A stretch of DNA of 63,885 nt, filler included, from Folioceros fuciformis (taxonomy: Eukaryota), in assembly GCA_049999805.1 (NCBI GenBank). It is 9 parts of 9 records of this genome, joined end to end, with 100 filler letters (N's around TTAATTAATTAA, not from the genome) between each part and the next. Parts side by side here need not be neighbours in the genome. Positions count along the whole stretch, not along the records: positions 53,855 to 62,022 come from JBNGIO010001300.1; 8 more parts are not named here. One strand, 5' to 3'. The stretch's first letter is position 1, and every line of letters begins with the position of its first letter. Shown here piece by piece: positions 1-63,885 of this stretch. The notes below the pieces were generated by a model. The model was not told the DNA's origin. It made no database searches and was given only the letters and a program-made list of their open reading frames with translations. The position numbers were made by a program, and so were the translations under genes.

Positions 1-2
1 AA

Positions 3-1742
3 GGGGGGTACCAGGGAGGGTATGGAAACCAGGGAGGGTTAGGGAACCAAGGAGGGTTAGGGAACCAGGGGGGCTATGGTAATCCAGGATATAGATCGCC
101 AAACCAGGGATTCTCACAAGCCGGTGGAGTGGGGAATGCAGGTGAAGCTGTAAATGGTTCCCAGTGGAGTAGCAGCTCGGGGGTGCAGAGTCAGGAGAGC
201 AGGTCATCAGTAGGTCCTGGAGACCCCAATGACACACAGGAGGCTCGTGATGCACGAGCACGGGAGATTTTGTCGAGACCTATTGGGGGTTACAGAGAGA
301 GAGTCCAACCTACTGTGTCGCTAGGTGGAAGAGGAAGGCCTGCGGTATCTCCAGAGGAACAGGCAAGACGGGACGAGTTGGCAAGACAGATTCTTGCAGG
401 GGAATTCGGTAAGAGCCGAGTTGTGCAGCCTTCTGCTCCCCAGGGAACCAATATTGAAGCAGGGGCCAAGCTTTCTGTCCATGAGTCTGTGAAGGAGGGG
501 AATATCAAGCCCGACGTGAGCAACAATTTTCCAAAGCCACCGAGTGTGTTGGATTCTGCAGGGAAAGGTGATGCGTGGGCGCAACCTACTGCGCCTCAAG
601 CAGCAAGGCTGGGTCCCATCAGTGCCAATCAAGACAGAGAGCAGCCTACAGTATTGGATTCTGTGGGGAAAACCGAGGCATGGCCGCAACCCACGGTGCC
701 TCAAGCAGGAAGGCCGGGTCCTACCAGTGGCTATCAAGATAGAGTGCAGCCTACAGCGGGCAGGCCCGGGCAACCTGCTGTTTCTCCGGAGGAGCAAGCA
801 GCTAGAGAAGAAAGAGCAAGGCAGATCTTAGCCGGGATACCGTCTCCTGCGACACCAGCTACCCCCCCGGCATCCTCTTCAGCTGTGTCGTCTCCAGTCC
901 CACCTTCCACACCATGGACGTCTCCGATCAATGCTGCCACGCCACTGGCTACCCCTTCAAGTGCAGCTACACCCCTGGCATCCTCCTCAAGTGCAGCTAC
1001 ATCTTTGGCATCCCCTTCGAGCACAGCTAAACCACTGGAGACCCGTCTTCCAGGTCCTCCAGCTGAGAAGGTTGAGGCATCAACAACCAATGTATCAGAT
1101 TCTGACCCGAGTTCAGAGAACGGAGCATCAGGGAAACCGAAGAAGGAGCTCTCTCCTGAAATGCAGAGACACCTGGAGATCTTGAAGGCTCCAATCAAGA
1201 TGAAGTCGTCTGCCTCGTCTGCATCTTCCTCCGGTGCTATTTTGGATGATGTCATCGAGGGCTCACTAACTGGTCCGAAGAAGCTGACGCAGAAGGAGAT
1301 CAGCTTGAAGGAGATGGAACCCGTGAACAAAGTCATCGATGAGATTTTGAAGGAAATCAGGGAGAAGAAGAAACTGAATCCAGACGGCCGGATAGAACCA
1401 GATTACATACCCCCTCCACCGAGGCCCCCTCCAGGGTCACAGAAGGGTCCCATCAGGAAGTACCCTCGCCACAGCCGCCGAGTGATTGAACAGGAGGGCG
1501 GGGAAGGCAACTTAGAGGACAACGCGGAGTACCATAGTGAGAAACTGGCCATTGCTTTTGGTCTGCTGAACATTCCCGCTCCAGCCCCCATTCGAGTTTT
1601 CAAGAATCTGCGGGTGTGTATAGACTGCCATGACTGGACCAAGGCTGTCACTAAGCTTACAGGGAGGGAAATCATAGCTAGGGATAACAACAGGTTTCAT
1701 CACTTCAAGGACGGCAAGTGTTCCTGTAATGACTACTGGTAA
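3..1742 (+). CDS. DYW-domain cytidine deaminase with long low-complexity/repeat N-terminus and no visible PPR repeats (5'-partial, single exon in window)
   Basis: Frame is open from base 3 ([29 protein letters not shown]...). C-terminus [12 protein letters not shown]...[11 protein letters not shown]...[20 protein letters not shown] carries the HxE, CxxC and terminal DYW motifs. Confidence 0.92.
540..755 (+). repeat. Coding tandem repeat, 105 bp / 35 aa x2 (not PPR-like)
   Basis: [35 protein letters not shown] followed by [35 protein letters not shown]. Confidence 0.85.
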
Positions 1743-2411
1743 GGTGATACCATCTTTAGGTAGGTAGAGTAAGAGTAAGTCCATCCGCTTCTGATAGACC
1801 AGGCTAGTGCGAAAGAAGTCGGCGTGCACGGCAACAATCCGAGCGCCTGCCTGCAGGCTACGAGAAAGTGGAATGAGAACACCTTGACCACCACCAACTT
1901 CGGATCCCTCACCCCGTGTCACCTTGGTTCCGAATCCACTACATTTGTAGGTGAGGCCTCCTCTCTGGGCGGTAGGAGACGAGAACGATGGTGTCTCCGT
2001 CGCATTAGGGCAACTACTGTCTCAGACTTCAGAATTCCGTGTGGCTCGACTTTCCTCTCTCATGCGTGCAGTTATTTAGCTCCTTTTCATACACATACCG
2101 GTTTAGGGGGGCCCGGTGTTGCACTACTCGAATTTCTCCGGTTCGATGGATCTTTCATCTTATTTTTCTAAAACAAATAAAAACTTCCCTCGAGTTGGTT
2201 GAACTACCCATATTCATATTCGAAGTCCTATTCCTCCAAGTCTTTGTGCTTGTTTTGGGATAGTATCTTTTTCGATTTTTTAACAAAAAATAATACACAA
2301 CAATCTATAAGGAAGGAAGACACTTATACTTTCATTTCATGTTAGCAAATTTGTTCTAAGAGTTTTTATTTCCTCTAAGGATTTTCTTTTGCACGTCTTG
2401 TAGATAGCTAC

Positions 2412-3219
2412 ATGGAGTTTGCAATATATCTTTGTGCAATCTTACTCCTATCAAATGGTTATTTCATTATGTCTATAGAAGCTCAAGAATCAATCGAGGC
2501 ACCACCACAAGATCTACCAAGTGATACTCCACCAACATCTCCATATGATACACCTCCAGTCTCCCCTTACCAGACCTCACCTGAGATGCCAAATGACATG
2601 CCTCCTCCTACAGGAGGGTCTGAGATGCCATACAACACTCCTCCAGACCCATTCAACATGCCAAGGCAAGTACCAAGAGACACACCTCCTCAAGACACGG
2701 AAGTTCCTCCAGGTGGAAACAGAAGACCAGGTCCACCATACGACAGGCCCCCCTACGACAGGCCTCCTTACGACAGGCCCCCCTACGACAGGCCTCCTTA
2801 CGACAGGTCGCCCTATGACAGGCCTCCATACGATAGAGACCCACAACAACCACCTCAAGGATCGCCACCAATTGGTACATATGTCATGCAGCTGTGTTTC
2901 ACCCCTCAGCTTGATCAATCATGGGAACCCACAATTCGAGCACTTGTTGGCAAAGCCATAGAGAATTATCCCCCAACTTTTTCAAAGAATTGGGCAGCAT
3001 CTGGATTAGGATCAGTTGCAGGGCCCAATGCTAGTCCTTACAATAACATTGCTAGTCTCCATTACGCAGCCACATGCACGTACAGGGAACCGGACATGAC
3101 AGATAGCTTTGCATGCCAACGTTGTCTTATGAACTTAGTTCGAAATTACGTTGAGATGCCAACCAGAGGGGACTGCGTTAGACCATCAGAGACCTCGATT
3201 GCAGTAATAGGGTGCTTAC
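2412..3219 (+). CDS. Secreted Pro-rich protein with C-terminal Gnk2/DUF26-like Cys domain (3'-truncated by linker)
   Basis: Hydrophobic signal peptide MEFAIYLCAILLLSNG, Pro-rich region with PPYDR repeats, then YAATC-x12-CQRC...DC...GCL, resembling the DUF26 C-x8-C-x2-C...C...C pattern. Confidence 0.65.
2733..2837 (+). repeat. 15-bp coding tandem repeat, (P/S)PYDR x7
   Basis: ccyccytacgacagg-like units read directly. Confidence 0.9.
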
Positions 3220-3319
3220 NNNNNNNNNNNNNNNNNNNNNNNNNNNNNNNNNNNNNNNNNNNNTTAATTAATTAANNNNNNNNNNNNNNNNNNNNNNNNN
3301 NNNNNNNNNNNNNNNNNNN
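3220..3319. other. Artificial contig linker
   Basis: N44-TTAATTAATTAA-N44, stops in all six frames. Confidence 0.97.
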
Positions 3320-5402
3320 GAGCAACGTGGTGGCTATCAAGACGCTCAAGAAGCAGCAGGGGCAGGGGAGGCAGGGGTTGCAACAGCGACAGGAACAACA
3401 ACAGCAGCAGCAGCAGCAGCAGCAGCAGGGGCAGAGGGAGCATGAGGGGCCGGCCACCAAGCGAGCCAGGATGGGGATGGCGGGAGGTGGGATGACGGTG
3501 TCGGAGGCGCTGGTGGCCAACGAGATTCTGGTGATGCAGCGTATAGTGGAGGAGGTGTCGCCCAATCCCAACGTGATCCACCTGCTGGACGTGTACGAGG
3601 ACGCAGGGGGGGTGCACCTGGTGCTGGAGCTGTGCTCGGGTGGGGAGCTCTTCGACAGGATCGTGTCGCAGTCGCGCTACTCGGAGCGGGAGGCAGCGGC
3701 CGTGGTGCGCCAGATCGCCAACGGGCTCAGGAGCTTGCACGAGGCGCACATTGTCCACCGGGACCTCAAGCCCGAGAACTGCCTCTTTCTCACCTCGGAC
3801 CCGGACTCCCCCGTGAAAATCATGGACTTTGGGCTGAGCCACATTCAGGAGGTCACAAGCCCCATTGTGGGCATGTTCGGCTCAATCGACTACGTAGCGC
3901 CCGAGTCCTTGCTGCGCAAGCCCGTGCTACCAGCTACCGATATGTGGTCCCTGGGGGTCATCCTTTACATTCTGCTCTGCGGGTATCCGCCCTTCCACGC
4001 GCGCACAAACCGGGAGAAGCAGGAGGCAATTCTTGCGGTAGGTAACTCCTCGTTTTCTCTTTCACCTTCCTTTCTCCCTCCCTCCCTCCCTCCCTCCCTT
4101 GCTAAAAAAAAAAAATTGCCGCTTGGGCTTTTGTCCTTTCCCTTTAGCAACAACAGGATTGCTTGCCTTGTGCGGTTGGTAGAGCCAGCATTGATGTCGG
4201 ACTGGGACTGCGGTCCTCCCCCAATTCTCTGCCTGCTTCATGTCAGGGTCGTTTTGACTTCTCAGATCCTACATGGGCCACGGTATCCCGATCTGCGAAG
4301 GACCTCATCTCCAGGTTGCTGGCGGTGGCTCAGCACCAGAGGCCCACAGCCCAGGAGGTGAGGGCAGCCCAGCCCAGCCCAATTTCCAATTCAATCCACC
4401 AGCATTGCTTTGCGTGACTATGTGTAGTCCCACGGTGGCCATGGCAGCTCCTGCAGCACCCCTGGGTGAGAGGGGAGGAGGCCAATCCGGAGCCGGTGGT
4501 GCCCCTCATATTTCAGCGCTTCCAGAAGTTCAATGCGCGCAGGAAGTTCCGGGCCGCGGTGCAGGCCAGCGTCATGAGCAACAAGCTGGTGGGCTCTGTG
4601 CGAACAAGCAACCTGAGAACCCTGGTAGGCTCCCAGGCTCTCAGCGCGGAGGAGCTGCGCAATCTGCACAAGCATTTCAAGGCCATGTGCGTGAGCAGTC
4701 TCTTCCTTGCTCGTCATTGCCTTTTCCACCTCCTTTCCTTACGTACAACATGTTAGCTTGCTGCGTGCAGATCAGGCAATGGCTCAAGCGTTTCTCTCAA
4801 GGAGTTCGTAGACGTACTAAGGGCCATGAAGAAGGATGCGCTGGTGCCTTTGGCTGCTGACATCTTCAAGCTGTTTGACGTCAATCGGGACGGGTCGGTG
4901 GACATGAGGGAGATCATATGCGGCTTCTCTCCTCTCAAGAAGCCTGAAGGTGACGAGGCCCTGCGGCTATGCTTCCAGGTGGGGAAGGACGTCGCTGTCG
5001 CCGCCCTAGCCATTAGGGGAGACAACTCTCTGGACAACTCATCAACTGAATTGAACTGAACTGTGTCGTCTCGTGTGGCAGATGTACGATACGGATGGAT
5101 CAGGGGCCATTTCCCGAGATGAACTGGCCGCGATGCTCAGGGTATGTTGAACAGATCTCCCTCCTCGGCACATGTGGAATGCGCTGCTCCAGATTCTTGA
5201 CCTCTAGATGCTGTTTTGCCTACAGGCTTTGCCCGAGCTTTATCTACCGCCTGACATAACGGAGCCTGGTAAACTGGACGAGATATTCGACCACATGGAC
5301 GCCGATAGCGATGGTCATGTAAGCTTTGACGAATTCAAAGACGCTATGCAGACCAATCACAAACTCAGAGAGGGAGTCCTCTTTCCACTTGGCCAGCCCT
5401 AG
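3320..5402 (+). CDS. CCaMK: Calcium/calmodulin-dependent protein kinase CCaMK (DMI3), 5'-partial; exons <3320-4037, 4247-4357, 4448-4686, 4771-4978, 5082-5141, 5226-5402
   Basis: CCaMK-specific NEILVMQRIVEEVSPNPNVI, HRDLKPEN, MDFGLS, FGSIDYVAPE, CaM-binding FNARRKFRAA, three EF-hands (DVNRDG, DTDGSG, DADSDG) and LPPDITEPGKLDEIFD. All GT-AG junctions splice in frame. Confidence 0.95.
3396..3428 (+). repeat. CAA/CAG trinucleotide repeat encoding Q11 inside the kinase N-lobe
   Basis: caacaa(cag)9. Confidence 0.95.
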
Positions 5403-5467
5403 CCTCACTTCATTCTGGTGACTATCCTTTGTACCCGTTGCCGTTGTAAAATTCCCCGCCCCCTGTA

Positions 5468-7015
5468 TCACCTTACAGGAGATTCCCCCCATCGTTGCAA
5501 GGACCACGACGGAAAACCATATGACAGAAAGCAGGCTAGGGTCCACAGGGAAAGGACTCCTAACAACTGAAGGATCGATAGAAGCGTTCTTAGGGAACCG
5601 TTGATGGCCAGGGTTTCCGCGGTTGTTTCAGCTCCTCTGAGGGAGAACACCAGCCCTGCCACCAGCTGCGCTGCCCTGTTCAACTGATGCAGTCTATATA
5701 CCTGGTGACAAGATAGACAGGCAGGGGAGATTTGTAAGGCGTTGTCCCCGCAAACACACATACGTACACACGTACAGTATCAATGAAGCGGGGAACGATG
5801 AGAAGGTGAGAAAAAAACCTGGAAGATGACCGGCACAACTGGCCATGTCATGGAATTATTGGCCCTTGTAATCTGCTCGAATGATAGCTGAACGATCAGT
5901 CCGAGAATGTATGGAAGCAGAGCAGCAGCCGCTGCCGGTCCCGTCCATGACCACACCACGGCCAAGGTCACCACCGGCAGCAGGATTCCTAATGCCAAGG
6001 ACACAGCTGCGGACACCTTGTATCCCGCGGGTAAAGAAGCGGCAACAGAAGGGAGACTGATCTGGCTGTCGCTAATTCCTTTACGGAGCTCGCAGGTGAA
6101 CTTATCGGCAAGGTACAGAAACACCAACACACCAGCGTAAAAGCAGGACTCCGTGAAAAAGAGGATGACGAAATCTACAAACAGGTGACTTCATCTTAGC
6201 GCCAAGAACAAGAACAGGAACGCGGGCTCGGATTGCGGCTACCTAACCTGTGAGCAGAGAGTCTTGAAGCAAGGCTTCGGAGATCTTCCTTAAGTACAAG
6301 GGCGGCAATACCACAGACGCAACCAGGGTGAGAGGCCCCAAAATCCAGAGCAAACTCCTCCAACCCCTGGCAGCGGGAGGCGTCAGGACACAGTCTGCTT
6401 CATCCAATGCCTCGGTCGCAATCTCTGTGAGAGGGACGCCGGCTTGACGGAAGGACACCATTCCACTCTTCCCATTGTAAGACAAGATGTCTGCACCTGC
6501 ACCGTTTGCGCTAGGAGTGACTAAGCCATTTTCCGTTCCACCGAGTACGGAACTACTAGATTCAACCGGGCTCTCAGCGCTTCCCTCTGGCAACTCTGGT
6601 GTTATCGGAGTCTGGGAAACCAGACAAAGCAGAGGCGGCCAGGAAGATACGCCCTGCCTCCTCCGCAATCCAATTTTCACAGGCCCACTCCCGATTCCAA
6701 GCCCCTGAATTCCAGCATTCTGCTGCGCAATTCTTTGCGCAGAGACGGTAGTCGGTCGCCAGTGACCAACAGCGCCAGCTGAAGTCCTCTGCAAGCTGCA
6801 CACGGAGTTAATTCGTTGAGCGCAGGTAAGAAGAAAGCAAGCAAGAGAAGCCAACGGCAAGAATCCAATCACCTTAGCGCGGGGAGAACTTGGCCAGGAG
6901 AGCAGCGGACAACCGAGGACTGCATGCCAGAGACGCTATCAGCAGCACCGTTTGTGTCCACAGTGCCGACGAATCCGCGCAAAGAAAGGGTGCCGATGCC
7001 GGCAGCGGTTGCCAT
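5468..7015 (-). CDS. Plastid-targeted multi-pass membrane protein, AT5G63040-like (4 exons)
   Basis: Transit-like MATAAGIG...; WILGPLTLVASVVLPPLYLRK..QDSLLT|DFVILFFTE; WSWTGPAA; PVIFQ|VYRLHQLNRAAQLV match the family as remembered. Confidence 0.8.
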
Positions 7016-7267
7016 GCTCTTGTCCACAGGACTATCCACACGAATGTGCGAGCTGTGAGATGCACCTTGCACAACCCTAGTATGTACACAATCTGCATAA
7101 GCTTGTTGTCTTACGAATTGTTTAAGATGTTTAAGACGTCGGCAGTCGGTTGTTTCTTGCACACGTCGACCAGTGTCTTGTCCCTGGGCTGGGTTTAGGG
7201 TACATTGACACGTCCTTCAAACACATGTACATTCCGACAAAACAGATTGCCCGATTTCCACCGGTAA

Positions 7268-9096
7268 TCACATGAACTCGTTTTCCAACATCTGCTTCAG
7301 CGTTTCTAATCTCACGATTACTGCCGGGTTCATCAAACTTTGAGCTTCCTTGATGAGAGTTCCTTGTTGTTGCGTCTTGTACGCATCCAACACAATCTGC
7401 ACCCACTTCAACAATCGGTCCGGTTTCCTGCAACCACCGGCGCCGCAATACAGAGTTACCACCACTACACCAGACATAAAACAAGTAATGAAGCGAGGGT
7501 GGCTTGGTGCAAATGTCCCTACGTGTAAAGAGTATCACTGTCCTTCCCTTCGAGCTCATCCCCGGGTGAGAAAGCGTTAGTCAAGGCAGCCATCCTTTCC
7601 CTGGGATCTTCGATGGACAGAATATGGCGGATGATACGAACCTCCTTAGGCACAAGCCTTTGCATGTTACCTCTTGCAACCAGGTACAGGTGATACATGA
7701 TATCTTTCACCTGATCAAACACAAACAAATCCATCAACATTTACTGGTGGAAACACGGAAGTTCTCGCGACCAGCTGAAATCACAGTGCTACACACATAC
7801 CTCATCCTTCATCATGGTCGACTCCTTGGCTGCAGCCCAAGCCTTGGTGATCATGAGCATCAGCGTTGAGTCGAGCTCCTGCTTTTTGGCGAGCTGGTCG
7901 ATTTTCTTGGATGCAGCTTCCAGAGAGGGAGAATTCAGTATGTCGTCAAGCTTCATCTGCGCCACTTTAATGGCATGCTCATCTTCGGCGGCATGATCGT
8001 AGGCCTGGACAAAAGTCAGAATTTTGGTCGCAAGCGCCTGGAGTTCTGCCACAAAAGTCAGCCGAGAAGGAGTGGGCATTGAGTTCAAGGCCAGGACATG
8101 TCATGAGAGACCATTTTCAGGAGAGACAACTGCAAGTGTACCTTCTCTTCGATTCAAATTCCTGTAGGCGGCTTCACAGAGCGTTTTCAGATGCTGAAAG
8201 AACTCGGCTGTAAAGTCCTTTCGCCGTCGTGCCACAATTGCATCCAGTTCTGCGGCGTTTCCCTCTATTTCTGCAATAAGCTCGTCGTGTCTCATCATAT
8301 CGTCATCAACCTGTGGCCAACTAGGTAGTAAGGGACAAGCAAGTTGCCCGCACAGAAAAGCGAGGATTCACTTTCCAGCACGGCCTACCTCCTTGAGACG
8401 CCTTGACAGCTTCAGCAGGTCTCCCTTCTTTTTAGGGTCCTCCTCTGTATCAGCCCTGGCCTTGCACCTCTTGTAAAAGTGCGGCCGGATCTTGCTCCAC
8501 TCTTCACTGAATGCAAGCAGCTTTCTCCATTCATCTGGCTGAGGCCGGTCGACCATGAACACATCTATCAATTTATCACAAACCCTACTCATCTTGTACC
8601 CCTTCTCCAGCTCAATATCCTCGTCCTCCCCCTTCACATCCTGCTGGCTTAGCGTTTCCTGACTCTGCAGAGGCTCCGCTGAAGGGGTCACAACGGGTGC
8701 TGTCTTAGACTTAGGTTTCCGGCCCCGCTTCTTCTTCCCTGCCTGTTGCAATTCATCGCCGTCGGCAGTCGTGTCTGTGGTGCGGGGAGTATCAGCAACT
8801 GCGGGGAGGAAGAGCCAAAACCACGATCAGGAAGATTCTTCTCAGCATCACACACAAGGACGCCGAGGACGGACATTAGAACAAGTTGGAGATGCACCAT
8901 TGCAGACGATGAAATTGGGAGTACTCGCTCGCCGTGTGTGCGACAGAGCAGCCCTGCTATGGCCTTGACGCCACCAGGAGACGGCAGCGACATGCGCAGC
9001 TGCGCCATTGGCCCGGCTGCCAAGCTCCGGATCGCAGAACGAGGCCGAGGCTGCGTGTGCGGCCGGGCACAGTCTCAGCAGGGCAGTTGCCGCCAT
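7268..9096 (-). CDS. Chloroplast protein of the At4g37920/At1g36320 (CDB1/CDB1L) family (6 exons)
   Basis: VCDKLIDVFMVDRP..WRKLLAFSEEW..IRPHFYKRC, IVARRRKDFTAEFF, DILNSPSLE, KAWAAAKES, PKEVRIIRHILSIEDP, EAQSLMNP; Ala/Ser/Arg-rich transit peptide from 9096. Confidence 0.85.
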
Positions 9097-9449
9097 CAGA
9101 AAAGAGTAGTCCGCACGGGAAGAAAGCTGAAACCGAACGACAGAAGTTTTGCCGTGGATGGAGCCTAATGCGTAGTGTGTAAAGTAAAAATAAAGTTATG
9201 ATGGGCAGGCTAATCGAGGCCCGCTTCCTCACATCTACAAAAAGAATGGAGTGTCGTGGAGCACCACAACAATCGCTTGTTTAATCACCCTGGTTTGGAC
9301 AAGCCAAAATCTTGCGAGGCCCATGTTTTTCTGTGTCGTCGTCGCTCTTCTTGGGGTCTCTACTGCTACCTAGATAATTCGAGGACCTACAATGTACTTA
9401 CAAATTTGCTACCTACTAGATATTTCTTCCTGCCTGCCTGCTTTTCTGC

Positions 9450-11379
9450 CTACAGGTTGAGAGGATCCGTTTCAGAGTCATGCTCCTTCTCGATGGCCCA
9501 ATTTTCCACTGGCTCTGCAGTCAAAGCATATTCAGAATGTAAGAGTCAAATCATCCTCGAGTCCATTCCGCTCAACGGCAGGATAGGCAGAAAATGAAAT
9601 TACTGGTTCTTTGCTTCTCAGCAACTTGGTGGAGGCGGCGTTGGAGGACGGAGGCCATCAAGAGGAAGATGGAGCACATCCCAAACATGACTGTGATGGG
9701 AAAGGCATCGACCTGCGTAGCATACATATGGAGGCAAGGAGGGCACATCATACAGCAAGTCCCCAAGACAATGAAACGATGAAAAACACTTTTCCACGGT
9801 AGAAACGGATGTGACAGAAACTGGGAACAATAACAGTGGACGACTGCTTACGTTGTACAAGACGATGCAAACAAAAATGTTGAGAGGAATCCGGAAGAAG
9901 TTCATGATAGTACTTCTGGACTCCTCGGGAACGTACTGTGAGCGCATCTTCATAATGGATGGCCAGAAAATCCCGACACAAACCTCAAATACACAGAAAC
10001 CCAGAAGCTGCAACTGACCACCAGTGGTGATGCTGTTTCCTCTTGGGGTCTCTACCAGAAGCTGCAGACGACACACTCCAGAGTGAGCAATCATAGCACG
10101 TGTGAAGGAGGGAGAGGGGAAAGATGATTGGAATGAACAGAGGCATACACTGCTGATAATAACAGGGAGAAGGAGAGCTCCTGCGGAGATGAGGAAAACG
10201 ATCTGCATGTACTCTTCAACCTTAAGAGATGCTCGTGCCATAAGGCGAGCTGCAAGGGAGCTACCGATCATGGAAGACAACATAAAGGTGGCAAAGATGA
10301 AGCCGTGCGGAATCTGCTGGCCCTCAAGGGGGCTAAGAGCAGGTGTCCAGAGGAAGACAAAGGTGTACATTGAACCCTCGAAGAGAGACTGTATTGCGCC
10401 AAGGAGCGCAATCTTTTCATCTGCCAAACAAGGCAACACAGCAGAAAACATGGCACATTTACGTAAACTAGGGCAGGGCAGGGCAGCCCAGCCCATTCCA
10501 GCACAGCACAATGCACAAGGGTGGTGGGTCGAGAGGGCAAAGACACACATACCAGAAGCGATAGCGGAGGCCGCTTGCTTGAACTGCGTGAGAAGCGTCT
10601 TGCTCTCGGACGGATCCCCAAAGTTCTCAGGCCAGCTGTAAATGATGACGGACATGCCAATGGCGAGGACCACAGCCGCAGCGTCGAAGGGAGAGACGGG
10701 GCCGAAGCCGAAAGACGAGACGAGGGTGTTGGCCACAAGCCCAGCCAGAATAGCAGCCAAGCCATTCCCCAAAAAGATGGCCTTGGAGAAGGTGAGCGAC
10801 AGCCAGTTGGCCTCGTACCCCCTCTGCAAGGCAACGAAAGGCGGCACGGGGGGAAACGGGTGAGGAGGGGGTCAGATCCGGGGCCGGGTCTGGGACCGAG
10901 TACGGATCCGGATCTGGAACATGCAATGCGATGCGATGCAATGCAAGGGCAGAGCAGGGAGCAGGGCGAGAGCATTACTTTGAAATGCTCAGCCACGAGC
11001 CAGGACTCGAAGGCGGAGAAAAGCAGCGAGGTGGCAATGCCGCCCAGCACCCTCCCCAGCATGAGCACCCTGTAGACCGGGGAATGCTTGGTGAAACAGC
11101 TGAGGATGTAGGTGATGCAGTAGGTGATGCTGGCCCTCCTCCGCCCACTGCAAGCGGGCGCGGCCGCAGCCGCGACGATGAGCACACGCAGAGGCAGAGG
11201 AAGCAAGGCAAATGAGGGGAATGGGCTCACTCACTATCTATCTGCAAGGGATCCGACCACGGTGCCGAAAAGCATGGAGGAGCCGAATCCGGCGATGAAG
11301 AGCCTCCCGATGTCGACTTTGGTATACTTGTAGTGCGCGTAGAGCGCGTAGACGTAGGGCCCCTGCAGCCAGTCCCCCG
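9450..11379 (-). CDS. MOT2: Molybdate-anion transporter MOT2/MFSD5 (DUF791, MFS); first exon not in contig
   Basis: GDWLQGPYVYALY, GFGSSMLFGT, LLFSAFESWLVAEH, SLFEGSMYTFVFLWTP, RSTIMNFFRIPLN. Last exon ends ...SETDPLNL* at 9450. Confidence 0.9.
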
Positions 11380-11530
11380 CTACAAGCCACAAGCCACAAC
11401 ATGAGACGCCAGATCCGCGGCATTGCATGCAGTGCACGAGCCGGAGGCGAGGCGAGGCCAGGCCAGGCCAGCATTGCATACTATCCCATCCTATCCCATA
11501 CCGTCCCGTCCCATCCCGCCCCGTCCCATG

Positions 11531-11630
11531 NNNNNNNNNNNNNNNNNNNNNNNNNNNNNNNNNNNNNNNNNNNNTTAATTAATTAANNNNNNNNNNNNNN
11601 NNNNNNNNNNNNNNNNNNNNNNNNNNNNNN
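11531..11630. other. Artificial contig linker
   Basis: N44-TTAATTAATTAA-N44. Confidence 0.97.
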
Positions 11631-11927
11631 CCATAAGGGAGCGCAGAAAGGATTCACTGTATACCTACCCATAATTAGTCGGGTTGGGTTTCTGCTGGTA
11701 TGGGGAGTGGAAACTTTTGCTCACCTCTGCTTTTCTGATTGACGATGGCTGTGATGCGAGCTCGAGTTCTCTGTGCCTTACGTATGTCCATCTTCCCTGC
11801 GAATTGTACATACGGCTTCTCTTTCGCAGTGTCACGTCTTCCGTTGCAGGTTCTTGTGTGAAGTCGCTCGAATTTTGTTGTGCTTTAAGTTCTTGGCTCT
11901 CGGTGGATTGTTGCAGGATCTCGAGCC

Positions 11928-14312
11928 ATGCGTGCAAATTGGTGGTACTGCCAATTCCAGCCGCTCGGGGCTCACCATTTTTCTGTGGCACCTGAGGACC
12001 TTAGCCAGTTGAAAGACCGGCAGAATTCACCTGGAGGCCAGATCGCGCAAGGTGACGGGTCTGGTCGTGACAACCCTTCTTACGACAAAGAGCTCCTTAA
12101 GCATGGCGCCAAGGATGCAAGCAAATGGGGAGAGCAGCTGGCGTGGATCACCAGCATTATGGAGCCTGTGCTGAAGCTTTACCGTCGCGCTTTGCCGCCA
12201 GGCATGCCACCAACTTGTTTGCACCTGCTTGCTTCCTGCCGTGTGGCATTCGTTTATGGTCTCTCCCTGTTGCCCTGGAAAACAGGTCTTGTGGGCCAAA
12301 GGAGAGGCACCGTCTTACGTTTCTCAGCTTCAACTGCGTTCTTTCTATGATGTGCGGGTTTGTGATTCCAATTATGTGCTGGGTAGGTGCAATTGAAAGA
12401 AACAAGGGGCCAGCTAGCACAAGATCTCTTGTGGATATTGCCGCAAGCCTCCATAGGAGCTCTGCTGGCATGCAGAATTGGGGTCTTGCTGATCTTACGC
12501 TGGGCCTTTACCTTCTTTCTGTGCGTCATGACACAGAGATGGTGGCTGACACCATACCTGGTGTCGAAGTGACATCAGATCTCGTGGTAATGACCACTTT
12601 CAGGACGAGGGAAAAGAGACCCTAGCCATACCTCCTTTGTGCCTCATGCACGAGTTGTCCTCTTCTGATGTGTTTTCCCAAATCGCTGTTGCATGGATTG
12701 CATGGCCACGGTCCGTCGTAGCTGTCAGTGCCTGCTGTATGCCTTTGAACAGCAAGAGCTTAAGATGGCCCCCTTAGCTGTGTGAATCATCTTGGTACAG
12801 GTTCTGGAGTGCATCTATCATGTTGAACTGGCCAAGGGAGCTTATGCTAAAAATGTTGCGGGGCTTGCTCGGTCCTGCATGATCCGTGAATGCAACGTTG
12901 TCAAGTTCGTAGGAGAAGCCAGTGTTATGAGGCCTGCATACTATATTGGCATTGATACACGACACAAGCTAGTAGTTATGGGCATTAGAGGGACACATTC
13001 AGTCCACGATGTCATCACGGATCTGGCTTCTCATGGTGATCACTCGGCGGCCTTTGAAGGGGGAAGTGTACATTATGGTAGCGCAGAGGCCGCACGCTGG
13101 TTCCTCCAACATGAGACAACAATTTTGAAGAGATGTCTGAAAGAAAACGAGGTGTTAGTTTGCTTTGGGTTTGCATAATCCCTTGCTTCTAAGAGCAGCT
13201 CATTTCCGTGTAATTGTGGGTATTTGACCACTTCCGGTTCTGGAACAGGGTTATCGGTTGCGGATAGTTGGTCATTCACTTGGAGGTGCCACAGCCGCAC
13301 TCTTGGCTTTGATGCTTCGCAAACATGACGCTGAGGAATTAGGGTTTTGCCCGCAGATAGTATCTGCAGTCATTGTTGCAGCCCCTCCCTGCGTTTCGAA
13401 AGCTCTAGCAGTTGAGACAGAGGAGTACATCACCGCAATTGTGCTGCAGGTACAGCTGCTGCAGCAACATATTTTATTGTCGGTAAAATTGGAGCATGAG
13501 TTGAATGGACTTGGTTGTGATGAGGCTGAAACAGTTGTTTGAGCACAGGATGATGTTGTTCCCAGGATGAGTGCCTCCTCCCTGGTGCGCCTTCGGAATG
13601 AGATTCTGCAGCTTGACTGGTACTGCATTCTGCTCGGAGCTGCATTTCTTTAGTCTCTGTTAATCTGTGAAGGACCCAAGCTGGGAGCAGTCGTATGTGC
13701 TGTTTATCATACGTATCGCCTGCTGAGCAGTTGCTTCCTGTGTTGCAGGGCCAGTGTTGTAAGGGACGGAGATGCCAGATTATCAGGTTTGATGGATTTA
13801 GTTGCAGGGACAATGCACGCGGTTTCCTCAGTCCAGGATGTGGCGAGAAGATATGCCGCGTATGCAAAACTATCGAGCATCTACGGTACGGTGCTGTTTT
13901 CCACATAAACCTGAGGTCCAAGCTCCGCTCTCCACTGCTGGCTGAAGACTCGGATGTCCTGGCTGTAGGTATTGAGGACCAGAAGGAAGGCGTGAAATGT
14001 GCTCCCACTCAAAGTGAGACCACGGAGGCAAAAGCCAAGTCTTCTGTTGTTTTGGCTTCCTCTCCCGTGGGCGTTCCAGAATATCAGGAACTCGTGTGCC
14101 CAGGAAAGCTATATCACATCAGATCGAAGCCTGGCAGAGTTGATTGCCCCAAGGACGAGTTCGTTTTGTTGGAAGGACGACGTGGGTCCAAGTTCAGTCG
14201 GATAGTTCTGACAGGCTCGCTGCTCGCTGATCATAAATGCGACAGTCATTACTATGCCCTGAGGGACGTGCTAAAAGGACTAGAGATTTGCCGTCATCCC
14301 AAGCAGCCGTAG
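11928..14312 (+). CDS. Class-3 lipase / mono-diacylglycerol lipase-like alpha/beta hydrolase; exons ~11928-12201, 12387-12586, 12801-13151, 13249-13449, 13549-13619, 13749-13886, 13969-14312
   Basis: RPAYYIGID..KLVVMGIRGT, HYG, nucleophile motif GHSLGG, Q|DDVVPR, PGKLYH, DHKCDSHYYALRDVLK. Start codon uncertain. Confidence 0.88.
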
Positions 14313-15444
14313 CTTTTTGGCTGTTTTTGACTGAGTTCCCGTGGCAGCGAACAGGGATTGCAAGCAAGATGCACGTGACAAGTCACATAGTCATGTACGT
14401 AGATACCCATGGGGTTCACATGACGGTAGTCGCAGACATATGTAGTTACATGTTAATGAGGACATCGATTCTCTCGCCGTGGCAGCGTCCTTGCGAAGGG
14501 CCACCGTCTTCTTTGGTGTCCGGCAGGGACATCAGTCACTCGCCGACATCTAAACAAGACGTTCTTTCTGGCTTCATGTGCAGTATGATCAGTAGAGTTC
14601 ACGTGGGTCGCGGACGCGGAGCCCTGGCGTTTTGTTACATACCGCAACTAGTCGAACTTGCAGGTCTCGTCAATTGCCCAGACAGGCGGCGTGGACGGTT
14701 GTGCAGTGCAGACTGATGAGAGGGCAGCTTCACAGTCTCGCTTGGCTGAGCACTCTGAACTTCCTCTTGAGGATATCAGTGTGACGTGGTCCTGTTCCGG
14801 TAGATAATGGACATGGATACCCAGGACATTGAGAGAGGCTCCCCAGGCATGAGCAGCAGCTTGCTGCCTGCAGCTGGGTCCAAGTCCCGAGTCCTCTTGC
14901 TCTGCAGTTGTAGGTGCGGCTGCAGGGCCGCCTGCTTGGCCCGGGCCCAGACCTTGTAAACACATGCTTTGCAAGCTCTGTAAACGCTGGTGGACGATAT
15001 CATAATGGGCAGTGGTACTTCACCCAACGCTCCATCCAGCCCCCATCAGCGTGCACGGCCCTTCCTCGTTTTCGTTGTCATACTGGCTGGCGCCGTTGCC
15101 TGTTTGATGGTAATGGTGCAGCGGAGCTGCGTTCTTCAAAGATTTGTACTGGCCGCGTCGGGTGATGCAATTGCTGGTGATCGGATTCAGTGCGTCCTTC
15201 ATTTGTGCCTTGCGTTTTGCCCTGCTGATTGAATCCGGGGCCTGTTGCTCGGGGACTCACACGGGGAAGCTGGGCGATGACATTGTGCGGCCAGGTGTGG
15301 CTTCTTCTTTCGAACTGCTGAAGCTGGAACGCGTACCTCTCACAGCCTGAGGCCCGACAGTGACGACAGTGTCGACAGCGACAGGAGTCAGCCGTTCGGG
15401 CCCCGCTACACGTATTCGGATTTGCTGTGGCATCGGGTCAACAG

Positions 15445-15544
15445 NNNNNNNNNNNNNNNNNNNNNNNNNNNNNNNNNNNNNNNNNNNNTTAATTAATTAA
15501 NNNNNNNNNNNNNNNNNNNNNNNNNNNNNNNNNNNNNNNNNNNN
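15445..15544. other. Artificial contig linker
   Basis: N44-TTAATTAATTAA-N44. Confidence 0.97.
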
Positions 15545-16783
15545 GACTTGGGAGAGGCAAGCCATATTCTTGGCATGCATATTCGTCGAGACAAACAGAA
15601 GCGTTTGCTGTACTTGTCTCAGACTGAATACATTAACAAGATGCTTCAACATTTCAATATGGAGAAGGGGAAGGTATTAAGTACTGCGTTGCCTCCATAT
15701 GTGAAACTGTCGAGCAAGGATTGCCCAAGCTCTGCGGAGGACAAAGCTGAAATGGAGAAGGTTCCATACTCATCAGCTATAAGGAGTTTGATGTATGCAA
15801 TGATTGCTACACGTCCTGACATTGCCTTTGCAGTGGGAGTGGTTAGCAGGTTTATGTCAAACCCTAGCAGGAAGCATTGGGAGGCAGTGAAAGGAGTTAT
15901 GAGGTACTTGAATGGTACAAAAGCTTTGTGCTTATGTTTTGGTAGTGAAGATGCATCTGTCGTGGGATATACGGATGCTGATTATGCAGGGGATATGGAC
16001 AAAAGGAGGTCCACATCATGTTACGTCTTCATGTGCACAAGAGGGGCAGTCTCATGGCGATCTCGTTTGCAATCATGCATAACGCTATCTACCACAGAGG
16101 CCGAATATGTTGCAACAACTGAGGCATGCAAGGAAGTCATGTGGATTGCTCGTCTAGTAGGAGATTTGGGGATCAAGGTTGCGCTGCTAGTGTTGCATTG
16201 TGATAGCCAGAGTGCTATCCAATTGGCGAAGAATCCAGTGTTTCATGCGAAGACCAAACATGTGGAAGTGAAGTATCACTTCCACATGTTGGTGTTGGAA
16301 GACAAGAGGGTACAGCTTATTAAAGTTCACACCAGTCAGAACCCTACAAATGTTCTTACCAAGGCTCTCTACGGAGCAATTCACACAAGCTCGAACACTC
16401 ATGGGCATGAGGTAGACCACTCTCCTATGAAGGTAAATTGGCTTTTAAGTGGGAGGTTGTAGGCTTATTAAAGCCCAATGTGCTTAGACTAATGTGATTA
16501 GTCTAATTAGAATAATGTAATTAGTCTAAGATAGTGTCTAATTAAGTATCATTAGTTCAGATTAGATTAAGCTAATCTTTAGGAGGCTTCCTGCATAGCT
16601 TCTTGTGAAGCTTTCTGTGAGCTTCTTATGAAGCTTCCTTGGGAGCTTTTCTAGAGGGTATAAATACCCTCTTGAGCTCCCTTTGCAATAGAGCTGTAAG
16701 AGACACTATGAGACCTCTCTTTCTCCTCTCCTCCTCTCTTCTTCTCTCTTCTCCTTCACCATGCTCCTCTATGGATCCTTTCA
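15545..16783 (+). mobile_element. Ty1/Copia LTR retrotransposon 3' part: RT C-terminus, RNase H, PPT and 3' LTR (degenerate)
   Basis: LGEASHILGM, LYLSQ, PYSSAI.SLMY..TRPDIAFAV, GYTDADYAGD, LSTTEAEY, CDSQSAI, TKHVEVKYHF. The usual ADxLTK reads TNVLTK and is followed by a frameshift. Confidence 0.95.
16458..16783 (+). repeat. Putative 3' LTR (~326 bp)
   Basis: PPT aagtgggaggt (16447-16457), then TGTAGG...; TATA motif agagggtataaataccctct; CT-rich tract; ends CCTTTCA. Confidence 0.7.
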
Positions 16784-17495
16784 ATTGTTAACAGCTAGAG
16801 GAATGGACATACATGTACGAGGTGTGGCTATCTGCTTGCTCGCCATGCGTTGTCTTCTGACCTCAGATCGAAGAGCATGGATGAATTGTGGGGCAGATTG
16901 GCCTTTCTTCTGCACTTCCCAAAGCTCTTCCATGGCTAAGAGTGGCCCTAGGCAACCAAACTGAGCTTCTACGTTCGAAGGGTCCCTTCCAAACCTTTCC
17001 CTAAATTTGTGAACCGAACCTGCACGGCCACATTGGCCCCACGGATTGGGTCCTTCGCCATTCGCTTTTTGAAGGCGGGCCTTTGCAGCAAAAGATGCTT
17101 TGGATGGCTTGAAGTTCCCATGCTGTCTTAATTCGACATGAGCCCACATTAAGATGTTAGTCCACACTTTGGCATCAGTTGATGGTGGCTTGAATGCTTC
17201 CCCCTTCTCTCTCCCGAGTCTTCGTTCCTCAAGTGCACAGGCCTTGGCTGCCTCCACGTACCTGCTATTTCTTGATCGAGTGTGTTGACTAAATTAAGCG
17301 CTTATCATGGATTTGACAAGCAGGTCAGGAAAATGATCAGCTACATCATTGCATAATTTCTTCCGCCTTGTTGAAGGCAATTCACTCCACTTGCCTGGAA
17401 TCTCGATTGCAGCCTTGCTGCAAATGAGCTCCATCATCTTTTTGTGCATGGGCACTGTCAACCCACTAGGTTTAATTGCCCAACGTTGGGTAGTT
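16784..17495 (-). pseudogene. CACTA/En-Spm TnpA (Transposase_24)-like relic, interrupted by the Copia LTR
   Basis: KWSELPSTRRKKLCNDVADHF...KPPSTDAKVWTNILMW...GQCGRAG..KFRERFGRDPS; in-frame TAA at 17294-17296. Confidence 0.45.
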
Positions 17496-18655
17496 CATTC
17501 ATTCAGCAACAGTTGTGCAAGATAGTGAGGAGGTGGCCCATTCCACAACGATAGCTGAACATGGAACGTATAGACACAGGATAGGTGAAAATAACAATCT
17601 TAGTTGTGGAGTATGGATGAATAGTGAGCAGAGGAACACTTATAGAGACGGAGTGCAACTAGAGAAAGACCACCAATCTGGCATTGTGATCATGTGTGAA
17701 TCTAAGGTAAGTGGAGATTCGGCAACTGGGTGTGACCGTTGTGGCAGTTGGGAAGAGTAGCGTGCGCCACCATGCTGGAGAAGTTCAAGAAGCTAGTGGA
17801 GAGGTATAAGCGGGAGAGGGATGAGGCTAGGGTCAAGAGAGACACAGGTAGGTTGAAGAGGGGCAAGGGATAAGTTATGGACGTGGCTGAAATAGCCACC
17901 GTTGTGGAACCAGCTATCACAATAGCGAAGTCGGCCACCATCGCGGAAGTAGGAACCGAGGTGGTGGAATCAACCACAGGCAGGAGCGCGGCATAGAGGG
18001 GTACCACCCACCCCCTTGGAATTCAAGAAGCAGCCATCCTAGGAATGTCAACAGGGGGAGAGGGTAAGGACCTCTTTAGAAGAAGGGCATATTGTGCTGC
18101 AACGTAGGGATGAAGTTGCTCATGTCCCTAGCTTCTACTTGCATGGTGGGCGGGCGCTCACTTTAAATATGTATGTGGTGGTTGGGACAATAGAGGACCG
18201 AGATTATTGGCTGCACATCCTAACACTGGCTATTATCAGTTGTTCCTCTGACTAGGAGCTTAAGCATGTCCTTCACTAGTGGTGCTAAAGGGAATCACTA
18301 CAGAGAGGTTAGAACATGGGTCAAAAAGCGAACAATTTGGTTGTCTAGTGATAAACAACGACATCCGATCAATAAAGCCTGATTCGATGTGTTGTCCTCT
18401 TGTCACAAGAGGACCAGGGAGATTCCTGGGTGGTCCAGAGTTGTGTGACCCTGCTCCGCGACTAGGGTGACTAGCGGAGAAGAGTGCTCAGGATCGGCGA
18501 GGAAGAGAAATTTATGCAGAAGGTCAGGGTGGGAACGCGATTTCGCAAAATCCTTGGAAAACAGGGAAAAAGCACGATTTTGCAAAACTCCTATGGAGCT
18601 GTCCAACTATTATTTTTCCCTTTCTCACTCCGCTGTCTAACCAAGCCGTATTTAA

Positions 18656-18882
18656 TCCAAGGAGAGGTGTATGTGGCCTATGAGGAGTCTGTGTGTCCCA
18701 AGGAGAGGCGTGTGTGGCCTAATGAGGGGTCTGTGTGACCCAAGGAGAGGCGTGTATGGCTTGTGAGGGGTCCGTGTGACCCAAGGAGATGCGTGTTTGG
18801 CCTATGAGGGTTCTATGTGACCCAAGGAGATGCTTGTGTGGTCTGTGAGAGGTTTATGTGACCCAAGGAGATGCCTCTGTGG
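18656..18882. repeat. Minisatellite, ~41-bp unit x ~5.5
   Basis: cccaaggagaggcgtgtgtggcctatgaggggtctgtgtga-like units. Confidence 0.9.
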
Positions 18883-19399
18883 AAGTTTGGAATCGTGAAT
18901 TGCTGAGAAAGATTGGGTATAAATTGTATGGAGAATTTGTGAGAATTAGTGATAGAGTGAAGTGCTGCGGTATGTATGACCCTAATCAGCAACTACCAAT
19001 GAAATCTAAGTGTAAAATTATATGAGTGGGGCTTGGTGTGTGGTGGTGGCGGACTCAGGTATGATGATTGAGTACATCTACAAAGGAATTGGTCATAGGA
19101 AGTCCAGAAATCATAGAATTAGAGCAACTTGACACAAACCATCCTCTTGGGATCAAATCCCAAGACTACAATGACATAGAGGATGAATGTGGACCTCGTT
19201 GTGTTTCTAAACACAAAATTTCACTCCATAGGCACCCTCTCGAACATGAGACCTACCCTTATGTTGCAGCCTGATCTTTAAGAATTAATTGTAGTCAGCT
19301 GACATGCATATGAAGTGCAAGGAAAATGTAAACTTGAAAGAGACTTGTTGCTTACAAGATGTTCGTACCTTGTGGTAAGTTGTTGATGTCTCCCAATTG

Positions 19400-19707
19400 T
19401 TCAAAATCTGGTGTAGTGGCAGTCTCTGAGACTTCTTTTGCTCAACAGACAATTATCAATATGTGTCTTGGCCAATCAAAGAACGCTGATAATTGTCATT
19501 AATTTTCTTCCAATCTTGAGAAAGACTATTCCACTTGCTCTTGGCTTGGCTAAGTGTGCAAGCTACACCATTCACCTTGTAATAACTGGCTACCTCCTCG
19601 TATTGCTCTGTAGCCTTCTTTTCCTTCTCCCTATTGCCTCCTAGCATTGTAGCTTCATGGTCTATTTTTTGGGAGCATGCAAAATGTGAAGCTCCTACAC
19701 AATCCAT
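19400..19707 (-). pseudogene. Myb/SANT-like (trihelix-type) DNA-binding ORF relic, probably transposon (Harbinger ORF1)-derived
   Basis: QYEEVASYYKVNGVACTLSQAKSKWNSLSQDWKKIND...DTY**LSVEQKKSQRLP matches W..V...C...G..R...QC..KW.NL...YKKI...YW.M...ER....LP, with stops. Confidence 0.6.
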
Positions 19708-20559
19708 AATTGGCTAGGGGCCCTAAATGCTTGATTGATGGAGGGGGCTTGAGGGAAACTTGGTATTGTAGGGACATGACAAACCACAAATACACCAACT
19801 AGTGTAATTATGGGTCTACTACTACTGGCGAATGTTGGTAATAATGCCAACGAAAGAGACTATGGACAAGAGCTAGGAGGAACATTACAAAGTACTGTAG
19901 CAATTCCTATAGATGCTAACGGCTAGCCATGGGCTGCCTCTTCAACCGTGCTTGAAGATCATTGGAAGAGAAGATCGCTTGATGTAGGGGATTTGCATCA
20001 ATCCATAATGTCACTATATTACAACATAGTCAACGGCAATGAAAGCCAAGAATCACGCGATACCTAGGATTGAAGGGTTTGCTTGGGCCTACACGCTTTG
20101 CTCTGGGCAAGGCATGGTCTTCTCCGAGCTTGCACACTCTTCTCCAAGTCTACACACACTCTTCGTCAAGCCTACACACACTCTTTGCCAAGTTGTGAGG
20201 AGTGTATGATGGCTCTAGAAAACCCGCCAATAGTCTACTAGCAAAGGCCCATTCCCTTGCCACTGTGGTCTCCAATCCCGGTCGAAAACATTGAAAGTTT
20301 TGCTAAAGGTGGGTCTTTGTGATCATTACTCGAGTTTATGGCAACTTCCCCTCTTTGTAGAACATGTATAGATTTGGCAAGGTTAGAAATTGAAACATAC
20401 AAATTAGCCTCACGGACAGCAACCCCACATAAAGCAGCCCTAAGTAAAGATGTCAGGATGAGAAAAGTTGAGGACTAAGTAAAGATGAACTCAAATTCAT
20501 ACTACAAGGGTACATAAAAGGGGTTGACAACTACATAAATAATCTTAAGAAAATGAAAA

Positions 20560-20885
20560 TTAGTGCACACAAGTGTGCACATCTAACTAGGGAGCGTATA
20601 GTTGTGCACACTTATGGGCTGATTGAAAGTCTTCCAAATATTAAAAGAGGATAACAAAACGCACAAATCCTAGGACAAGAATCAATGGCTCTTCAATCAA
20701 CCATTAGTGAAGGCATTCAAGATCACTAAAGTCCTTCATATTAGTTGTGTACATGAAGAAAAACCCATGTTATTTGTCCTTCATATTAGTCGTGTATATG
20801 AAAAAAAGCCCATGTGTGGAACATAAGAAGAGAACATTTCGTGAATAACATACAACAACAGGCTTTTCAACAATATCATTGATGA
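20560..20885. repeat. Dispersed repeat, homologous to 61370-62015
   Basis: Shared blocks ttgtgcacac..tggg.tgatt.aaagt, ttcaatcaa, aacataa.aagagaacattt...aataacatacaa. Confidence 0.7.
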
Positions 20886-20922
20886 TTAACTCACACTAGT
20901 TTGCATCACTTTCTAAAAATAA

Positions 20923-21022
20923 NNNNNNNNNNNNNNNNNNNNNNNNNNNNNNNNNNNNNNNNNNNNTTAATTAATTAANNNNNNNNNNNNNNNNNNNNNN
21001 NNNNNNNNNNNNNNNNNNNNNN
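20923..21022. other. Artificial contig linker
   Basis: N44-TTAATTAATTAA-N44. Confidence 0.97.
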
Positions 21023-22061
21023 GCCCGGACGTTTAATGCATTCGCGTCCCGCCAATGAGCCCGCTCCGGGTCCGGGGCAGGCCCCCGGGGCTGCCCCGGG
21101 CCGAATCCAATGCGCGGGCCGGACACCCAACCTTGCCGCCTGCGCCGGACCTTGTAATGCTCGCAAGTTGAGGGTTCGACGCGTGGCTCACGTCCTCGAT
21201 TTGTCGTGTCCGGGCGCCACCTGACGTAGGCTCGGCGAGGTCGGGTAGGTCCGGCCGCATGCAGCACACGGTAGGCACGTGCGTGGGATGCAGGGCTGGT
21301 GCGCACTGCCTTCGCAGAAACCTCCTCATAATGCGTGATTCATCGTACACGAATTTTGATTTCCTCATTCATATCGGCCTAGTGATATAACAGCGTGGCC
21401 GTAGTTAATGTTACAGGGTACGAATTCGGCGCACCCCAGTTAATTATTGTTTGCCTTTCTTGCTCTGGCTTTAGGTGTTGCATAGGATCCCTGGGGTGGA
21501 TGGAACCGACATCCTGCACGCTCTGGAGAATGTAGCTAAACCTTACATTCTGTATACAGTAGATCATATAATATACTTAACATGTTATATCCACATATTC
21601 GATTCTTATTTTATACACTGGAGAACAAATACATCTCCTTATACTATACCATCTGCAGCAAATACTATATGAAAATCTAGGATTAAGCTTGCAAGTTACT
21701 CAAACCAACAGCCTGATCTCATCCATCAGATCTGATGTCGCCACAGTCACCTAGAACATGGCAGAATTGAAGGAACTTGTCAAAAAACAAATCTTACATG
21801 AAATTATGCAAGATAAAATTACCTCTATCAAATGTTGTCTTTTACATGCCGTGCACGTATGTATATCCTAGTGGTTTATTGCCTGCAAGTTACTTCTAGT
21901 GGTTTATTGTCTGCAAATTACTTCATTACAGTATTCCCTGGTTCTCTCCAAATTCACTACAGTGTTCCCTGGTTCCTGCAAGTCGATGTTATAAAAATAA
22001 TAGAATAAAGTAAAATTAGAAAACAATAGACAAAAAAAATCAAGACCAACCTGCACTATCA

Positions 22062-22928
22062 CTAAGTAATATAGAAACAATAAACACTTACTTGAGGCGC
22101 GACAGTAAGTGTTTTCGAACAGTGGACAGTGGCAGAAATTGCAACCCGCTTTGTGAAGGCGTAGACAAGCACGCCATTTCTGGCACCTGCAGCCGCGGGA
22201 TGTCTGTGGACTACTTGGACGTTGAAGTGCTTGGAGGCCTTTTTGAAAAACTGTGAATCTTTTTTCCACCTCCTCAAATGTGCCAGTAGGACCGGAGCAC
22301 CAAAGTCTCCGTCCCCGGAGCCCACCAGCCACTTGAGAGTGCGAAGCAGCGGATCAAATAAAGTGGCATAGTAAACGACATCGGACGCCAGAATGAGGTC
22401 GTATGGCGCGTCCAATGCCTGGACATCTTCTTGTACCCCCCACCTGAGCGTCCGCGCACTCAAACTTCCTCCCGCCCGCAATACGTCCGCCTCATTCAAG
22501 GCCACGTTGTGCATCAGGTTGGGGAGTACATGAGGCAAATCCGTTAGGAGCACCTCCGCACCCAGGCGCGCAGCCATCATGCCCACCATCCCTGTTCCTG
22601 CCCCGAGCTCCAGTACCCTAAACCTGCCTGCTGCATTCCACTTGGGTCCAGGAATGAGCGCCGACAAACCCTCGACGCCGCACCGCTCTTCCAAGTACCA
22701 GCACAGCACGGACGCCGCAGGCCAGAGCTGGAATGACAACCCTTTCGCCCGCAACTGTCTCACCAAGATCGGTGCACGGTTCTCCAGTAACCGCATCTCG
22801 TAGCCCACCTCCACGGTGTCCGCATTCACATTCGCTTCCGCATTGTCCCCTTCTCCTCCTTCCTCCCCAGTCTCTGTAAGGAGCAGGCTGTGTGCCGCCA
22901 ACTCCTCTGACGAAATGGTGTCTTCCAT
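22062..22928 (-). CDS. METTL21A-like protein lysine methyltransferase (Methyltransf_16)
   Basis: GLSFQLWPAA, motif I VLELGAGTG, LTDLPHVLPNL..N, LRWG, DLILASDVVY, HLRRWKKDSQFFK. ATG at 22928 preferred; the frame is open to 23150. Confidence 0.9.
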   Translation of the reverse strand: MEDTISSEELAAHSLLLTETGEEGGEGDNAEANVNADTVEVGYEMRLLENRAPILVRQLRAKGLSFQLWPAASVLCWYLEERCGVEGLSALIPGPKWNAAGRFRVLELGAGTGMVGMMAARLGAEVLLTDLPHVLPNLMHNVALNEADVLRAGGSLSARTLRWGVQEDVQALDAPYDLILASDVVYYATLFDPLLRTLKWLVGSGDGDFGAPVLLAHLRRWKKDSQFFKKASKHFNVQVVHRHPAAAGARNGVLVYAFTKRVAISATVHCSKTLTVAPQVSVYCFYIT

Positions 22929-23661
22929 GCTGCAACGGACCTGGCGTCGGAATCCGGGCTTGAGTCTTTTAACCAAAGGAAGATTTGAAACTCTGCTGAA
23001 AGGAGATGATTTCTTTCTCGAGGCAACAGGACAAAGGGACAAATATAGAGTGCATCGTAGCTTCACACGATTGTGACAATTTTGCATGCATCCAACAAGT
23101 GTATTCATATCACCTGAGGTTCTGAAAAGTAACGTACATAGAGAGGTCATCTGAGTCTAATGCTCATGAGATAACTTGGGCCTCCTGCGAATTCACAGAC
23201 GTTTATCGCACCAAGAAGGCAACCTCCCCCTGATGCTCCCGTTGAAGCCAAAACTATTCATGACCTTGACAGCACATTGGCACGCTGAGGGCTGACCAGC
23301 TTCCTGAATCCTCCAGCCCCATATGCCCTTTTCCGGCGGCTTTCACCCTAGGTGAGAGGGCTCTCACTCTAAACTGAGTGAGTCTGCAATCACCAGGCAG
23401 GAAACATTACGATCCAGAGTGGCAGGAACCTCCAAGGACAAAAAAAAAAATCTTGTAGTGAAAGAAAGAACAGTCGGGACCGAATGCTAGCGGCTAGCCT
23501 AATGCACCTACAGCACCACCAGTCCAGGAGAAGCTCCTGATACCTACATGAACTGTGCAAGCGTGACGACAGTGAGTGGCTGCACACTGAAGGGCCACGC
23601 CCAGGGGATGCGTTACCCGCACACAGTAAGTAGCTGCTCTTCTCCACAAAAAGGTCGTGCC

Positions 23662-24558
23662 TTAACCTTCAGGCGGAGCCTTTCTCTTGGTGATGTTCAG
23701 CATCTCCTTCGCCTCAGCCTGTTCCTCCATCAATGTATCACTCGTATATTTTTCCAGCAGTTCCTGCTTCTTCTTCTCCATCACCATCCGCTCGATCTCC
23801 TTCTCATCCGGGAGAGGAACATGAGCCACAAACTCCTTCCTAGGCCTCTTCTCATCTTGCTCTTCTTCTAGGGCAAACTCATCCACGTCTTCATCTGTGA
23901 ACGTTACCTTCACATTCGCAACCTCGCCGCTCTTGACTGTTTTTCGAGCCTCAGCTTTCACAGCCTCTATCCGCTGCCACTCCCGTAACGCCTTCTCCCG
24001 CATCTCCTTCTCCGCCACTTGCTCCACCCGCTCCAGGACTCCATCCTCCTCATCCCTATATCCGTAATAGTCAGCGTCGATTCGCTTGTACATTTCATAC
24101 CTGGACCGCCTCTTAATCTGTTCCGGAGGCTTCTGAAACAGCTCCCGCACTCCAGGAAGCTGCTTGGCTGCTCCAAAATACTTGTAGCCCGGGCCTCTGC
24201 CACTGGCCACTTCCACGGGCCTCCCTTGCGAGTCCGTAGGATGAGGCCCGATCTTGGCATAATTCGGGCCACCTAGCTCAACAATTCTCACCTCCCAATG
24301 CCCTTTCTCCCGTATCAGCTTATTGATCTCGTCGTTCAGGTCCCGCAGCCGGTGCTCGCCCAGGCCAGGGTTCTGGATTTCCATCACCTTCCGGCCGATC
24401 TCCCTGGTAATCTGCGTCCTCCATTTGTCCGCTTCTGCAAGGTCCCGACACTCTGATGCTAGATAAGGCCGCTTCTCCTTAGGCTTCTTCTTCTCCTCGT
24501 TCTTGTGAGCCAAAAATCTGTTCAGCATAGACTGCGCCTTCTCTTCATTTCGCGCCAT
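23662..24558 (-). CDS. ISY1: Pre-mRNA splicing factor ISY1 (intronless CDS)
   Basis: MARNEEKAQSMLNRF, RLRDLNDEINKLIREKGHWE..I.ELGGPNY, GYKYFGAAKQLPGVRELF, DADYYGYRDEEDG. Confidence 0.97.
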   Translation of the reverse strand: MARNEEKAQSMLNRFLAHKNEEKKKPKEKRPYLASECRDLAEADKWRTQITREIGRKVMEIQNPGLGEHRLRDLNDEINKLIREKGHWEVRIVELGGPNYAKIGPHPTDSQGRPVEVASGRGPGYKYFGAAKQLPGVRELFQKPPEQIKRRSRYEMYKRIDADYYGYRDEEDGVLERVEQVAEKEMREKALREWQRIEAVKAEARKTVKSGEVANVKVTFTDEDVDEFALEEEQDEKRPRKEFVAHVPLPDEKEIERMVMEKKKQELLEKYTSDTLMEEQAEAKEMLNITKRKAPPEG

Positions 24559-25112
24559 TGCATTCTACTCTCCGATTCACAACAAAGCCAGACGCCAGAT
24601 CCTTCTCAGGCCGCAGAAGAGCCTTGCAAACCCTTCAAAACCCCCGAACCGACGGATTCAAGTAATAGACCTAGTGATGTTTAATTCGGGGTACTTTGCA
24701 ATAAATACGTGATTTCGTTACACGGCTTCCTTACTGCAGGAAGGACTTTCGTTTCATGCGCTACTGTTTTACGTTAGTTGCAAGGGCTCAGAAGCCTTTG
24801 AGCTGCACACTTTACTCCCCTCAAAACGTAATGTCACCACAAAGCCAGAAACGGGGAGCCATCAAATGCTCCCATGCTGTAACATTCAGCAGGAATTTGA
24901 AGGACGCTTTGCAAACCTTCAAAATGGACTACGAGTGCATGAGGGGCACAAAGATAACACCTAGAGCTGCACAGAATTGTCTACAAGTAGGTAGGAATAT
25001 CTGTAAATAGGATCTCACAGGAAAGAAATATGTACAGTTGATTCAACGCTGAGCCAAATGCGGCTCTCCTGCGCTGGTGGGCCGAGGTGTCAGCAGATTT
25101 TCCAAGGAGAGA

Positions 25113-28100
25113 TTATATTTCGAAATACTTCGGGTTTGTGGGAAAGTTGTACTCCGAATGCAGCTGCCATTCCCACTGCATGGGTCAGTTCGGTTGACAA
25201 GGGATGTACCAGAATGTTAGAAGACCCTGTAATGTCCCACCAAATGCTCTCTGCTTACCTTGCCTTCATCAGAATCGGATTGTCTGCGGGGAAACACTGC
25301 TCGGAGATCACCATATATATAAAATCGTCGCTCGTCCTGTGAAGCCTTGGGTCCTGGGCTCATGGATGGAAGCCCATCCAAATCATGGCCACCTTGAGAC
25401 TTGCCTCTGGTCTTCACAGGCGGGCATGTAAATCGTATTTGAAGAGCATAACGGAGCATACTTCCGCCACCCTCTGAGTTCCCACAGCAAAGATTTGCTG
25501 TCTTGGTAATGGTGCAAGCCTTGGCTGAGTGGGTCCGACTCAAATCTGCTCTGACAGTCTGGGTGTTGTCTGTGGAGCAAGAAAGACTGGCTGCATTTGC
25601 ATAGCTCGGAAGTTGCTTGGATCGAGAACTGCGTTCACTGACATCTACACCCATGTCACCGGGCTCTTGCACATCTGTGCTGCTCTGCTGCTGGGCTCCC
25701 GTGCTGTACAAGCCCCCCTCCTCCGTATTAACATTGTTGGTGCCTGGAATTTCTCTACAAACCTTACGCCGAGGAATTTTCATACTGCTTGGAGACCCCT
25801 TGCCTGCTAGTGAGACTTTGTGACGTAGAAATGTCTACAAAAGGAAAACCCAACAAACAGTTTGCAAATTAAGACAACAGATAGCAACACAAACGTTCAT
25901 CCTACCAACTGTCCCCTGCAAAATATCACTCACCTTGGTACCCGGTGGCATGTCCGTCAAATCATAGCTACAATTGAATGTATGAACAGGAGTTAGTTCG
26001 GGGTTGCTAAGAACCTGCAGAGGAACAACTCCATCTCATTATCCAACACTCGTTCTCAAAACAGCACCTCTGACAAGGGTGAGACAGCAAACAATCAAGC
26101 AATAAACACACACGAGGGTGGGAAGAATGAATTTAGTACCAATTGTATGCGGCCCCTGCTTGGAATTCGATAGCGATTTTTTACAAATTTGTTGTCGACA
26201 GTGCCCTTGTCACCCTTGAAGTTTTCAGTGGTCATCGTACCTCCCAGATCAATGGATGCATAGTACAGCTGTGAGCTATCTCCATCCACGCAAGTGACAG
26301 AGAAGGGCAGCTTCTTCATAGTTGGGAACCAGCTTCCACCAGTTACACTCAACAGAGCCAGAAAACCATGGATCCTCTGCAAGATCGACAGCTTTTGCGT
26401 CAGTTCCCATGTGATGCTCAGATATACCAAATGACTGCACAGGACAAAGAGTGCACATCTGCCTGCCCATCCCTTTTGGCTGGAATGCCAGGTCGAGGAT
26501 AAGGAAAGCAGAGAAAGCCCAATGCAATTATGTCTGAACATCAAAGAACTTGCAGGCAGACATACTAACTGAAAGCAGTGATTACGATACGCAACACACC
26601 TGCGAAGGCTTTCCAGACAAGAAGCGCCCTGACAACAACGACTCTTCGAAAGATCCCACTAATGACCTCCGGACAGATGTTCCATGTCCGGAAGACTTCA
26701 ATGCTGAGGAAGATACTGAATGGAACTCAACTCCAGAGCCACCTCCAGCATTTACTTGCTTGAAGGTGGTGCCTGGCGTCCAATATCGGCAAGCATCGCC
26801 AGTTTCCTCGAACACTCTCCCATTTGCTTCCTCTAGTACGTCTTCGTCAACCAGGTGTCCTCGTAGATAAAACGAATCTGGAAATGAATGCCGCCGGCTT
26901 GGTGGGGAATACATGCAAGCTCTTGACTCCAGTACTCTCGTTCTATTAGGAGACACCCCAAGGGAAGTTGAGCCAGATCGAGGCCCAAGAGGTGAGAGAG
27001 ATAAAGCAGGTAAGGGGCCACTAAGAGATGACCTGACATTTCTCAGAAGTATTAATTCGCCATCAGTGGAACCTGTCTCCACTGATTTATGCACTGGATA
27101 TTCAATCAATGCAGATTGGACATCAGAAGTTAAAGCTCCACGTTCGAAACTGTCACCTACCTGACTGGTTAACAAAGGTCCATCAGTGCGTGCACCAAAA
27201 TAATCTCGAGCCAGCAGATGTGTCCTTGTATGCAGATCCTCAGAGGGCCTAGGGATTGGAACAGGCGTGCTTGCTTGGCTGCAATTCAGTGAGTTCTCTA
27301 CCATTAACATGGTGGAAGACAAATTATTGTCACATGGGCTACTGGGCATCAACAGTGAAGCACGTGCTGGAATCAAGCAATTAGCCATCATCCCATAACT
27401 AGAACACTGTTCAGCAGCAGAGGAGGTAGAAAATGGCAATGGACATATAGGACCATCTGAATGCTCAATCATATGTTCACCTCGTAAAGTCATTTGAGTG
27501 CTACGAAAAGTCCTTGACGTAAAACCAGGCGGGCTTGTGCAGTCGAGTGTGACTGGAACATAATATGTCCCACTTGGCACACAGCTCTGGTCCGCATCAC
27601 AAGCTCTTGACACTGTATGATTGCTCGCAAAGCAGACTCCTCCAGTTCCTTCTTTTAGCTGACAGAATTCGTCTCCAAGATTCAACTTCTGAGTAGTCGT
27701 CAAACATCCTATACTTGCAAACTCAGGAACATCACTAGATCTGTTTTTCACAGCTGCTGTTGAGGAAATTTCTTGTGTTCCTCTGCATCCCACTCCTGCA
27801 TCTTTACTCTTAGATACGGTGCAAGCACTCTTGATGTCCTCCCTCTGCAGGGAGACGTCGCCTTCCACCACAACTTCACAACCATCCATTCCTCTGCCAT
27901 GAACTTCTTGCCTTCCATTATGCAAATCAAAGCCTGACTCAGGTGCAAGGAGCTCCAAAAGAGGCGATATACTCTTCTTTCTGGTTGATACATTTGGGCG
28001 CTCATTTGATCCAGAACACCTTCGGGCAGCTGGCGCTATTCCAGGCAAATCAAGGTCAGAGGTATTTACTCTAATCGTACTTTCTTTAAGTTTGGTCTCT

Positions 28101-28699
28101 GAGTCATCGTCCTTAGGACCTACAGTTTCGGTAGGTGAAGCAGTCTGGCAGACTGAGATGGCGGGATCGAATCCCAGAATGATTGAAGTCGGCTCATCTG
28201 ACCCATGGTGTGCCTTTTCACTCTGCCCCCTGCTGCCTTTCCCAGCAGCAGCAGTATGAGATGGGGGTAGATATTCCCATACTGCTTTGCCGGGTATCAG
28301 AGCCCTCTTAACAGATAGGTCGGCAAGTGCTCTCCAGCCTGACCCTGCTTTGCTGCTGCTTGCAACAGTTCCTGAAAGCTCTTCTACAACATTTCCACCA
28401 GAGCAGTCATTGTATTCCGAAGTGCTACTATATCTCCCTACAGGAAAAGCTGATGATAACACCGGTTGCTTAACACAGTTTCCATGCCCGGGATTAGGCA
28501 ATCTCTCCATCCCGAGTTTCTTGCTCGATCCCATTACAACTCGGGGAAGCGGCACCACAACGTGCTGGTCCTTTCCCCTGCAAACAGAACTATCCTCATG
28601 ACTACACCCACTACCCGCTCCAGAGGGCTGCTTCTGCGTGCATATATTCAGAATCACATGCCCACCTGATGCTTCGTCACCAGGATGGGGCAGCCCCAT
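25113..28699 (-). CDS. FAM214/ATOS-family protein (DUF4210 plus chromosome-segregation domain), multi-exon
   Basis: MGLP start, [80 protein letters not shown]. Last exon [16 protein letters not shown]. Confidence 0.9.
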
Positions 28700-29941
28700 C
28701 CTTTCCACACAACTACAGCTACTACGTCGCTGTGAAGCTCAACAACTCTAAAATTCCATCTTCAAGGGACCCAACACACTACTATGCACCGCAGTGCCGG
28801 GTGCTCTTGGCTACAGATAGCTTACAACGCTTTCAATCCATCGAATAACTTATCGTAGTCACTGCACACATATCACCAGATAACTAGAGGAGGTCACCAC
28901 ATAACTAAAGGAGAACTACTGCGGTGAGCCCCATCCTGCTCTCGATCTGGGGCACAGTCCTCCATCCTCGAAACCAATCGTGGAAAGGCAGCACGTTCTC
29001 TTTTGCTGTCTTCACAACGAGCCACAGTCACTCCACAGCTGGAACTATACGCTCCCAAATCATCCCATCTCAACATGGTCAAGAGACAATCAAAAGGGTG
29101 CCATCACCGTCTCCGAAGCTCCAACAAGCCAGCCAGGCCAAGCTCACCTGACATCACGGCCCACATCACTTTCTGCCAGCATCTCCGATCAACCGAACTG
29201 AAAGATTAGGTCACCAATCTTCGACACCACCTTCCCAGCCTTGCTCTCCGCCCACAAAACCCGTCCAATTGTCTCTAATCATGGACCTCGCGTCGAGAGC
29301 TGGCAGGATGACCACCAGCAGTTCATCCTGCCCTTCGAGAAACCCCATCTTCCCGGGAGATGGGGATGAGACGAGATCCAAAAGCGGAAAAACCCGTCTG
29401 TCCAAATTCCAGAATAGGAAGCGCACAGGATCCGTTCATTCCCCCTCACTCAAACTCGGATTGCCCCACGCAAGATCTCGAAAAAGCAAAGCCTTCTTTA
29501 GAGCCCCTCGCTCCGTCTGTCACCGCAGTCCAGCGAGTCCATCAATCGAATTGCGGTCCAACTCCAACTGGAACCCGACCGCCAGAGCGGAACAAGACTG
29601 AAGCAAGCGGCAGGCCAGCCGCCCAACGCCCCTGTCATCGCCCACCAGACCAGCCAGCGTCAGTTGCGTACAGAATTGCAGCAAGGCGGGGAGGCGGACA
29701 AGGAGCTGCCGCCGGCCTGCACAGATCGCTTGGCCTTCCTGTGCCCGCATTACGAAAAAAGCAAAGCAATGCAGACCAGCCAGAGCCTCACCAGCGAGAG
29801 CCGCTGCTGCGGAGCTCGCCCCATCTCTGTGGGGCGATGCTCTCCTTCCTTGCTGCTGCTCCACTCCGAAGACCGAATGCGGAAATCCGCCCCGAGGCCA
29901 AGGACGATTCGATTCGACTAAGGTGGGCTGTGGGCGGCGAC

Positions 29942-30035
29942 GGTGGGCTCGCGTGGATGACGATCCAGGGACACGGTGGGCTCGGGCGGATGACGATCCA
30001 GGCCCGGGGTGGGCTGCGCGGAATGCGATGGACTT
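29942..30035. repeat. ~33-bp GC-rich tandem repeat x ~2.5
   Basis: ggtgggctcg.g.ggatgacgatccagg units. Confidence 0.75.
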
Positions 30036-30584
30036 CAATGGAGAGGATGAAGAAGGCAGGTAGGAGCAAGAGGGAGAGAGAATCGACGGTAGAAACAGTG
30101 GGCGACGCAAAAAGAGAGATAGTGAGCCATGCTTCGGCCCTGTGCACCACATCTGGCCAGACCTGACCTGACGAGGCTACCACATGGCCGTCCTGCAACC
30201 TGTCCCGCTTGGGCGTCTTAGGCGTCTAAGCATCCAATCCCTGGACCCTGGTTCGGTGATCTCACATCCCTTCATAGTCATACTGAGCCATAGCTTTTTC
30301 CTCGGGAAACGACAAAACTTTGCTACTCATCGCAGTACCGGAAGAAATGTTCCGTTCCTGCTACTTTCTTTATATACAAAAAGAGACTCAATGACGGTGG
30401 GGTCTGGTTCCTACTAAAATGAGACTCGCGGGATTCTTCCCTCAGCAAGGCTGAACAGTCTAGCAAAACCGAAGAGCTGGCTGCTGATTGCACAGCCATC
30501 TCGCATCAGTGCACAGTCTGCACTAAGCGACGCACACCTATCACGAAAGCACAGCAATGTGCCATGCCCTCCCTGCACCGACCT

Positions 30585-33500
30585 TCACTGAGGCCTGTCC
30601 CAACTGGTTTCAGATGTGGATAAGTTGCCGTAGTAGACTTCTCCCGAGGAGCTGTCCCAGAATGCCTGCACAAGCACGCAAGAGGGGTTCGCAGTGTGAC
30701 GTTTCTGTTGCACGATTGATATGAGCGACTTAATGGGGGACGTCTATTTTTTCTGTACCTGCCATCCTGAAGGCAGACCCTTCTCGAGCTCCTTCAGATC
30801 AGGCTTCTCTACCTTGCACCCCGCAGTTTCACTGGACAAAGATTTTGTCTCCGTCTTTTTGGCACGTTTCACTCGCTCCCTCCTGTAGCCAGAGGCCAGG
30901 CTCAGTGAGGCGTAATGGACTCGTCAGTTGCACCCTGAACTCCATACCGCTTCCCAAGCGCGAAGAGGGCCACTTACCAGTCTACGATCCCCAGAGGTTG
31001 AAAGTTTGCATTATCCAAAGCACCTCCACTAGCAAGTTGCTCCCGTCGCCATTCCTAGGAAGAGATTGAATTGTTAACACTGCACTTCGGGCCAAAGAGC
31101 TGAGGACACTTCTTGAGAAGACTAGCACACCAGTCCGTAATACCTCAATCTCTTTCTGCCGCTTTTTCTCCATTGCATCAATGTCATACTTGTCACTTTC
31201 TTCTTCATCGCTCTCTTGAAGTTCCTCCTTCGCTGCTATCCACTGTTCTAGGGCAAGCAGAGTCATTACTCAATGAACAAGACCATGCTTCAGATTCTGA
31301 GCACAACAACAATAATCTCTGGAAAATAAAGTACCTTATTAACCAAGTTTGACACCTTTTTATTAGACCGAAGAGTAGGAGCAACAGCTGTGCTATGTGG
31401 CCTTTTCTTACCGCGGCTAACTGAAACTTAACAACAGCACGCACAAAATGAGGCAAAGGTGGCAAAGGAAAAAGCAACGGCTGTCACCAAAAGTTGTTCC
31501 AACAAATTACAATTCTCACCTTTCGACGGTTTCTTTGCAACTGTACTCGTGCTAGCACTCTCTGCTGCTACCGATGGGGCAGATTCCTTAACACATATAG
31601 AAGGTTTCGAACTTCCTTCATCAACTTGGTCAGCTTTTGGCTCAGACCTTACATTTACAGCAGCGCCTGTCCAGCCATTTGCTCCGCCATTCACAGTCCC
31701 ACTTAAAACAGCGTTTACTGTCCCATTTGAGACACCATTTGCTGTCCCACTGACCATCCTATAACCATTCAAACTCTGCGCGTAGTAGTACACGCTTGGT
31801 GCTGAAAAATAGCTGTAGGAGGTCCCCGGCATATAGTGGGGAGCTAGTGCAGTAGTAGCAGCGAAGTCACAAGTATATTCAGGAGGAGGAGGGGGTGGAG
31901 GTTCATCCGGAGGCGGGGGGGGTGCGATGTCAGGATCAGGAGGTGGTGGCGGTACCCAATCATCATCAGGAAGAGGAGGTGGAGGCGGGTGTTGTTGCCA
32001 GACATCAGCCATCACTGGCATTGAATACATGGACAACGGGAAAGGCAAAGGATACTGAGATAATAAACCAGGGCCAGCAGACCCTGCATTTGAGGGATCC
32101 CCATAGTTGACAATACTTTGAACACAATAATCCCCTGTAGGAGCAGATACAGATGCCACTGCACGTTCCTCGTCACCCACACCGTCGTCAACATCCATAT
32201 CGACTTCCATGTCAACTTCGTTACTCACATCCAACGGACCAGCATCACCTAGGTCCACAGAGTCATCTTGAGGATCAATCAAGCAGGCCACAGATGGCTC
32301 AGCATGCTGCTGTAATGCCAAAGGTTGGACAACATTTCCTGCATGCACTGAGGAAGGTGCTGTTGAGTCGATTGGATTCTCTTGGCTGATAAGCCTTCCA
32401 TCCTCGACAGCCTCATCATCCCCAGGCCTTACTGACTCAGTTGGGGCCCCATCATCAAACTCAGTTTGCTGTTCTTGAGGCTCCCTGTCCTCCGCATCAT
32501 CACCAGTGTCTGAGTGCTGGGCAGAAACTGGAGGACGAAGTGCCCGGAAACCTGTCCTTCCAGCTTGAGGGGCCTCATAACTTGAGCCCGCATGCAATGA
32601 CTGGAAACTTCTTTCTAGTATCCTATCCACTGCATCTTGCTCAGACTCAGGTGATGCAGCAGCTTCCTCCACTGGAGTACCTGACTCCAACCGTTTCAAG
32701 TGCTCTTCACTATACCGTCTGAAAGTTTCATCCAAACCCCCTTCAGATGCCAGAGTTTGGCAATCTGATACTCTGATCCTTGCTTCAATTGCAACACGGA
32801 CACACAACGGAATCGCTTGCAAACTATCCCTGCACAACCAAAGAGGCCAAATTAGGAAAAACGTATTCGAGACTAAAGTGCTATACAAGATATAACACCA
32901 AAGGAGATCGCCAGCCAAGGGATGGGTAGCTAAAGCGAACCCTGCAATAACTTCCAATCGACATGCTAAAGACTCTCCCCAGTCAAGGAATCGCTTCAGT
33001 TGTTCTTCAATTCCTCCAACGTTTCCCATCAAAGCAGCCACACCTGAGCGGGTCTCAGAGTTGTTACACTGCACTCCATCGGAAATAACATCTCTCTCAC
33101 CCGCTTCTTGAAGGTGAGACGTGTCTTCTACATGAGCTGAATCCAATACTTCCAGGGATGTGGTGGTTGCCTGCTCAGCTGACAGACCATTCAGTTCGCT
33201 CGAGGATGTGTTATCCAAACTAGTGTTCTCCCCCCCGACCTTCTGAAGTACCGGGACTGCAGGTTGAGCATCACCTTGCCTGCTAATACTTGGTCCTTCT
33301 GATTCCAATTCCTGTGGAAGAATGCCTGCAGGCTCAGATTCTAGTTCTACGAATGGCATGGACTCCTCACCTCCATCCTGTGCTGTTTCAGCAATAGAAG
33401 GATCTGTCGGGTTCCCTTGTTTTGGAATGCCAGCAGCTACCACATCCGCCAGGTGCTGATCCAACACCAACACGTGTTGCTCTTGAGACAGAGTCCCATA

Positions 33501-35059
33501 ATCAAGTCCTGACGCACTTTCCCTTAAGTTAGTCGAAGCAGGCTTCTCCCAGGTAGTTTCACCAGTCATTGTGTTCCAATAGTAATAATCTCGACTCTCA
33601 GGATCGAGCACAACTTTCCACGCCACAGTCCCATCGTAAATGTGATTCTCCGGCATCACCCCATTCGCATTTGGTCTAGACAGGCCATTGGAGATCTGGT
33701 GCCTCCATAAGCTCTCATCTTTCGTCTCCTCCTTATCCTCCATGGGCTTCGCCACAGCCAAATCTTCGACACCTCCCACCTGCCCATTGACTCCAGCGGT
33801 TTGCGCCTTGCCAACTTCAACATCCGCCCGTGTGGGGCCTCCAAGTTCATGTTCCAGCAGGCCACTCGTCCGCAAATCTGCCATGAAATTTGCCATCTTC
33901 ATGGCGGAACAACTGCGTCAGCTCAACGACCCAGAGGGGCAAAGGAAGCACCTCCTAAAAGTGAATCAGAGACTCACTCCAAGCCCTCGAAACCAGCTCC
34001 CAATATCTCACCTGCTCATCCACAGGACGAGGTGGCAGTGCAATGTGCCTTCTCGTTCCATTCTCTAGCCGTGGTACCGCTGTATCACATTCTTCCTCCT
34101 CGTCCTCGTCACTGTACTGCCCCAGAAGTGACAGGGGGTTTTCGGTACTCGCACCTGCACCTGCATCTGCACAACCCACACCTAATGAACGCCGGAAGTC
34201 ACATCCTTAAAAGATGACAAAAAAGAACTGAGCGTTAGCTGCATCGGCCTTCGTGTGAGTCAGCGGTTTGTTTACATCGACAACAAGTCATGCTGAGCGT
34301 TAGGAAAACGGACGCTACTAGGGTTCTAAATGGTGTGCTACGTTCTATGCAGCAGCCACCTGCTGTGGGACGTAGCAGAAGAGAGCATAAGACAAACGAC
34401 ACACCCGACAGTCTCATGGCAACGGGTCAGGTTAACAAACCAAACAAAGCCAGAAACATACGAACCGAGATGGCAATTGCTGCCGGCTGCATTCTCCACC
34501 CGCTCTGGTTCAGTGAACGTTGCCCTGTATGGCCATACTGACAAAGTAGAAGCAAGCCTGACCTCAACAAAGCTGAATGTCATTCAATTTTCCCTGCTGC
34601 TTGCCGCCCTGATCTGACCCTTTGTTGGTTCCCAACATCAGGGCCACCCTACAGGCCCCAGAATCAACCTCTCCAGCCACAACTCTGGAGGTATCTGAAT
34701 GGTCCCAGAACGAGTGCCTTTGCATGCAAGGCAGTGCTTGCATAGGCACCATGGAGGCAAGCCCTATAAACCCACCTGGAAGCAGTCGTGGAGACGGTAC
34801 TCCAGCGCTGTTAAACTGACTCTCATCACCGCCGATTTGATCGTTTGCACCAGTTTCTGCATCACTCAACATGCCAAACAATCAACCACGACTCCCGTAC
34901 CAAACCCCACGCCACCAGCAACCACAGGACCTCATCTGCACAATATTACTTACCAGAGGAAGAATTCAAATCTAGGTCTTCATCCCGCGAAAGATCAAGC
35001 TTCACCCTACGAAGCCCACCGCCCAAGGTGCCATGCCTACGATCCCGCCTCTTTCCCAT
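30585..35059 (-). CDS. FNBP4-like dual WW-domain, Pro-rich nuclear protein (multi-exon)
   Basis: MGKRRDRR..RRVKLDL, NPLSLLGQYSDE, WW1 WKVVLDPESRDYYYWNTMTGETTWEKP, poly-Pro, WIAAKEEL..EKKRQKEIE|EWR, NFQPLG, WW2 LPSGWQ|AFWDSSSGEVYYGNLSTSETSWDRP. Confidence 0.88.
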
Positions 35060-35807
35060 CTCTCCCCTTTTCACGACAACACAATTGATAACCGCACCCT
35101 GCAGCTCCTGCCTGCCTCCAAACACAGCGACCACCTCTAAAGCCGGTAGGAGCGGGAGAGTGTGCTTCCACTTCTGCCACTCAAATCCACCTCGTCTCCA
35201 ATCCTAGCCCTCTACACCGTTTTCCCACACGCTGCGCGAGCATGCCGTGCCCCTTTCTCGCACTGATGTAAACCCGTCTTGCATCCCAGCTTTTCTTACA
35301 TGCATCCACTCCACCACAATTTTCAAAGGTTTAAGCGCAATTTTAGCAGTACCTTCTAAGGACGAGTACAGTACATATATCGCATGCTCAACGCACATAC
35401 ATATAGCTTTTGCACTTCCTTCTGCTCGATTTTGTTTTGTTTCTTCATACGTTAGCGGCATTTCATTTCAAGCTTGCTAAATTTACATCCTAACCAGCTA
35501 GGGAAAAAAAAACTGTTTAAATAAAGATAAAATATTACGAACATCATTAAATTATTATTCCATCAAATATTTCAGAAACACCTCATTCACATCCCTTTTC
35601 TTGGTAGAGTGTTCTTTTACCAGAAACGCAATAGGAGGTTTCCAATGCACGTATTCTTTCACTATGTGTTATAACACCTCTTGTGGTTACCTCCTTGGGA
35701 GGATAAATAAATATAAACATTTTTATTTCTTTCAATAATTTCATCATAAAAAAAAAAGAAGTACATCAAATTAGCAAAAGGCACTATCAACTTCATGAGT
35801 AAAAACA

Positions 35808-37235
35808 TTAAGAACAATCTCGAGGCTCAAAGTATAATTTATGATGCGGCAAATCATATGCTATGTAAGACCCTCCCAATTGAAACACTCCTAATATATT
35901 TGTGTGTCTAGCTCTTGTCATCGCTAAACACATAAGATATCTGTTAGAGTTTTTTTGGTCATACAAGAAACCAAATGTCTGATGGGTCCCAAAAGTCCAA
36001 GCAACGCTGTTATCAAACTCCATTGTGATGGAAGGAACAATTGGATTTTGGGCTCCTGTTATATCAAAGCATAACTCAAAAGAAGAATAAGATGCTTGAA
36101 TGATTGGATACATAATCTGCCTCTTAAGCTCACTAATCAAGGGGTTAAATGCAGCCTCAACTAATGTAGTAAATGTGGTACCTGTGTCAATGAACGTTCC
36201 TCCATTCCCATTGGCAATCTGAAATGCAGTGACCGGAATGTGCAATAGAACGTTATTAACGTAAATGTTTACTATTGTAAGGTAATAGAAGTCAGGATAA
36301 GATGGGTTATAAGAAATTGTTATGGATCTCATTGAAGGGATTCCTTGCAGTGCAACTTCACCAAGTAACAGATATCCTGGTTTTTTCTTATTAGCACCCA
36401 TAATTTGTGGTAAGCACATACCAAACACTCCGTCCACTTCAAGCTGTGTGATGAACGAGAATTCCGACCTTCCAAGGCCGAGTATCCCCGACGTGTCATC
36501 GGTAAACTGCCCTGTTTGGAAGTCACCAGCTCCGAAAACAAAATTTTTATACAATAAAATGTGGTCATGGTCATCAGGGCTTGTGATAGTTAATGTTTCA
36601 TATGCCACAACACCACTTGTGGACTCCACACCTAATCCATATTCTAAATAATATTCACACTTTCCCGAGTTAATGGAGGAGGAGTCTTTCTCACATTTTC
36701 GTTGTGGTAGTAATCCTTTCTTGATGCAATATGGGTCTTGGCATGATAGTGGATTGTAGGAGCTTGATTTGTACGAGAAGAATTTAGGAACATTGCTTCT
36801 ATAACAGTCGATGCAAGGATTGCTTTGAGTCCATACAAGACTGCTACCTGTGTCTAATATGAGTTGAAGAGGTTGTGGAGGAGTTCCTAGATTAATTGTG
36901 CTGTAATAGATGCCGGAATTGTGAGCTTCTTCGATAGGATATATGTAATCACCTTTAAGTATTCGGTTGGCAATAGAGATATTGTTGTTATTGTGGAACA
37001 AGTAATTAGCCTTTGTCATGTCTCGTTTAGCTTGTAACTCCCAGTGACTTATATTTGCGAGCTTTCCATTAGAAAAAAGATGTGGCTCGCGCTCGTGTAC
37101 ACTAATTCGCAACGATGGTTTCTTCGCGTTTTCCTTTCTTAATCCACTGCAATCCCATTGACCACATAATCCACTGGTGAATAAAGGTGTGCAAAGAGTG
37201 AACAAAGCATGTATAACTAGTATTGCATTCCACAT
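35808..37235 (-). CDS. Secreted A1 aspartic protease, nepenthesin/CDR1-like (intronless, AT-rich)
   Basis: Signal peptide; catalytic LILDTGS and FIDTGT; GILGLGR; Cys-rich insert; ILGVFQ..YDL..LYFEPRDCS. Confidence 0.93.
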   Translation of the reverse strand: MWNAILVIHALFTLCTPLFTSGLCGQWDCSGLRKENAKKPSLRISVHEREPHLFSNGKLANISHWELQAKRDMTKANYLFHNNNNISIANRILKGDYIYPIEEAHNSGIYYSTINLGTPPQPLQLILDTGSSLVWTQSNPCIDCYRSNVPKFFSYKSSSYNPLSCQDPYCIKKGLLPQRKCEKDSSSINSGKCEYYLEYGLGVESTSGVVAYETLTITSPDDHDHILLYKNFVFGAGDFQTGQFTDDTSGILGLGRSEFSFITQLEVDGVFGMCLPQIMGANKKKPGYLLLGEVALQGIPSMRSITISYNPSYPDFYYLTIVNIYVNNVLLHIPVTAFQIANGNGGTFIDTGTTFTTLVEAAFNPLISELKRQIMYPIIQASYSSFELCFDITGAQNPIVPSITMEFDNSVAWTFGTHQTFGFLYDQKNSNRYLMCLAMTRARHTNILGVFQLGGSYIAYDLPHHKLYFEPRDCS

Positions 37236-38235
37236 TGTGCTTGCTAATAGTTCTTCAACATTTGATTATGTTCTATGCATAGATTTATACTTTATACTTT
37301 ATAGCATTGTAAGTTGTATACAAGTCATCTAGAATGTTTGAAAAGAATATGTTTTATATAGATATTTCATTCAAAATCTTGTCCTACTGTGATTGTGTAG
37401 AGTATCCATGTGTAATTGGACTTTCTATCGAGAGTTTATTTGCATAGATTATGAAAAATATGAGGCATTTCTATTGAAATGGTTTGTCAAGAATATAGTT
37501 ATTAAATATGTGAGTTTTCAAGGATTTCAAATGGAGGGAGTTTTTTTTTGTAATTCATTATTATTTTTTGTGCTTAAAATATCTAAGAATATCTTACATT
37601 GTGAGTATGCATAGTTTTTGGAGTTATATTTTACCAATACATGTTGGACAAAAATGGACCAAAAGATCCTTTCATTTTGAAAGACGAAAGAGGATTCCTT
37701 TTTGAAAGAGGAGAAGGAATTTTCTTTTCCAGAGAAAAAGAGCCTAGTCTCTTTCATGCTCAGCTCTTAATAGTTGTAATATATTAAAAAAATAAAAACT
37801 CTAAAAATAAAGAATATTTTGTTGGATACATGAGCAGGTAGAACAAACCGTTGTTTCTTACCAAAGCATTGTTTCTTGGCATACTCCAAGCGTGGTACGT
37901 TAGGTACGAAGACTTATAACTTGATCGTTGTTTTACAGAACGATGGATGAATTATCCTAAGCATAAATTGACCTTGATCACGCTTTCAGGTTCAAAATGA
38001 ACAAGCGATCATGCAGAACAATTGCCTGCCGAAAGCAGGGTGTTGCAGGAAGCGTTGCTACTGTAGATTTTGGTGATGGCTGCAACTGTCTTTTGCACAG
38101 AAAACGTCATGTGCAGCTGTGGCTGCCTTTCTTCGTTGACAACAGATGTGAAATGGTGCCCCGTTGCCTGAAGTATGTTTTTCAGAAAATGTGGGTACCA
38201 AAAAGTCTGTCTGCGATGACTGGGACATGGGACTA

Positions 38236-41009
38236 TCAAGTGGGAGGTACGTAGCTGAGGAAGAGTGTCATCCACAGAGTGATCGGGACTATCGACAATG
38301 CATACTGCGATACACGAAGCACGAGTTTGTGAGTTGCCCGAAGGACATACAGATCTGGGTGGTAATGAATTCTCATGAAACGTCTCACAGTCTTGGAGAG
38401 GAGTAGAGAGCTCACCTGACGAAGGAGGAGGTCAGCGAGCATCCCTGCCAAGGGTCTGGTGGAAGGCCGAAGCTGGAGGGTGATGGATAAACGGTACTTC
38501 TAATTAGCACAAATGGTCCACGACAGGTAACGTCCTACAAGGAACGAAGGAGTTCGCCATGACAATACCTGGGCAAGCAGGACAAGATTTTGGGCAGTCG
38601 GCATGGCTGCTTCCACCTGAAGTTCGAAAGAAAGCACCTCCTCAGTGTAGGAAAGGTATTTTTTTGAAAACACGTCCCAAAGAGAACGGGCAGAGTTAGA
38701 CACTCACCAAAGCTGTGAGCATTAGGATGGGGTCGGATGGAATGATGTTCGTCTGCACCAGACCCTGCATACAGATCTCGGTCAGACTGACAGATCCAGA
38801 TGAAGAGGAGGGCACATGGTGCGTTTAGGCAACTCACGTGGATGGTTGCAAGTGCTGCTGCAGGCACGAGGATGAGGCGAACCACAGCTATGATCCAGAA
38901 GGCTTTCCTGTCCAAGAGAGGTTCGGGAGTGCTCGGTTCCACCCCCTGTGCCTCTTGTCCTGGCGTGATTCGAGACGCCTTCACCGAGGACTTGACAGAG
39001 GCAGCAAGAGAGGATGCAAGAACTATGGTCTGCACTGCCAGCGTAGCAGAACCCAGTAACGTGGCTGCCTGCAACCGTGCAATACTTATCAGACTTCAGA
39101 GATGAGCAGTTCGGGAGCACAAAGAGAGGCTGATGCCGGAGACGAAGATTGGCCAGGTTAGAGACTGACATCAAATACAGGCCGCAGAATCCCTGCTGTC
39201 GCACCCCTGATGTAGGGCCAGCCCCACCCTGTGGTCGAGGAAACCACGTGTTGCATAGGGTGGATTAGGTGGGACAAAGGTGTGGCACCGAAGAGGATGC
39301 CAATCATTATCTGGTGGGAAACAGCAAGCCCAGAAAAGTGCACTCAGCACTTCCATGTCCGAGGTTATCATTCAACAAGAACTGCGAATTGGCTGGATGA
39401 TGCAACTGCTGCTCACCCCATACAAGGGTGGATTCATAATTCGAGAATATAATCTCAAGAATCTTGCCCAATGAGGAGGAGGAGGTTTAGCTGGATCTGC
39501 ACGAGGATTACCCTCCTCCCCTGCAATTATTCTGTAGCCGATTGTCCACAAGCAAGGCGACCAGGTCACCATATAGAGTGCCAAGTATCTGAGCAGGTGA
39601 TAACCGGGAACGAGGTGAGTCAGGAGTGGGAAAGCTGGGAGCCTCCTATTCGTGTAGCGGAAATATAAATGGAGGTACTCACCCTGCAGCTCGGATTGAG
39701 TTCTCCGGGCTCAGAACCCCAGACAGGAACACCTGACATGCCAAGAAGTGCACACTTGAGCTTCATTTCATTTTCACACAAACCGAACTCGTCCCGAAAA
39801 TAAAAAACGTCTGTCAAGCGAAAAATTCGGGGAAGCACCAGCGGAAGAGTCAGAGAATTGTTGAATGCACATCCTGCAGTTATCAGGGATTCCCTTTTGG
39901 CAGCATTAGCTGCAGCATTCAGGTAGACCTGAGCAGCAGGAACAGCATGTACTGTGGTGAGAACAGAATCCCCTTTCCCCCCTCCTACAGTCGCAACCAT
40001 TGATGCTGTAATGTGAGCTTCAACAGGCTGAGAGCGAGTTGCCCCGTACATGGTCCTGCAAGCTAGCTTTGCGAGAATTGCACCTGACAGCACCTGCGAA
40101 AGTAGTAGTGTCTCCTCAGCCTGAAATTCTCTCCTGAGGCAGAGAAAGACGTGAACCAGCAATCTGAGCGTAATGGTACAAGCCTCTCGGAAGGCTTACT
40201 TGCACGATTGCCATGATAGGCAGCGCAAGGAGACCCTTGGTTGGCTGTGATGCAAGCGTGAGGGAAACCTGTTCACATGTTTCCACACTCCACCTCCCCT
40301 CCAGGTCAGGTACTATCAAATGGTGCACCCTGCTCGAGTTTGGGGTAGACCGCTACAGCAGCAGACTCTCTATCCATACAGCAAGCAAATCTCTCTGATA
40401 CGTGATCTATAAACCTCCAAATTCCACATTCTATGACTTCGGAGGTTGTACACCCACACATGTCTTACATTACATACTACCCAACAAACAATCCTGTTTG
40501 ATTGCCATGTAGCAATGCCACGACCCTGGAGTCTGGAGCCCTCACCTTGGACATGAGGAAACAAGGAATGAGTAGGCGAAAAGCAACCTGCCATTGTCCA
40601 CAAAATCCCGAAATTCTTACACATATTCCAACACTCACTTCCACATCACTACAGTGCAAAGAGGCACACGAATGCATGCCTGACTCAAAACCGTAGGTGT
40701 TTCAGCCGGAAGGTGGCCCGATGCCTGCAGCCATACTACGAAAGCTGCCATGACAATCCCACCGTCAGAAGTGACCGAAAAACTAACCCAGTAACCCACA
40801 TTCACAAAGGAGCAGCTCCCCAATACTCACAGCAGATACTAATGAGATTCAAGGACGAGCCACAGGAAGCCCGCAAGATGGCCCAATCGACATGAGCCCA
40901 AACAGCCTGCGCCCAACCCGCAGCACCCGAGCCATTCGTGGCGACCACAGAGCTAACTGCTAACGGGACAGCACATAGGCACATAGCCCTGCTAAGCCCG
41001 CCCTTAACT
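38236..41009 (-). CDS. Auxin-efflux-carrier (Mem_trans)/PILS-like transporter, divergent clade; about 12 exons, probably 5'-partial
   Basis: Spliced LPAETPTVLSQ|VAFRLLIPCFLMSK, CAFNNSLTLPL|, RIMNPPLYG|IMIGILFG, VVRLILVP, DPILMLTAL|VEAAMPTAQNLVLLAQ|...LLLRQ|YALSIVPITLW. Confidence 0.82.
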
Positions 41010-41109
41010 NNNNNNNNNNNNNNNNNNNNNNNNNNNNNNNNNNNNNNNNNNNNTTAATTAATTAANNNNNNNNNNNNNNNNNNNNNNNNNNNNNNNNNNN
41101 NNNNNNNNN
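41010..41109. other. Artificial contig linker
   Basis: N44-TTAATTAATTAA-N44. Confidence 0.97.
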
Positions 41110-44100
41110 AGGGGCGAGGCCGGGCGGGGCGGGGGGGGGGCTAATGATGGAGGAGGGTTAAACACCCTCTGCTGCAATCGGCACTGCAGTGTGCGACATA
41201 AGAACCGAGGAGAACCGACAAGCCACAGGACGAGCAGCGAGCACCTTCGTCCGTAGCCTGGGAAACCTTCCTGTCAGCGGGCCCACATCCGTGCCCGGAT
41301 ATTTCAGGAACTGCACATACGCTCGGCGCGATAGAGGGAAAAGCCTGCAGAGGGAAGATTCGACATGCAGGAACTCGCTTCGAGATCCTTGCCTTTCGAA
41401 CAGACGGACAGAACATGCTCAGAATTTCATCAACACAATTGTAGTCTAATATTTGCCACAAAAGAGCCCTGACGTTTGGACATCCACCACTATCTGTTGC
41501 TGCTGCACCTTTATTGTCCGATGTAGTCTTGCTGGCCTCTTGTCATTCGTCCAAGCGCCGATTGGACGGTGTTTGCAGTACTTCAGCTGGTATACCAAAC
41601 ACCTGGCAAACATCATCCAACGACCAGACATAGACCTCCATTACTAGCTTCCTGATGTGCGGTCAAGCTCACACTCCAGTGCTTGACCGCACATCACATC
41701 CAAGCTCACACTGTCATGTTCCAAACACCGCATACTGTACGTAAGTGACGGTGTCAAAATGTGGTACTTGGATCGAATAGTCACCAGTGCACCTCCTCTA
41801 CTTGAAGCCCTACCAGAATCTTTTTGCCATTTGCAGTGATTGAAGCTACTATGCCAAAAGCACTGGACTATCCAGTGCAACACCAGTATATTAAAAGGCA
41901 GAAGCTCTTTTTGACGTGTGAAGAAACAGACGATCACGGCTAAAAACCTACAATGACACATGCTGCTGCTTTAGGGGCTTTTTGAGACTTCTCAGTTTCT
42001 GCCTGTAACTATGTCTCCTTACATACGCAGATGATGGGACTGTAGCTGACTTGACTTTGATATGCTGGCAATCAAACCAGCTAACCCCTACTGGATCATC
42101 TCCTAACATGCCATCCTCTTCACCTATGACTAGAGCTGCTTTCCTTGTCTCTTTTGTCCCCTACAAAGCACAACCAGCACAGCAGTACAGAACTTCACCA
42201 TGGTGCTGTCCAGAGAAGCTGAACATCCCGCAGTCCCTAGACTTTTTGTTTCTGCTCCTTCAACTCTTTCTTAATAAACTAGTCACTTACTACCTTTCCT
42301 CAGGAACCCTTTCCATCGACCGACAACGTCCTGGCACAGTGCTCGTAGATCAGATGACTGCCAAACAAGTACCGCAGATGGCTTCACAGAGGTGGAATCA
42401 GGAGGCAGCACGTGGAAGAGGACATACCAAGCTTTCTGCAAACAAGTCCGGCTGTAGCACTTTCCCCAAGCCCTGGAGTTCCACACAGAGGGAACAGCTG
42501 GTTTTGCCACAATAGCACTTGAACCACCACCTCTTCCTTTGCCTTTAGTCTGCAGAAGAACTTGGTTGCCCTGGATTCTGTTGCGGATCCCACCCTCACA
42601 GAAATTTACCTGCATGACCTGTTATAGGAGCAGTAAGACTGTTATACGCAAAGGATTGGTTCCCGGTAATTGCATCCAAGAGCAGAGGCTTGCACTTGTC
42701 TGTCCACGATTCGGACTCTGCAGCCTGAAGAAGCCTTGTTGGCCTACCAAAGAAATCTGCCCTTGTCTTAATCCGTCAACCACTGTAGCCTTACATGCCT
42801 CTGAGCACTACGCAGAAGCCTCAGAAGAACAGCACTTGATCGAAGCGCAACCGAGTTGGGAGATAGACTGAACACAAACGAGCTCTGGAAGGACGTAACT
42901 GTAAAAAGATCCATCAGATCCCCAAAATTGCACTGAAATGCTGTACACGAGCCTTGCTGTGCCCCACTGCTGTGCTACAGGCAACACCACACGTGTTGCT
43001 CCACTGCGAATGACCCATAGAGCTCGAAGGCGCTTAGATTGGCTTGGAAACGAAAGAACATCACTTTTTGGTTGTGGACTGGGATGGGCATCAGACCCAC
43101 AATGAGCATGAGGACGAAACACAACACACCATTTTAGCGCATCCTCAGCTCTACGTAACTTCTGTCACGGTTGCTTATGCCTCCTGAAGCCCTGCTTCTC
43201 CTATAGGACGTCTTGCGAGTATCTCCAGGGACACTCTACAGCAGTTGGCCTGGTCAGGTGAGATCAACTTCATATTTGGCTGAATTCAACTAAAAACCGA
43301 GAGGCGGGGCCCGCAACTGCCATGACATGGTGAGCCATCTATACCTTCAACCTTCTCGTACGGCATGCTGCGCTTTGAAGTTGCAGGACCTGGGGATGCC
43401 ATGGTGGGTCCCCACTACTGTTCCTTGCAAAGGCCCGAACAAGACAAGATGTCCTCGTTAGACCCAAATCAACACAAACTTCCAAGGTTAAGAGGGATGA
43501 TCGTCATGAAGACATCCAGAAACAGAAACACGCTCCAAGACCTACTTGCAGAGAGTTCTCTCAAGTCTGGACTGGCTTGAAAAAGAAGATGCTTGAGGAG
43601 TTTGCACGTGGAAATTGCAGCAGGAAAAGGAATTCTGACGCTACAAGTACGTAGGATGGAAACGTTAAAGATATGCATCAAGAGGGCAATGATACGGTGT
43701 AGGACATGGGACATTCTTCTTAGTGATAGCATGACGGTGGAGCAACCGATCCAGACGCCGAAGACGCGAAGTGAGCAAACTCTATCTGACCAGGCAGAAG
43801 CTCATCACGACAGCCCAACCTGCTGGTAATTCAGACACAGATGATCTCGACCTCAAACACACCCTCCTGCCAGCCTGTCCCGTACAAATGCACAGGTCCC
43901 AAAGTGACCGTAGAACGTGGAGCCTGATAGACGTTATCCAAGGCTGCGGCTGGCTCCGCTACTGCTACCATCTTCTTGTATGTCCTTTGGTGTTCCATAA
44001 ATTGCGTCCAAGGCCCTGCAAGTGCCTACTGCACACTTCCTGCATCTCCGTGGTCCACCCCTGCAATCCTTCGGGCCAGTTTGGTCCCGGGCTTCCCAGC

Positions 44101-44877
44101 AACAATTTCTAGCAGTCTGTCCAGTGCCCACTTCTTGGACGGTCCATGTTCCTCCCCCCACCAATCGCACAGTTGGACTCAATCGACACACTTCGCCCTG
44201 TTCAGATCTGTGCAAGACATGCATTGACTGACGTCATTCTTGGAGAACATGAAGGATGCAAGCTTCGGAAACGAGAGCAATTCGTGCCTCGTCGAAGGCC
44301 ATGAGTTACGACAGATGAAAGCATAGAGCGAGTATAGTATAGTTTCATCTCCATAGCAAATGAGAGAAAGTACATGAGAATTCATGAAAAACAAAAGTTG
44401 AAAATTTCTATCATCACTCTACATTATCATAACATTATTAAATAAAATAATAGGATTTAAATTTGAGTAGTTTATACCACGTATCTAAGTACCAGTTTTT
44501 GTGTATTATTATATACAGAAATAAATATTTAATAAATAGCGCATTGAGGCGTATATTCATTATTCTTGTGCAATGGAGATAAGCATATGAAACACGATAT
44601 AAGACACGACTAGGTGGTAACGAGCATAGCATATAACGGAGCAAATGAACAGTCACCAGCAGGTTCCCGGTCCAGATAAGGAGGCGAATATCGCAGGTGA
44701 CCGGCTATGTTTGCCGCACATTGCCCCGCGTTCTCCACCACAGGAGTGTCCCCGTGGCATAAGTAGTCCTCACCGCTCGCTTCGGCCAGAGTGTCAGGCT
44801 CCCCGCTTCTCTGCCTCGTCTGCTCCTTGGCGCGGTAGCGGCAGCGGCAGAAGCTTCCGCCCTCGAGAGCTCGCGAC

Positions 44878-46550
44878 ATGGCCGCCATGGCAGCCACCTC
44901 GGGCCTGGCCCTGAAGCAGTCTGTGGCGCTGGCCAAATCCGACTTCTCCGGCAAGCCTCTGCGGCAGAGTGCGTCTCCCGCCACTGTGCGGTACGCTGCG
45001 CCACTGGCGGTGCGCGCTGGCGGATATGAGGAAGAGCTGCGCAAGACCGCGGTGAGCCCGATGTCGTTGTTGCATGTGGATTTGGTGCCCTGATCCGGCC
45101 GCCTGCATGCGGGTGCTCACTTGCTGTGGCTCTGCCTTGCGCAGAAATCGATCGCTACCAAGGGCCGGGGAATTCTGGCCATGGATGAGTCCAACGCCAC
45201 CTGCGGAGCTCGGTTGGCCTCCATTGGCCTCGAGAACACCGAGAGTAACCGCCAGGCGTACAGGCAGCTGTTGGTGTCTACCCCGGGCTTGGGAGAGTTC
45301 GTGTCCGGAGCTATCCTCTTCGAGGAGACCTTGTACCAGTCCACCACGGACGGCAAGAAGATGGTCGATGCGCTCACGGAGCAGAGCATCCTGCCCGGCA
45401 TCAAGGTCGACAAGGTATGAGGGACTGTGTGAATTACTGTTGACTGTTTGCGTCGGGGTGGGGTTGTGACACTGTTTGCGCTCGGGTGTTCGGTCCAGGG
45501 TTTGGTGCCCCTGGCCGGATCCAACAACGAGTCCTGGTGCCAAGGTCTCGACGGGCTTGCTTCTCGATCTGCTGCTTACTACAAGCAGGGTGCTCGGTTT
45601 GCGAAGTGGTGAGTTTTCTGTCCCTCTTCCCCCCCCCCGTGTCGAGTTCGAGGTTACTGTCTCTTTGTGGTTTGCATGTCCTCTTCTGCTACATTCGGAT
45701 GTGCCTTTATGGCGTGACACGGTTCTGCTTTACTTTTTTCAGGAGGACTGTTGTCAGCATTCCCAACGGCCCTTCTGAGCTGGCGGTCACCGAGGCTGCC
45801 TGGGGCCTCGCCCGGTATGCCGCCATCTCACAGGTCTGCCCTTTTCACCTTTCACGGCCGTGTTCCGAAATTGGCTTCAAGTTCCTCGCGGTTTTCATGA
45901 CTTTCTGGTCGGTTGGCACAGGACAACGGTTTGGTACCCATTGTGGAGCCTGAGATTCTGCTTGACGGTGAGCACGGTATTGACCGGACACTGGAGGTTG
46001 CCGAGAAAGTCTGGGCGAAGGTTTTCTTCTTCCTTGCAGAGAACAATGTCTTATTCGAAGGTATCCTGTTGAAGCCCAGCATGGTGACTCCTGGAGCTCA
46101 GAGCAAAGTGAAAGCAACACCTGAGGAGGTTGCCAAGTACACTCTGACTCTCCTGAAGAGGAGAGTGCCACCAGCTGTCCCTGGTATCATGGTACGTTGC
46201 ATTCACGAAGTTGTCCTTCCAATTGTCTCCGCCTCCTGAGTTTGTCGGTTAACAAAGGTGTTGCATTGCAGTTTTTGTCTGGAGGCCAGTCAGAAGTGGA
46301 GGCCACGCTGAACTTGAACGCCATGAACCAGACCCCCAACCCATGGCATGTGTCCTTCTCCTATGCCCGGGCCCTTCAGAACTCCGTGTTGAAGACCTGG
46401 AAGGGGCAACCTGAAAACGTGGAAGCCGCTCAGAAGGCTTTGCTTTTGAGGGCTAAGTCTAACTCTCTGGCCCAGCTCGGACAGTACTCTGCTGAAGGAG
46501 AGGCGGAGGAAGCGAAGAAGGGCTTGTTCGTGGAGGGTTACACATACTGA
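44878..46550 (+). CDS. FBA: Chloroplast class I fructose-bisphosphate aldolase (6 exons)
   Basis: Transit peptide, [94 protein letters not shown]-terminal EGYTY*. Confidence 0.97.
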
Positions 46551-48130
46551 GTTGTGCGGAACCTCTAAGAGACGTGACTTAACTTTATTCAATATATCCG
46601 GTGGAGTTTTTTTTGGGTTTATGTAAGAGGTTATAGTACAATTAATAGCAAATGACTCTTCGAGTCAACCACATTGGTTGATAAACTGTTTGTTATGTGT
46701 CCCTCCTATTTCTGACCTTCCGAAATGCAGGTGGTCACCATCAGGGGGCTTTTCACAACGTTGCCGGAAATCCTCTTTGAAGACAGGATAATAAATCATG
46801 ACACGAAAAATCATACGCAATTAAGGAAAGAAGGCTCTCTCATGCATAGCGAAGGACGTGTACTACTACAGATTTTCGTAAATGGTCTGGATGAAGATAC
46901 ACCACATGACAGAGTAGCTGCTGGTTGGGTACCTCTCTGGACAAGCATTTGGTTGCAAGCAAGGTGAATGAATGCACAAACCTTCAGGATTTGCAGCAGG
47001 CTGTAGTACGTGAGGCTCGCCTTCAGCATTTCTAACCATCCCACCACACCTACCCTATCCTTCACCATCTTCTTGTTGAGGATTGTTTGCACCTCTTTGT
47101 TGCTTTGCTTGCTGCATGATTGTACCATAAAATCACTTCCTGTTCATCAGTGGTGGAGCGAGGTTTCCCTTCCAGCATGGTAAACTTAGCACTCCGTGGT
47201 TGCGGAATTCACTGCCTTGACTACTCCAAATCTGCAAAACTCTCTGGTCTCATCCTATTACCCCTTTAGGCACCCTCCTCTATTCTCCTCTCATGAACAA
47301 GCTCTAGAGGAGGTTGATTGTTTGCCATGTCCGTCAGCTGCACTCCACCTCCATCCACACCCACACCTTGTCTTCAAGCTGCATACTCCAACACTGGGCT
47401 TAAGGGGGTTTAGGGTTTACTTAGGGATACTGGGCAGCCTAATACCCCAAGTCTGTACATGCCAAAAAATAAAAAATAAAAAATCTTTGCAACAAGCACA
47501 TTGTTCAACAAAACGGTAGTCATGGTATGTATTTGGTGGAGGTTGTGACGGTCAGGAACAGTGGAAAAGAGGTAGGGGAATGCTGGCCATAGCAAATCCA
47601 AGTCCACGCCTTGTCAAGGCTTGAGTAGAAAGCCATTGTTGTGTTTCTCAGTACCCATTTTTTTTATGGCCAGTTCAACTATTTGAAGAACCTTAGACAA
47701 ACTGGAGAAGCAACTTTGAAACCCAAACAATTCCTACTGATACAGTTTCACAGTAGATAGGAAGGCTGATTTTGACACGCCGCAACTCTTAAGTCTGTTG
47801 TGGAGGGAAATTAGCGTGACCTAGAAGAATAATAGCGAAGAAGAGACGATTAGAACCTTAGCTGATAGAAGACATCTGGAAAACACCTTCAGGAAATGGC
47901 TCTAAGCCTAAGACACATCCCAGAGGCCGCCTTAAGCTAGAGCCATCTGAAGAAAATCTCCAAAGAATTACGAGTTGAAAGACAAAAAAAATACTTGCAC
48001 ATGACAGTCCTTAAAACCATAAGCAAGGACTGGAGAACCAAGAGCAGCAGGTCTTTCGACCCTGTGAGAGGGGACTAGACCTAATCCCTGGTCACTGCAA
48101 TGAAGGGAAGATGGGTTGTATGTACGGCTT

Positions 48131-50017
48131 TTATTTGGAAATAAGGACACCAATTTGAACACCTTCCTTCTCTGCACGTTCCGCAAATGAGGTTGCAGTG
48201 ACAGCACACTCGAAGATGCCAGCACACTCGGCAGCTGTTGATACCGTTGTATCTTCTCCAGCACTCTCCTCTCTGTTGCTGTTGCTGTGACTGTGAGGAG
48301 ACCTGAGATTGCCTCTCGTTTGGCAGGCCTTCATGGTCTTGCAATGCTGGGCTTCATCTTCCCGGATGTTGTAAAATACATCATACAGATTATCTGCAGC
48401 ATCAGGCACACAACTCAGACATGGAGGTGGACGGAAGCCAGAGCTGCATGAAGAACTCATGTGGCCAGGAAGCGTCTTACCCACTCGTGGCCGCCGTGAC
48501 TCGGGGACACGATCCGTTTGGAATTCATCTGTGGAGAGGCAGGGTCTCGCATCAGTGTCGGACAGAAGCTTGAGACGACAAGTGAGTGATGCAAGGCACA
48601 GAGCTGTCGTAGTGGCAAACTCACCAAACATGTACAGGTCACCTTGCGTGTAGTACTGCACAGCCACCTCAGGAGCAGGAAGTTTCTTCAGCTCTTCTGC
48701 AAGTGGCATGAACTCCTTTCAGCAATGAATAGTCACCTCCGGGGCATGAAGTGCAGGAAGTTGCTTTGACTCTTCTCCCACAACACTGAAGCAACAAGGA
48801 CCTCACTCACATCATGAATCCAGATAAAAACAATCACCTCCGTGAGTGTTGATGAATTCATCGTACGTGTGATAAGCATGCTTCTCAACACATTCTGAAA
48901 AATGATCTAAGACGAGAAAGGCCCGTGTCAGGACGAGCAGGCCTGCATTTCACGACACCGAAAGTTGCTGGCAGCCTAAGAGATAAAGGGGAAGTCTTAC
49001 ATGCCATTCTAGGACTCAAGAGGTACATCAAAACAGTCATGAAGTAATATCCCACGGCAACGTGCTGTGCCAAGAACCGGTCCACCCATCTCTTGTCTCC
49101 ACCCAATGCCTGCACGGTCAGACCTCGCCGTCTAAAGCAAGACCCTAGAATAGAGCACGCTTGAAATATGACAGCACGAGTTGGGCACGAAGTCGAGGCA
49201 TTAACCTCCATGACAAGAAGATGGTGCAGCTCATTCCAGCTCTCAGCGAAGTGGACCTTGAGATAATCCGACCGTCTCCACCAGCCAAAAGTCTCATACA
49301 TGTGTAACACAGACACAAAGGCTGAACAGGGAGGACAGTAATCAGTCCACACATTCTGAAGTGTCAGTGACGAAACCTCAAGCCACTGACTCAACCAGTC
49401 TGACACGACATACCGAAGTAGGGCACTCGTGCAATTGTCTCCAAAACATAAAATCTTGCAAAAGCTCTGTCTTGATAGAAGGCATCCAGAATTTTGATAA
49501 CTGCCTCCTGTGCAGTGGCAATATCGCCTTGTAAGAACAACCATCCCACATTCACCGAACTGCAACCCTGAATGAGCCCAAGATAACCACTTCCTCTAGA
49601 CGTACAGTGGCAAAGACGTTGAAAGCTTGCTCCCCCTTGACAATCCATTTCTCCAGTCCCTGTCTGGTGGCTCCAGGTCCATCTTCCGGTTCCGTGCTCT
49701 TGTCTTCTACATCACTAGCCACAGCTAACGGAACAAAAGTGTGCCCCCGCCACCTGCAAGGCAGCCAGACTCTGCTCACGTCTACAACACTGTACCTGTC
49801 AAGCCATCCCATCCATTTCCACTCCCTTACACTCAATTCCGACCCACCTGCCTGATTTGCCAATTCGAGCACGGCGGGTGGAAATCAATGAACTATCCCA
49901 CTGTCTGCACCTCAAGATGGGCAGGAAATCCGAGCTCGAGCAGCGGGGAGTACGGCTGCTGCTGAGGTGGGCAGACGTCTTGCCGAATCCCACCGCCTTG
50001 GACAAAGCAACTGCCAT
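48131..50017 (-). CDS. PTOX: Plastid terminal oxidase (IMMUTANS/AOX4), 9 exons
   Basis: RFYVLETIARVPYF|AF.SVLHMYETFGWWRR, ESWNELHHLLVME, SPRMAY HFSECVEKHA, GDLYMF|DEFQT, NIREDEAQHCKTM (di-iron E/H ligands present). Confidence 0.96.
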
Positions 50018-50745
50018 CTTTCCTACGAGCTTTCTTGCACCCTCTGAGTCCAAGAGCAGAGAATGCACCGCCGCCTGTCCTCAAAACGCCATCAAATCCC
50101 ACACCTGCCAAAACTCACAGTCTGACCACTTCATCCCGCACCCGGGAATCAAAACGACAAAATCCCCGCGACAAAAATGCGATTTGCGCTACAGCAGGAA
50201 TCCTCACCGCAAGCTAACAAAAGGTGGAAAATTCGGGCTGCATCAGATCGCGTTTGTGTAGAAGCTATTTATGAGAAGCGGAACAGGATTTCCGTGTGAA
50301 CCGGATATTTGGCTGGAGCACACCTGAATTTAACCCGCGGCAGGGTAAGTTGCTGACCTCGGGTTAGTTAACTATTGGCAGGGATAAGAAAGAAAGAGAT
50401 AAGGACACAAAAAAGAGAAACTCGAGAGCCGGCTAGCGATGTTGAGCACTGGCTGCAGAGATGGAGGGAGCAGCTGAGTGCAGAAGCTTGTGATTTCTGA
50501 GCCTTTGTCTTCCCCGAGGTGGGTAGCGATACGGACCTGTAGTTTGATGATGATGTCCGCATGGGCATGGCACTTCTTGGATGATGTGGTTTGTGGTTCT
50601 GGCATGTTGTTGGCATTCTTGCTTCGCATTCAGGTTTGCGCATTCTTGGTGGTCGGAGGAATCCGGCGGGACGGCCTGCTCATCTGATGCGCCTCCTTTC
50701 CCGCAGGATTTGCATCCGGTGAGGTGAATTCCAGGCGAGCGCGGA

Positions 50746-50821
50746 ATGGAGATGGCTTGCTCGGCCCCGCTCGCCGCTTCCTACTCCGCAGCCTACCCCT
50801 GCGCGTCCGGCGTTGCTGCCA
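50746..50821 (+). CDS. Possible start of a gene (transit-peptide-like) divergent from PTOX, cut by linker
   Basis: MEMACSAPLAASYSAAYPCASGVAA, open to contig end, after an acceptor-like tttcccgcag. Confidence 0.3.
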
Positions 50822-50921
50822 NNNNNNNNNNNNNNNNNNNNNNNNNNNNNNNNNNNNNNNNNNNNTTAATTAATTAANNNNNNNNNNNNNNNNNNNNNNN
50901 NNNNNNNNNNNNNNNNNNNNN
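50822..50921. other. Artificial contig linker
   Basis: N44-TTAATTAATTAA-N44. Confidence 0.97.
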
Positions 50922-51243
50922 AAACTGCAGCAACAAAGTGCACGTCAAAGAAGTCAGTCCCACTGCAATTTCCAGGAGCTGCAACTTTTTGGTGCGGAGT
51001 GATACCAACTGCAGTAACAAGCTGGTGTCCAGAAAGTCAGAAAGTCCTCCAGCCCGAGGAGCCACGATCCACACTTTCCAGGCGCTGCGACTTTCTGTGT
51101 GGCAACCAGGCGGTCCACGACACCGGGTAGGTGCACAAGTATCCACCTGCGGTTCCTGCAGTTCCGCTGATGGAGCGCCGGGAGCGCCGGCTGCATGGAA
51201 AAGATCGGGACAAAGGGAACGGAATGGTAGCTGCAAGGGACAC

Positions 51244-51277
51244 GCCGGGCCGGGCCGGGCCGGGCCGGGCCGGGCCG
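51244..51277. repeat. (GCCGG)n pentanucleotide microsatellite
   Basis: About 6.5 perfect units. Confidence 0.95.
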
Positions 51278-52060
51278 TGACGAAGGAAGGAAGTGACGAA
51301 GGAAGGACATTCGAGTCCATGAATGAAGCAGCGTGCACCAATCCCTACCCTGCTCGGATTCTACAGCAAACCCTAAAAATAACGAGCTGGCTGGCATTGC
51401 CTTTCTGCAACGTATTCATAGCTGATGGATTGCTGTCCGGCGGGAGACATGGGAGGCGTCTGGACGAATGGAACGTAGCCGGGTCCGACACACCGCGTGC
51501 CAACGCGGGGTAGAATCCTCAAGAGCTCATCGCCTTTTATGGTTGCGGGTCCCTTCTGCGTGGCAGACCTTGGGCACGCGCCTCTCGCGCTTCACATTTA
51601 GAGCTTGGCTTTGGCCTGCTTTTTCTCATCCCCGTCATTTCCCGTCGCTCTTGACCCTTGGCCCGGAACACTATGCGTCGTCTGGACAGCGTCTCGATGT
51701 TGATGAGGGAGGATTCCAGCAATGTGCCGGGCTTGCTGCTCCATGGTCTCCATTGCACCGGATTTGTGCAGCATCGGGAGACTGAACTCGATCTTTGAAG
51801 TTATGATGCTGTCACGGTATGCTTCCCGACGATGGAGTTTCAACCGAAAAAACTAGAATTTTAAACCCAAAAAATTTAATGAACAATCTTCGTTCACTTT
51901 GTTTACCGAGTAGTGAGCCGAGAGTAGGTTGCCAAGCAAGAGAAGCAAATCACACCAACAAGAGCAAGACATGCTATTCCTCATGGCGGATGCACATTGA
52001 CCTCACTACCTTTCAAGGAAACCCAAGAATATTGAAGCTTTCAACCACAAAGTCCACAAC

Positions 52061-52274
52061 TGCACAAAACACCTCTTGTGGTGATGATGTTCATGGACTA
52101 CTTGCTGTCTTTGTTGGTCATCCTTCCTAATTCACAATCCATCTCAATCACTATCCAAAGCTCCTTCTGCACAAAACACCTCTTATGGTGATGATGTTCA
52201 TGGACTACTTACTGTCTTTGTTGGTCATCCTTCCTAATTCACAATCCATCTCAATCACTATCCAAAGCTCCTTC
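52061..52274. repeat. 107-bp tandem duplication
   Basis: 52061-52167 versus 52168-52274, two G/A differences. Confidence 0.93.
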
Positions 52275-53349
52275 GGCATTCAGTATCAAAAGCACCTCAG
52301 CACATGGAATAATATTCGTGCGTGCATAGTGTACTCTCTACCTTCAATACCAGGGAGACCAAGGAAAGGAGAAAAGAGCCACCCGTGCTGCCCGTGTAGC
52401 CAGAAACTGCACTCTCCAGACGCTACAAGCTTTTTGTGTCTGCGTTGCGACGACGTGTCCCAAGCGCCCAAATTAGGCTTGCAGGTTCAGGGGCACAAAG
52501 GGACAAAGTGGAAGAAAAAAGAAGGCGCCACTCACGATGAGTGCACAGAGTACATACTACAGAGTGGGGGGGCCCAGCCTATTGGATCCCTAAGAACGAC
52601 GAGCTAGCCTTTCCTTTCTTCAGGAGCCTACGTTGGTGTAGTGGAATGTTACCCGGCGGGAGACATGGAAGGCTGCTAGTCGAATAGGCCGCGCTACTCC
52701 CCGTACCAGCGAGGGGTCTCTAGCCTGAAAAGGCACATTAGCATTGAAGGATGCGTGTCGCTTTGCTTCGCATGGCCGATTCCATTTTAGGGCTGCTCTG
52801 CACAGCACAGCACGGCACGGCACAGTGAATGAAAGCAAAGCAAAGCAAAGCATCGCACCTCATCCGCCTCCTAGGGTTGTGTGCCAGACGCACACACTTG
52901 GCGCGCTCGCTTGTCGTCCACGTTCTGCTCTGATCCCTGCAATCTCGCACAGCTGGAGCCCTGGTGTTCCGAAAGCGTCACGACTCTCCTCTCACTGCCG
53001 CCTGGCTCGTAGAGGGGACAGCCCTTGGCGCAGTGACATGAACTGCTCCTTGTGCTCCCTGCACTGCTCGGAACCGCGACCGCCGGCAGGACGACGCCTC
53101 AATGTTGGGGTTCCAAGGATGTGGTGCCATGGCGATGGCCTGCTGGTGATGTCCCCCTTGCACCGGAACTCCCTCCCCATGTACCAAGTGTCATACCAGA
53201 TGTGCGCGGCCAACGGGCACCAAAGATACCGCAGAATCCGAGTCCTTGATATGCGATTCCTTCCTTGACTAGAGATCCAAGGCAAGCCGGCCACAGCGCT
53301 GGCAGGGTAGCAGAGCAGAAGTGTGGCCTTGAGTGCTGTGCGACATTGA

Positions 53350-53748
53350 ATGGCGTCTACGAAAAGAATTCGGGACCTCACAATCGGTCCTCTCCTTCTC
53401 ATATTATGTGGCATGCAAATTGTTCAGCTGGCTCTTGCTGGATCCGAGCAGAGACACCACGCCAACAACGTGTCATCTCTCGAAGGTAGTACTGCCATTC
53501 CACCTACACTTGTCCCTCTCCTCGCACTCGCACTTGTGTCCGCAAATCCTCAAGTTTCCTCCATCAATAATTCAGGATTTAATCTCATTGTAAGGGAAGT
53601 TTGCGGATATGCTATGATCTCGGGATCCATTGGATTGACTTCAGCTCTGGCTGCTCTCCACCATCTCCTTGTCTGGCGCCCCGAATCCCGAGCAGCTTAT
53701 GCCGCTACCGCTTTAGTCGACATCTCCTTATCGTTGATTGCACTCGGG
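53350..53748 (+). CDS. AWPM-19/PM19-like membrane protein, exon 1 (3'-truncated)
   Basis: GPLLLI..MQIV.LALAG and AMISGSIGLTSALAALHHLLVWRPESRAAYAATALV..LSLIALG|gtaatt, compared with family AILAGVVG.AS..AG.HH...WR..SLAAA. Confidence 0.72.
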
Positions 53749-53754
53749 TAATTC

Positions 53755-53854
53755 NNNNNNNNNNNNNNNNNNNNNNNNNNNNNNNNNNNNNNNNNNNNTT
53801 AATTAATTAANNNNNNNNNNNNNNNNNNNNNNNNNNNNNNNNNNNNNNNNNNNN
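53755..53854. other. Artificial contig linker
   Basis: N44-TTAATTAATTAA-N44. Confidence 0.97.
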
Positions 53855-54109
53855 GGAGGAGGAGGGGAAGGAGTGGAAGGAGGAGGAGGAGGAGGAGGAG
53901 AGGAGATTTGGAGTGGGTGGCCCATGTCAGCTGCAAGAGCAGGGATAGGGGGATGTAGCGTGGAGTGGCGTGGGGGTCTCTGTATGGAGCAGGAGATTTG
54001 GTGGAGGAGGCAGCTGCTGCAGGCAACTGGAGTTTCGTAATGGGTTTGGAGGTGATGGAGTTAGGGCTGTAGGGGGGAGAATGCAGAGTAGGAAGGAAGA
54101 GTGGAATGC

Positions 54110-55267
54110 ATGTTCGTGGATAGGGGGGATCTGGGTGGTGGGGGGACATCTGAGGATTTGTTTCAGCCGTTAGCCACACTGGCGTTTGCAGGAAGACCGG
54201 GGCTCATGGGGGAGGGCTTGGCTGTGATGCAAGCTATGCAGCTGCAGCCTTCTCCTCCCTCTGGGCCTCTGGCTGTCCCCACTGGAAGTGGAGATCTTGC
54301 AGGTGTGTCTTCGGGCAGGATGCGGAAGAAGGAGGATCGGATACCGCAATGGGGGTACCATGAGACCAAGGAGTTCATTGCCATCCGAGCCGAGCTTGAG
54401 AAGGACTTCACACAGACTAAGCGTAATAAGACCCTGTGGGAGCTGATTGCTGGCAAGATGAAGGAGAAGGGGTTTCGTCGAAGTGCTGACCAATGCAAGT
54501 GCAAGTGGAAGAATTTGGTGAACAGATACAAGGTTGGGGCTGGGCAGTGTCTGCACTTCGCGTTTGAGTTTTGGCTTTTCTTGGACCTGGCGTTGGGTTG
54601 TGGGGGTATGTTGTGGCTTTTGCTGGCCACCCTGGGTCGCTTGGCTTGGTTGGAGTGATGAGAAGCCTTTCGTTGTCTATGTTTGCAGGGGAAGGAGACA
54701 TCAGAGCCTGATAATGGTAGGCAATGCCCGTTCTATGAAGAGCTTGATGCCATCTTCAAGGAACGTTTGAAGAATTCGGACAGGCTCCTCCTGGAGTCAG
54801 AGTCTGGGGCAAGGCCCAAGAAGAAAGGTAAAAGGTTGAAGCGTAGCCTGGTTGGGGAGAAGTCATCGGACGATGACACCGAGGACGATGATGATGACGA
54901 TGAAGAGAGTGAGGATGAGCGAGTTGTGCGACGCAAGAAGAGGAAAGCCGACAAAGAAAGGCAGCGTGTGACTGCCGAAAAATATCGAGCAAGCAGCATG
55001 CAGGAAGTGCTCGAAGACTTTTTCCAACAGCAGCAAAGGGTGGAGGAGCAGTGGAGGGAATTAGTTGAAAGAAGGGAGCACGAGAGAAGGGCTCGGGAAC
55101 AGGAGTGGAGGGATGTAGTGGGGAAGCTTGAGCAGGAGCGGATTGCAAGAGAGCAGCTCTTCCGAGAGCGTGAGGAGCAGAGACGATTAAAGGAGGAAGC
55201 TCGAGCTGAGAAACGAGATGAACTGTTTGCTGCTCTCGTCACCAAGTTTGTCAATGAGGACCACTAG
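54110..55267 (+). CDS. Trihelix (Myb/SANT-like) transcription factor, GT-1/GT-3 clade; exons 54110-54532, 54689-55267
   Basis: PQWGYHETKEFIAIR..TKRNKTLWELIAGKMKEKGFRRSADQCKCKWKNLVNRYK|GKET..QCPFYEEL, acidic tract, NLS RRKKRK, C-terminal coiled coil. Confidence 0.94.
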
Positions 55268-56482
55268 CAGGAATAGTTGCACCAGCTGCTTTGCTTTTGG
55301 GGTATGGCAAAGTGTGACGGCCAGTCCATGCTCCGGCGGGGCAAGCAGCGTCTGTGGATTCGGTAGTCATTGTTCTGACCGGATCGCTTCTGTGAGTGTC
55401 TGTGTGCAATCTGCACACAGACGCCATACTGTACTGTAGGGGGTACAACTCTGACCTTAGAACAGGAGGCTCATGGCTGCACATGTGTCCGGCCTCCAGC
55501 CAAATTCGGCGAATTTTTCATTTTGTGGGTTCTGGGTAGCTTCTCCGATTTAGCTTTCGCAGGAATTTCACCTGCAGACTTAAAAGCGATGCTGCTCAAG
55601 CTGGAAAAATGCGCTTGTAAAGTACGGGCCGCAAGGATGCTAGGTGTGGAAATTTGGGTGGTCTTCCATCCCTTCTCAAAATTCTGTGATCAAGACAAAC
55701 AAGATGATGTGGTCTCCGTGGATTGTCATCTTGAAGTTTTGTCAAGTCTTAGCTTTTGTCCACAGTCTCCATCTGGACCATTGCCAACCAGATTCTTTTG
55801 GAGCTTCCTATGTCCTCGTAAGGGCATCTACAGCAAAGCGTCCTGTCGAGATAACGTGTATAGTGTGAGTCGAATGTAGTCATTTGGCGAGTCAGGGGAC
55901 GTCACGGAACTGAAAAAGAGTTTCAGGAATTTTCTTACTTTTTTAAAGCCAGGATTCTGATAAGACAAGACCATGACGCTGCCTGCAGGCTGGGCAAATA
56001 CGTTGTTGAATCTTGGACAGAACTCCATGATTTGGGGGCAGGCATGCCTGGCAACCTAACTCTTTTCGAACAAGTCTGCTCGTGGCAGCCGGACTTGTTG
56101 CCTGCTACACAGCATGCTCTTCCCTACGACGAATATCCTGTGAGGACAACTAAGTAGCCAATAACGACGAATGGACCACCAAACTTGAAATAACGACGAC
56201 AGCCTGCCTTGTGGCTCAGCAAACCAATCGCTCATATGTAGCTGCGTCTCCAGTCCTCACTCATGGCTCGAGTGCATCTGCAACATAAACACGTACCCAA
56301 TGTCTGAGGAACACCTCCATGTGTTCAAACCAACATTTAGAGAGACTTATGACGCAAGCCAGCCATACTAAAAAATACCTTGGTATGACGGGAGGATCAA
56401 GCAATCTTCGAATGTGATCCCGGAGTGATGAGAACCGCAGGTCTGCACGAGACCTGCAAAACAGATTTCATGGGCTGCCTGA

Positions 56483-57988
56483 TCATAAGTATGTGCCCAT
56501 AGGGACATTATGAAGGAGGTTGTGAGCTATCACATCCCGCTGTTGTAGTGCGGATACCGGCGAGTTAGTTAGTTCTGCATACATTACATCATCTGCTATG
56601 TTGTAGGTAAGCTCAGGGTCAAATCCTTCGTCATGCTGTTCGCAGACATTGTGGAGGACACAGCAAGCACCAAGCACTGCCGGCAATTCCTGCAATTTGA
56701 CCTCTGACCTCCTCTGGAGAAAGCGCCAGCGTCCCTTAAGCCTTCCAAAAGCCCCCTCAGCAATCTTCTGTGCCTCTTTGATCTTCTCATTGAACGTGTG
56801 ATGAGCCCACGTCATATTTTGGTGCATGTACGGAACCAAGAGCCAGTCCAAAAGTGGATACCCTGCACCACCCACGAGCCACATTCCTTTGAGCGAGCCA
56901 TTATAACCCCGCTGAAACAAGGCCGATTTCTCCAACACCTGTGAGTCAGGCATAGATCCCGGCCAACCTATACATACATCGGTGAAAGCCCCTTTGATGT
57001 CCACCACACCCTGCAATGTAATGGAGTAAGATGTCTTCTGGTTGCGATCAGTGTGACGCTTGTTGTAGTATGCTGCCACATTGATCTTAGGAGCAATGAT
57101 GGGAATATGTGTGGTATACATTGACCCCACTACATTCTGTATCCCACAAACAGCTTCGTAGTCATGCATCACAGCCTGGAGTCGCTCTTTTGAAGGCCAC
57201 TGCACATACTTTGGGAGAAGCACATCATTGATGGCAGCGCAGACTTCAAGGATGAGCTTGTGGCAGGTTGAGATACCGAGACCAAACCTTTTGGACACCA
57301 GCCTCAAGGGCTCACCTGTTGCCAAACGCCAAATGCAAACGGCTACCCGCTGCCTGACCGGAATGGCAGCCCGTAGCATGGTGTCCTCCTTGGCCACCAC
57401 AGACCTAAGTTCCTCGCATATCCTATCAAACGTGCGAGGACTCATCCTAAACGCTCTGTGAAATTCCTCCACAGGAAACCCTGGATGACTGCACCTTTCC
57501 CACCATGCCTGCGAGCGAGTTTTGACCCACAGTCGGCGTTGCACACTAGTCTGAGTAGAAATGGCTGCTCCAACTGCGGCTGCTGCCAACCGGGTCCGCT
57601 TGAACCTGCATCGCTCCAGCTCATCCAAATCCGCATACTCTTCTTGCAGCTGGCTGTAGTACTCCATTAGGTCATTCATTCTTCGTCGGTGTTCCTCCTC
57701 CAGAACCTCCCATTCCAAGCGATAAAGCCTCTCAATCTCCTCCTGCTCCTGCCTCCGCTGCTCCTCGTACAGCAGGAACATGAGCAACACCTTCAAGGTG
57801 GCCTTCTTGCGGCTCCTGGGACGCTTGCGCTGTATCAAACCGTTCATGTCCAGCAAATCCGTGGTCAATTCCTTCCCCTGATCCTCATCCAACTGTCCCT
57901 CCAGCATGGCTGAGAAATCCAGACCGCCTTGCATGACGTCGGAGCCTTGACAGGTCATCACCTCCTGGTCATGCGACACTTGATGCAT
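56483..57988 (-). CDS. Domesticated Harbinger transposase-derived nuclease (HARBI1/ALP1-like, AT5G12010/AT4G29780-type), intronless, DDE triad degenerate
   Basis: RRLWVK.RS..WW, FRMS..TF, QRVAVCIWRLATG..FGLGISTCH, GSMYTTHIPI (for GxIDGTH), GWPGSMPD, VGGAGYPL (for GDxGYP), AFGRLKGRW, ACCVLHNVCE. Confidence 0.93.
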   Translation of the reverse strand: MHQVSHDQEVMTCQGSDVMQGGLDFSAMLEGQLDEDQGKELTTDLLDMNGLIQRKRPRSRKKATLKVLLMFLLYEEQRRQEQEEIERLYRLEWEVLEEEHRRRMNDLMEYYSQLQEEYADLDELERCRFKRTRLAAAAVGAAISTQTSVQRRLWVKTRSQAWWERCSHPGFPVEEFHRAFRMSPRTFDRICEELRSVVAKEDTMLRAAIPVRQRVAVCIWRLATGEPLRLVSKRFGLGISTCHKLILEVCAAINDVLLPKYVQWPSKERLQAVMHDYEAVCGIQNVVGSMYTTHIPIIAPKINVAAYYNKRHTDRNQKTSYSITLQGVVDIKGAFTDVCIGWPGSMPDSQVLEKSALFQRGYNGSLKGMWLVGGAGYPLLDWLLVPYMHQNMTWAHHTFNEKIKEAQKIAEGAFGRLKGRWRFLQRRSEVKLQELPAVLGACCVLHNVCEQHDEGFDPELTYNIADDVMYAELTNSPVSALQQRDVIAHNLLHNVPMGTYL

Positions 57989-58784
57989 TCCCCCCCGTCC
58001 CTCACCAACACAAAAGCAAGTGCCCGTTGTTTAACGAGAACTCTGCCACTAGCTCAAACGGTCGAGTGTCACCACCACTTGGTGCGGAATAGTTTCATCC
58101 ATCTGCAGGCAAGGAAACTACATGCTTTTCATCACCAAACCATCTCGGGCGCACCTCACTCTCACAAGCAACTGAGGGAATGCCTTAATGCCGTGAGACG
58201 GCCCGTCGATCCTTTGCTAGAATCATGTCTCACAGGCTCTGCCCATGCAACCTCGGCTCGGTCGGTCGCCACCTTCTTGTCGGCACGATCTCAGCATTTC
58301 GTTACCTGCATTATGATTCAGGTGTTGAACATGTTTCAACCCTATTTCGGCAGACGACGATTATGAAACCAAGTGTCAAGAATATACAAGAATATTGAAT
58401 GAATATAATTAAATATAGATATTTTCCGCTTTTGGTCGGTTTGGGGTCAAGTTTCGATGCGTTGAAGCCCCAAACAAGGCCACTCCCTTACCATAGTCAT
58501 TGGTCGCGAGTCGTGGCACCAGAAGCCCAAAACGGGGCTCGCTTGTGCCGTCCCTTTTCGTGGCCGTTCTTTAATACATTAATACATAGCCTTCTTTTCG
58601 ACTAAATTTTCCGATGTATGTATAGATCATAAAAATGTGATTATCAATATGGAGTCTTTATAATAAAGACAAGAGATGGAAACTTATCTACTCCTAACAA
58701 AAAGCGGAACCTGGTGAAGAGGTCCACCAAACCTGGTGAGTAACATTAACATCTACAATGGAAATCTAATCTCTGGTCAGCCTT

Positions 58785-59641
58785 CTATGGCTCTCCGGCT
58801 TTCTTCTGACGGCAGTCCCATGCCCAGTGGCCAGCAGCTCCACACCAATTGCAATTTTCGGCCCAGCAAGGAGGGGCAAAGGTTGATTCACCTTTAGGGG
58901 TGAAGTTTGGCCTGCCCTTCTGAGTCTTCCCGGGCTTGGAATGGGTGGACAAAGCCCTGCCTGCTTTGGGCTTGGACCCTCTTGCAGTGTTAAGACGGCT
59001 CTGCTCCTGCTGATACAGAGTGCCTACGATGTCCTCCACTGTCAAGGTGGGAATCGTGCTTAACTTACAGTGGGTAGATACCAACATCAGGTTGGTAACA
59101 AAGTTTTGGTAAGAGGATGGTAAGCTCATCAACAGTTGTGCAGCGGCATCAGTCTCCCACATGGTGGAGCCAAGGGAGGTGAGCTGCCCTCGTAGCTGTC
59201 TGAACTTCGAGATATGAGCAGAGATCGTATCTGTCTCTTCATCCTTAAGGAGTTGAATTCCTGCCTTACACTATACATGGTTAGAACGTTGTTAACATTG
59301 TACGTGATCGATAGCTAGTCCCAGATTACAGAGGCCTTCGTAAGGAACTCCATGCTGAGCACTAGACTTGAATCAAGTCCGCTGATGAGGAGAGCAATTG
59401 CAATCCCATTCAAATAGTCCCATCTCTCAACAACAATGATTGGCAGGGGTGTAGTGGTAGAAGGGTCGGGCTTTGGAAGGGTGCCATCGACGATCTTCCA
59501 AACGCCTCGACCTATCAAGATGGACTTCATGCACACGCGCCACACCGGGAAGTGGTGGCCGTTGAACCGATCTTTTTTCTTCATATGATCAGTGTAGACG
59601 AGGCTTGCACCTGTGAAGGTGGACGAAGTGGTGCTCACCAT
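58785..59641 (-). pseudogene. Copia-type gag (UBN2-like plus CCHC zinc knuckle) with one stop and a frameshift
   Basis: FNGHHFPVWRVCMKSILIGRGVWKIVDG, ASVIWD*L, ISAHISKF, LLMSLPSSYQNF, CNWCGAAGHWAWDC. Confidence 0.88.
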
Positions 59642-60975
59642 AGCTATTGCGAAGTCTAATGATAGTAAGTTAAATTGTTGTATCAAGTGGTCCACAAAGG
59701 AATTGTAGGTTATGGTCATAAACTCAGGCAGAGGGGTGTACAACACATTGGTTCTTCCTTCAATGTTGTTGGACAAGAGTTACGAGGGAACACAATTATT
59801 CAAGGATAGGCTGGCGTTAGTACCCTCCTGGTTCAACAAAGCATCACCAAGGTGCTCAGGACCACTCAATGTCCAACCAGTTAGGAACTTGCAAGCTATC
59901 CACCTCCAATTTCGCTATACGACGAAAGGCGAAAAACTGGGTCCACCAAACACTGAGTTGTGTGCTCGAGCTGATCCCACAAGGTCGAGGCATGATCCGT
60001 GGAGGTTGAAGGTGCTGGTTATCAAACTTTAGATATCGCTTGCGAGTAGGTGAGGCTGGTTCGATCTTCAATGGATCTCTATGCTCCACGAAGTCGCTTG
60101 AATCATACGTCCAACCTGAAGTCCTAGGATGCCCAAGGCCAGATTGATCGTTAGTAGAAAAAATAGAGAGAATATAGGCATATCCTACCGGGGGTGGAAG
60201 ATTCCCAAGAGCAGAGTCCAAGTGAGAAACGGCGCTGAATGGAACCGGTTCGAAATTGCTACCCGAAAAGCCGTTGGGGTGGCCTGAAGAGGTTCACCGC
60301 CGAAACGACAACTTAAGTTGTTGTTTCGCGAGCGGGGCAGCGGTCGCAAAGCAGCGCGCTAGCCTCCGCGCGCACACCGTGCGTTGCTGCGTCGCAGCGT
60401 TGCACCGCAACAGTGCGCTCTTGCTCCAGTGCTTGCAACAAGTTGCGAGCACGATCGGCTGCCCATGCTAGTGCTCCTGGTTGATGCACCTCCCCCTGTT
60501 GTGGGTTAGCTCCAGATATGCCAAATTTCAAACCAAAACTTGATGAGATTTGGTTGTTGTCTTGCAATCTTGCATATCCCCTCAAATCTTCCTCAAATCT
60601 CAACAGATTTTGCTCAAATCTGGCCTCACTAGGAGGAGTCCTAGTAGCAAAAAGCAGATTGTGTAGAAGATCTTGAGAATTTGAAGTGGGAAGAGGTAGG
60701 AGGCTGCGAGATGCTCCGGGGACTAAATGGTCTTCTGACTATATTTGGTTTATATTTTCCGTATTCTAGATCGATAGGTTTCATTTGCAAAGATTCTTTT
60801 TACAATTCAAGCAAAAGAAAACTATCATGATTTGATGCATGATTTCTTTTGCAGAGCTGGCTGAGCTAGCCAAGAAGATCTACGAACAAGCGAGTAAAGT
60901 TATCAAACTTTAGATATCGCTTGTGCAACCTGAACGACATGTTTCTAGCCATGATCAGAAGACCATGTGAGCCGA

Positions 60976-60988
60976 GGCTCTGATACCA
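60976..60988 (-). promoter_or_regulatory. Primer-binding site for initiator tRNA-Met
   Basis: Minus strand reads TGGTATCAGAGCC immediately after the LTR-terminal CA. Confidence 0.92.
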
Positions 60989-61302
60989 TGAGAAAATCCT
61001 AACAATAGGATTGTGTAGCATGCATCTAACCCATGATGCTACGCAAGATATGTTCTTGGTTAATTAGTTAAACAAGAGGTACACAAGGTGTGTTTTAAGG
61101 TGGTGCAAGATGTTCGTTCATGATGAGGCACACCCTTTCGTAGTGACCTAACCCTCTAGACAGTAACTAGATTATAGGTAGGGATACAGACAAATTAACT
61201 ATTCCGTAACATCTATCCTAGAGGATTAAGAACATGTTCACAAATGAAGTCCTCGCTTGGGTGAGTAACATTAATATATACAATGGAAATCTAATCCCCT
61301 CA
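60989..61302 (-). repeat. 5' LTR (~314 bp)
   Basis: Terminal inverted TGAG/CTCA, abuts the PBS, first ~40 bp recur at 58735-58771. Confidence 0.75.
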
Positions 61303-61369
61303 GCTAGAATTAGATCAATCTAAAGAAAAAAAGGAAGTAAGGGCATTCCCTTATGTGTGGTAGCTGATT

Positions 61370-62015
61370 CTTGGCACACACAAGTGCGCGCTAGCAATTA
61401 GCTGGCACAAACTTGTGCACACTATTGGGTTGATTCAAAGTTCGATTCTTGGTGCACATAAGTGCGTGATAGTAATTAGCTAACATAAACTTGTTCGCAT
61501 AATTGGGTTGATTCAAAGTCTTTTAAACATCATAAGAAGAAGAAAAATAGACTAAACAAGTACCTCAAGTACTTTTAGAGCATGATTCTCTGATGAACAA
61601 CATTCCTTGATAGTTTCAACTTGCTTTGCAAAATTTTTGCACACCGTCAAATTGAATACTCAAATGACCACCATTCAACAAGGATTATTACTTCGAAGTA
61701 ACTTTTAATACATCCAACTCTTAGACTGCCTCACACTGCTGTACCCTCTTCGCTACTGCTATATATTGTCTATTGATGTTCTCCAGCATCTACAAGCTCA
61801 AACAACAACTTTTCCAAGTATAAGCTATTTACCTCCTTCTTCTTTCTCTTCCGGATTAGAATTATTGGCCTTTCAATCAATTGTTTGTGGAGGGATTTAA
61901 GGCCACTAGTGTCTTTTATATTATTCATGCACTTGTACATAACTTGTCTTTGCAACATAAAAAGAGAACATTTGCATCAATAACATACAATGATAGGTAT
62001 TTGATCAATATCACA
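61370..62015. repeat. Dispersed repeat homologous to 20560-20885, with internal ~78-bp tandem duplication (about 61366-61519)
   Basis: Direct sequence comparison by eye. Confidence 0.7.
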
Positions 62016-62022
62016 AGAGATC

Positions 62023-62122
62023 NNNNNNNNNNNNNNNNNNNNNNNNNNNNNNNNNNNNNNNNNNNNTTAATTAATTAANNNNNNNNNNNNNNNNNNNNNN
62101 NNNNNNNNNNNNNNNNNNNNNN
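62023..62122. other. Artificial contig linker
   Basis: N44-TTAATTAATTAA-N44. Confidence 0.97.
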
Positions 62123-62371
62123 ATAAATTAGAAAATTGAGACATATTCATCCCTACTCGATGAAAGACGAATTTAAAGACTAACACAACAAATGCTATTC
62201 TAAATTTCATAGAACATATTTTTTTGCCTTATACATAATATAATAAAATTACTATAAATTAGAAAATTGAGACATATTCATCCCTACTCGATGAAAGACG
62301 TATTTAAAGACTAACGCAACAAAGGCTATCCTAAATTTCATTGAACATATATTTTTGCCTTATACATAATA
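62123..62371. repeat. 131-bp-period AT-rich tandem duplication
   Basis: ataaattagaaaattgagacatattcatccctactcgatgaaagacg at 62123 and 62254. Confidence 0.9.
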
Positions 62372-63086
62372 ATAGCTAACTAAAGCCCTAATAAAGCATA
62401 AAATAATTATTAGAAGATATAAAAATGAGAATTATTTTTTGAATTTTGACTAAAACCCCATTTGACTAAAGAAACCCCTTTTATTTCAAACGTTATTAGC
62501 TATTCATTTGGTAGTTTATCGTCAAACTAAAATTTATAATTAACAAAAGAGTTTAGGGTTTAAGAAGTCAATAGAAAGAGGGCAAAACATGTGCTTAGAG
62601 TTCTTTGATGTTTGTCTTGATAGAGATAAGCTTGACTTACAAGAACACATTTGCTCTTAGTTTCTTAAGAAATCAAAATCACATAAAAACATGAATATTA
62701 TAAAGAGATATTCTTTTCTTAAAGGAACTATTTAGAGGAAGGAAGGTGATTGCATATATGCAATCCCTTTGAGCCTTATAATGTTTTTTAAGTTGTTAAT
62801 ATAATATTTGATGTTTGTGTTGTTCTCCTTTGTTTTTGTTAAGGGGTTGAACTATTTGGTTGCATTAATTAAAGACATGGATGAATATGAAAAGGTTTTG
62901 TTGTCTTACTTAAACTAGGTCATTATTTTGTAAGAGATAACATGAGGATTAGAAGCTTAAGAGTCTTAAGGCACATGAGTATTAGTGATGGATATGACGC
63001 TATGACTTGTTTTATAGCAATATTGCTACATGCATAACAAGTCATAGCAATATTGCTACATGCATTTGCCAGATGTTATAGTCACT

Positions 63087-63308
63087 TATGAACAAAATTT
63101 TGCTTTAGTGATCGTAATCATATTTGAAGAAAAAGACATATTGCCCACTGATCCAAGTATTATATTTTTGCTATAAGTTGTAAGAAGAAGATTTCCATCC
63201 TTATGACAAAATTTTGCCTTAGTGATCGTAATCAGATTTGAAGAAAGAGACATATTGCCCACAGAAAGTGTTATATTTTTGCTATAAGTTGTAAGAAGAA
63301 GATTTCCA
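63087..63308. repeat. ~114-bp AT-rich tandem duplication
   Basis: caaaattttgc.ttagtgatcgtaatca...gctataagttgtaagaagaagatttcca x2. Confidence 0.9.
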
Positions 63309-63885
63309 CAACTAGCCTTTGGCATGAGCCAACGAGATAAGGAATAGCACAATGAGACTAAGAACTATATACCAAAGGCAAAGGCGATGCATGTTGATTT
63401 GGTCCTTTGGATTAAGAACATGTTGGAACTATTTATTAAGGTGTAAGTGAGTGAAATAAAAATTCAAGAGATTTTGTAAAAATTAAAGGAATTTGAATGA
63501 CCTTCTAACAAATTTAGAAGCAATAATTACAAGAAAAAGGATTAAAAAAATAATATAGGAAAGCTAAGGGACAAAAAGATGGTGTTGTTCTTCTTGTACA
63601 ATAATAAAATATTGCTTGAGTGACTATTATGCTAATATATATTTTAATATCACATGAATAAAAATAATTCACAATATGTTTCTATAATCAATACATGAGA
63701 TCAAAAAGTTTTAAATTTGTAGAAACTCTCTTCTCAATTCTAAGTTTTCTATTTTAAAATTTTTAAGATACAAAATGCTAACATTGTGATATAGTGAGAG
63801 AAGGGAGGCTCAAGCAATTGCTAGATCAAGAATTAGGCTTGCTTAAGCCATAGCTAGAACAAGAACTGCGCTTGCACAAGCCATA

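What the first reader, a model, noticed from the sequence alone, without database searches (positions are those of the whole stretch)
3..1742. DYW deaminase without PPR repeats on a long disordered, repeat-rich scaffold: candidate trans-acting organellar C-to-U editing enzyme
Seen: intact HSE (1533), CIDC and HHF..G.CSC.DYW motifs, but the roughly 450 aa upstream contain no PPR, E1/E2 or PG-box motifs. Instead there are GNQGG(Y/L) repeats, 35-aa repeats and Ser/Pro/Ala tracts. Known: Arabidopsis DYW1, DYW2 and MEF8 supply a deaminase in trans to E/E+ PPR proteins; Selaginella organelles have thousands of C-to-U sites; MORF/RIP cofactors are considered seed-plant specific. Inference: a shared catalytic subunit whose prion-like region might recruit many PPRs or form condensates. 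Caveat: the gene is 5'-truncated, so the targeting peptide and any far-upstream PPRs are unseen.
Basis: partly seen in the sequence, partly recalled or inferred. Interest (0 to 1): 0.78.

Follow-up and report, generated by a model that had tools for sequence, protein, structure and literature searches.

The report
PPR-less half DYW deaminase gene
This plant gene joins the catalytic end of an organellar RNA-editing deaminase to a long, repeat-rich, apparently unstructured region with no RNA-recognition repeats, so it probably supplies the enzyme to separate site-recognition proteins, as a few such proteins are known to do in flowering plants.

Summary
Window 3..1742 (+) is an open 579-codon frame that ends in an intact DYW deaminase core (HSE, CIDCH, HHF, CSC, DYW). 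Pfam finds no PPR, E or E+ motif in the 509 residues before it. The PG box, which forms the first two strands of the deaminase fold, is missing.

It is not an isolated oddity. Four other sequences form a clade with it and share a conserved C-terminal module of about 200 residues: P0002, P0099, P0248 and P0101. The only named one comes from a transcriptome of the hornwort Nothoceros aenigmaticus. The Selaginella context is therefore not supported.

P0002, the only apparently complete relative, has no PPR either. It carries an OSB-type "PDF" motif near its N-terminus.

The best fold match is Arabidopsis DYW1, the known PPR-less, PG-box-less trans deaminase.

Most likely it is a trans-supplied catalytic half for PLS-class PPR proteins that end in E2/PG box. 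That class is reported as enriched in hornworts (PMC13386178). This mechanism is inferred, not shown.

Verdict: a real gene and a new variant of a known kind, of moderate to high interest. The 5' end of the gene lies outside the window.

The parts
3..1742 (+). Open reading frame, 579 codons plus stop, open at the window's 5' end (P0001). It is the 3' part of a nuclear gene.
   Evidence: A contig of organism B aligns over 123..1748 with 172 mismatches and 0 gaps.
3..83 (+). G/N/Q/Y-rich hexapeptide repeats, GNQGG(Y/L), which continue upstream of the window.
   Evidence: TRF finds an 18-nt unit x3.4 at 10-70. Loose ends of contigs in three runs (X1, X2, X11) read further G-Y-G-N-Q-G-G-Y units upstream.
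231..329 (+). Short charged motif (E/A-rich ...AR.ILA/S.P.G..R..V.PT). It occurs three times in the frame (R.IL[AS] at residues 87, 128 and 273) and is also present in P0002.
   Evidence: Regex. tblastn places P0002 residues 304-336 on window 231-329, E 5e-4.
549..756 (+). Two tandem 35-residue P/Q/G/A-rich repeats. They are not PPR motifs.
   Evidence: TRF finds a 105-nt unit x2.0 with 81% matches. No PPR family hit in Pfam.
928..1038 (+). Ser/Ala/Thr/Pro decapeptide repeats.
   Evidence: TRF finds a 30-nt unit x3.7. Residues 281-382 are 24% S, 19% P and 17% A.
1149..1739 (+). Family-specific conserved C-terminal module (residues 383-579): LD.L.AP, LDDVIE.SL, a helix, PDGRIEPDY, a Pro-rich insert, [25 protein letters not shown], then the DYW core.
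   Evidence: 84% identity to P0002 over 198 aa and 69% to P0099. 68 invariant columns in the 5-sequence alignment A2.
1305..1367 (+). Helix that aligns with helix alpha-1 of the DYW gating domain (residues 435-455).
   Evidence: AlphaFold model helix 61-81, pLDDT about 70. Alignment to canonical DYW proteins.
1410..1475 (+). Pro-rich insertion of about 19 residues, relative to canonical DYW domains, between the gating helix and the segment before HSE. Bounds are approximate.
   Evidence: Alignment A1 as printed. Low pLDDT in the model.
1530..1739 (+). DYW deaminase core: HSE 1533-1541, KNLR 1602-1613, CIDCH 1617-1631, HHF 1698-1706, CSC 1719-1727, DYW 1731-1739. The PG-box strands are absent.
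   Evidence: Pfam PF14432, profile 24-93/93, E 2.2e-31. PDB phmmer: 9kfx 1.2e-29, 7w86 5.7e-28, 7o4e 1.9e-23. Model pLDDT above 90. Foldseek rmsd 0.8-0.9 A over 69-70 columns to OTP86.
1743..1998 (+). Possible 3' untranslated region. The bound is uncertain.
   Evidence: The 2702-nt contig of run X1 ends at 1998. X1 is only guessed to be RNA, so this is a weak hint.

Best explanation
Shown: the window holds the 3' 1.74 kb of a nuclear land-plant gene. Its product ends in the catalytic two-thirds of a DYW-type cytidine deaminase: a gating-domain helix, HxE, CxDCH, the second zinc site and DYW. It lacks the PG box, meaning the first two beta-strands of the deaminase fold, and it lacks all PPR, E1 and E2 motifs. 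At least 380 residues of repeat-rich, low-complexity sequence precede this module. The gene belongs to a small family, five sequences here, whose only named member is from a hornwort. P0002, the one apparently complete member, has a transit-peptide-like N-terminus and an OSB-type PDF motif instead of a PPR array.

Inferred: the protein enters an organelle. It cannot form a complete deaminase fold or find editing sites alone. It works as a shared catalytic half, completed in trans by the E2/PG-box end of PLS-class PPR proteins of the E+ type, which provide site recognition. This is how DYW1 works with CRR4 and DYW2 with PPR-E+ proteins in Arabidopsis. The G/N/Q-rich and charged repeats, and the PDF motif if this copy has one, would help it meet partners or organellar nucleic acid.
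For: Domain content: Pfam finds only a partial DYW (profile 24-93) in P0001, P0002, P0099, P0248 and P0101. It finds no PPR, E or E+ motif in any of the 5.

Missing PG box: in alignment A1 the block PG.SWIE..VH.F..GD.SHP of canonical proteins faces gaps in P0001 and P0002.

Conservation: 68 columns are invariant in 5 of 5 family members. They include H511, E513, K534, C539, C542, H543, H566/H567, C573, C575 and D-Y-W. The upstream region cannot be aligned between P0001 and P0002 apart from one short motif. Of 35 listed differences to organism B's contig in 155-512, 18 are synonymous and 17 are not, giving pN/pS of about 0.31 with 0 gaps over 1626 nt.

The family is distinct. It is one clade, SH-aLRT 95, in a tree of 255 DYW cores. 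Only 1 of 97 hits, 1 of 1 and 2 of 40 share the module before HSE.

Fold: the top Foldseek hit is DYW1 (7w86, 94 columns, E 2.9e-8). The model shows three strands and two helices where OTP86 has five strands (PMC13041630 passages).

Precedent: DYW1 lacks PPRs and the PG box, and CRR4's E2 and PG box complete its pocket. DYW2 is truncated and serves PPR-E+ proteins (PMC11897456 passages). MEF8, MEF8S and DYW2 have Gln-rich N-termini, and deleting MEF8 residues 62-125 impairs its function (PMC9522420 passage).

Partner class: the E+ subgroup is reported as enriched in hornworts (PMC13386178 passage).

A family member is transcribed: P0248 is a Trinity transcript ORF.

Complex prediction: window residues 430-579 with the E1-E2-PG-box piece of Sphagnum P0104 gave weak support, score 0.50 against a best control of 0.01. 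The mark was reached by 51 of 78 solved complexes and 2 of 108 mismatched pairs. At 0.60 or under it was reached by only 5 of those 78 and by all 4 mismatches that passed, of 180. The runs agree in at least 45% of contacts, and the partner's pLDDT is at least 57. The partner is a stand-in from a moss and intact DYW domains are solved, so this pass may only reflect likeness.
Against: No activity, binding, localisation or editing defect has been tested.

The gene's 5' end is outside the window, so a transit peptide and a PDF motif are unseen for this copy.

Expression of this copy is not shown.

The window's taxon is inferred only from the nearest named family member. No E+ PPR of the same genome was examined, and no PPR gene lies in the window.

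The family shows no specific kinship to DYW1-like or DYW2-like proteins. It does not group with the two angiosperm atypical DYW proteins in the tree. By my count from the alignments, its core is 58% identical to DYW1 and 65% identical to a synthetic consensus PPR-DYW. The analogy is therefore architectural and not by descent.

The roughly 130 conserved residues before HSE could complete the fold in cis. The model neither shows nor excludes this, because pLDDT is below 50 for most of that stretch.

The pN/pS figure rests on a truncated listing.
Confidence: 0.55

Rival explanations
1. Non-catalytic role. The half domain is kept as a binding module. It would dock on PG-box-bearing or other editosome proteins and regulate, scaffold or titrate them without deaminating. 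Alternatively it acts in another RNA step, as was once proposed for DYW domains.
For: The deaminase fold is incomplete, with no PG-box strands and three predicted strands. Long low-complexity regions are typical of scaffolds.
Against: All zinc ligands, the catalytic Glu and the DYW-specific Lys are invariant in 5 of 5 members. That is hard to explain without catalysis. DYW1 is equally incomplete and needs its HxE..CxxC signature for editing (title of Boussardon 2014, seen only in a reference list; PMC11897456 passages).
Confidence: 0.15
2. Self-sufficient, loosely targeted deaminase. The conserved 130 residues before HSE complete the fold in cis, or the protein forms a homodimer. The PDF motif or low-complexity region brings it to single-stranded organellar RNA or DNA without a PPR partner.
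For: The region 383-512 is as conserved as the core, 81% identical to P0002. P0002 carries a PDF motif, and that motif suffices for ssDNA binding in AtOSB1 (PMC6963530 passage).
Against: The model places no strand from the linker into the sheet, and its confidence there is low. An untargeted deaminase in an organelle would be mutagenic at the RNA level. Every known plant editing site is specified by a PPR tract (PMC11897456 passages).
Confidence: 0.12
3. Canonical PPR-DYW gene after all. A PLS array, E1/E2 and PG box lie in 5' exons outside the window, and the visible low-complexity stretch is an unusual linker or a mis-read intron.
For: The frame is open at the window's edge, so the 5' end is unseen.
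Against: P0002 starts with M, is 609 aa long and has no PPR. In canonical proteins the PG box directly precedes the gating helix. Here that position holds conserved non-PG sequence in 4 of 4 members that reach it. The X1 contig leaves room for at most about 248 more residues. Organism B's contig is colinear with 0 gaps through the low-complexity part.
Confidence: 0.05
4. Evolutionary by-product. A retroposed or exon-shuffled DYW fragment fused to an unrelated low-complexity gene, with no role in editing.
For: PPR genes in hornworts and lycophytes spread by retroposition (PMC13386178 passage). PDF-PPR-DYW proteins exist in Sphagnum, Diphasiastrum and Selaginella. A deletion of the PPR tract from such a gene is therefore a plausible origin.
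Against: The origin says nothing about present function. The module is conserved at 59-84% identity across at least four sequences, with all catalytic residues kept.
Confidence: 0.08

Closest known systems
Arabidopsis DYW1 (PDB 7w86), partner of CRR4
   Same: No PPR motifs. N-terminally truncated DYW domain without the PG box. Intact HxE, CxDCH and DYW. Top Foldseek hit, 94 aligned columns, E 2.9e-8. Sequence match E 5.7e-28.
   Different: As I recall, DYW1 is a short protein known from flowering plants. The protein here has at least 509 residues before the core, most of them low-complexity repeats. It has a family-specific conserved 130-residue pre-core region with a Pro-rich insert. Its complete relative has a PDF motif. 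No evidence of orthology: 58% core identity to DYW1, lower than the 65% to a consensus PPR-DYW (counted).
Arabidopsis DYW2 and MEF8/MEF8S; maize DYW2A/2B and PCW1 (atypical PPR-DYW trans deaminases)
   Same: They supply deaminase in trans to PPR-E+ or PPR-E proteins. DYW2 has a truncated DYW domain. All have Gln-rich N-terminal regions proposed to mediate interactions (PMC9522420 and PMC11897456, passages).
   Different: Those proteins keep a few degenerate PPR motifs. None is detectable here or in P0002. The family does not group with the two angiosperm atypical DYW proteins sampled, P0124 and P0164. That these two are DYW2-like and DYW1-like is my reading of their sequences, not a name given by a source.
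Canonical PLS-class PPR-DYW editing factors (for example OTP86, PDB 7o4e/7o4f)
   Same: The core from HSE to DYW superposes at 0.8-0.9 A over 69-70 columns with 58-59% identity.
   Different: No PPR tract, no E1/E2, no PG-box strands, and a 19-residue insert in the gating region.
OSB proteins (organellar ssDNA-binding, PDF motif) and PDF-PPR-DYW proteins
   Same: P0002 residues 102-161 match PDF motifs of an OSB3-like protein (P0105, named by NCBI, SSB domain) and of P0107. They also match a single N-terminal PDF motif in PPR-DYW proteins of Sphagnum, Diphasiastrum and Selaginella.
   Different: No OB/SSB domain in P0002. Whether the window's own protein has a PDF motif cannot be seen.

Membership tests
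DYW deaminase domain (Pfam PF14432; DYW:PG type) | HxE(x)nCxxC catalytic zinc signature | tested here: met
   HSE at residues 511-513 and CIDC at 539-542. Invariant in 5 of 5 family members.
DYW deaminase domain (Pfam PF14432; DYW:PG type) | Second zinc site (His of CxDCH, His of HHF, CxC) and terminal D-Y-W | tested here: met
   H543, H566/H567, C573, C575 and DYW 577-579 align with OTP86 and DYW1. Their roles are taken from PMC7611903 passages.
DYW deaminase domain (Pfam PF14432; DYW:PG type) | PG box (first strands of the deaminase fold) | tested here: not met
   The Pfam match starts at profile position 24 and there is no Eplus_motif. The PG-box block of canonical proteins faces gaps.
DYW deaminase domain (Pfam PF14432; DYW:PG type) | Gating domain between the PG box and HxE | tested here: inconclusive
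   A helix aligns with gating helix alpha-1. The beta-finger region holds a Pro-rich insert of about 19 residues and is modelled with pLDDT below 50.
DYW deaminase domain (Pfam PF14432; DYW:PG type) | Cytidine deaminase activity | not testable with these tools
   Needs an enzyme or editing assay.
PLS-class PPR-DYW editing factor | Tract of P, L and S PPR motifs upstream of the DYW domain | tested here: not met
   No PPR family at E<=1 in P0001's 509 upstream residues. None in full-length P0002 or in P0099, P0248 and P0101. The controls P0104, P0106, P0119, P0131 and P0198 all score for PPR.
PLS-class PPR-DYW editing factor | E1/E2 motifs | tested here: not met
   No E_motif hit.
DYW1-like PPR-less trans deaminase | No PPR motifs, plus an N-terminally truncated DYW lacking the PG box | tested here: met
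   The definition comes from PMC11897456 and PMC13041630 passages.
DYW1-like PPR-less trans deaminase | Descent from the DYW1 lineage (orthology) | tested here: inconclusive
   The tree has 144 columns and most deep forks are unresolved. The family does not join the sampled angiosperm atypical DYWs. DYW1 itself could not be put in the tree, because the PDB sequence is not held as a protein id.
DYW1-like PPR-less trans deaminase | Physical and functional complementation by an E+/E2-PG-box PPR partner | tested here: inconclusive
   Complex prediction with a moss stand-in gave weak support, 0.50 against a best control of 0.01. No partner from the same species was available.
DYW2/MEF8-type atypical PPR-DYW | A few degenerate PPR motifs before the DYW domain | tested here: not met
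OSB / PDF-motif proteins | PDF motif (W..NR..K.NP..PDFKHK...LW) | not testable with these tools
   The motif is met in relative P0002 at residues 102-161. The window's own N-terminus lies outside the window.

The most novel reading that the evidence does not exclude
This family is the missing general catalytic subunit of hornwort organellar editing. It would be a single PPR-less, PG-box-less DYW half that completes the active site of the many E+-type PPR proteins reported as enriched in hornworts. It would be brought to organellar transcripts by a PDF-type single-strand-binding motif and by multivalent low-complexity repeats. It would have arisen independently of the angiosperm DYW1, DYW2 and MEF8 systems, from a PDF-PPR-DYW ancestor that lost its PPR tract. 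That would mean split editosomes evolved at least twice, and without MORF proteins.
Probability: 0.3. Interest if true: 0.8.

Novelty: new variant of a known kind. Interest (0 to 1): 0.62.

Why it matters
In the papers I read (passages of PMC11897456, PMC9522420 and PMC5295000), trans-supplied DYW deaminases are characterised only in flowering plants: DYW1, DYW2, MEF8/8S and PCW1. For ferns, trans assembly is only inferred from counts of domains (PMC13263110 passages).

Hornworts edit hundreds of sites in both directions. They are reported to be enriched in E+ PPR proteins that lack a catalytic end (PMC13386178 passage). A conserved, PPR-less, PG-box-less DYW protein in that lineage is a concrete and testable candidate for the missing enzyme.

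It would also show that the split-editosome design arose more than once, and without MORF cofactors.

The link to the OSB PDF motif is a second lead. That motif also appears at the N-terminus of ordinary PPR-DYW proteins in mosses and lycophytes. My one search for a paper holding both "DYW" and "PDF motif" found none of about 8.4 million texts.

Tried and rejected
Whole genome: none is held for this window, so the gene's 5' end and any E+ partners could not be sought.

Expression of this copy: no RNA holder is listed. X1 is only guessed to be RNA. Its 2702-nt contig covers 42..1998 and stops there, while DNA run X2 goes on. One run is at most a weak hint, and I do not count it as evidence.

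Parts of the stretch without cover in X1 (2034-2354) are not used as evidence.

Earlier findings of this scan: three look-ups returned nothing.

ESM Atlas on the PDF region of P0002: no usable hit.

Taxon of the window by exact look-up of 5 long ORF translations: 0 of 5 are in the collection. The hornwort assignment therefore rests only on the family's one named member.

Origin of the family: in the tree its sister is P0030, a Dioscorea At3g11460-like PPR-DYW. I reject this as meaningful. The tree has 144 columns, 117 of 243 inner branches are unresolved, and P0030 has a shortened gating region. Before the tree I dropped 50 of the 305 proteins held. Dropped rows had no HxE..CxxC pattern, fewer than 66 residues from HxE to the end, or fewer than 70 residues before HxE (P0101 was kept).

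P0102 and P0103, high with two stretches, are tandem-duplicated DYW models and not family members.

Selaginella origin: rejected, see the interpretation field.

PPR reading of the 35-aa repeats: rejected.

Not done: a second structure job, disorder predictors, TargetP, and DYW:KP versus DYW:PG typing.

Papers: Gutmann et al. 2020, Boussardon et al. 2012 and 2014, Toma-Fukai et al. 2023 and Zaegel et al. 2006 were not read. They are known to me only through citing passages or recall. Supplements were closed. Fig. S12 and Table S3 of PMC13386178 and Fig. S15 of PMC9522420, which bear on E+ counts and Gln-rich regions, were not seen.
Full report
WHAT IS IN THE SEQUENCE

Window 3..1742 on the + strand is one open frame of 579 codons. 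It runs off the 5' edge of the window and ends in ...[11 protein letters not shown] followed by a stop.

Pfam reports one family only, DYW_deaminase. Residues 510-579 match profile positions 24-93 of 93 with E 2.2e-31. Even at E<=1 there is no PPR, E or E+ motif.

Tandem Repeats Finder confirms three arrays:
- GNQGG(Y/L) hexapeptides, an 18-nt unit x3.4 at 10-70.
- Two 35-residue repeats, a 105-nt unit at 549-756 with 81% matches.
- Ser/Ala/Thr/Pro decapeptides, a 30-nt unit x3.7 at 928-1038.

Residues 1-382 are dominated by S, G, P and A. Each 30-residue block is 60-80% disorder-promoting residues. The 35-residue repeats are proline/glutamine-rich and are not PPR motifs.

A tblastn of four PPR-DYW proteins, P0119, an OSB-like protein and P0002 against the whole 63.9-kb window finds only the DYW core and one short motif at 231-329. 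No PPR gene is hidden elsewhere in the window.

THE DEAMINASE DOMAIN IS A HALF DOMAIN

I aligned the sequence with 85 canonical PPR-DYW proteins. The block PG.SWIE..VH.F..GD.SHP, the PG box, faces gaps in the window's protein and in its close relative P0002. The following helix, [19 protein letters not shown], aligns with the first helix of the gating domain. A Pro-rich insert of about 19 residues follows, and from AEYHSEKLA onward the match is close.

In OTP86 the gating domain is the insertion H837-G891 directly before the catalytic His. The PG-box region precedes it and belongs to the deaminase fold (PMC7611903, passages).

An AlphaFold2 model of the last 205 residues has pLDDT above 90 for the last 70 residues and about 70 for the helix, and is below 50 for most of the rest. 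It shows three strands and two helices.

Foldseek against the PDB ranks the DYW domain of Arabidopsis DYW1 first (7w86, 94 columns, E 2.9e-8). A synthetic PPR-DYW (9kfx) and OTP86 follow, the latter over 69-70 columns at rmsd 0.8-0.9 A.

A 2026 review describes DYW1 as a truncated DYW domain with four strands that lacks the PG box and needs CRR4. OTP86 has five strands (PMC13041630, passages).

IT IS A FAMILY, NOT A ONE-OFF

A word-indexed search with the whole 579 residues gave 97 hits. Ninety-six list PPR Pfam domains and match only the last 12-25% of the query. The remaining one, P0002 (609 aa, Logan, starts with M, Pfam DYW only), is 84% identical over the last 198 residues.

Searching with residues 383-512 alone, the part before HSE, again found only P0002 among 525 candidates.

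A full HMMER scan of 1.84 billion representatives with P0002 gave 2442 hits at E<=1e-3 and 9 at E<=1e-30. It added P0099 (226 aa, aligned over query 415-609) and P0101 (147 aa).

A search of short proteins gave 40 hits at E<=1e-25 among 960 candidates. Only P0099 (69% identity, 99% coverage) and P0101 (59%, 71%) extend upstream of the core.

P0099's 90% cluster contains P0248. This is a 265-aa ORF of a Trinity transcript labelled Nothoceros aenigmaticus, a hornwort, in EukProt.

None of these four has a PPR, E or E+ hit.

In the five-sequence alignment 68 columns are invariant. They include HSE, K of KNLR, CxDCH, HHF, CSC and DYW, and a family signature IRK(Y/F)PRH.R...EQEG.EG.LE..AEYHSE.

In a quick maximum-likelihood tree the five form one clade with SH-aLRT 95. 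The tree used 255 DYW cores and 144 columns, after 50 of 305 held proteins were dropped as described under Tried and rejected. Their sister there is a Dioscorea At3g11460-like protein. I regard that placement as unreliable. They do not join two angiosperm atypical DYW proteins or the PDF-PPR-DYW proteins.

RELATIVES IN SEQUENCING RUNS

Contigs of a run of the same organism cover 42..1998 with 4 mismatches.

A contig of organism B covers 123..1748 with 172 mismatches and no gap. A contig of organism E covers 902..1749 with 77 mismatches.

Table 3 lists 35 differences for organism B between 155 and 512, inside the low-complexity part. Of these, 18 are synonymous and 17 are not, giving a crude pN/pS of 0.31. 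The listing is truncated, with 167 rows not shown, so this is indicative only.

No listed run is on record as RNA. Expression of this very copy is therefore not shown. The Nothoceros member comes from a transcriptome.

WHAT THE COMPLETE RELATIVE LOOKS LIKE

P0002 begins with a Ser- and Arg/Lys-rich stretch that looks like an organellar presequence. This is my reading, with no predictor run.

At residues 102-161 it carries LWKLYFSNPAAWWDNRLRKKNPSEPDFVKK...PAWV. In one search, 13 of the best 150 rows have their best stretch in this part of the query. One of them, P0105, is named "protein OSB3, chloroplastic/mitochondrial-like" by NCBI and has an SSB domain, as does P0107. Their repeated motifs line up with P0002's.

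This is the PDF motif of organellar ssDNA-binding proteins, said to suffice for ssDNA binding in AtOSB1 (PMC6963530, passage).

Five ordinary PPR-DYW proteins carry one such motif at their N-terminus, whole or cut at the start of the model: Sphagnum compactum P0104, Diphasiastrum P0106, P0131 and P0198, and Selaginella P0119. A PDF-PPR-DYW gene that lost its PPR-E-PG segment is thus a plausible ancestor of the family. This is inference, and the tree does not resolve it.

Between P0001 and P0002 the region upstream of the module cannot be aligned, except for a short charged motif (...AR.ILA.P.G..R..V.PT). That motif occurs three times in P0001.

HOW IT MOST LIKELY WORKS

Two things are shown: a conserved catalytic half domain without its first strands and without any RNA-recognition repeats, and conservation of every catalytic and zinc-binding residue across the family.

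The rest is inferred by analogy.
- In Arabidopsis, DYW1 lacks PPRs and the PG box, and the E2 domain and PG box of CRR4 complete its substrate pocket.
- DYW2 has a truncated DYW and serves PPR-E+ proteins. E+ domains contain a PG box and the start of the gating domain (PMC11897456, passages).
- MEF8, MEF8S and DYW2 have Gln-rich N-terminal regions, and deleting MEF8 residues 62-125 impairs function (PMC9522420, passage).

The simplest reading is that this family is the trans-supplied catalytic half for such E+ proteins.

As a structural plausibility test I folded window residues 430-579 with the E1-E2-PG-box piece of Sphagnum P0104. The verdict was weak support: score 0.50 against a best control of 0.01. 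The calibration counts are in the For line. The runs agree in at least 45% of contacts, and the partner's pLDDT is at least 57. The partner is a stand-in and intact DYW domains are solved, so this shows likeness at most.

RIVALS

I considered four rivals:
- a non-catalytic docking role;
- a self-sufficient deaminase whose conserved pre-core region completes the fold in cis;
- an unseen upstream PPR tract;
- a functionless chimera.

They are weighed in their own sections.

COMPARISON AND NOVELTY

By architecture the protein works like DYW1. By descent nothing ties it to DYW1, DYW2 or MEF8.

It differs from all of them in four ways: its long repeat-rich region, its conserved pre-core module with a Pro-rich insert, the PDF motif of its complete relative, and its lineage.

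I found no description of it. A search for "DYW" plus "PDF motif" returned 0 papers. In the listings and passages I read, none describes a PPR-less DYW protein outside seed plants. I did not read those papers in full. Gutmann et al. 2020 and all supplements were not seen.

I rate it a new variant of a known kind.

Noticed in passing
P0104, P0106, P0131, P0198, P0119 (relatives, not the window): Ordinary PPR-DYW editing-factor-like proteins of Sphagnum compactum, Diphasiastrum complanatum and Selaginella moellendorffii carry a single OSB-type PDF motif, whole or cut at the model's start, at their N-terminus ahead of the PPR tract. No paper in the library holds both 'DYW' and 'PDF motif'.
   Followed up: partly
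window 2412-3260 (+): An ORF with a hydrophobic N-terminus and a Pro-rich body, including seven tandem (P/S)PYDR units. It has no Pfam family. It runs into a gap of N at about 3264-3320.
   Followed up: no
window 3276-4361 (+): A protein kinase domain (Pkinase, E 3e-46) preceded by a poly-Gln run. It is probably one exon of a multi-exon gene.
   Followed up: no
window 56483-58030 (-): An intact-looking 501-515-codon ORF for a DDE_Tnp_4 / Plant_tran (PIF/Harbinger-type) transposase.
   Followed up: no
window 35808-37265 (-); 9618-10871 (-); 22062-23156 (-); 31428-33917 (-): Other long ORFs in a gene-dense stretch: a TAXi-type aspartyl protease, an MFS_5 transporter fragment, a Methyltransf_16 lysine methyltransferase, and an 829-codon ORF with a WW domain. 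A 718-codon ORF at 26582-28738 (-) has no Pfam family.
   Followed up: no
window 1455-1475 and 1698-1741, run X1 record 2: A second contig of the same organism (2879 nt) matches only these two short pieces of the DYW core and diverges between them over the same length. It is presumably another DYW-domain gene.
   Followed up: no
P0102, P0103 (relatives): Two database proteins contain two tandem copies of the PPR-E-DYW end. They are likely gene-model or assembly artefacts.
   Followed up: no

Follow-up and report, generated by a model that had tools for sequence, protein, structure and literature searches.

A GT-3-type trihelix gene and a catalytically dead Harbinger-derived nuclease gene as tail-to-tail neighbours in Folioceros fuciformis

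Background

Do a trihelix gene and a Harbinger-derived nuclease gene that lie tail to tail in Folioceros fuciformis descend from the two genes of one transposon, or are they neighbours of separate origin? ALP1, HDP1 and HHP1, the three plant nuclease domesticates studied so far, are each reported to act together with a Myb-like protein as part of a chromatin complex. The clade to which the nuclease studied here belongs is the best conserved among the plant Harbinger domesticates and, as the preliminary description of this DNA had stated for a partner, the literature searched offered neither a partner nor a function for it. A neighbour that is conserved and belongs to the fitting protein class makes an inexpensive, testable partner candidate. 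Were the link between the two genes to hold, the biology of GT factors, with their light and stress responses, would be joined to transposon domestication; were it to fail, the locus would tell us that gene neighbours in a compact genome can look suggestive and stay together within a lineage without meaning.

Results and discussion

Two complete convergent genes on one contig

The window, by which we mean the whole stretch of DNA analysed (63,885 nt), is composed of nine contigs spaced by N44-TTAATTAATTAA-N44 linkers. One of these contigs carries both genes, which are complete and converge with their stop codons 1215 bp apart (Table 1); this confirms the earlier account of an intact trihelix gene on the plus strand and an intact HARBI1/ALP1-like gene on the minus strand separated by about 1.2 kb. 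Since ordinary genes are found every few kb on the remaining contigs, a gap of this size is normal here. Each of the two genes is single-copy within the window. A start of the trihelix gene at position 54110 had been proposed, and this is indeed the first in-frame ATG, but the homologues start at the Met of 54206, which was adopted. A copia gag fragment adjoins the nuclease gene.

Table 1. Positions of the two genes and their parts in the window
Feature	Position	Strand	Remarks
Contig with both genes	53855..62022	.	Bounded by N44-TTAATTAATTAA-N44 linkers; 8.2 kb
Trihelix exon 1	54206..54532	+	Myb_DNA-bind_4 domain inside; start Met set by homologues
Trihelix intron	54533..54688	+	156 nt, GT..AG; a 1592-nt contig from run X3 skips it exactly; junction fits homologue consensus
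Trihelix exon 2 and stop	54689..55267	+	Fourth helix, acidic linker, long C-terminal helix; coding to 55264, stop 55265-55267
Trihelix 3' untranslated region	55268..55609	+	Up to the limit of the X3 contig
Nuclease 3' untranslated region and stop codon	55938..56485	-	Run X3; includes a 101-nt spliced intron, 56278-56378, CT..AC on the + strand
Nuclease-derived gene	56486..57988	-	Single exon, 501 aa, DDE_Tnp_4 fold; Y291 and G374 replace both catalytic Asp
Nuclease 5' untranslated region	57989..58300	-	Up to the limit of the X3 contig

Run X3, which comes from an independent study and which we presume, as a guess, to be RNA, yielded one spliced contig for each gene, with a canonical intron removed from each; the contig of the nuclease gene is colinear with the window over 56379-58300, and none of the X3 contigs joins the two genes. 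Spliced contigs were taken as signs of transcripts and not as a measure of expression. If X3 is indeed RNA, the genes give rise to two separate spliced mRNAs that converge, with about 330 nt between their assembled ends.

A 7389-nt DNA contig of another organism (D) covers both genes; over 4264 nt it shows 296 differences and 94 gaps. Runs of two further organisms (B and C) tile the trihelix-nuclease region. In all, the junction is covered by independent runs of four organisms, one of them with a single contig. We concluded that the adjacency of the two genes is real and recurs in close relatives. The shortness of the contig (8.2 kb) and the copia gag fragment beside the nuclease gene might raise the suspicion of an assembly chimera, or of an active or recently active Harbinger element. 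Either is extremely improbable in view of the four organisms' runs that cross the junction, the single copy of each gene in the window and, as described below, a dead catalytic triad, a gene tree congruent with plant phylogeny and a lack of terminal inverted repeats.

The trihelix gene is of the GT-3 type

The GT-1 clade of trihelix factors is defined by a motif of a fourth helix and a C-terminal helix, and GT-3a dimerises with itself and with GT-3b through its C-terminal helix region. The preliminary description had placed the window gene in the GT-1 clade; this proved correct, and the gene can be assigned specifically to the GT-3 type. Its exon 1 matches Pfam Myb_DNA-bind_4 (E 6.9e-19), and a profile built from its relatives finds 2EBI, the solved domain of GT-1 (E 3.3e-19). 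The three spaced Trp of the clade are present and invariant in the alignment (W43, W72 and W95), a fourth amphipathic helix and a long C-terminal helix follow, and the best named relatives among the matches listed are 'GT-3b' proteins. In the structural model of exon 2, residues 75-191 are predicted to form one long helix compatible with a coiled coil, which fits the C-terminal coiled coil claimed before. The protein shares with GT-3a and GT-3b the trihelix domain, the fourth helix, the acidic linker and the long C-terminal helix, together with the profile match to the solved GT-1 domain; no difference from them was found at the protein level, and only the neighbour of the window gene is unusual.

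GT-3-like proteins of the same architecture are present in Netrium and Mesotaenium. In a partial list of exon 1 differences between relatives, 12 of the 14 fall at third codon positions. Judged from its family, the window protein probably binds DNA through its N-terminal domain and would pair with itself or with a paralogue through its C-terminal helix of about 115 residues.

The nuclease has lost both catalytic Asp residues

The nuclease gene is one open frame with a DDE_Tnp_4 match of E 2.6e-33. The protein was aligned by MAFFT with 81 distant relatives (31-44% identity). The column of its Y291 holds D in 65 of these relatives and that of its G374 holds D in 69; the third catalytic residue, E411, is E in 66 of them and is retained in the window, whereas most members of the clade have K or R. 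The claimed loss of two catalytic Asp is borne out, whereas an active PIF/Harbinger element would have an intact DDE triad. The loss is common to the whole clade: the bryophyte, fern and gymnosperm relatives likewise carry Y and G/S at the two positions, and the orthologues of Chara braunii and Closterium are already without the triad. By its DDE_Tnp_4 match and this clade-wide loss, the gene is a dead domesticated Harbinger nuclease, as had been proposed. A basic stretch near residues 54-62 is a candidate for the N-terminal nuclear localisation signal proposed before, and one long helix, compatible with the coiled coil described earlier, is predicted for residues 58-140.

The clade spans land plants at 56-83% identity, and its members among the matches listed are automatically named ALP1-like or HARBI1 at NCBI. 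Its gene tree tracks plant phylogeny: angiosperms, ferns, mosses and liverworts each form a clade, and the lycophytes are represented by one sequence; the gymnosperms fall between the angiosperms and the rest without a resolved position, and the window nuclease and Logan protein P0004 form a branch of their own. The DDE_Tnp_4 fold, the triad loss common to orthologues, the agreement of gene tree and species tree and a coding sequence that is intronless, like those of At5g12010 and At4g29780, would place the window gene in the At5g12010/At4g29780-type clade. This assignment is drawn from gene structure and from the exclusion of ALP1/At3g55350; no Arabidopsis protein was among the 120 and 150 matches listed or in the 10 clusters examined. 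At5g12010/At4g29780 stand, among six Arabidopsis Harbinger-nuclease clades, without a described partner. Membership of the ALP1/At3g55350 (HHP1) clade was rejected: the ALP1 lineage retains DDE outside the angiosperms and possesses a 5' intron, whereas the coding sequence of the window gene is uninterrupted, and Y and G/S stand at the two Asp positions both in the window gene and in its relatives among bryophytes, ferns and gymnosperms.

In our reading, the nuclease is a relative of the Harbinger transposase that lost its catalytic Asp before land plants arose and changed very little since. By analogy with ALP1, HDP1 and HHP1, its most likely role would be that of an adaptor without catalytic activity in a complex of nuclear proteins, exerted through the long helix at its N terminus and a helix-turn-helix region.

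Absence of terminal inverted repeats and of fused forms among the nearest relatives

The preliminary description had raised the possibility of a whole PIF/Harbinger element co-domesticated in place. No terminal inverted repeats flank the two genes; the only inverted matches around the pair are 14-24 nt long, 75-93% complementary and mostly GGAGG-rich low-complexity sequence, which speaks against a whole element in place. Fused forms were likewise absent among the nearest relatives: PF13837 occurs in none of the best 120 nuclease matches and PF13359 in none of the best 120 trihelix matches. Among 155 proteins (150 listed representatives and 5 cluster members), P0307 is the sole one matched by the trihelix HMM. 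The N-terminal extensions of the Chara and Closterium orthologues (about 320-400 aa) gave no Pfam domain at E <= 0.01 and no match to the trihelix HMM.

The adjacency was seen only in the lineage of the window

A metagenome scan with the single nuclease protein gave no relative. With the nuclease alignment A1, 80 loci with nuclease orthologues were collected (910,066 bp), 13 of them moss-like, 66 angiosperm-like and 1 gymnosperm-like. A flank of at least 3 kb is available downstream of the nuclease in 43 loci (7 moss-like, 36 angiosperm-like and no gymnosperm-like) and upstream in 44. Neither tblastn of exon 1 nor the trihelix HMM detected a trihelix domain at E <= 10 in any of the 80 loci. 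Among the matches listed, the two orthologues are on different contigs in Calypogeia (a liverwort), Physcomitrium and Selaginella, on contigs of different size also in Nelumbo, Tetracentron, Tasmannia and Bauhinia, and carry locus tags more than 1900 apart in Riccia fluitans, Protea and Dioscorea. The ancient, conserved linkage that had been suggested is thus not supported. On the other side, the two genes of Magnolia (M. sinica) and both paralogue pairs of Aristolochia (A. californica) do share a chromosome-length record, whatever their spacing along it.

The top nuclease match, P0004 (83% identity), and the top exon 1 match, P0405 (91% identity), are both recorded with a longest contig of 6239 bp. 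This suggests that they share that contig, and a more distant relative thus probably carries the two genes side by side as well. We concluded that the adjacency originated in the lineage of the window, or at any rate has been kept in no other, and that it persists there at two depths.

These results are best explained by two ancient host genes of independent origin that lie side by side in a single bryophyte-grade lineage with compact genomes, and not by a preserved transposon. We favour this reading and consider it rather probable; the adjacency would then need no functional coupling. Chance adjacency had been said beforehand to be indicated by orthologues unlinked in all other genomes together with an absence of interaction and co-expression. 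Only the first half of this is borne out, for the metagenome loci and most of the named species compared.

Predicted binding of the two proteins

The complex prediction proposed earlier as a check was run and gave an ipSAE of 0.41 in three runs, against 0.00 for the best of 3 controls. The pLDDT of the partner is at least 56, and the runs agree in at least 46% of contacts. Since no solved structure related to the nuclease was found, this pass does not reproduce a structure learned by the model. The controls were unrelated proteins and not other long helices, which leaves room for generic helix pairing. In the calibration of the method, 5 of 78 solved complexes scored 0.60 or under, and so did all 4 passing mismatches out of 180; by these benchmark counts, a prediction at this level is wrong more often than it is right unless a strong prior backs it. 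The verdict of the method was weak support for binding between the trihelix protein and the nuclease.

The two proteins might be functional partners without a common element origin, for example in a heteromeric coiled coil, with their adjacency secondary or coincidental. The weak pass of the prediction and the long helices modelled in both proteins point in this direction, and At4g29780, At5g12010 and GT-3b are all reported to be stress-induced in Arabidopsis. A weak pass without a strong prior counts for little by the benchmark, and no co-mention or interaction appeared in the literature searched: within its main texts, nothing ties HARBI1 or the nuclease clade to GT-3, and of 11 papers in which at least two of the four Arabidopsis gene codes occur, none pairs At5g12010 or At4g29780 with a GT-3 gene. 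The dimerisation of GT-3a with itself and GT-3b through the same region already accounts for the helix of the trihelix protein. We regard such a partnership as improbable, more so than the common origin considered next.

Origin of the pair and comparison with known systems

In Anopheles (APLG-APM) and Lepidoptera (LPLG2-LPM2), a domesticated transposase gene is reported to adjoin a Myb/MADF gene, as here, with neither terminal inverted repeats nor target-site duplications, and the two are read as genes of one insertion. The window pair might similarly go back to a single insertion of a Harbinger element in an early streptophyte, with the tail-to-tail order kept only in this slowly rearranging lineage. 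GT-3-type proteins would then be the missing Myb-like partner, and the C-terminal helix of the trihelix protein would bind the N-terminal helix of the nuclease and bring the nuclease to DNA. The adjacency at two depths in the window's lineage speaks for such a history, and both clades date back to streptophyte algae. With about 29 trihelix genes in a genome (PMC4195496 counts 319 over 11 species) and an assumed 20-25 thousand genes, a trihelix neighbour by chance would be expected at about 0.2% per gene. The models also predict one long helix in each protein, at matching ends, to which the ipSAE of the complex prediction adds a little.

The insect pairs, however, are reported to be adjacent across all or many species of their clades, whereas the window pair fails in 79 moss-like and angiosperm-like loci. 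Adjacency across the clade that has both genes, as expected of a co-domesticated pair, was seen in 0 of the 80 loci, and in the named liverworts, moss and lycophyte the genes are unlinked or far apart. As the domestication predates the Chara split, the linkage would have had to persist in a single lineage over several hundred million years. The lack of inverted repeats and of fused forms, the choice of controls in the prediction and the silence of the main-text literature on a pairing with GT-3 weigh against it as well. We thus consider it unlikely that the GT-3-type trihelix and the At5g12010/At4g29780-type nuclease are two halves of one Harbinger element, still acting as a DNA-targeting pair through their long terminal helices and preserved here in their original order. 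A shared transposon origin is possible and is offered as an open lead, not as a result. Such an origin, if true, would trace a classical 'plant-specific' clade of transcription factors to a transposon and supply the partner of the most conserved Harbinger domesticate of plants.

Among plant systems, HDP1/HDP2 (At1g72270/At4g31270) and ALP1/ALP2 resemble the window pair in combining a dead Harbinger nuclease with a Myb/SANT/trihelix-type protein. In both cases the proteins interact and the genes are not adjacent, ALP2 being reported to have no nuclease gene beside it; the window pair, in contrast, is adjacent and a candidate for interaction. HDP2, which is Harbinger-derived, is itself filed in the trihelix family, a point in favour of a common origin here, although it belongs to the SH4 clade and the window trihelix to the GT-1 clade (GT-3 type). 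ALP2, HDP2, NAIF1 and the Ping Myb protein bind their nuclease via their C-terminal part, which fits the layout of the window trihelix.

Structure and transcription of the convergent gene pair

The window consists of nine contigs joined through eight linkers; it represents more than one molecule, and gene neighbourhood across a linker means nothing. The trihelix gene and the Harbinger-derived nuclease gene are located on the same contig, and their stop codons are separated by 1215 bp. The preliminary description of a convergent trihelix (+) and nuclease (-) pair with stop codons about 1.2 kb apart was thus correct. The trihelix gene was also described as intact, which it is, but the start assigned to it, 54110, is merely the first in-frame ATG; the homologues begin at the Met of 54206.

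Coordinates of the linkers and of the features on the contig carrying both genes
Feature	Position	Strand	Remarks
Linkers	3220-3319, 11531-11630, 15445-15544, 20923-21022, 41010-41109, 50822-50921, 53755-53854, 62023-62122		N44-TTAATTAATTAA-N44
Contig with both genes	53855-62022		8168 bp; whole finding inside
Trihelix exon 1	54206-54532	+	trihelix domain, Pfam Myb_DNA-bind_4, E 6.9e-19
Trihelix intron	54533-54688	+	156 nt, GT..AG
Trihelix exon 2	54689-55264	+	short helix, acidic stretch, long helix
Trihelix stop codon	55265-55267	+	
Nuclease gene	57988-56486	-	single open frame, 501 aa; DDE_Tnp_4, E 2.6e-33

An independent sequencing run, X3, which comes from another study under the same organism label and whose RNA status is a guess, contains one contig for each gene. 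The first (1592 nt) covers 53900-54530 and 54687-55609, skipping exactly the predicted trihelix intron. The second (2262 nt) covers 55938-56277 and 56379-58300, and the 101 nt skipped (56278-56378), with CT..AC ends, form a canonical minus-strand intron in the 3' untranslated region of the nuclease gene, about 100 nt past its stop codon. Presuming X3 to be RNA, we read these contigs as two convergent spliced mRNAs with assembled ends about 330 nt apart; they are signs of transcripts, expression levels being beyond what contigs can give. Among the differences from relatives listed for trihelix exon 1, 12 of 14 are at third codon positions, a bias that fits purifying selection.

The trihelix gene

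Among the matches listed, the closest named relatives of the trihelix gene are 'GT-3b' proteins. The published classification assigns GT-3a and GT-3b to the GT-1 clade and HDP2 (At4g31270) to SH4. A profile of the relatives of the trihelix gene matches the solved GT-1 domain 2EBI (E 3.3e-19), and the Zygnematophyceae Netrium and Mesotaenium have proteins of the same architecture. In the model, one helix takes up the C-terminal 117 residues, some 90 of which have a pLDDT above 90. Two liverwort protein models, P0124 (Riccia) and P0125 (Calypogeia), share an insert of 29 residues whose position coincides with that of the conserved trihelix intron (alignment A2, columns 214-242); it is probably an in-frame intron that the annotation failed to remove.

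The nuclease and its lost catalytic triad

A protein search yielded 1350 relatives of the nuclease at E <= 0.001, the best 120 of which are land-plant proteins, from liverworts to eudicots, with 56-83% identity, mostly named automatically as ALP1-like or HARBI1. A tree of 34 of these best 120, built by a quick method (LG+G4), follows plant phylogeny, with angiosperm, fern, moss and liverwort clades and one lycophyte row; the gymnosperms lie between the angiosperms and the rest without clear placement. The window nuclease groups only with the Logan protein P0004 (83-84% identity), as a branch of its own that adjoins the liverworts with weak support (SH-aLRT 81). This would place it in a bryophyte-grade lineage absent from the named matches, possibly a hornwort.

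The proposed loss of two catalytic Asp residues was confirmed in an alignment with 81 distant representatives, which are 31-44% identical to the window nuclease: the columns of Y291 and G374 are D in 65 and 69 of them, respectively, while that of E411 is E in 66, as in the window. Inside the nuclease clade, the first position is Y and the second G or S in all members; at the third, only the window and P0004 deviate from K or R. Because the orthologs of Chara braunii and Closterium (52% and 41% identity, respectively), with Y, no second D and K, already lack the triad, catalytic activity was lost before land plants arose. In the nuclease model, residues 58-140 form a single helix, some 80 residues long (pLDDT by block 74-88 between residues 61 and 120), which is followed by helical bundles and RNase-H-like core strands. 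No related solved structure was found by sequence search.

Some relatives have unusual architectures. The proteins of Chara braunii (P0252, 858 aa) and Closterium (P0267, 779 aa) have N-terminal extensions of about 320-400 aa, without Pfam domains at E <= 0.01. P0255 (687 aa) and P0264 (669 aa) share about 51% identity with the nuclease; in both, a full protein kinase domain precedes DDE_Tnp_4, and they may be real fusions or merged models of neighbouring genes. The distant relative P0307 (1125 aa, 39% identity) contains KRAB, Myb_DNA-bind_4, HTH_Tnp_4 and DDE_Tnp_4; it is a fused Harbinger Myb and transposase, whose Myb part belongs to the Pfam family of plant trihelix domains.

Arabidopsis Harbinger nucleases form six clades (HDP1, ALP1, At3g55350, At4g29780, At5g12010 and At3g19120). 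In the ALP1/At3g55350 lineage, a single intron lies close to the 5' end and DDE is retained in all land plants other than angiosperms, whereas the window nuclease has neither an intron in its coding sequence nor DDE; on both grounds it was ruled out as ALP1 or HHP1. It is intronless like At4g29780 and At5g12010, which have no known function or partner, and we infer from gene structure and from the exclusion of ALP1 that it is a putative member of this type.

Co-domestication of plant Harbinger pairs (HDP1/HDP2, ALP1/ALP2, HHP1/SANT1-4) and of adjacent pairs in insects has been published. In literature main texts, we found no report that names a partner for this nuclease clade or connects it with GT-3 factors, nor either nuclease gene code (At4g29780, At5g12010) combined with a GT-3 gene code; the Harbinger main texts found to mention At4g29780 merely list it.

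Linkage of the two genes within and outside the lineage

A 7389-nt DNA contig of a close relative (organism D) spans 53900-58163 with both genes (296 differences, 94 gaps), and two others (B and C) tile the region. The best match of the nuclease, P0004 (83% identity), and that of trihelix exon 1, the Logan protein P0405 (91% identity, query coverage 99%), each have 6239 bp recorded as the size of their longest contig; the equal sizes suggest that a more distant relative carries the two genes on one contig. In the tree, 0.26 changes per column separate the window from P0004, a distance similar to that between the two Riccia species (0.32). The linkage is therefore old inside the window's own lineage; none was seen in the other lineages sampled.

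JGI metagenome contigs were scanned with the nuclease alignment, giving 89 relatives, of which 80 loci were kept (13 moss-like, 66 angiosperm-like, 1 gymnosperm-like; 910,066 bp in total), in 43 of which the downstream flank of the nuclease measures 3 kb or more, as does the upstream flank in 44. In tblastn searches, none of the 80 matched trihelix exon 1, with a threshold as loose as E <= 10, or exon 2, at E <= 1e-3, and none matched a trihelix HMM in six frames at E <= 10; the same HMM recovers both window exons. For named genomes, placement was judged from reported record sizes and locus tags. The orthologs are on different contigs in Calypogeia, Physcomitrium, Selaginella, Nelumbo, Tetracentron, Tasmannia and Bauhinia, and on the same chromosome with locus tags about 2000-4400 apart in Riccia fluitans, Protea and Dioscorea; Magnolia sinica and both paralogue pairs of Aristolochia californica have equal-sized chromosome records for the two. 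Conserved microsynteny, to which the preliminary description had looked, was thus not observed. Same-chromosome placement (Magnolia, Aristolochia, Riccia fluitans, Protea, Dioscorea) looks commoner than expected.

That the two are independent neighbouring genes is, in our judgement, the probable reading. A co-domesticated Harbinger pair with retained linkage seems unlikely, although the partner class and gene layout match known pairs, the adjacency is not recent and the chance of a trihelix neighbour is low, roughly 0.2% per gene with 20-25 thousand genes assumed (the abstract of PMC4195496 gives about 29 trihelix genes per genome). This rarity is tempered, however, since such coincidences are expected when very many windows are scanned, and with a gene every few kb, as on the other window contigs, genes that have become neighbours can stay so in the absence of selection. 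Against retained linkage are also the failure of microsynteny in every sampled lineage beyond the window's own, a nuclease domestication older than the split from Chara, and the absence of transposon marks; no terminal inverted repeats were found around the pair, and no fused nuclease-trihelix proteins among the best 120 matches of either gene.

Predicted complex

The whole nuclease and trihelix exon 2, as encoded by the window, were modelled together without alignments. The ipSAE was 0.41 in three runs, against 0.00 for the best of 3 controls, with partner pLDDT of at least 56 and contact agreement between runs of at least 46%; this weak pass, graded 'weak support', speaks for the co-domesticated pair. 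In the benchmark, 51 of the 78 solved complexes cleared the pass mark, as did 2 of 108 mismatched pairs; scores of 0.60 or under were those of only 5 of the 78 and of all 4 passing mismatches of 180, so that without a strong prior a pass at this score is more often wrong than right. Generic helix pairing may explain the score, because both partners have one long helix and the controls were unrelated proteins rather than long helices. That the proteins work together as partners of separate origin, their adjacency not deriving from a shared element, we consider improbable.

Other elements on the contig

Just upstream of the nuclease gene lies a copia-type gag fragment (Retrotran_gag_2, DUF4219; 58785-59779, minus strand) in two broken frames. 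Around it, a 37-nt direct repeat with 95% identity occurs at 58735-58771 and 61260-61296, 2.5 kb apart. Close to the contig end, at 61366-61519, a 76-nt unit is present twice in tandem with 83% identity.
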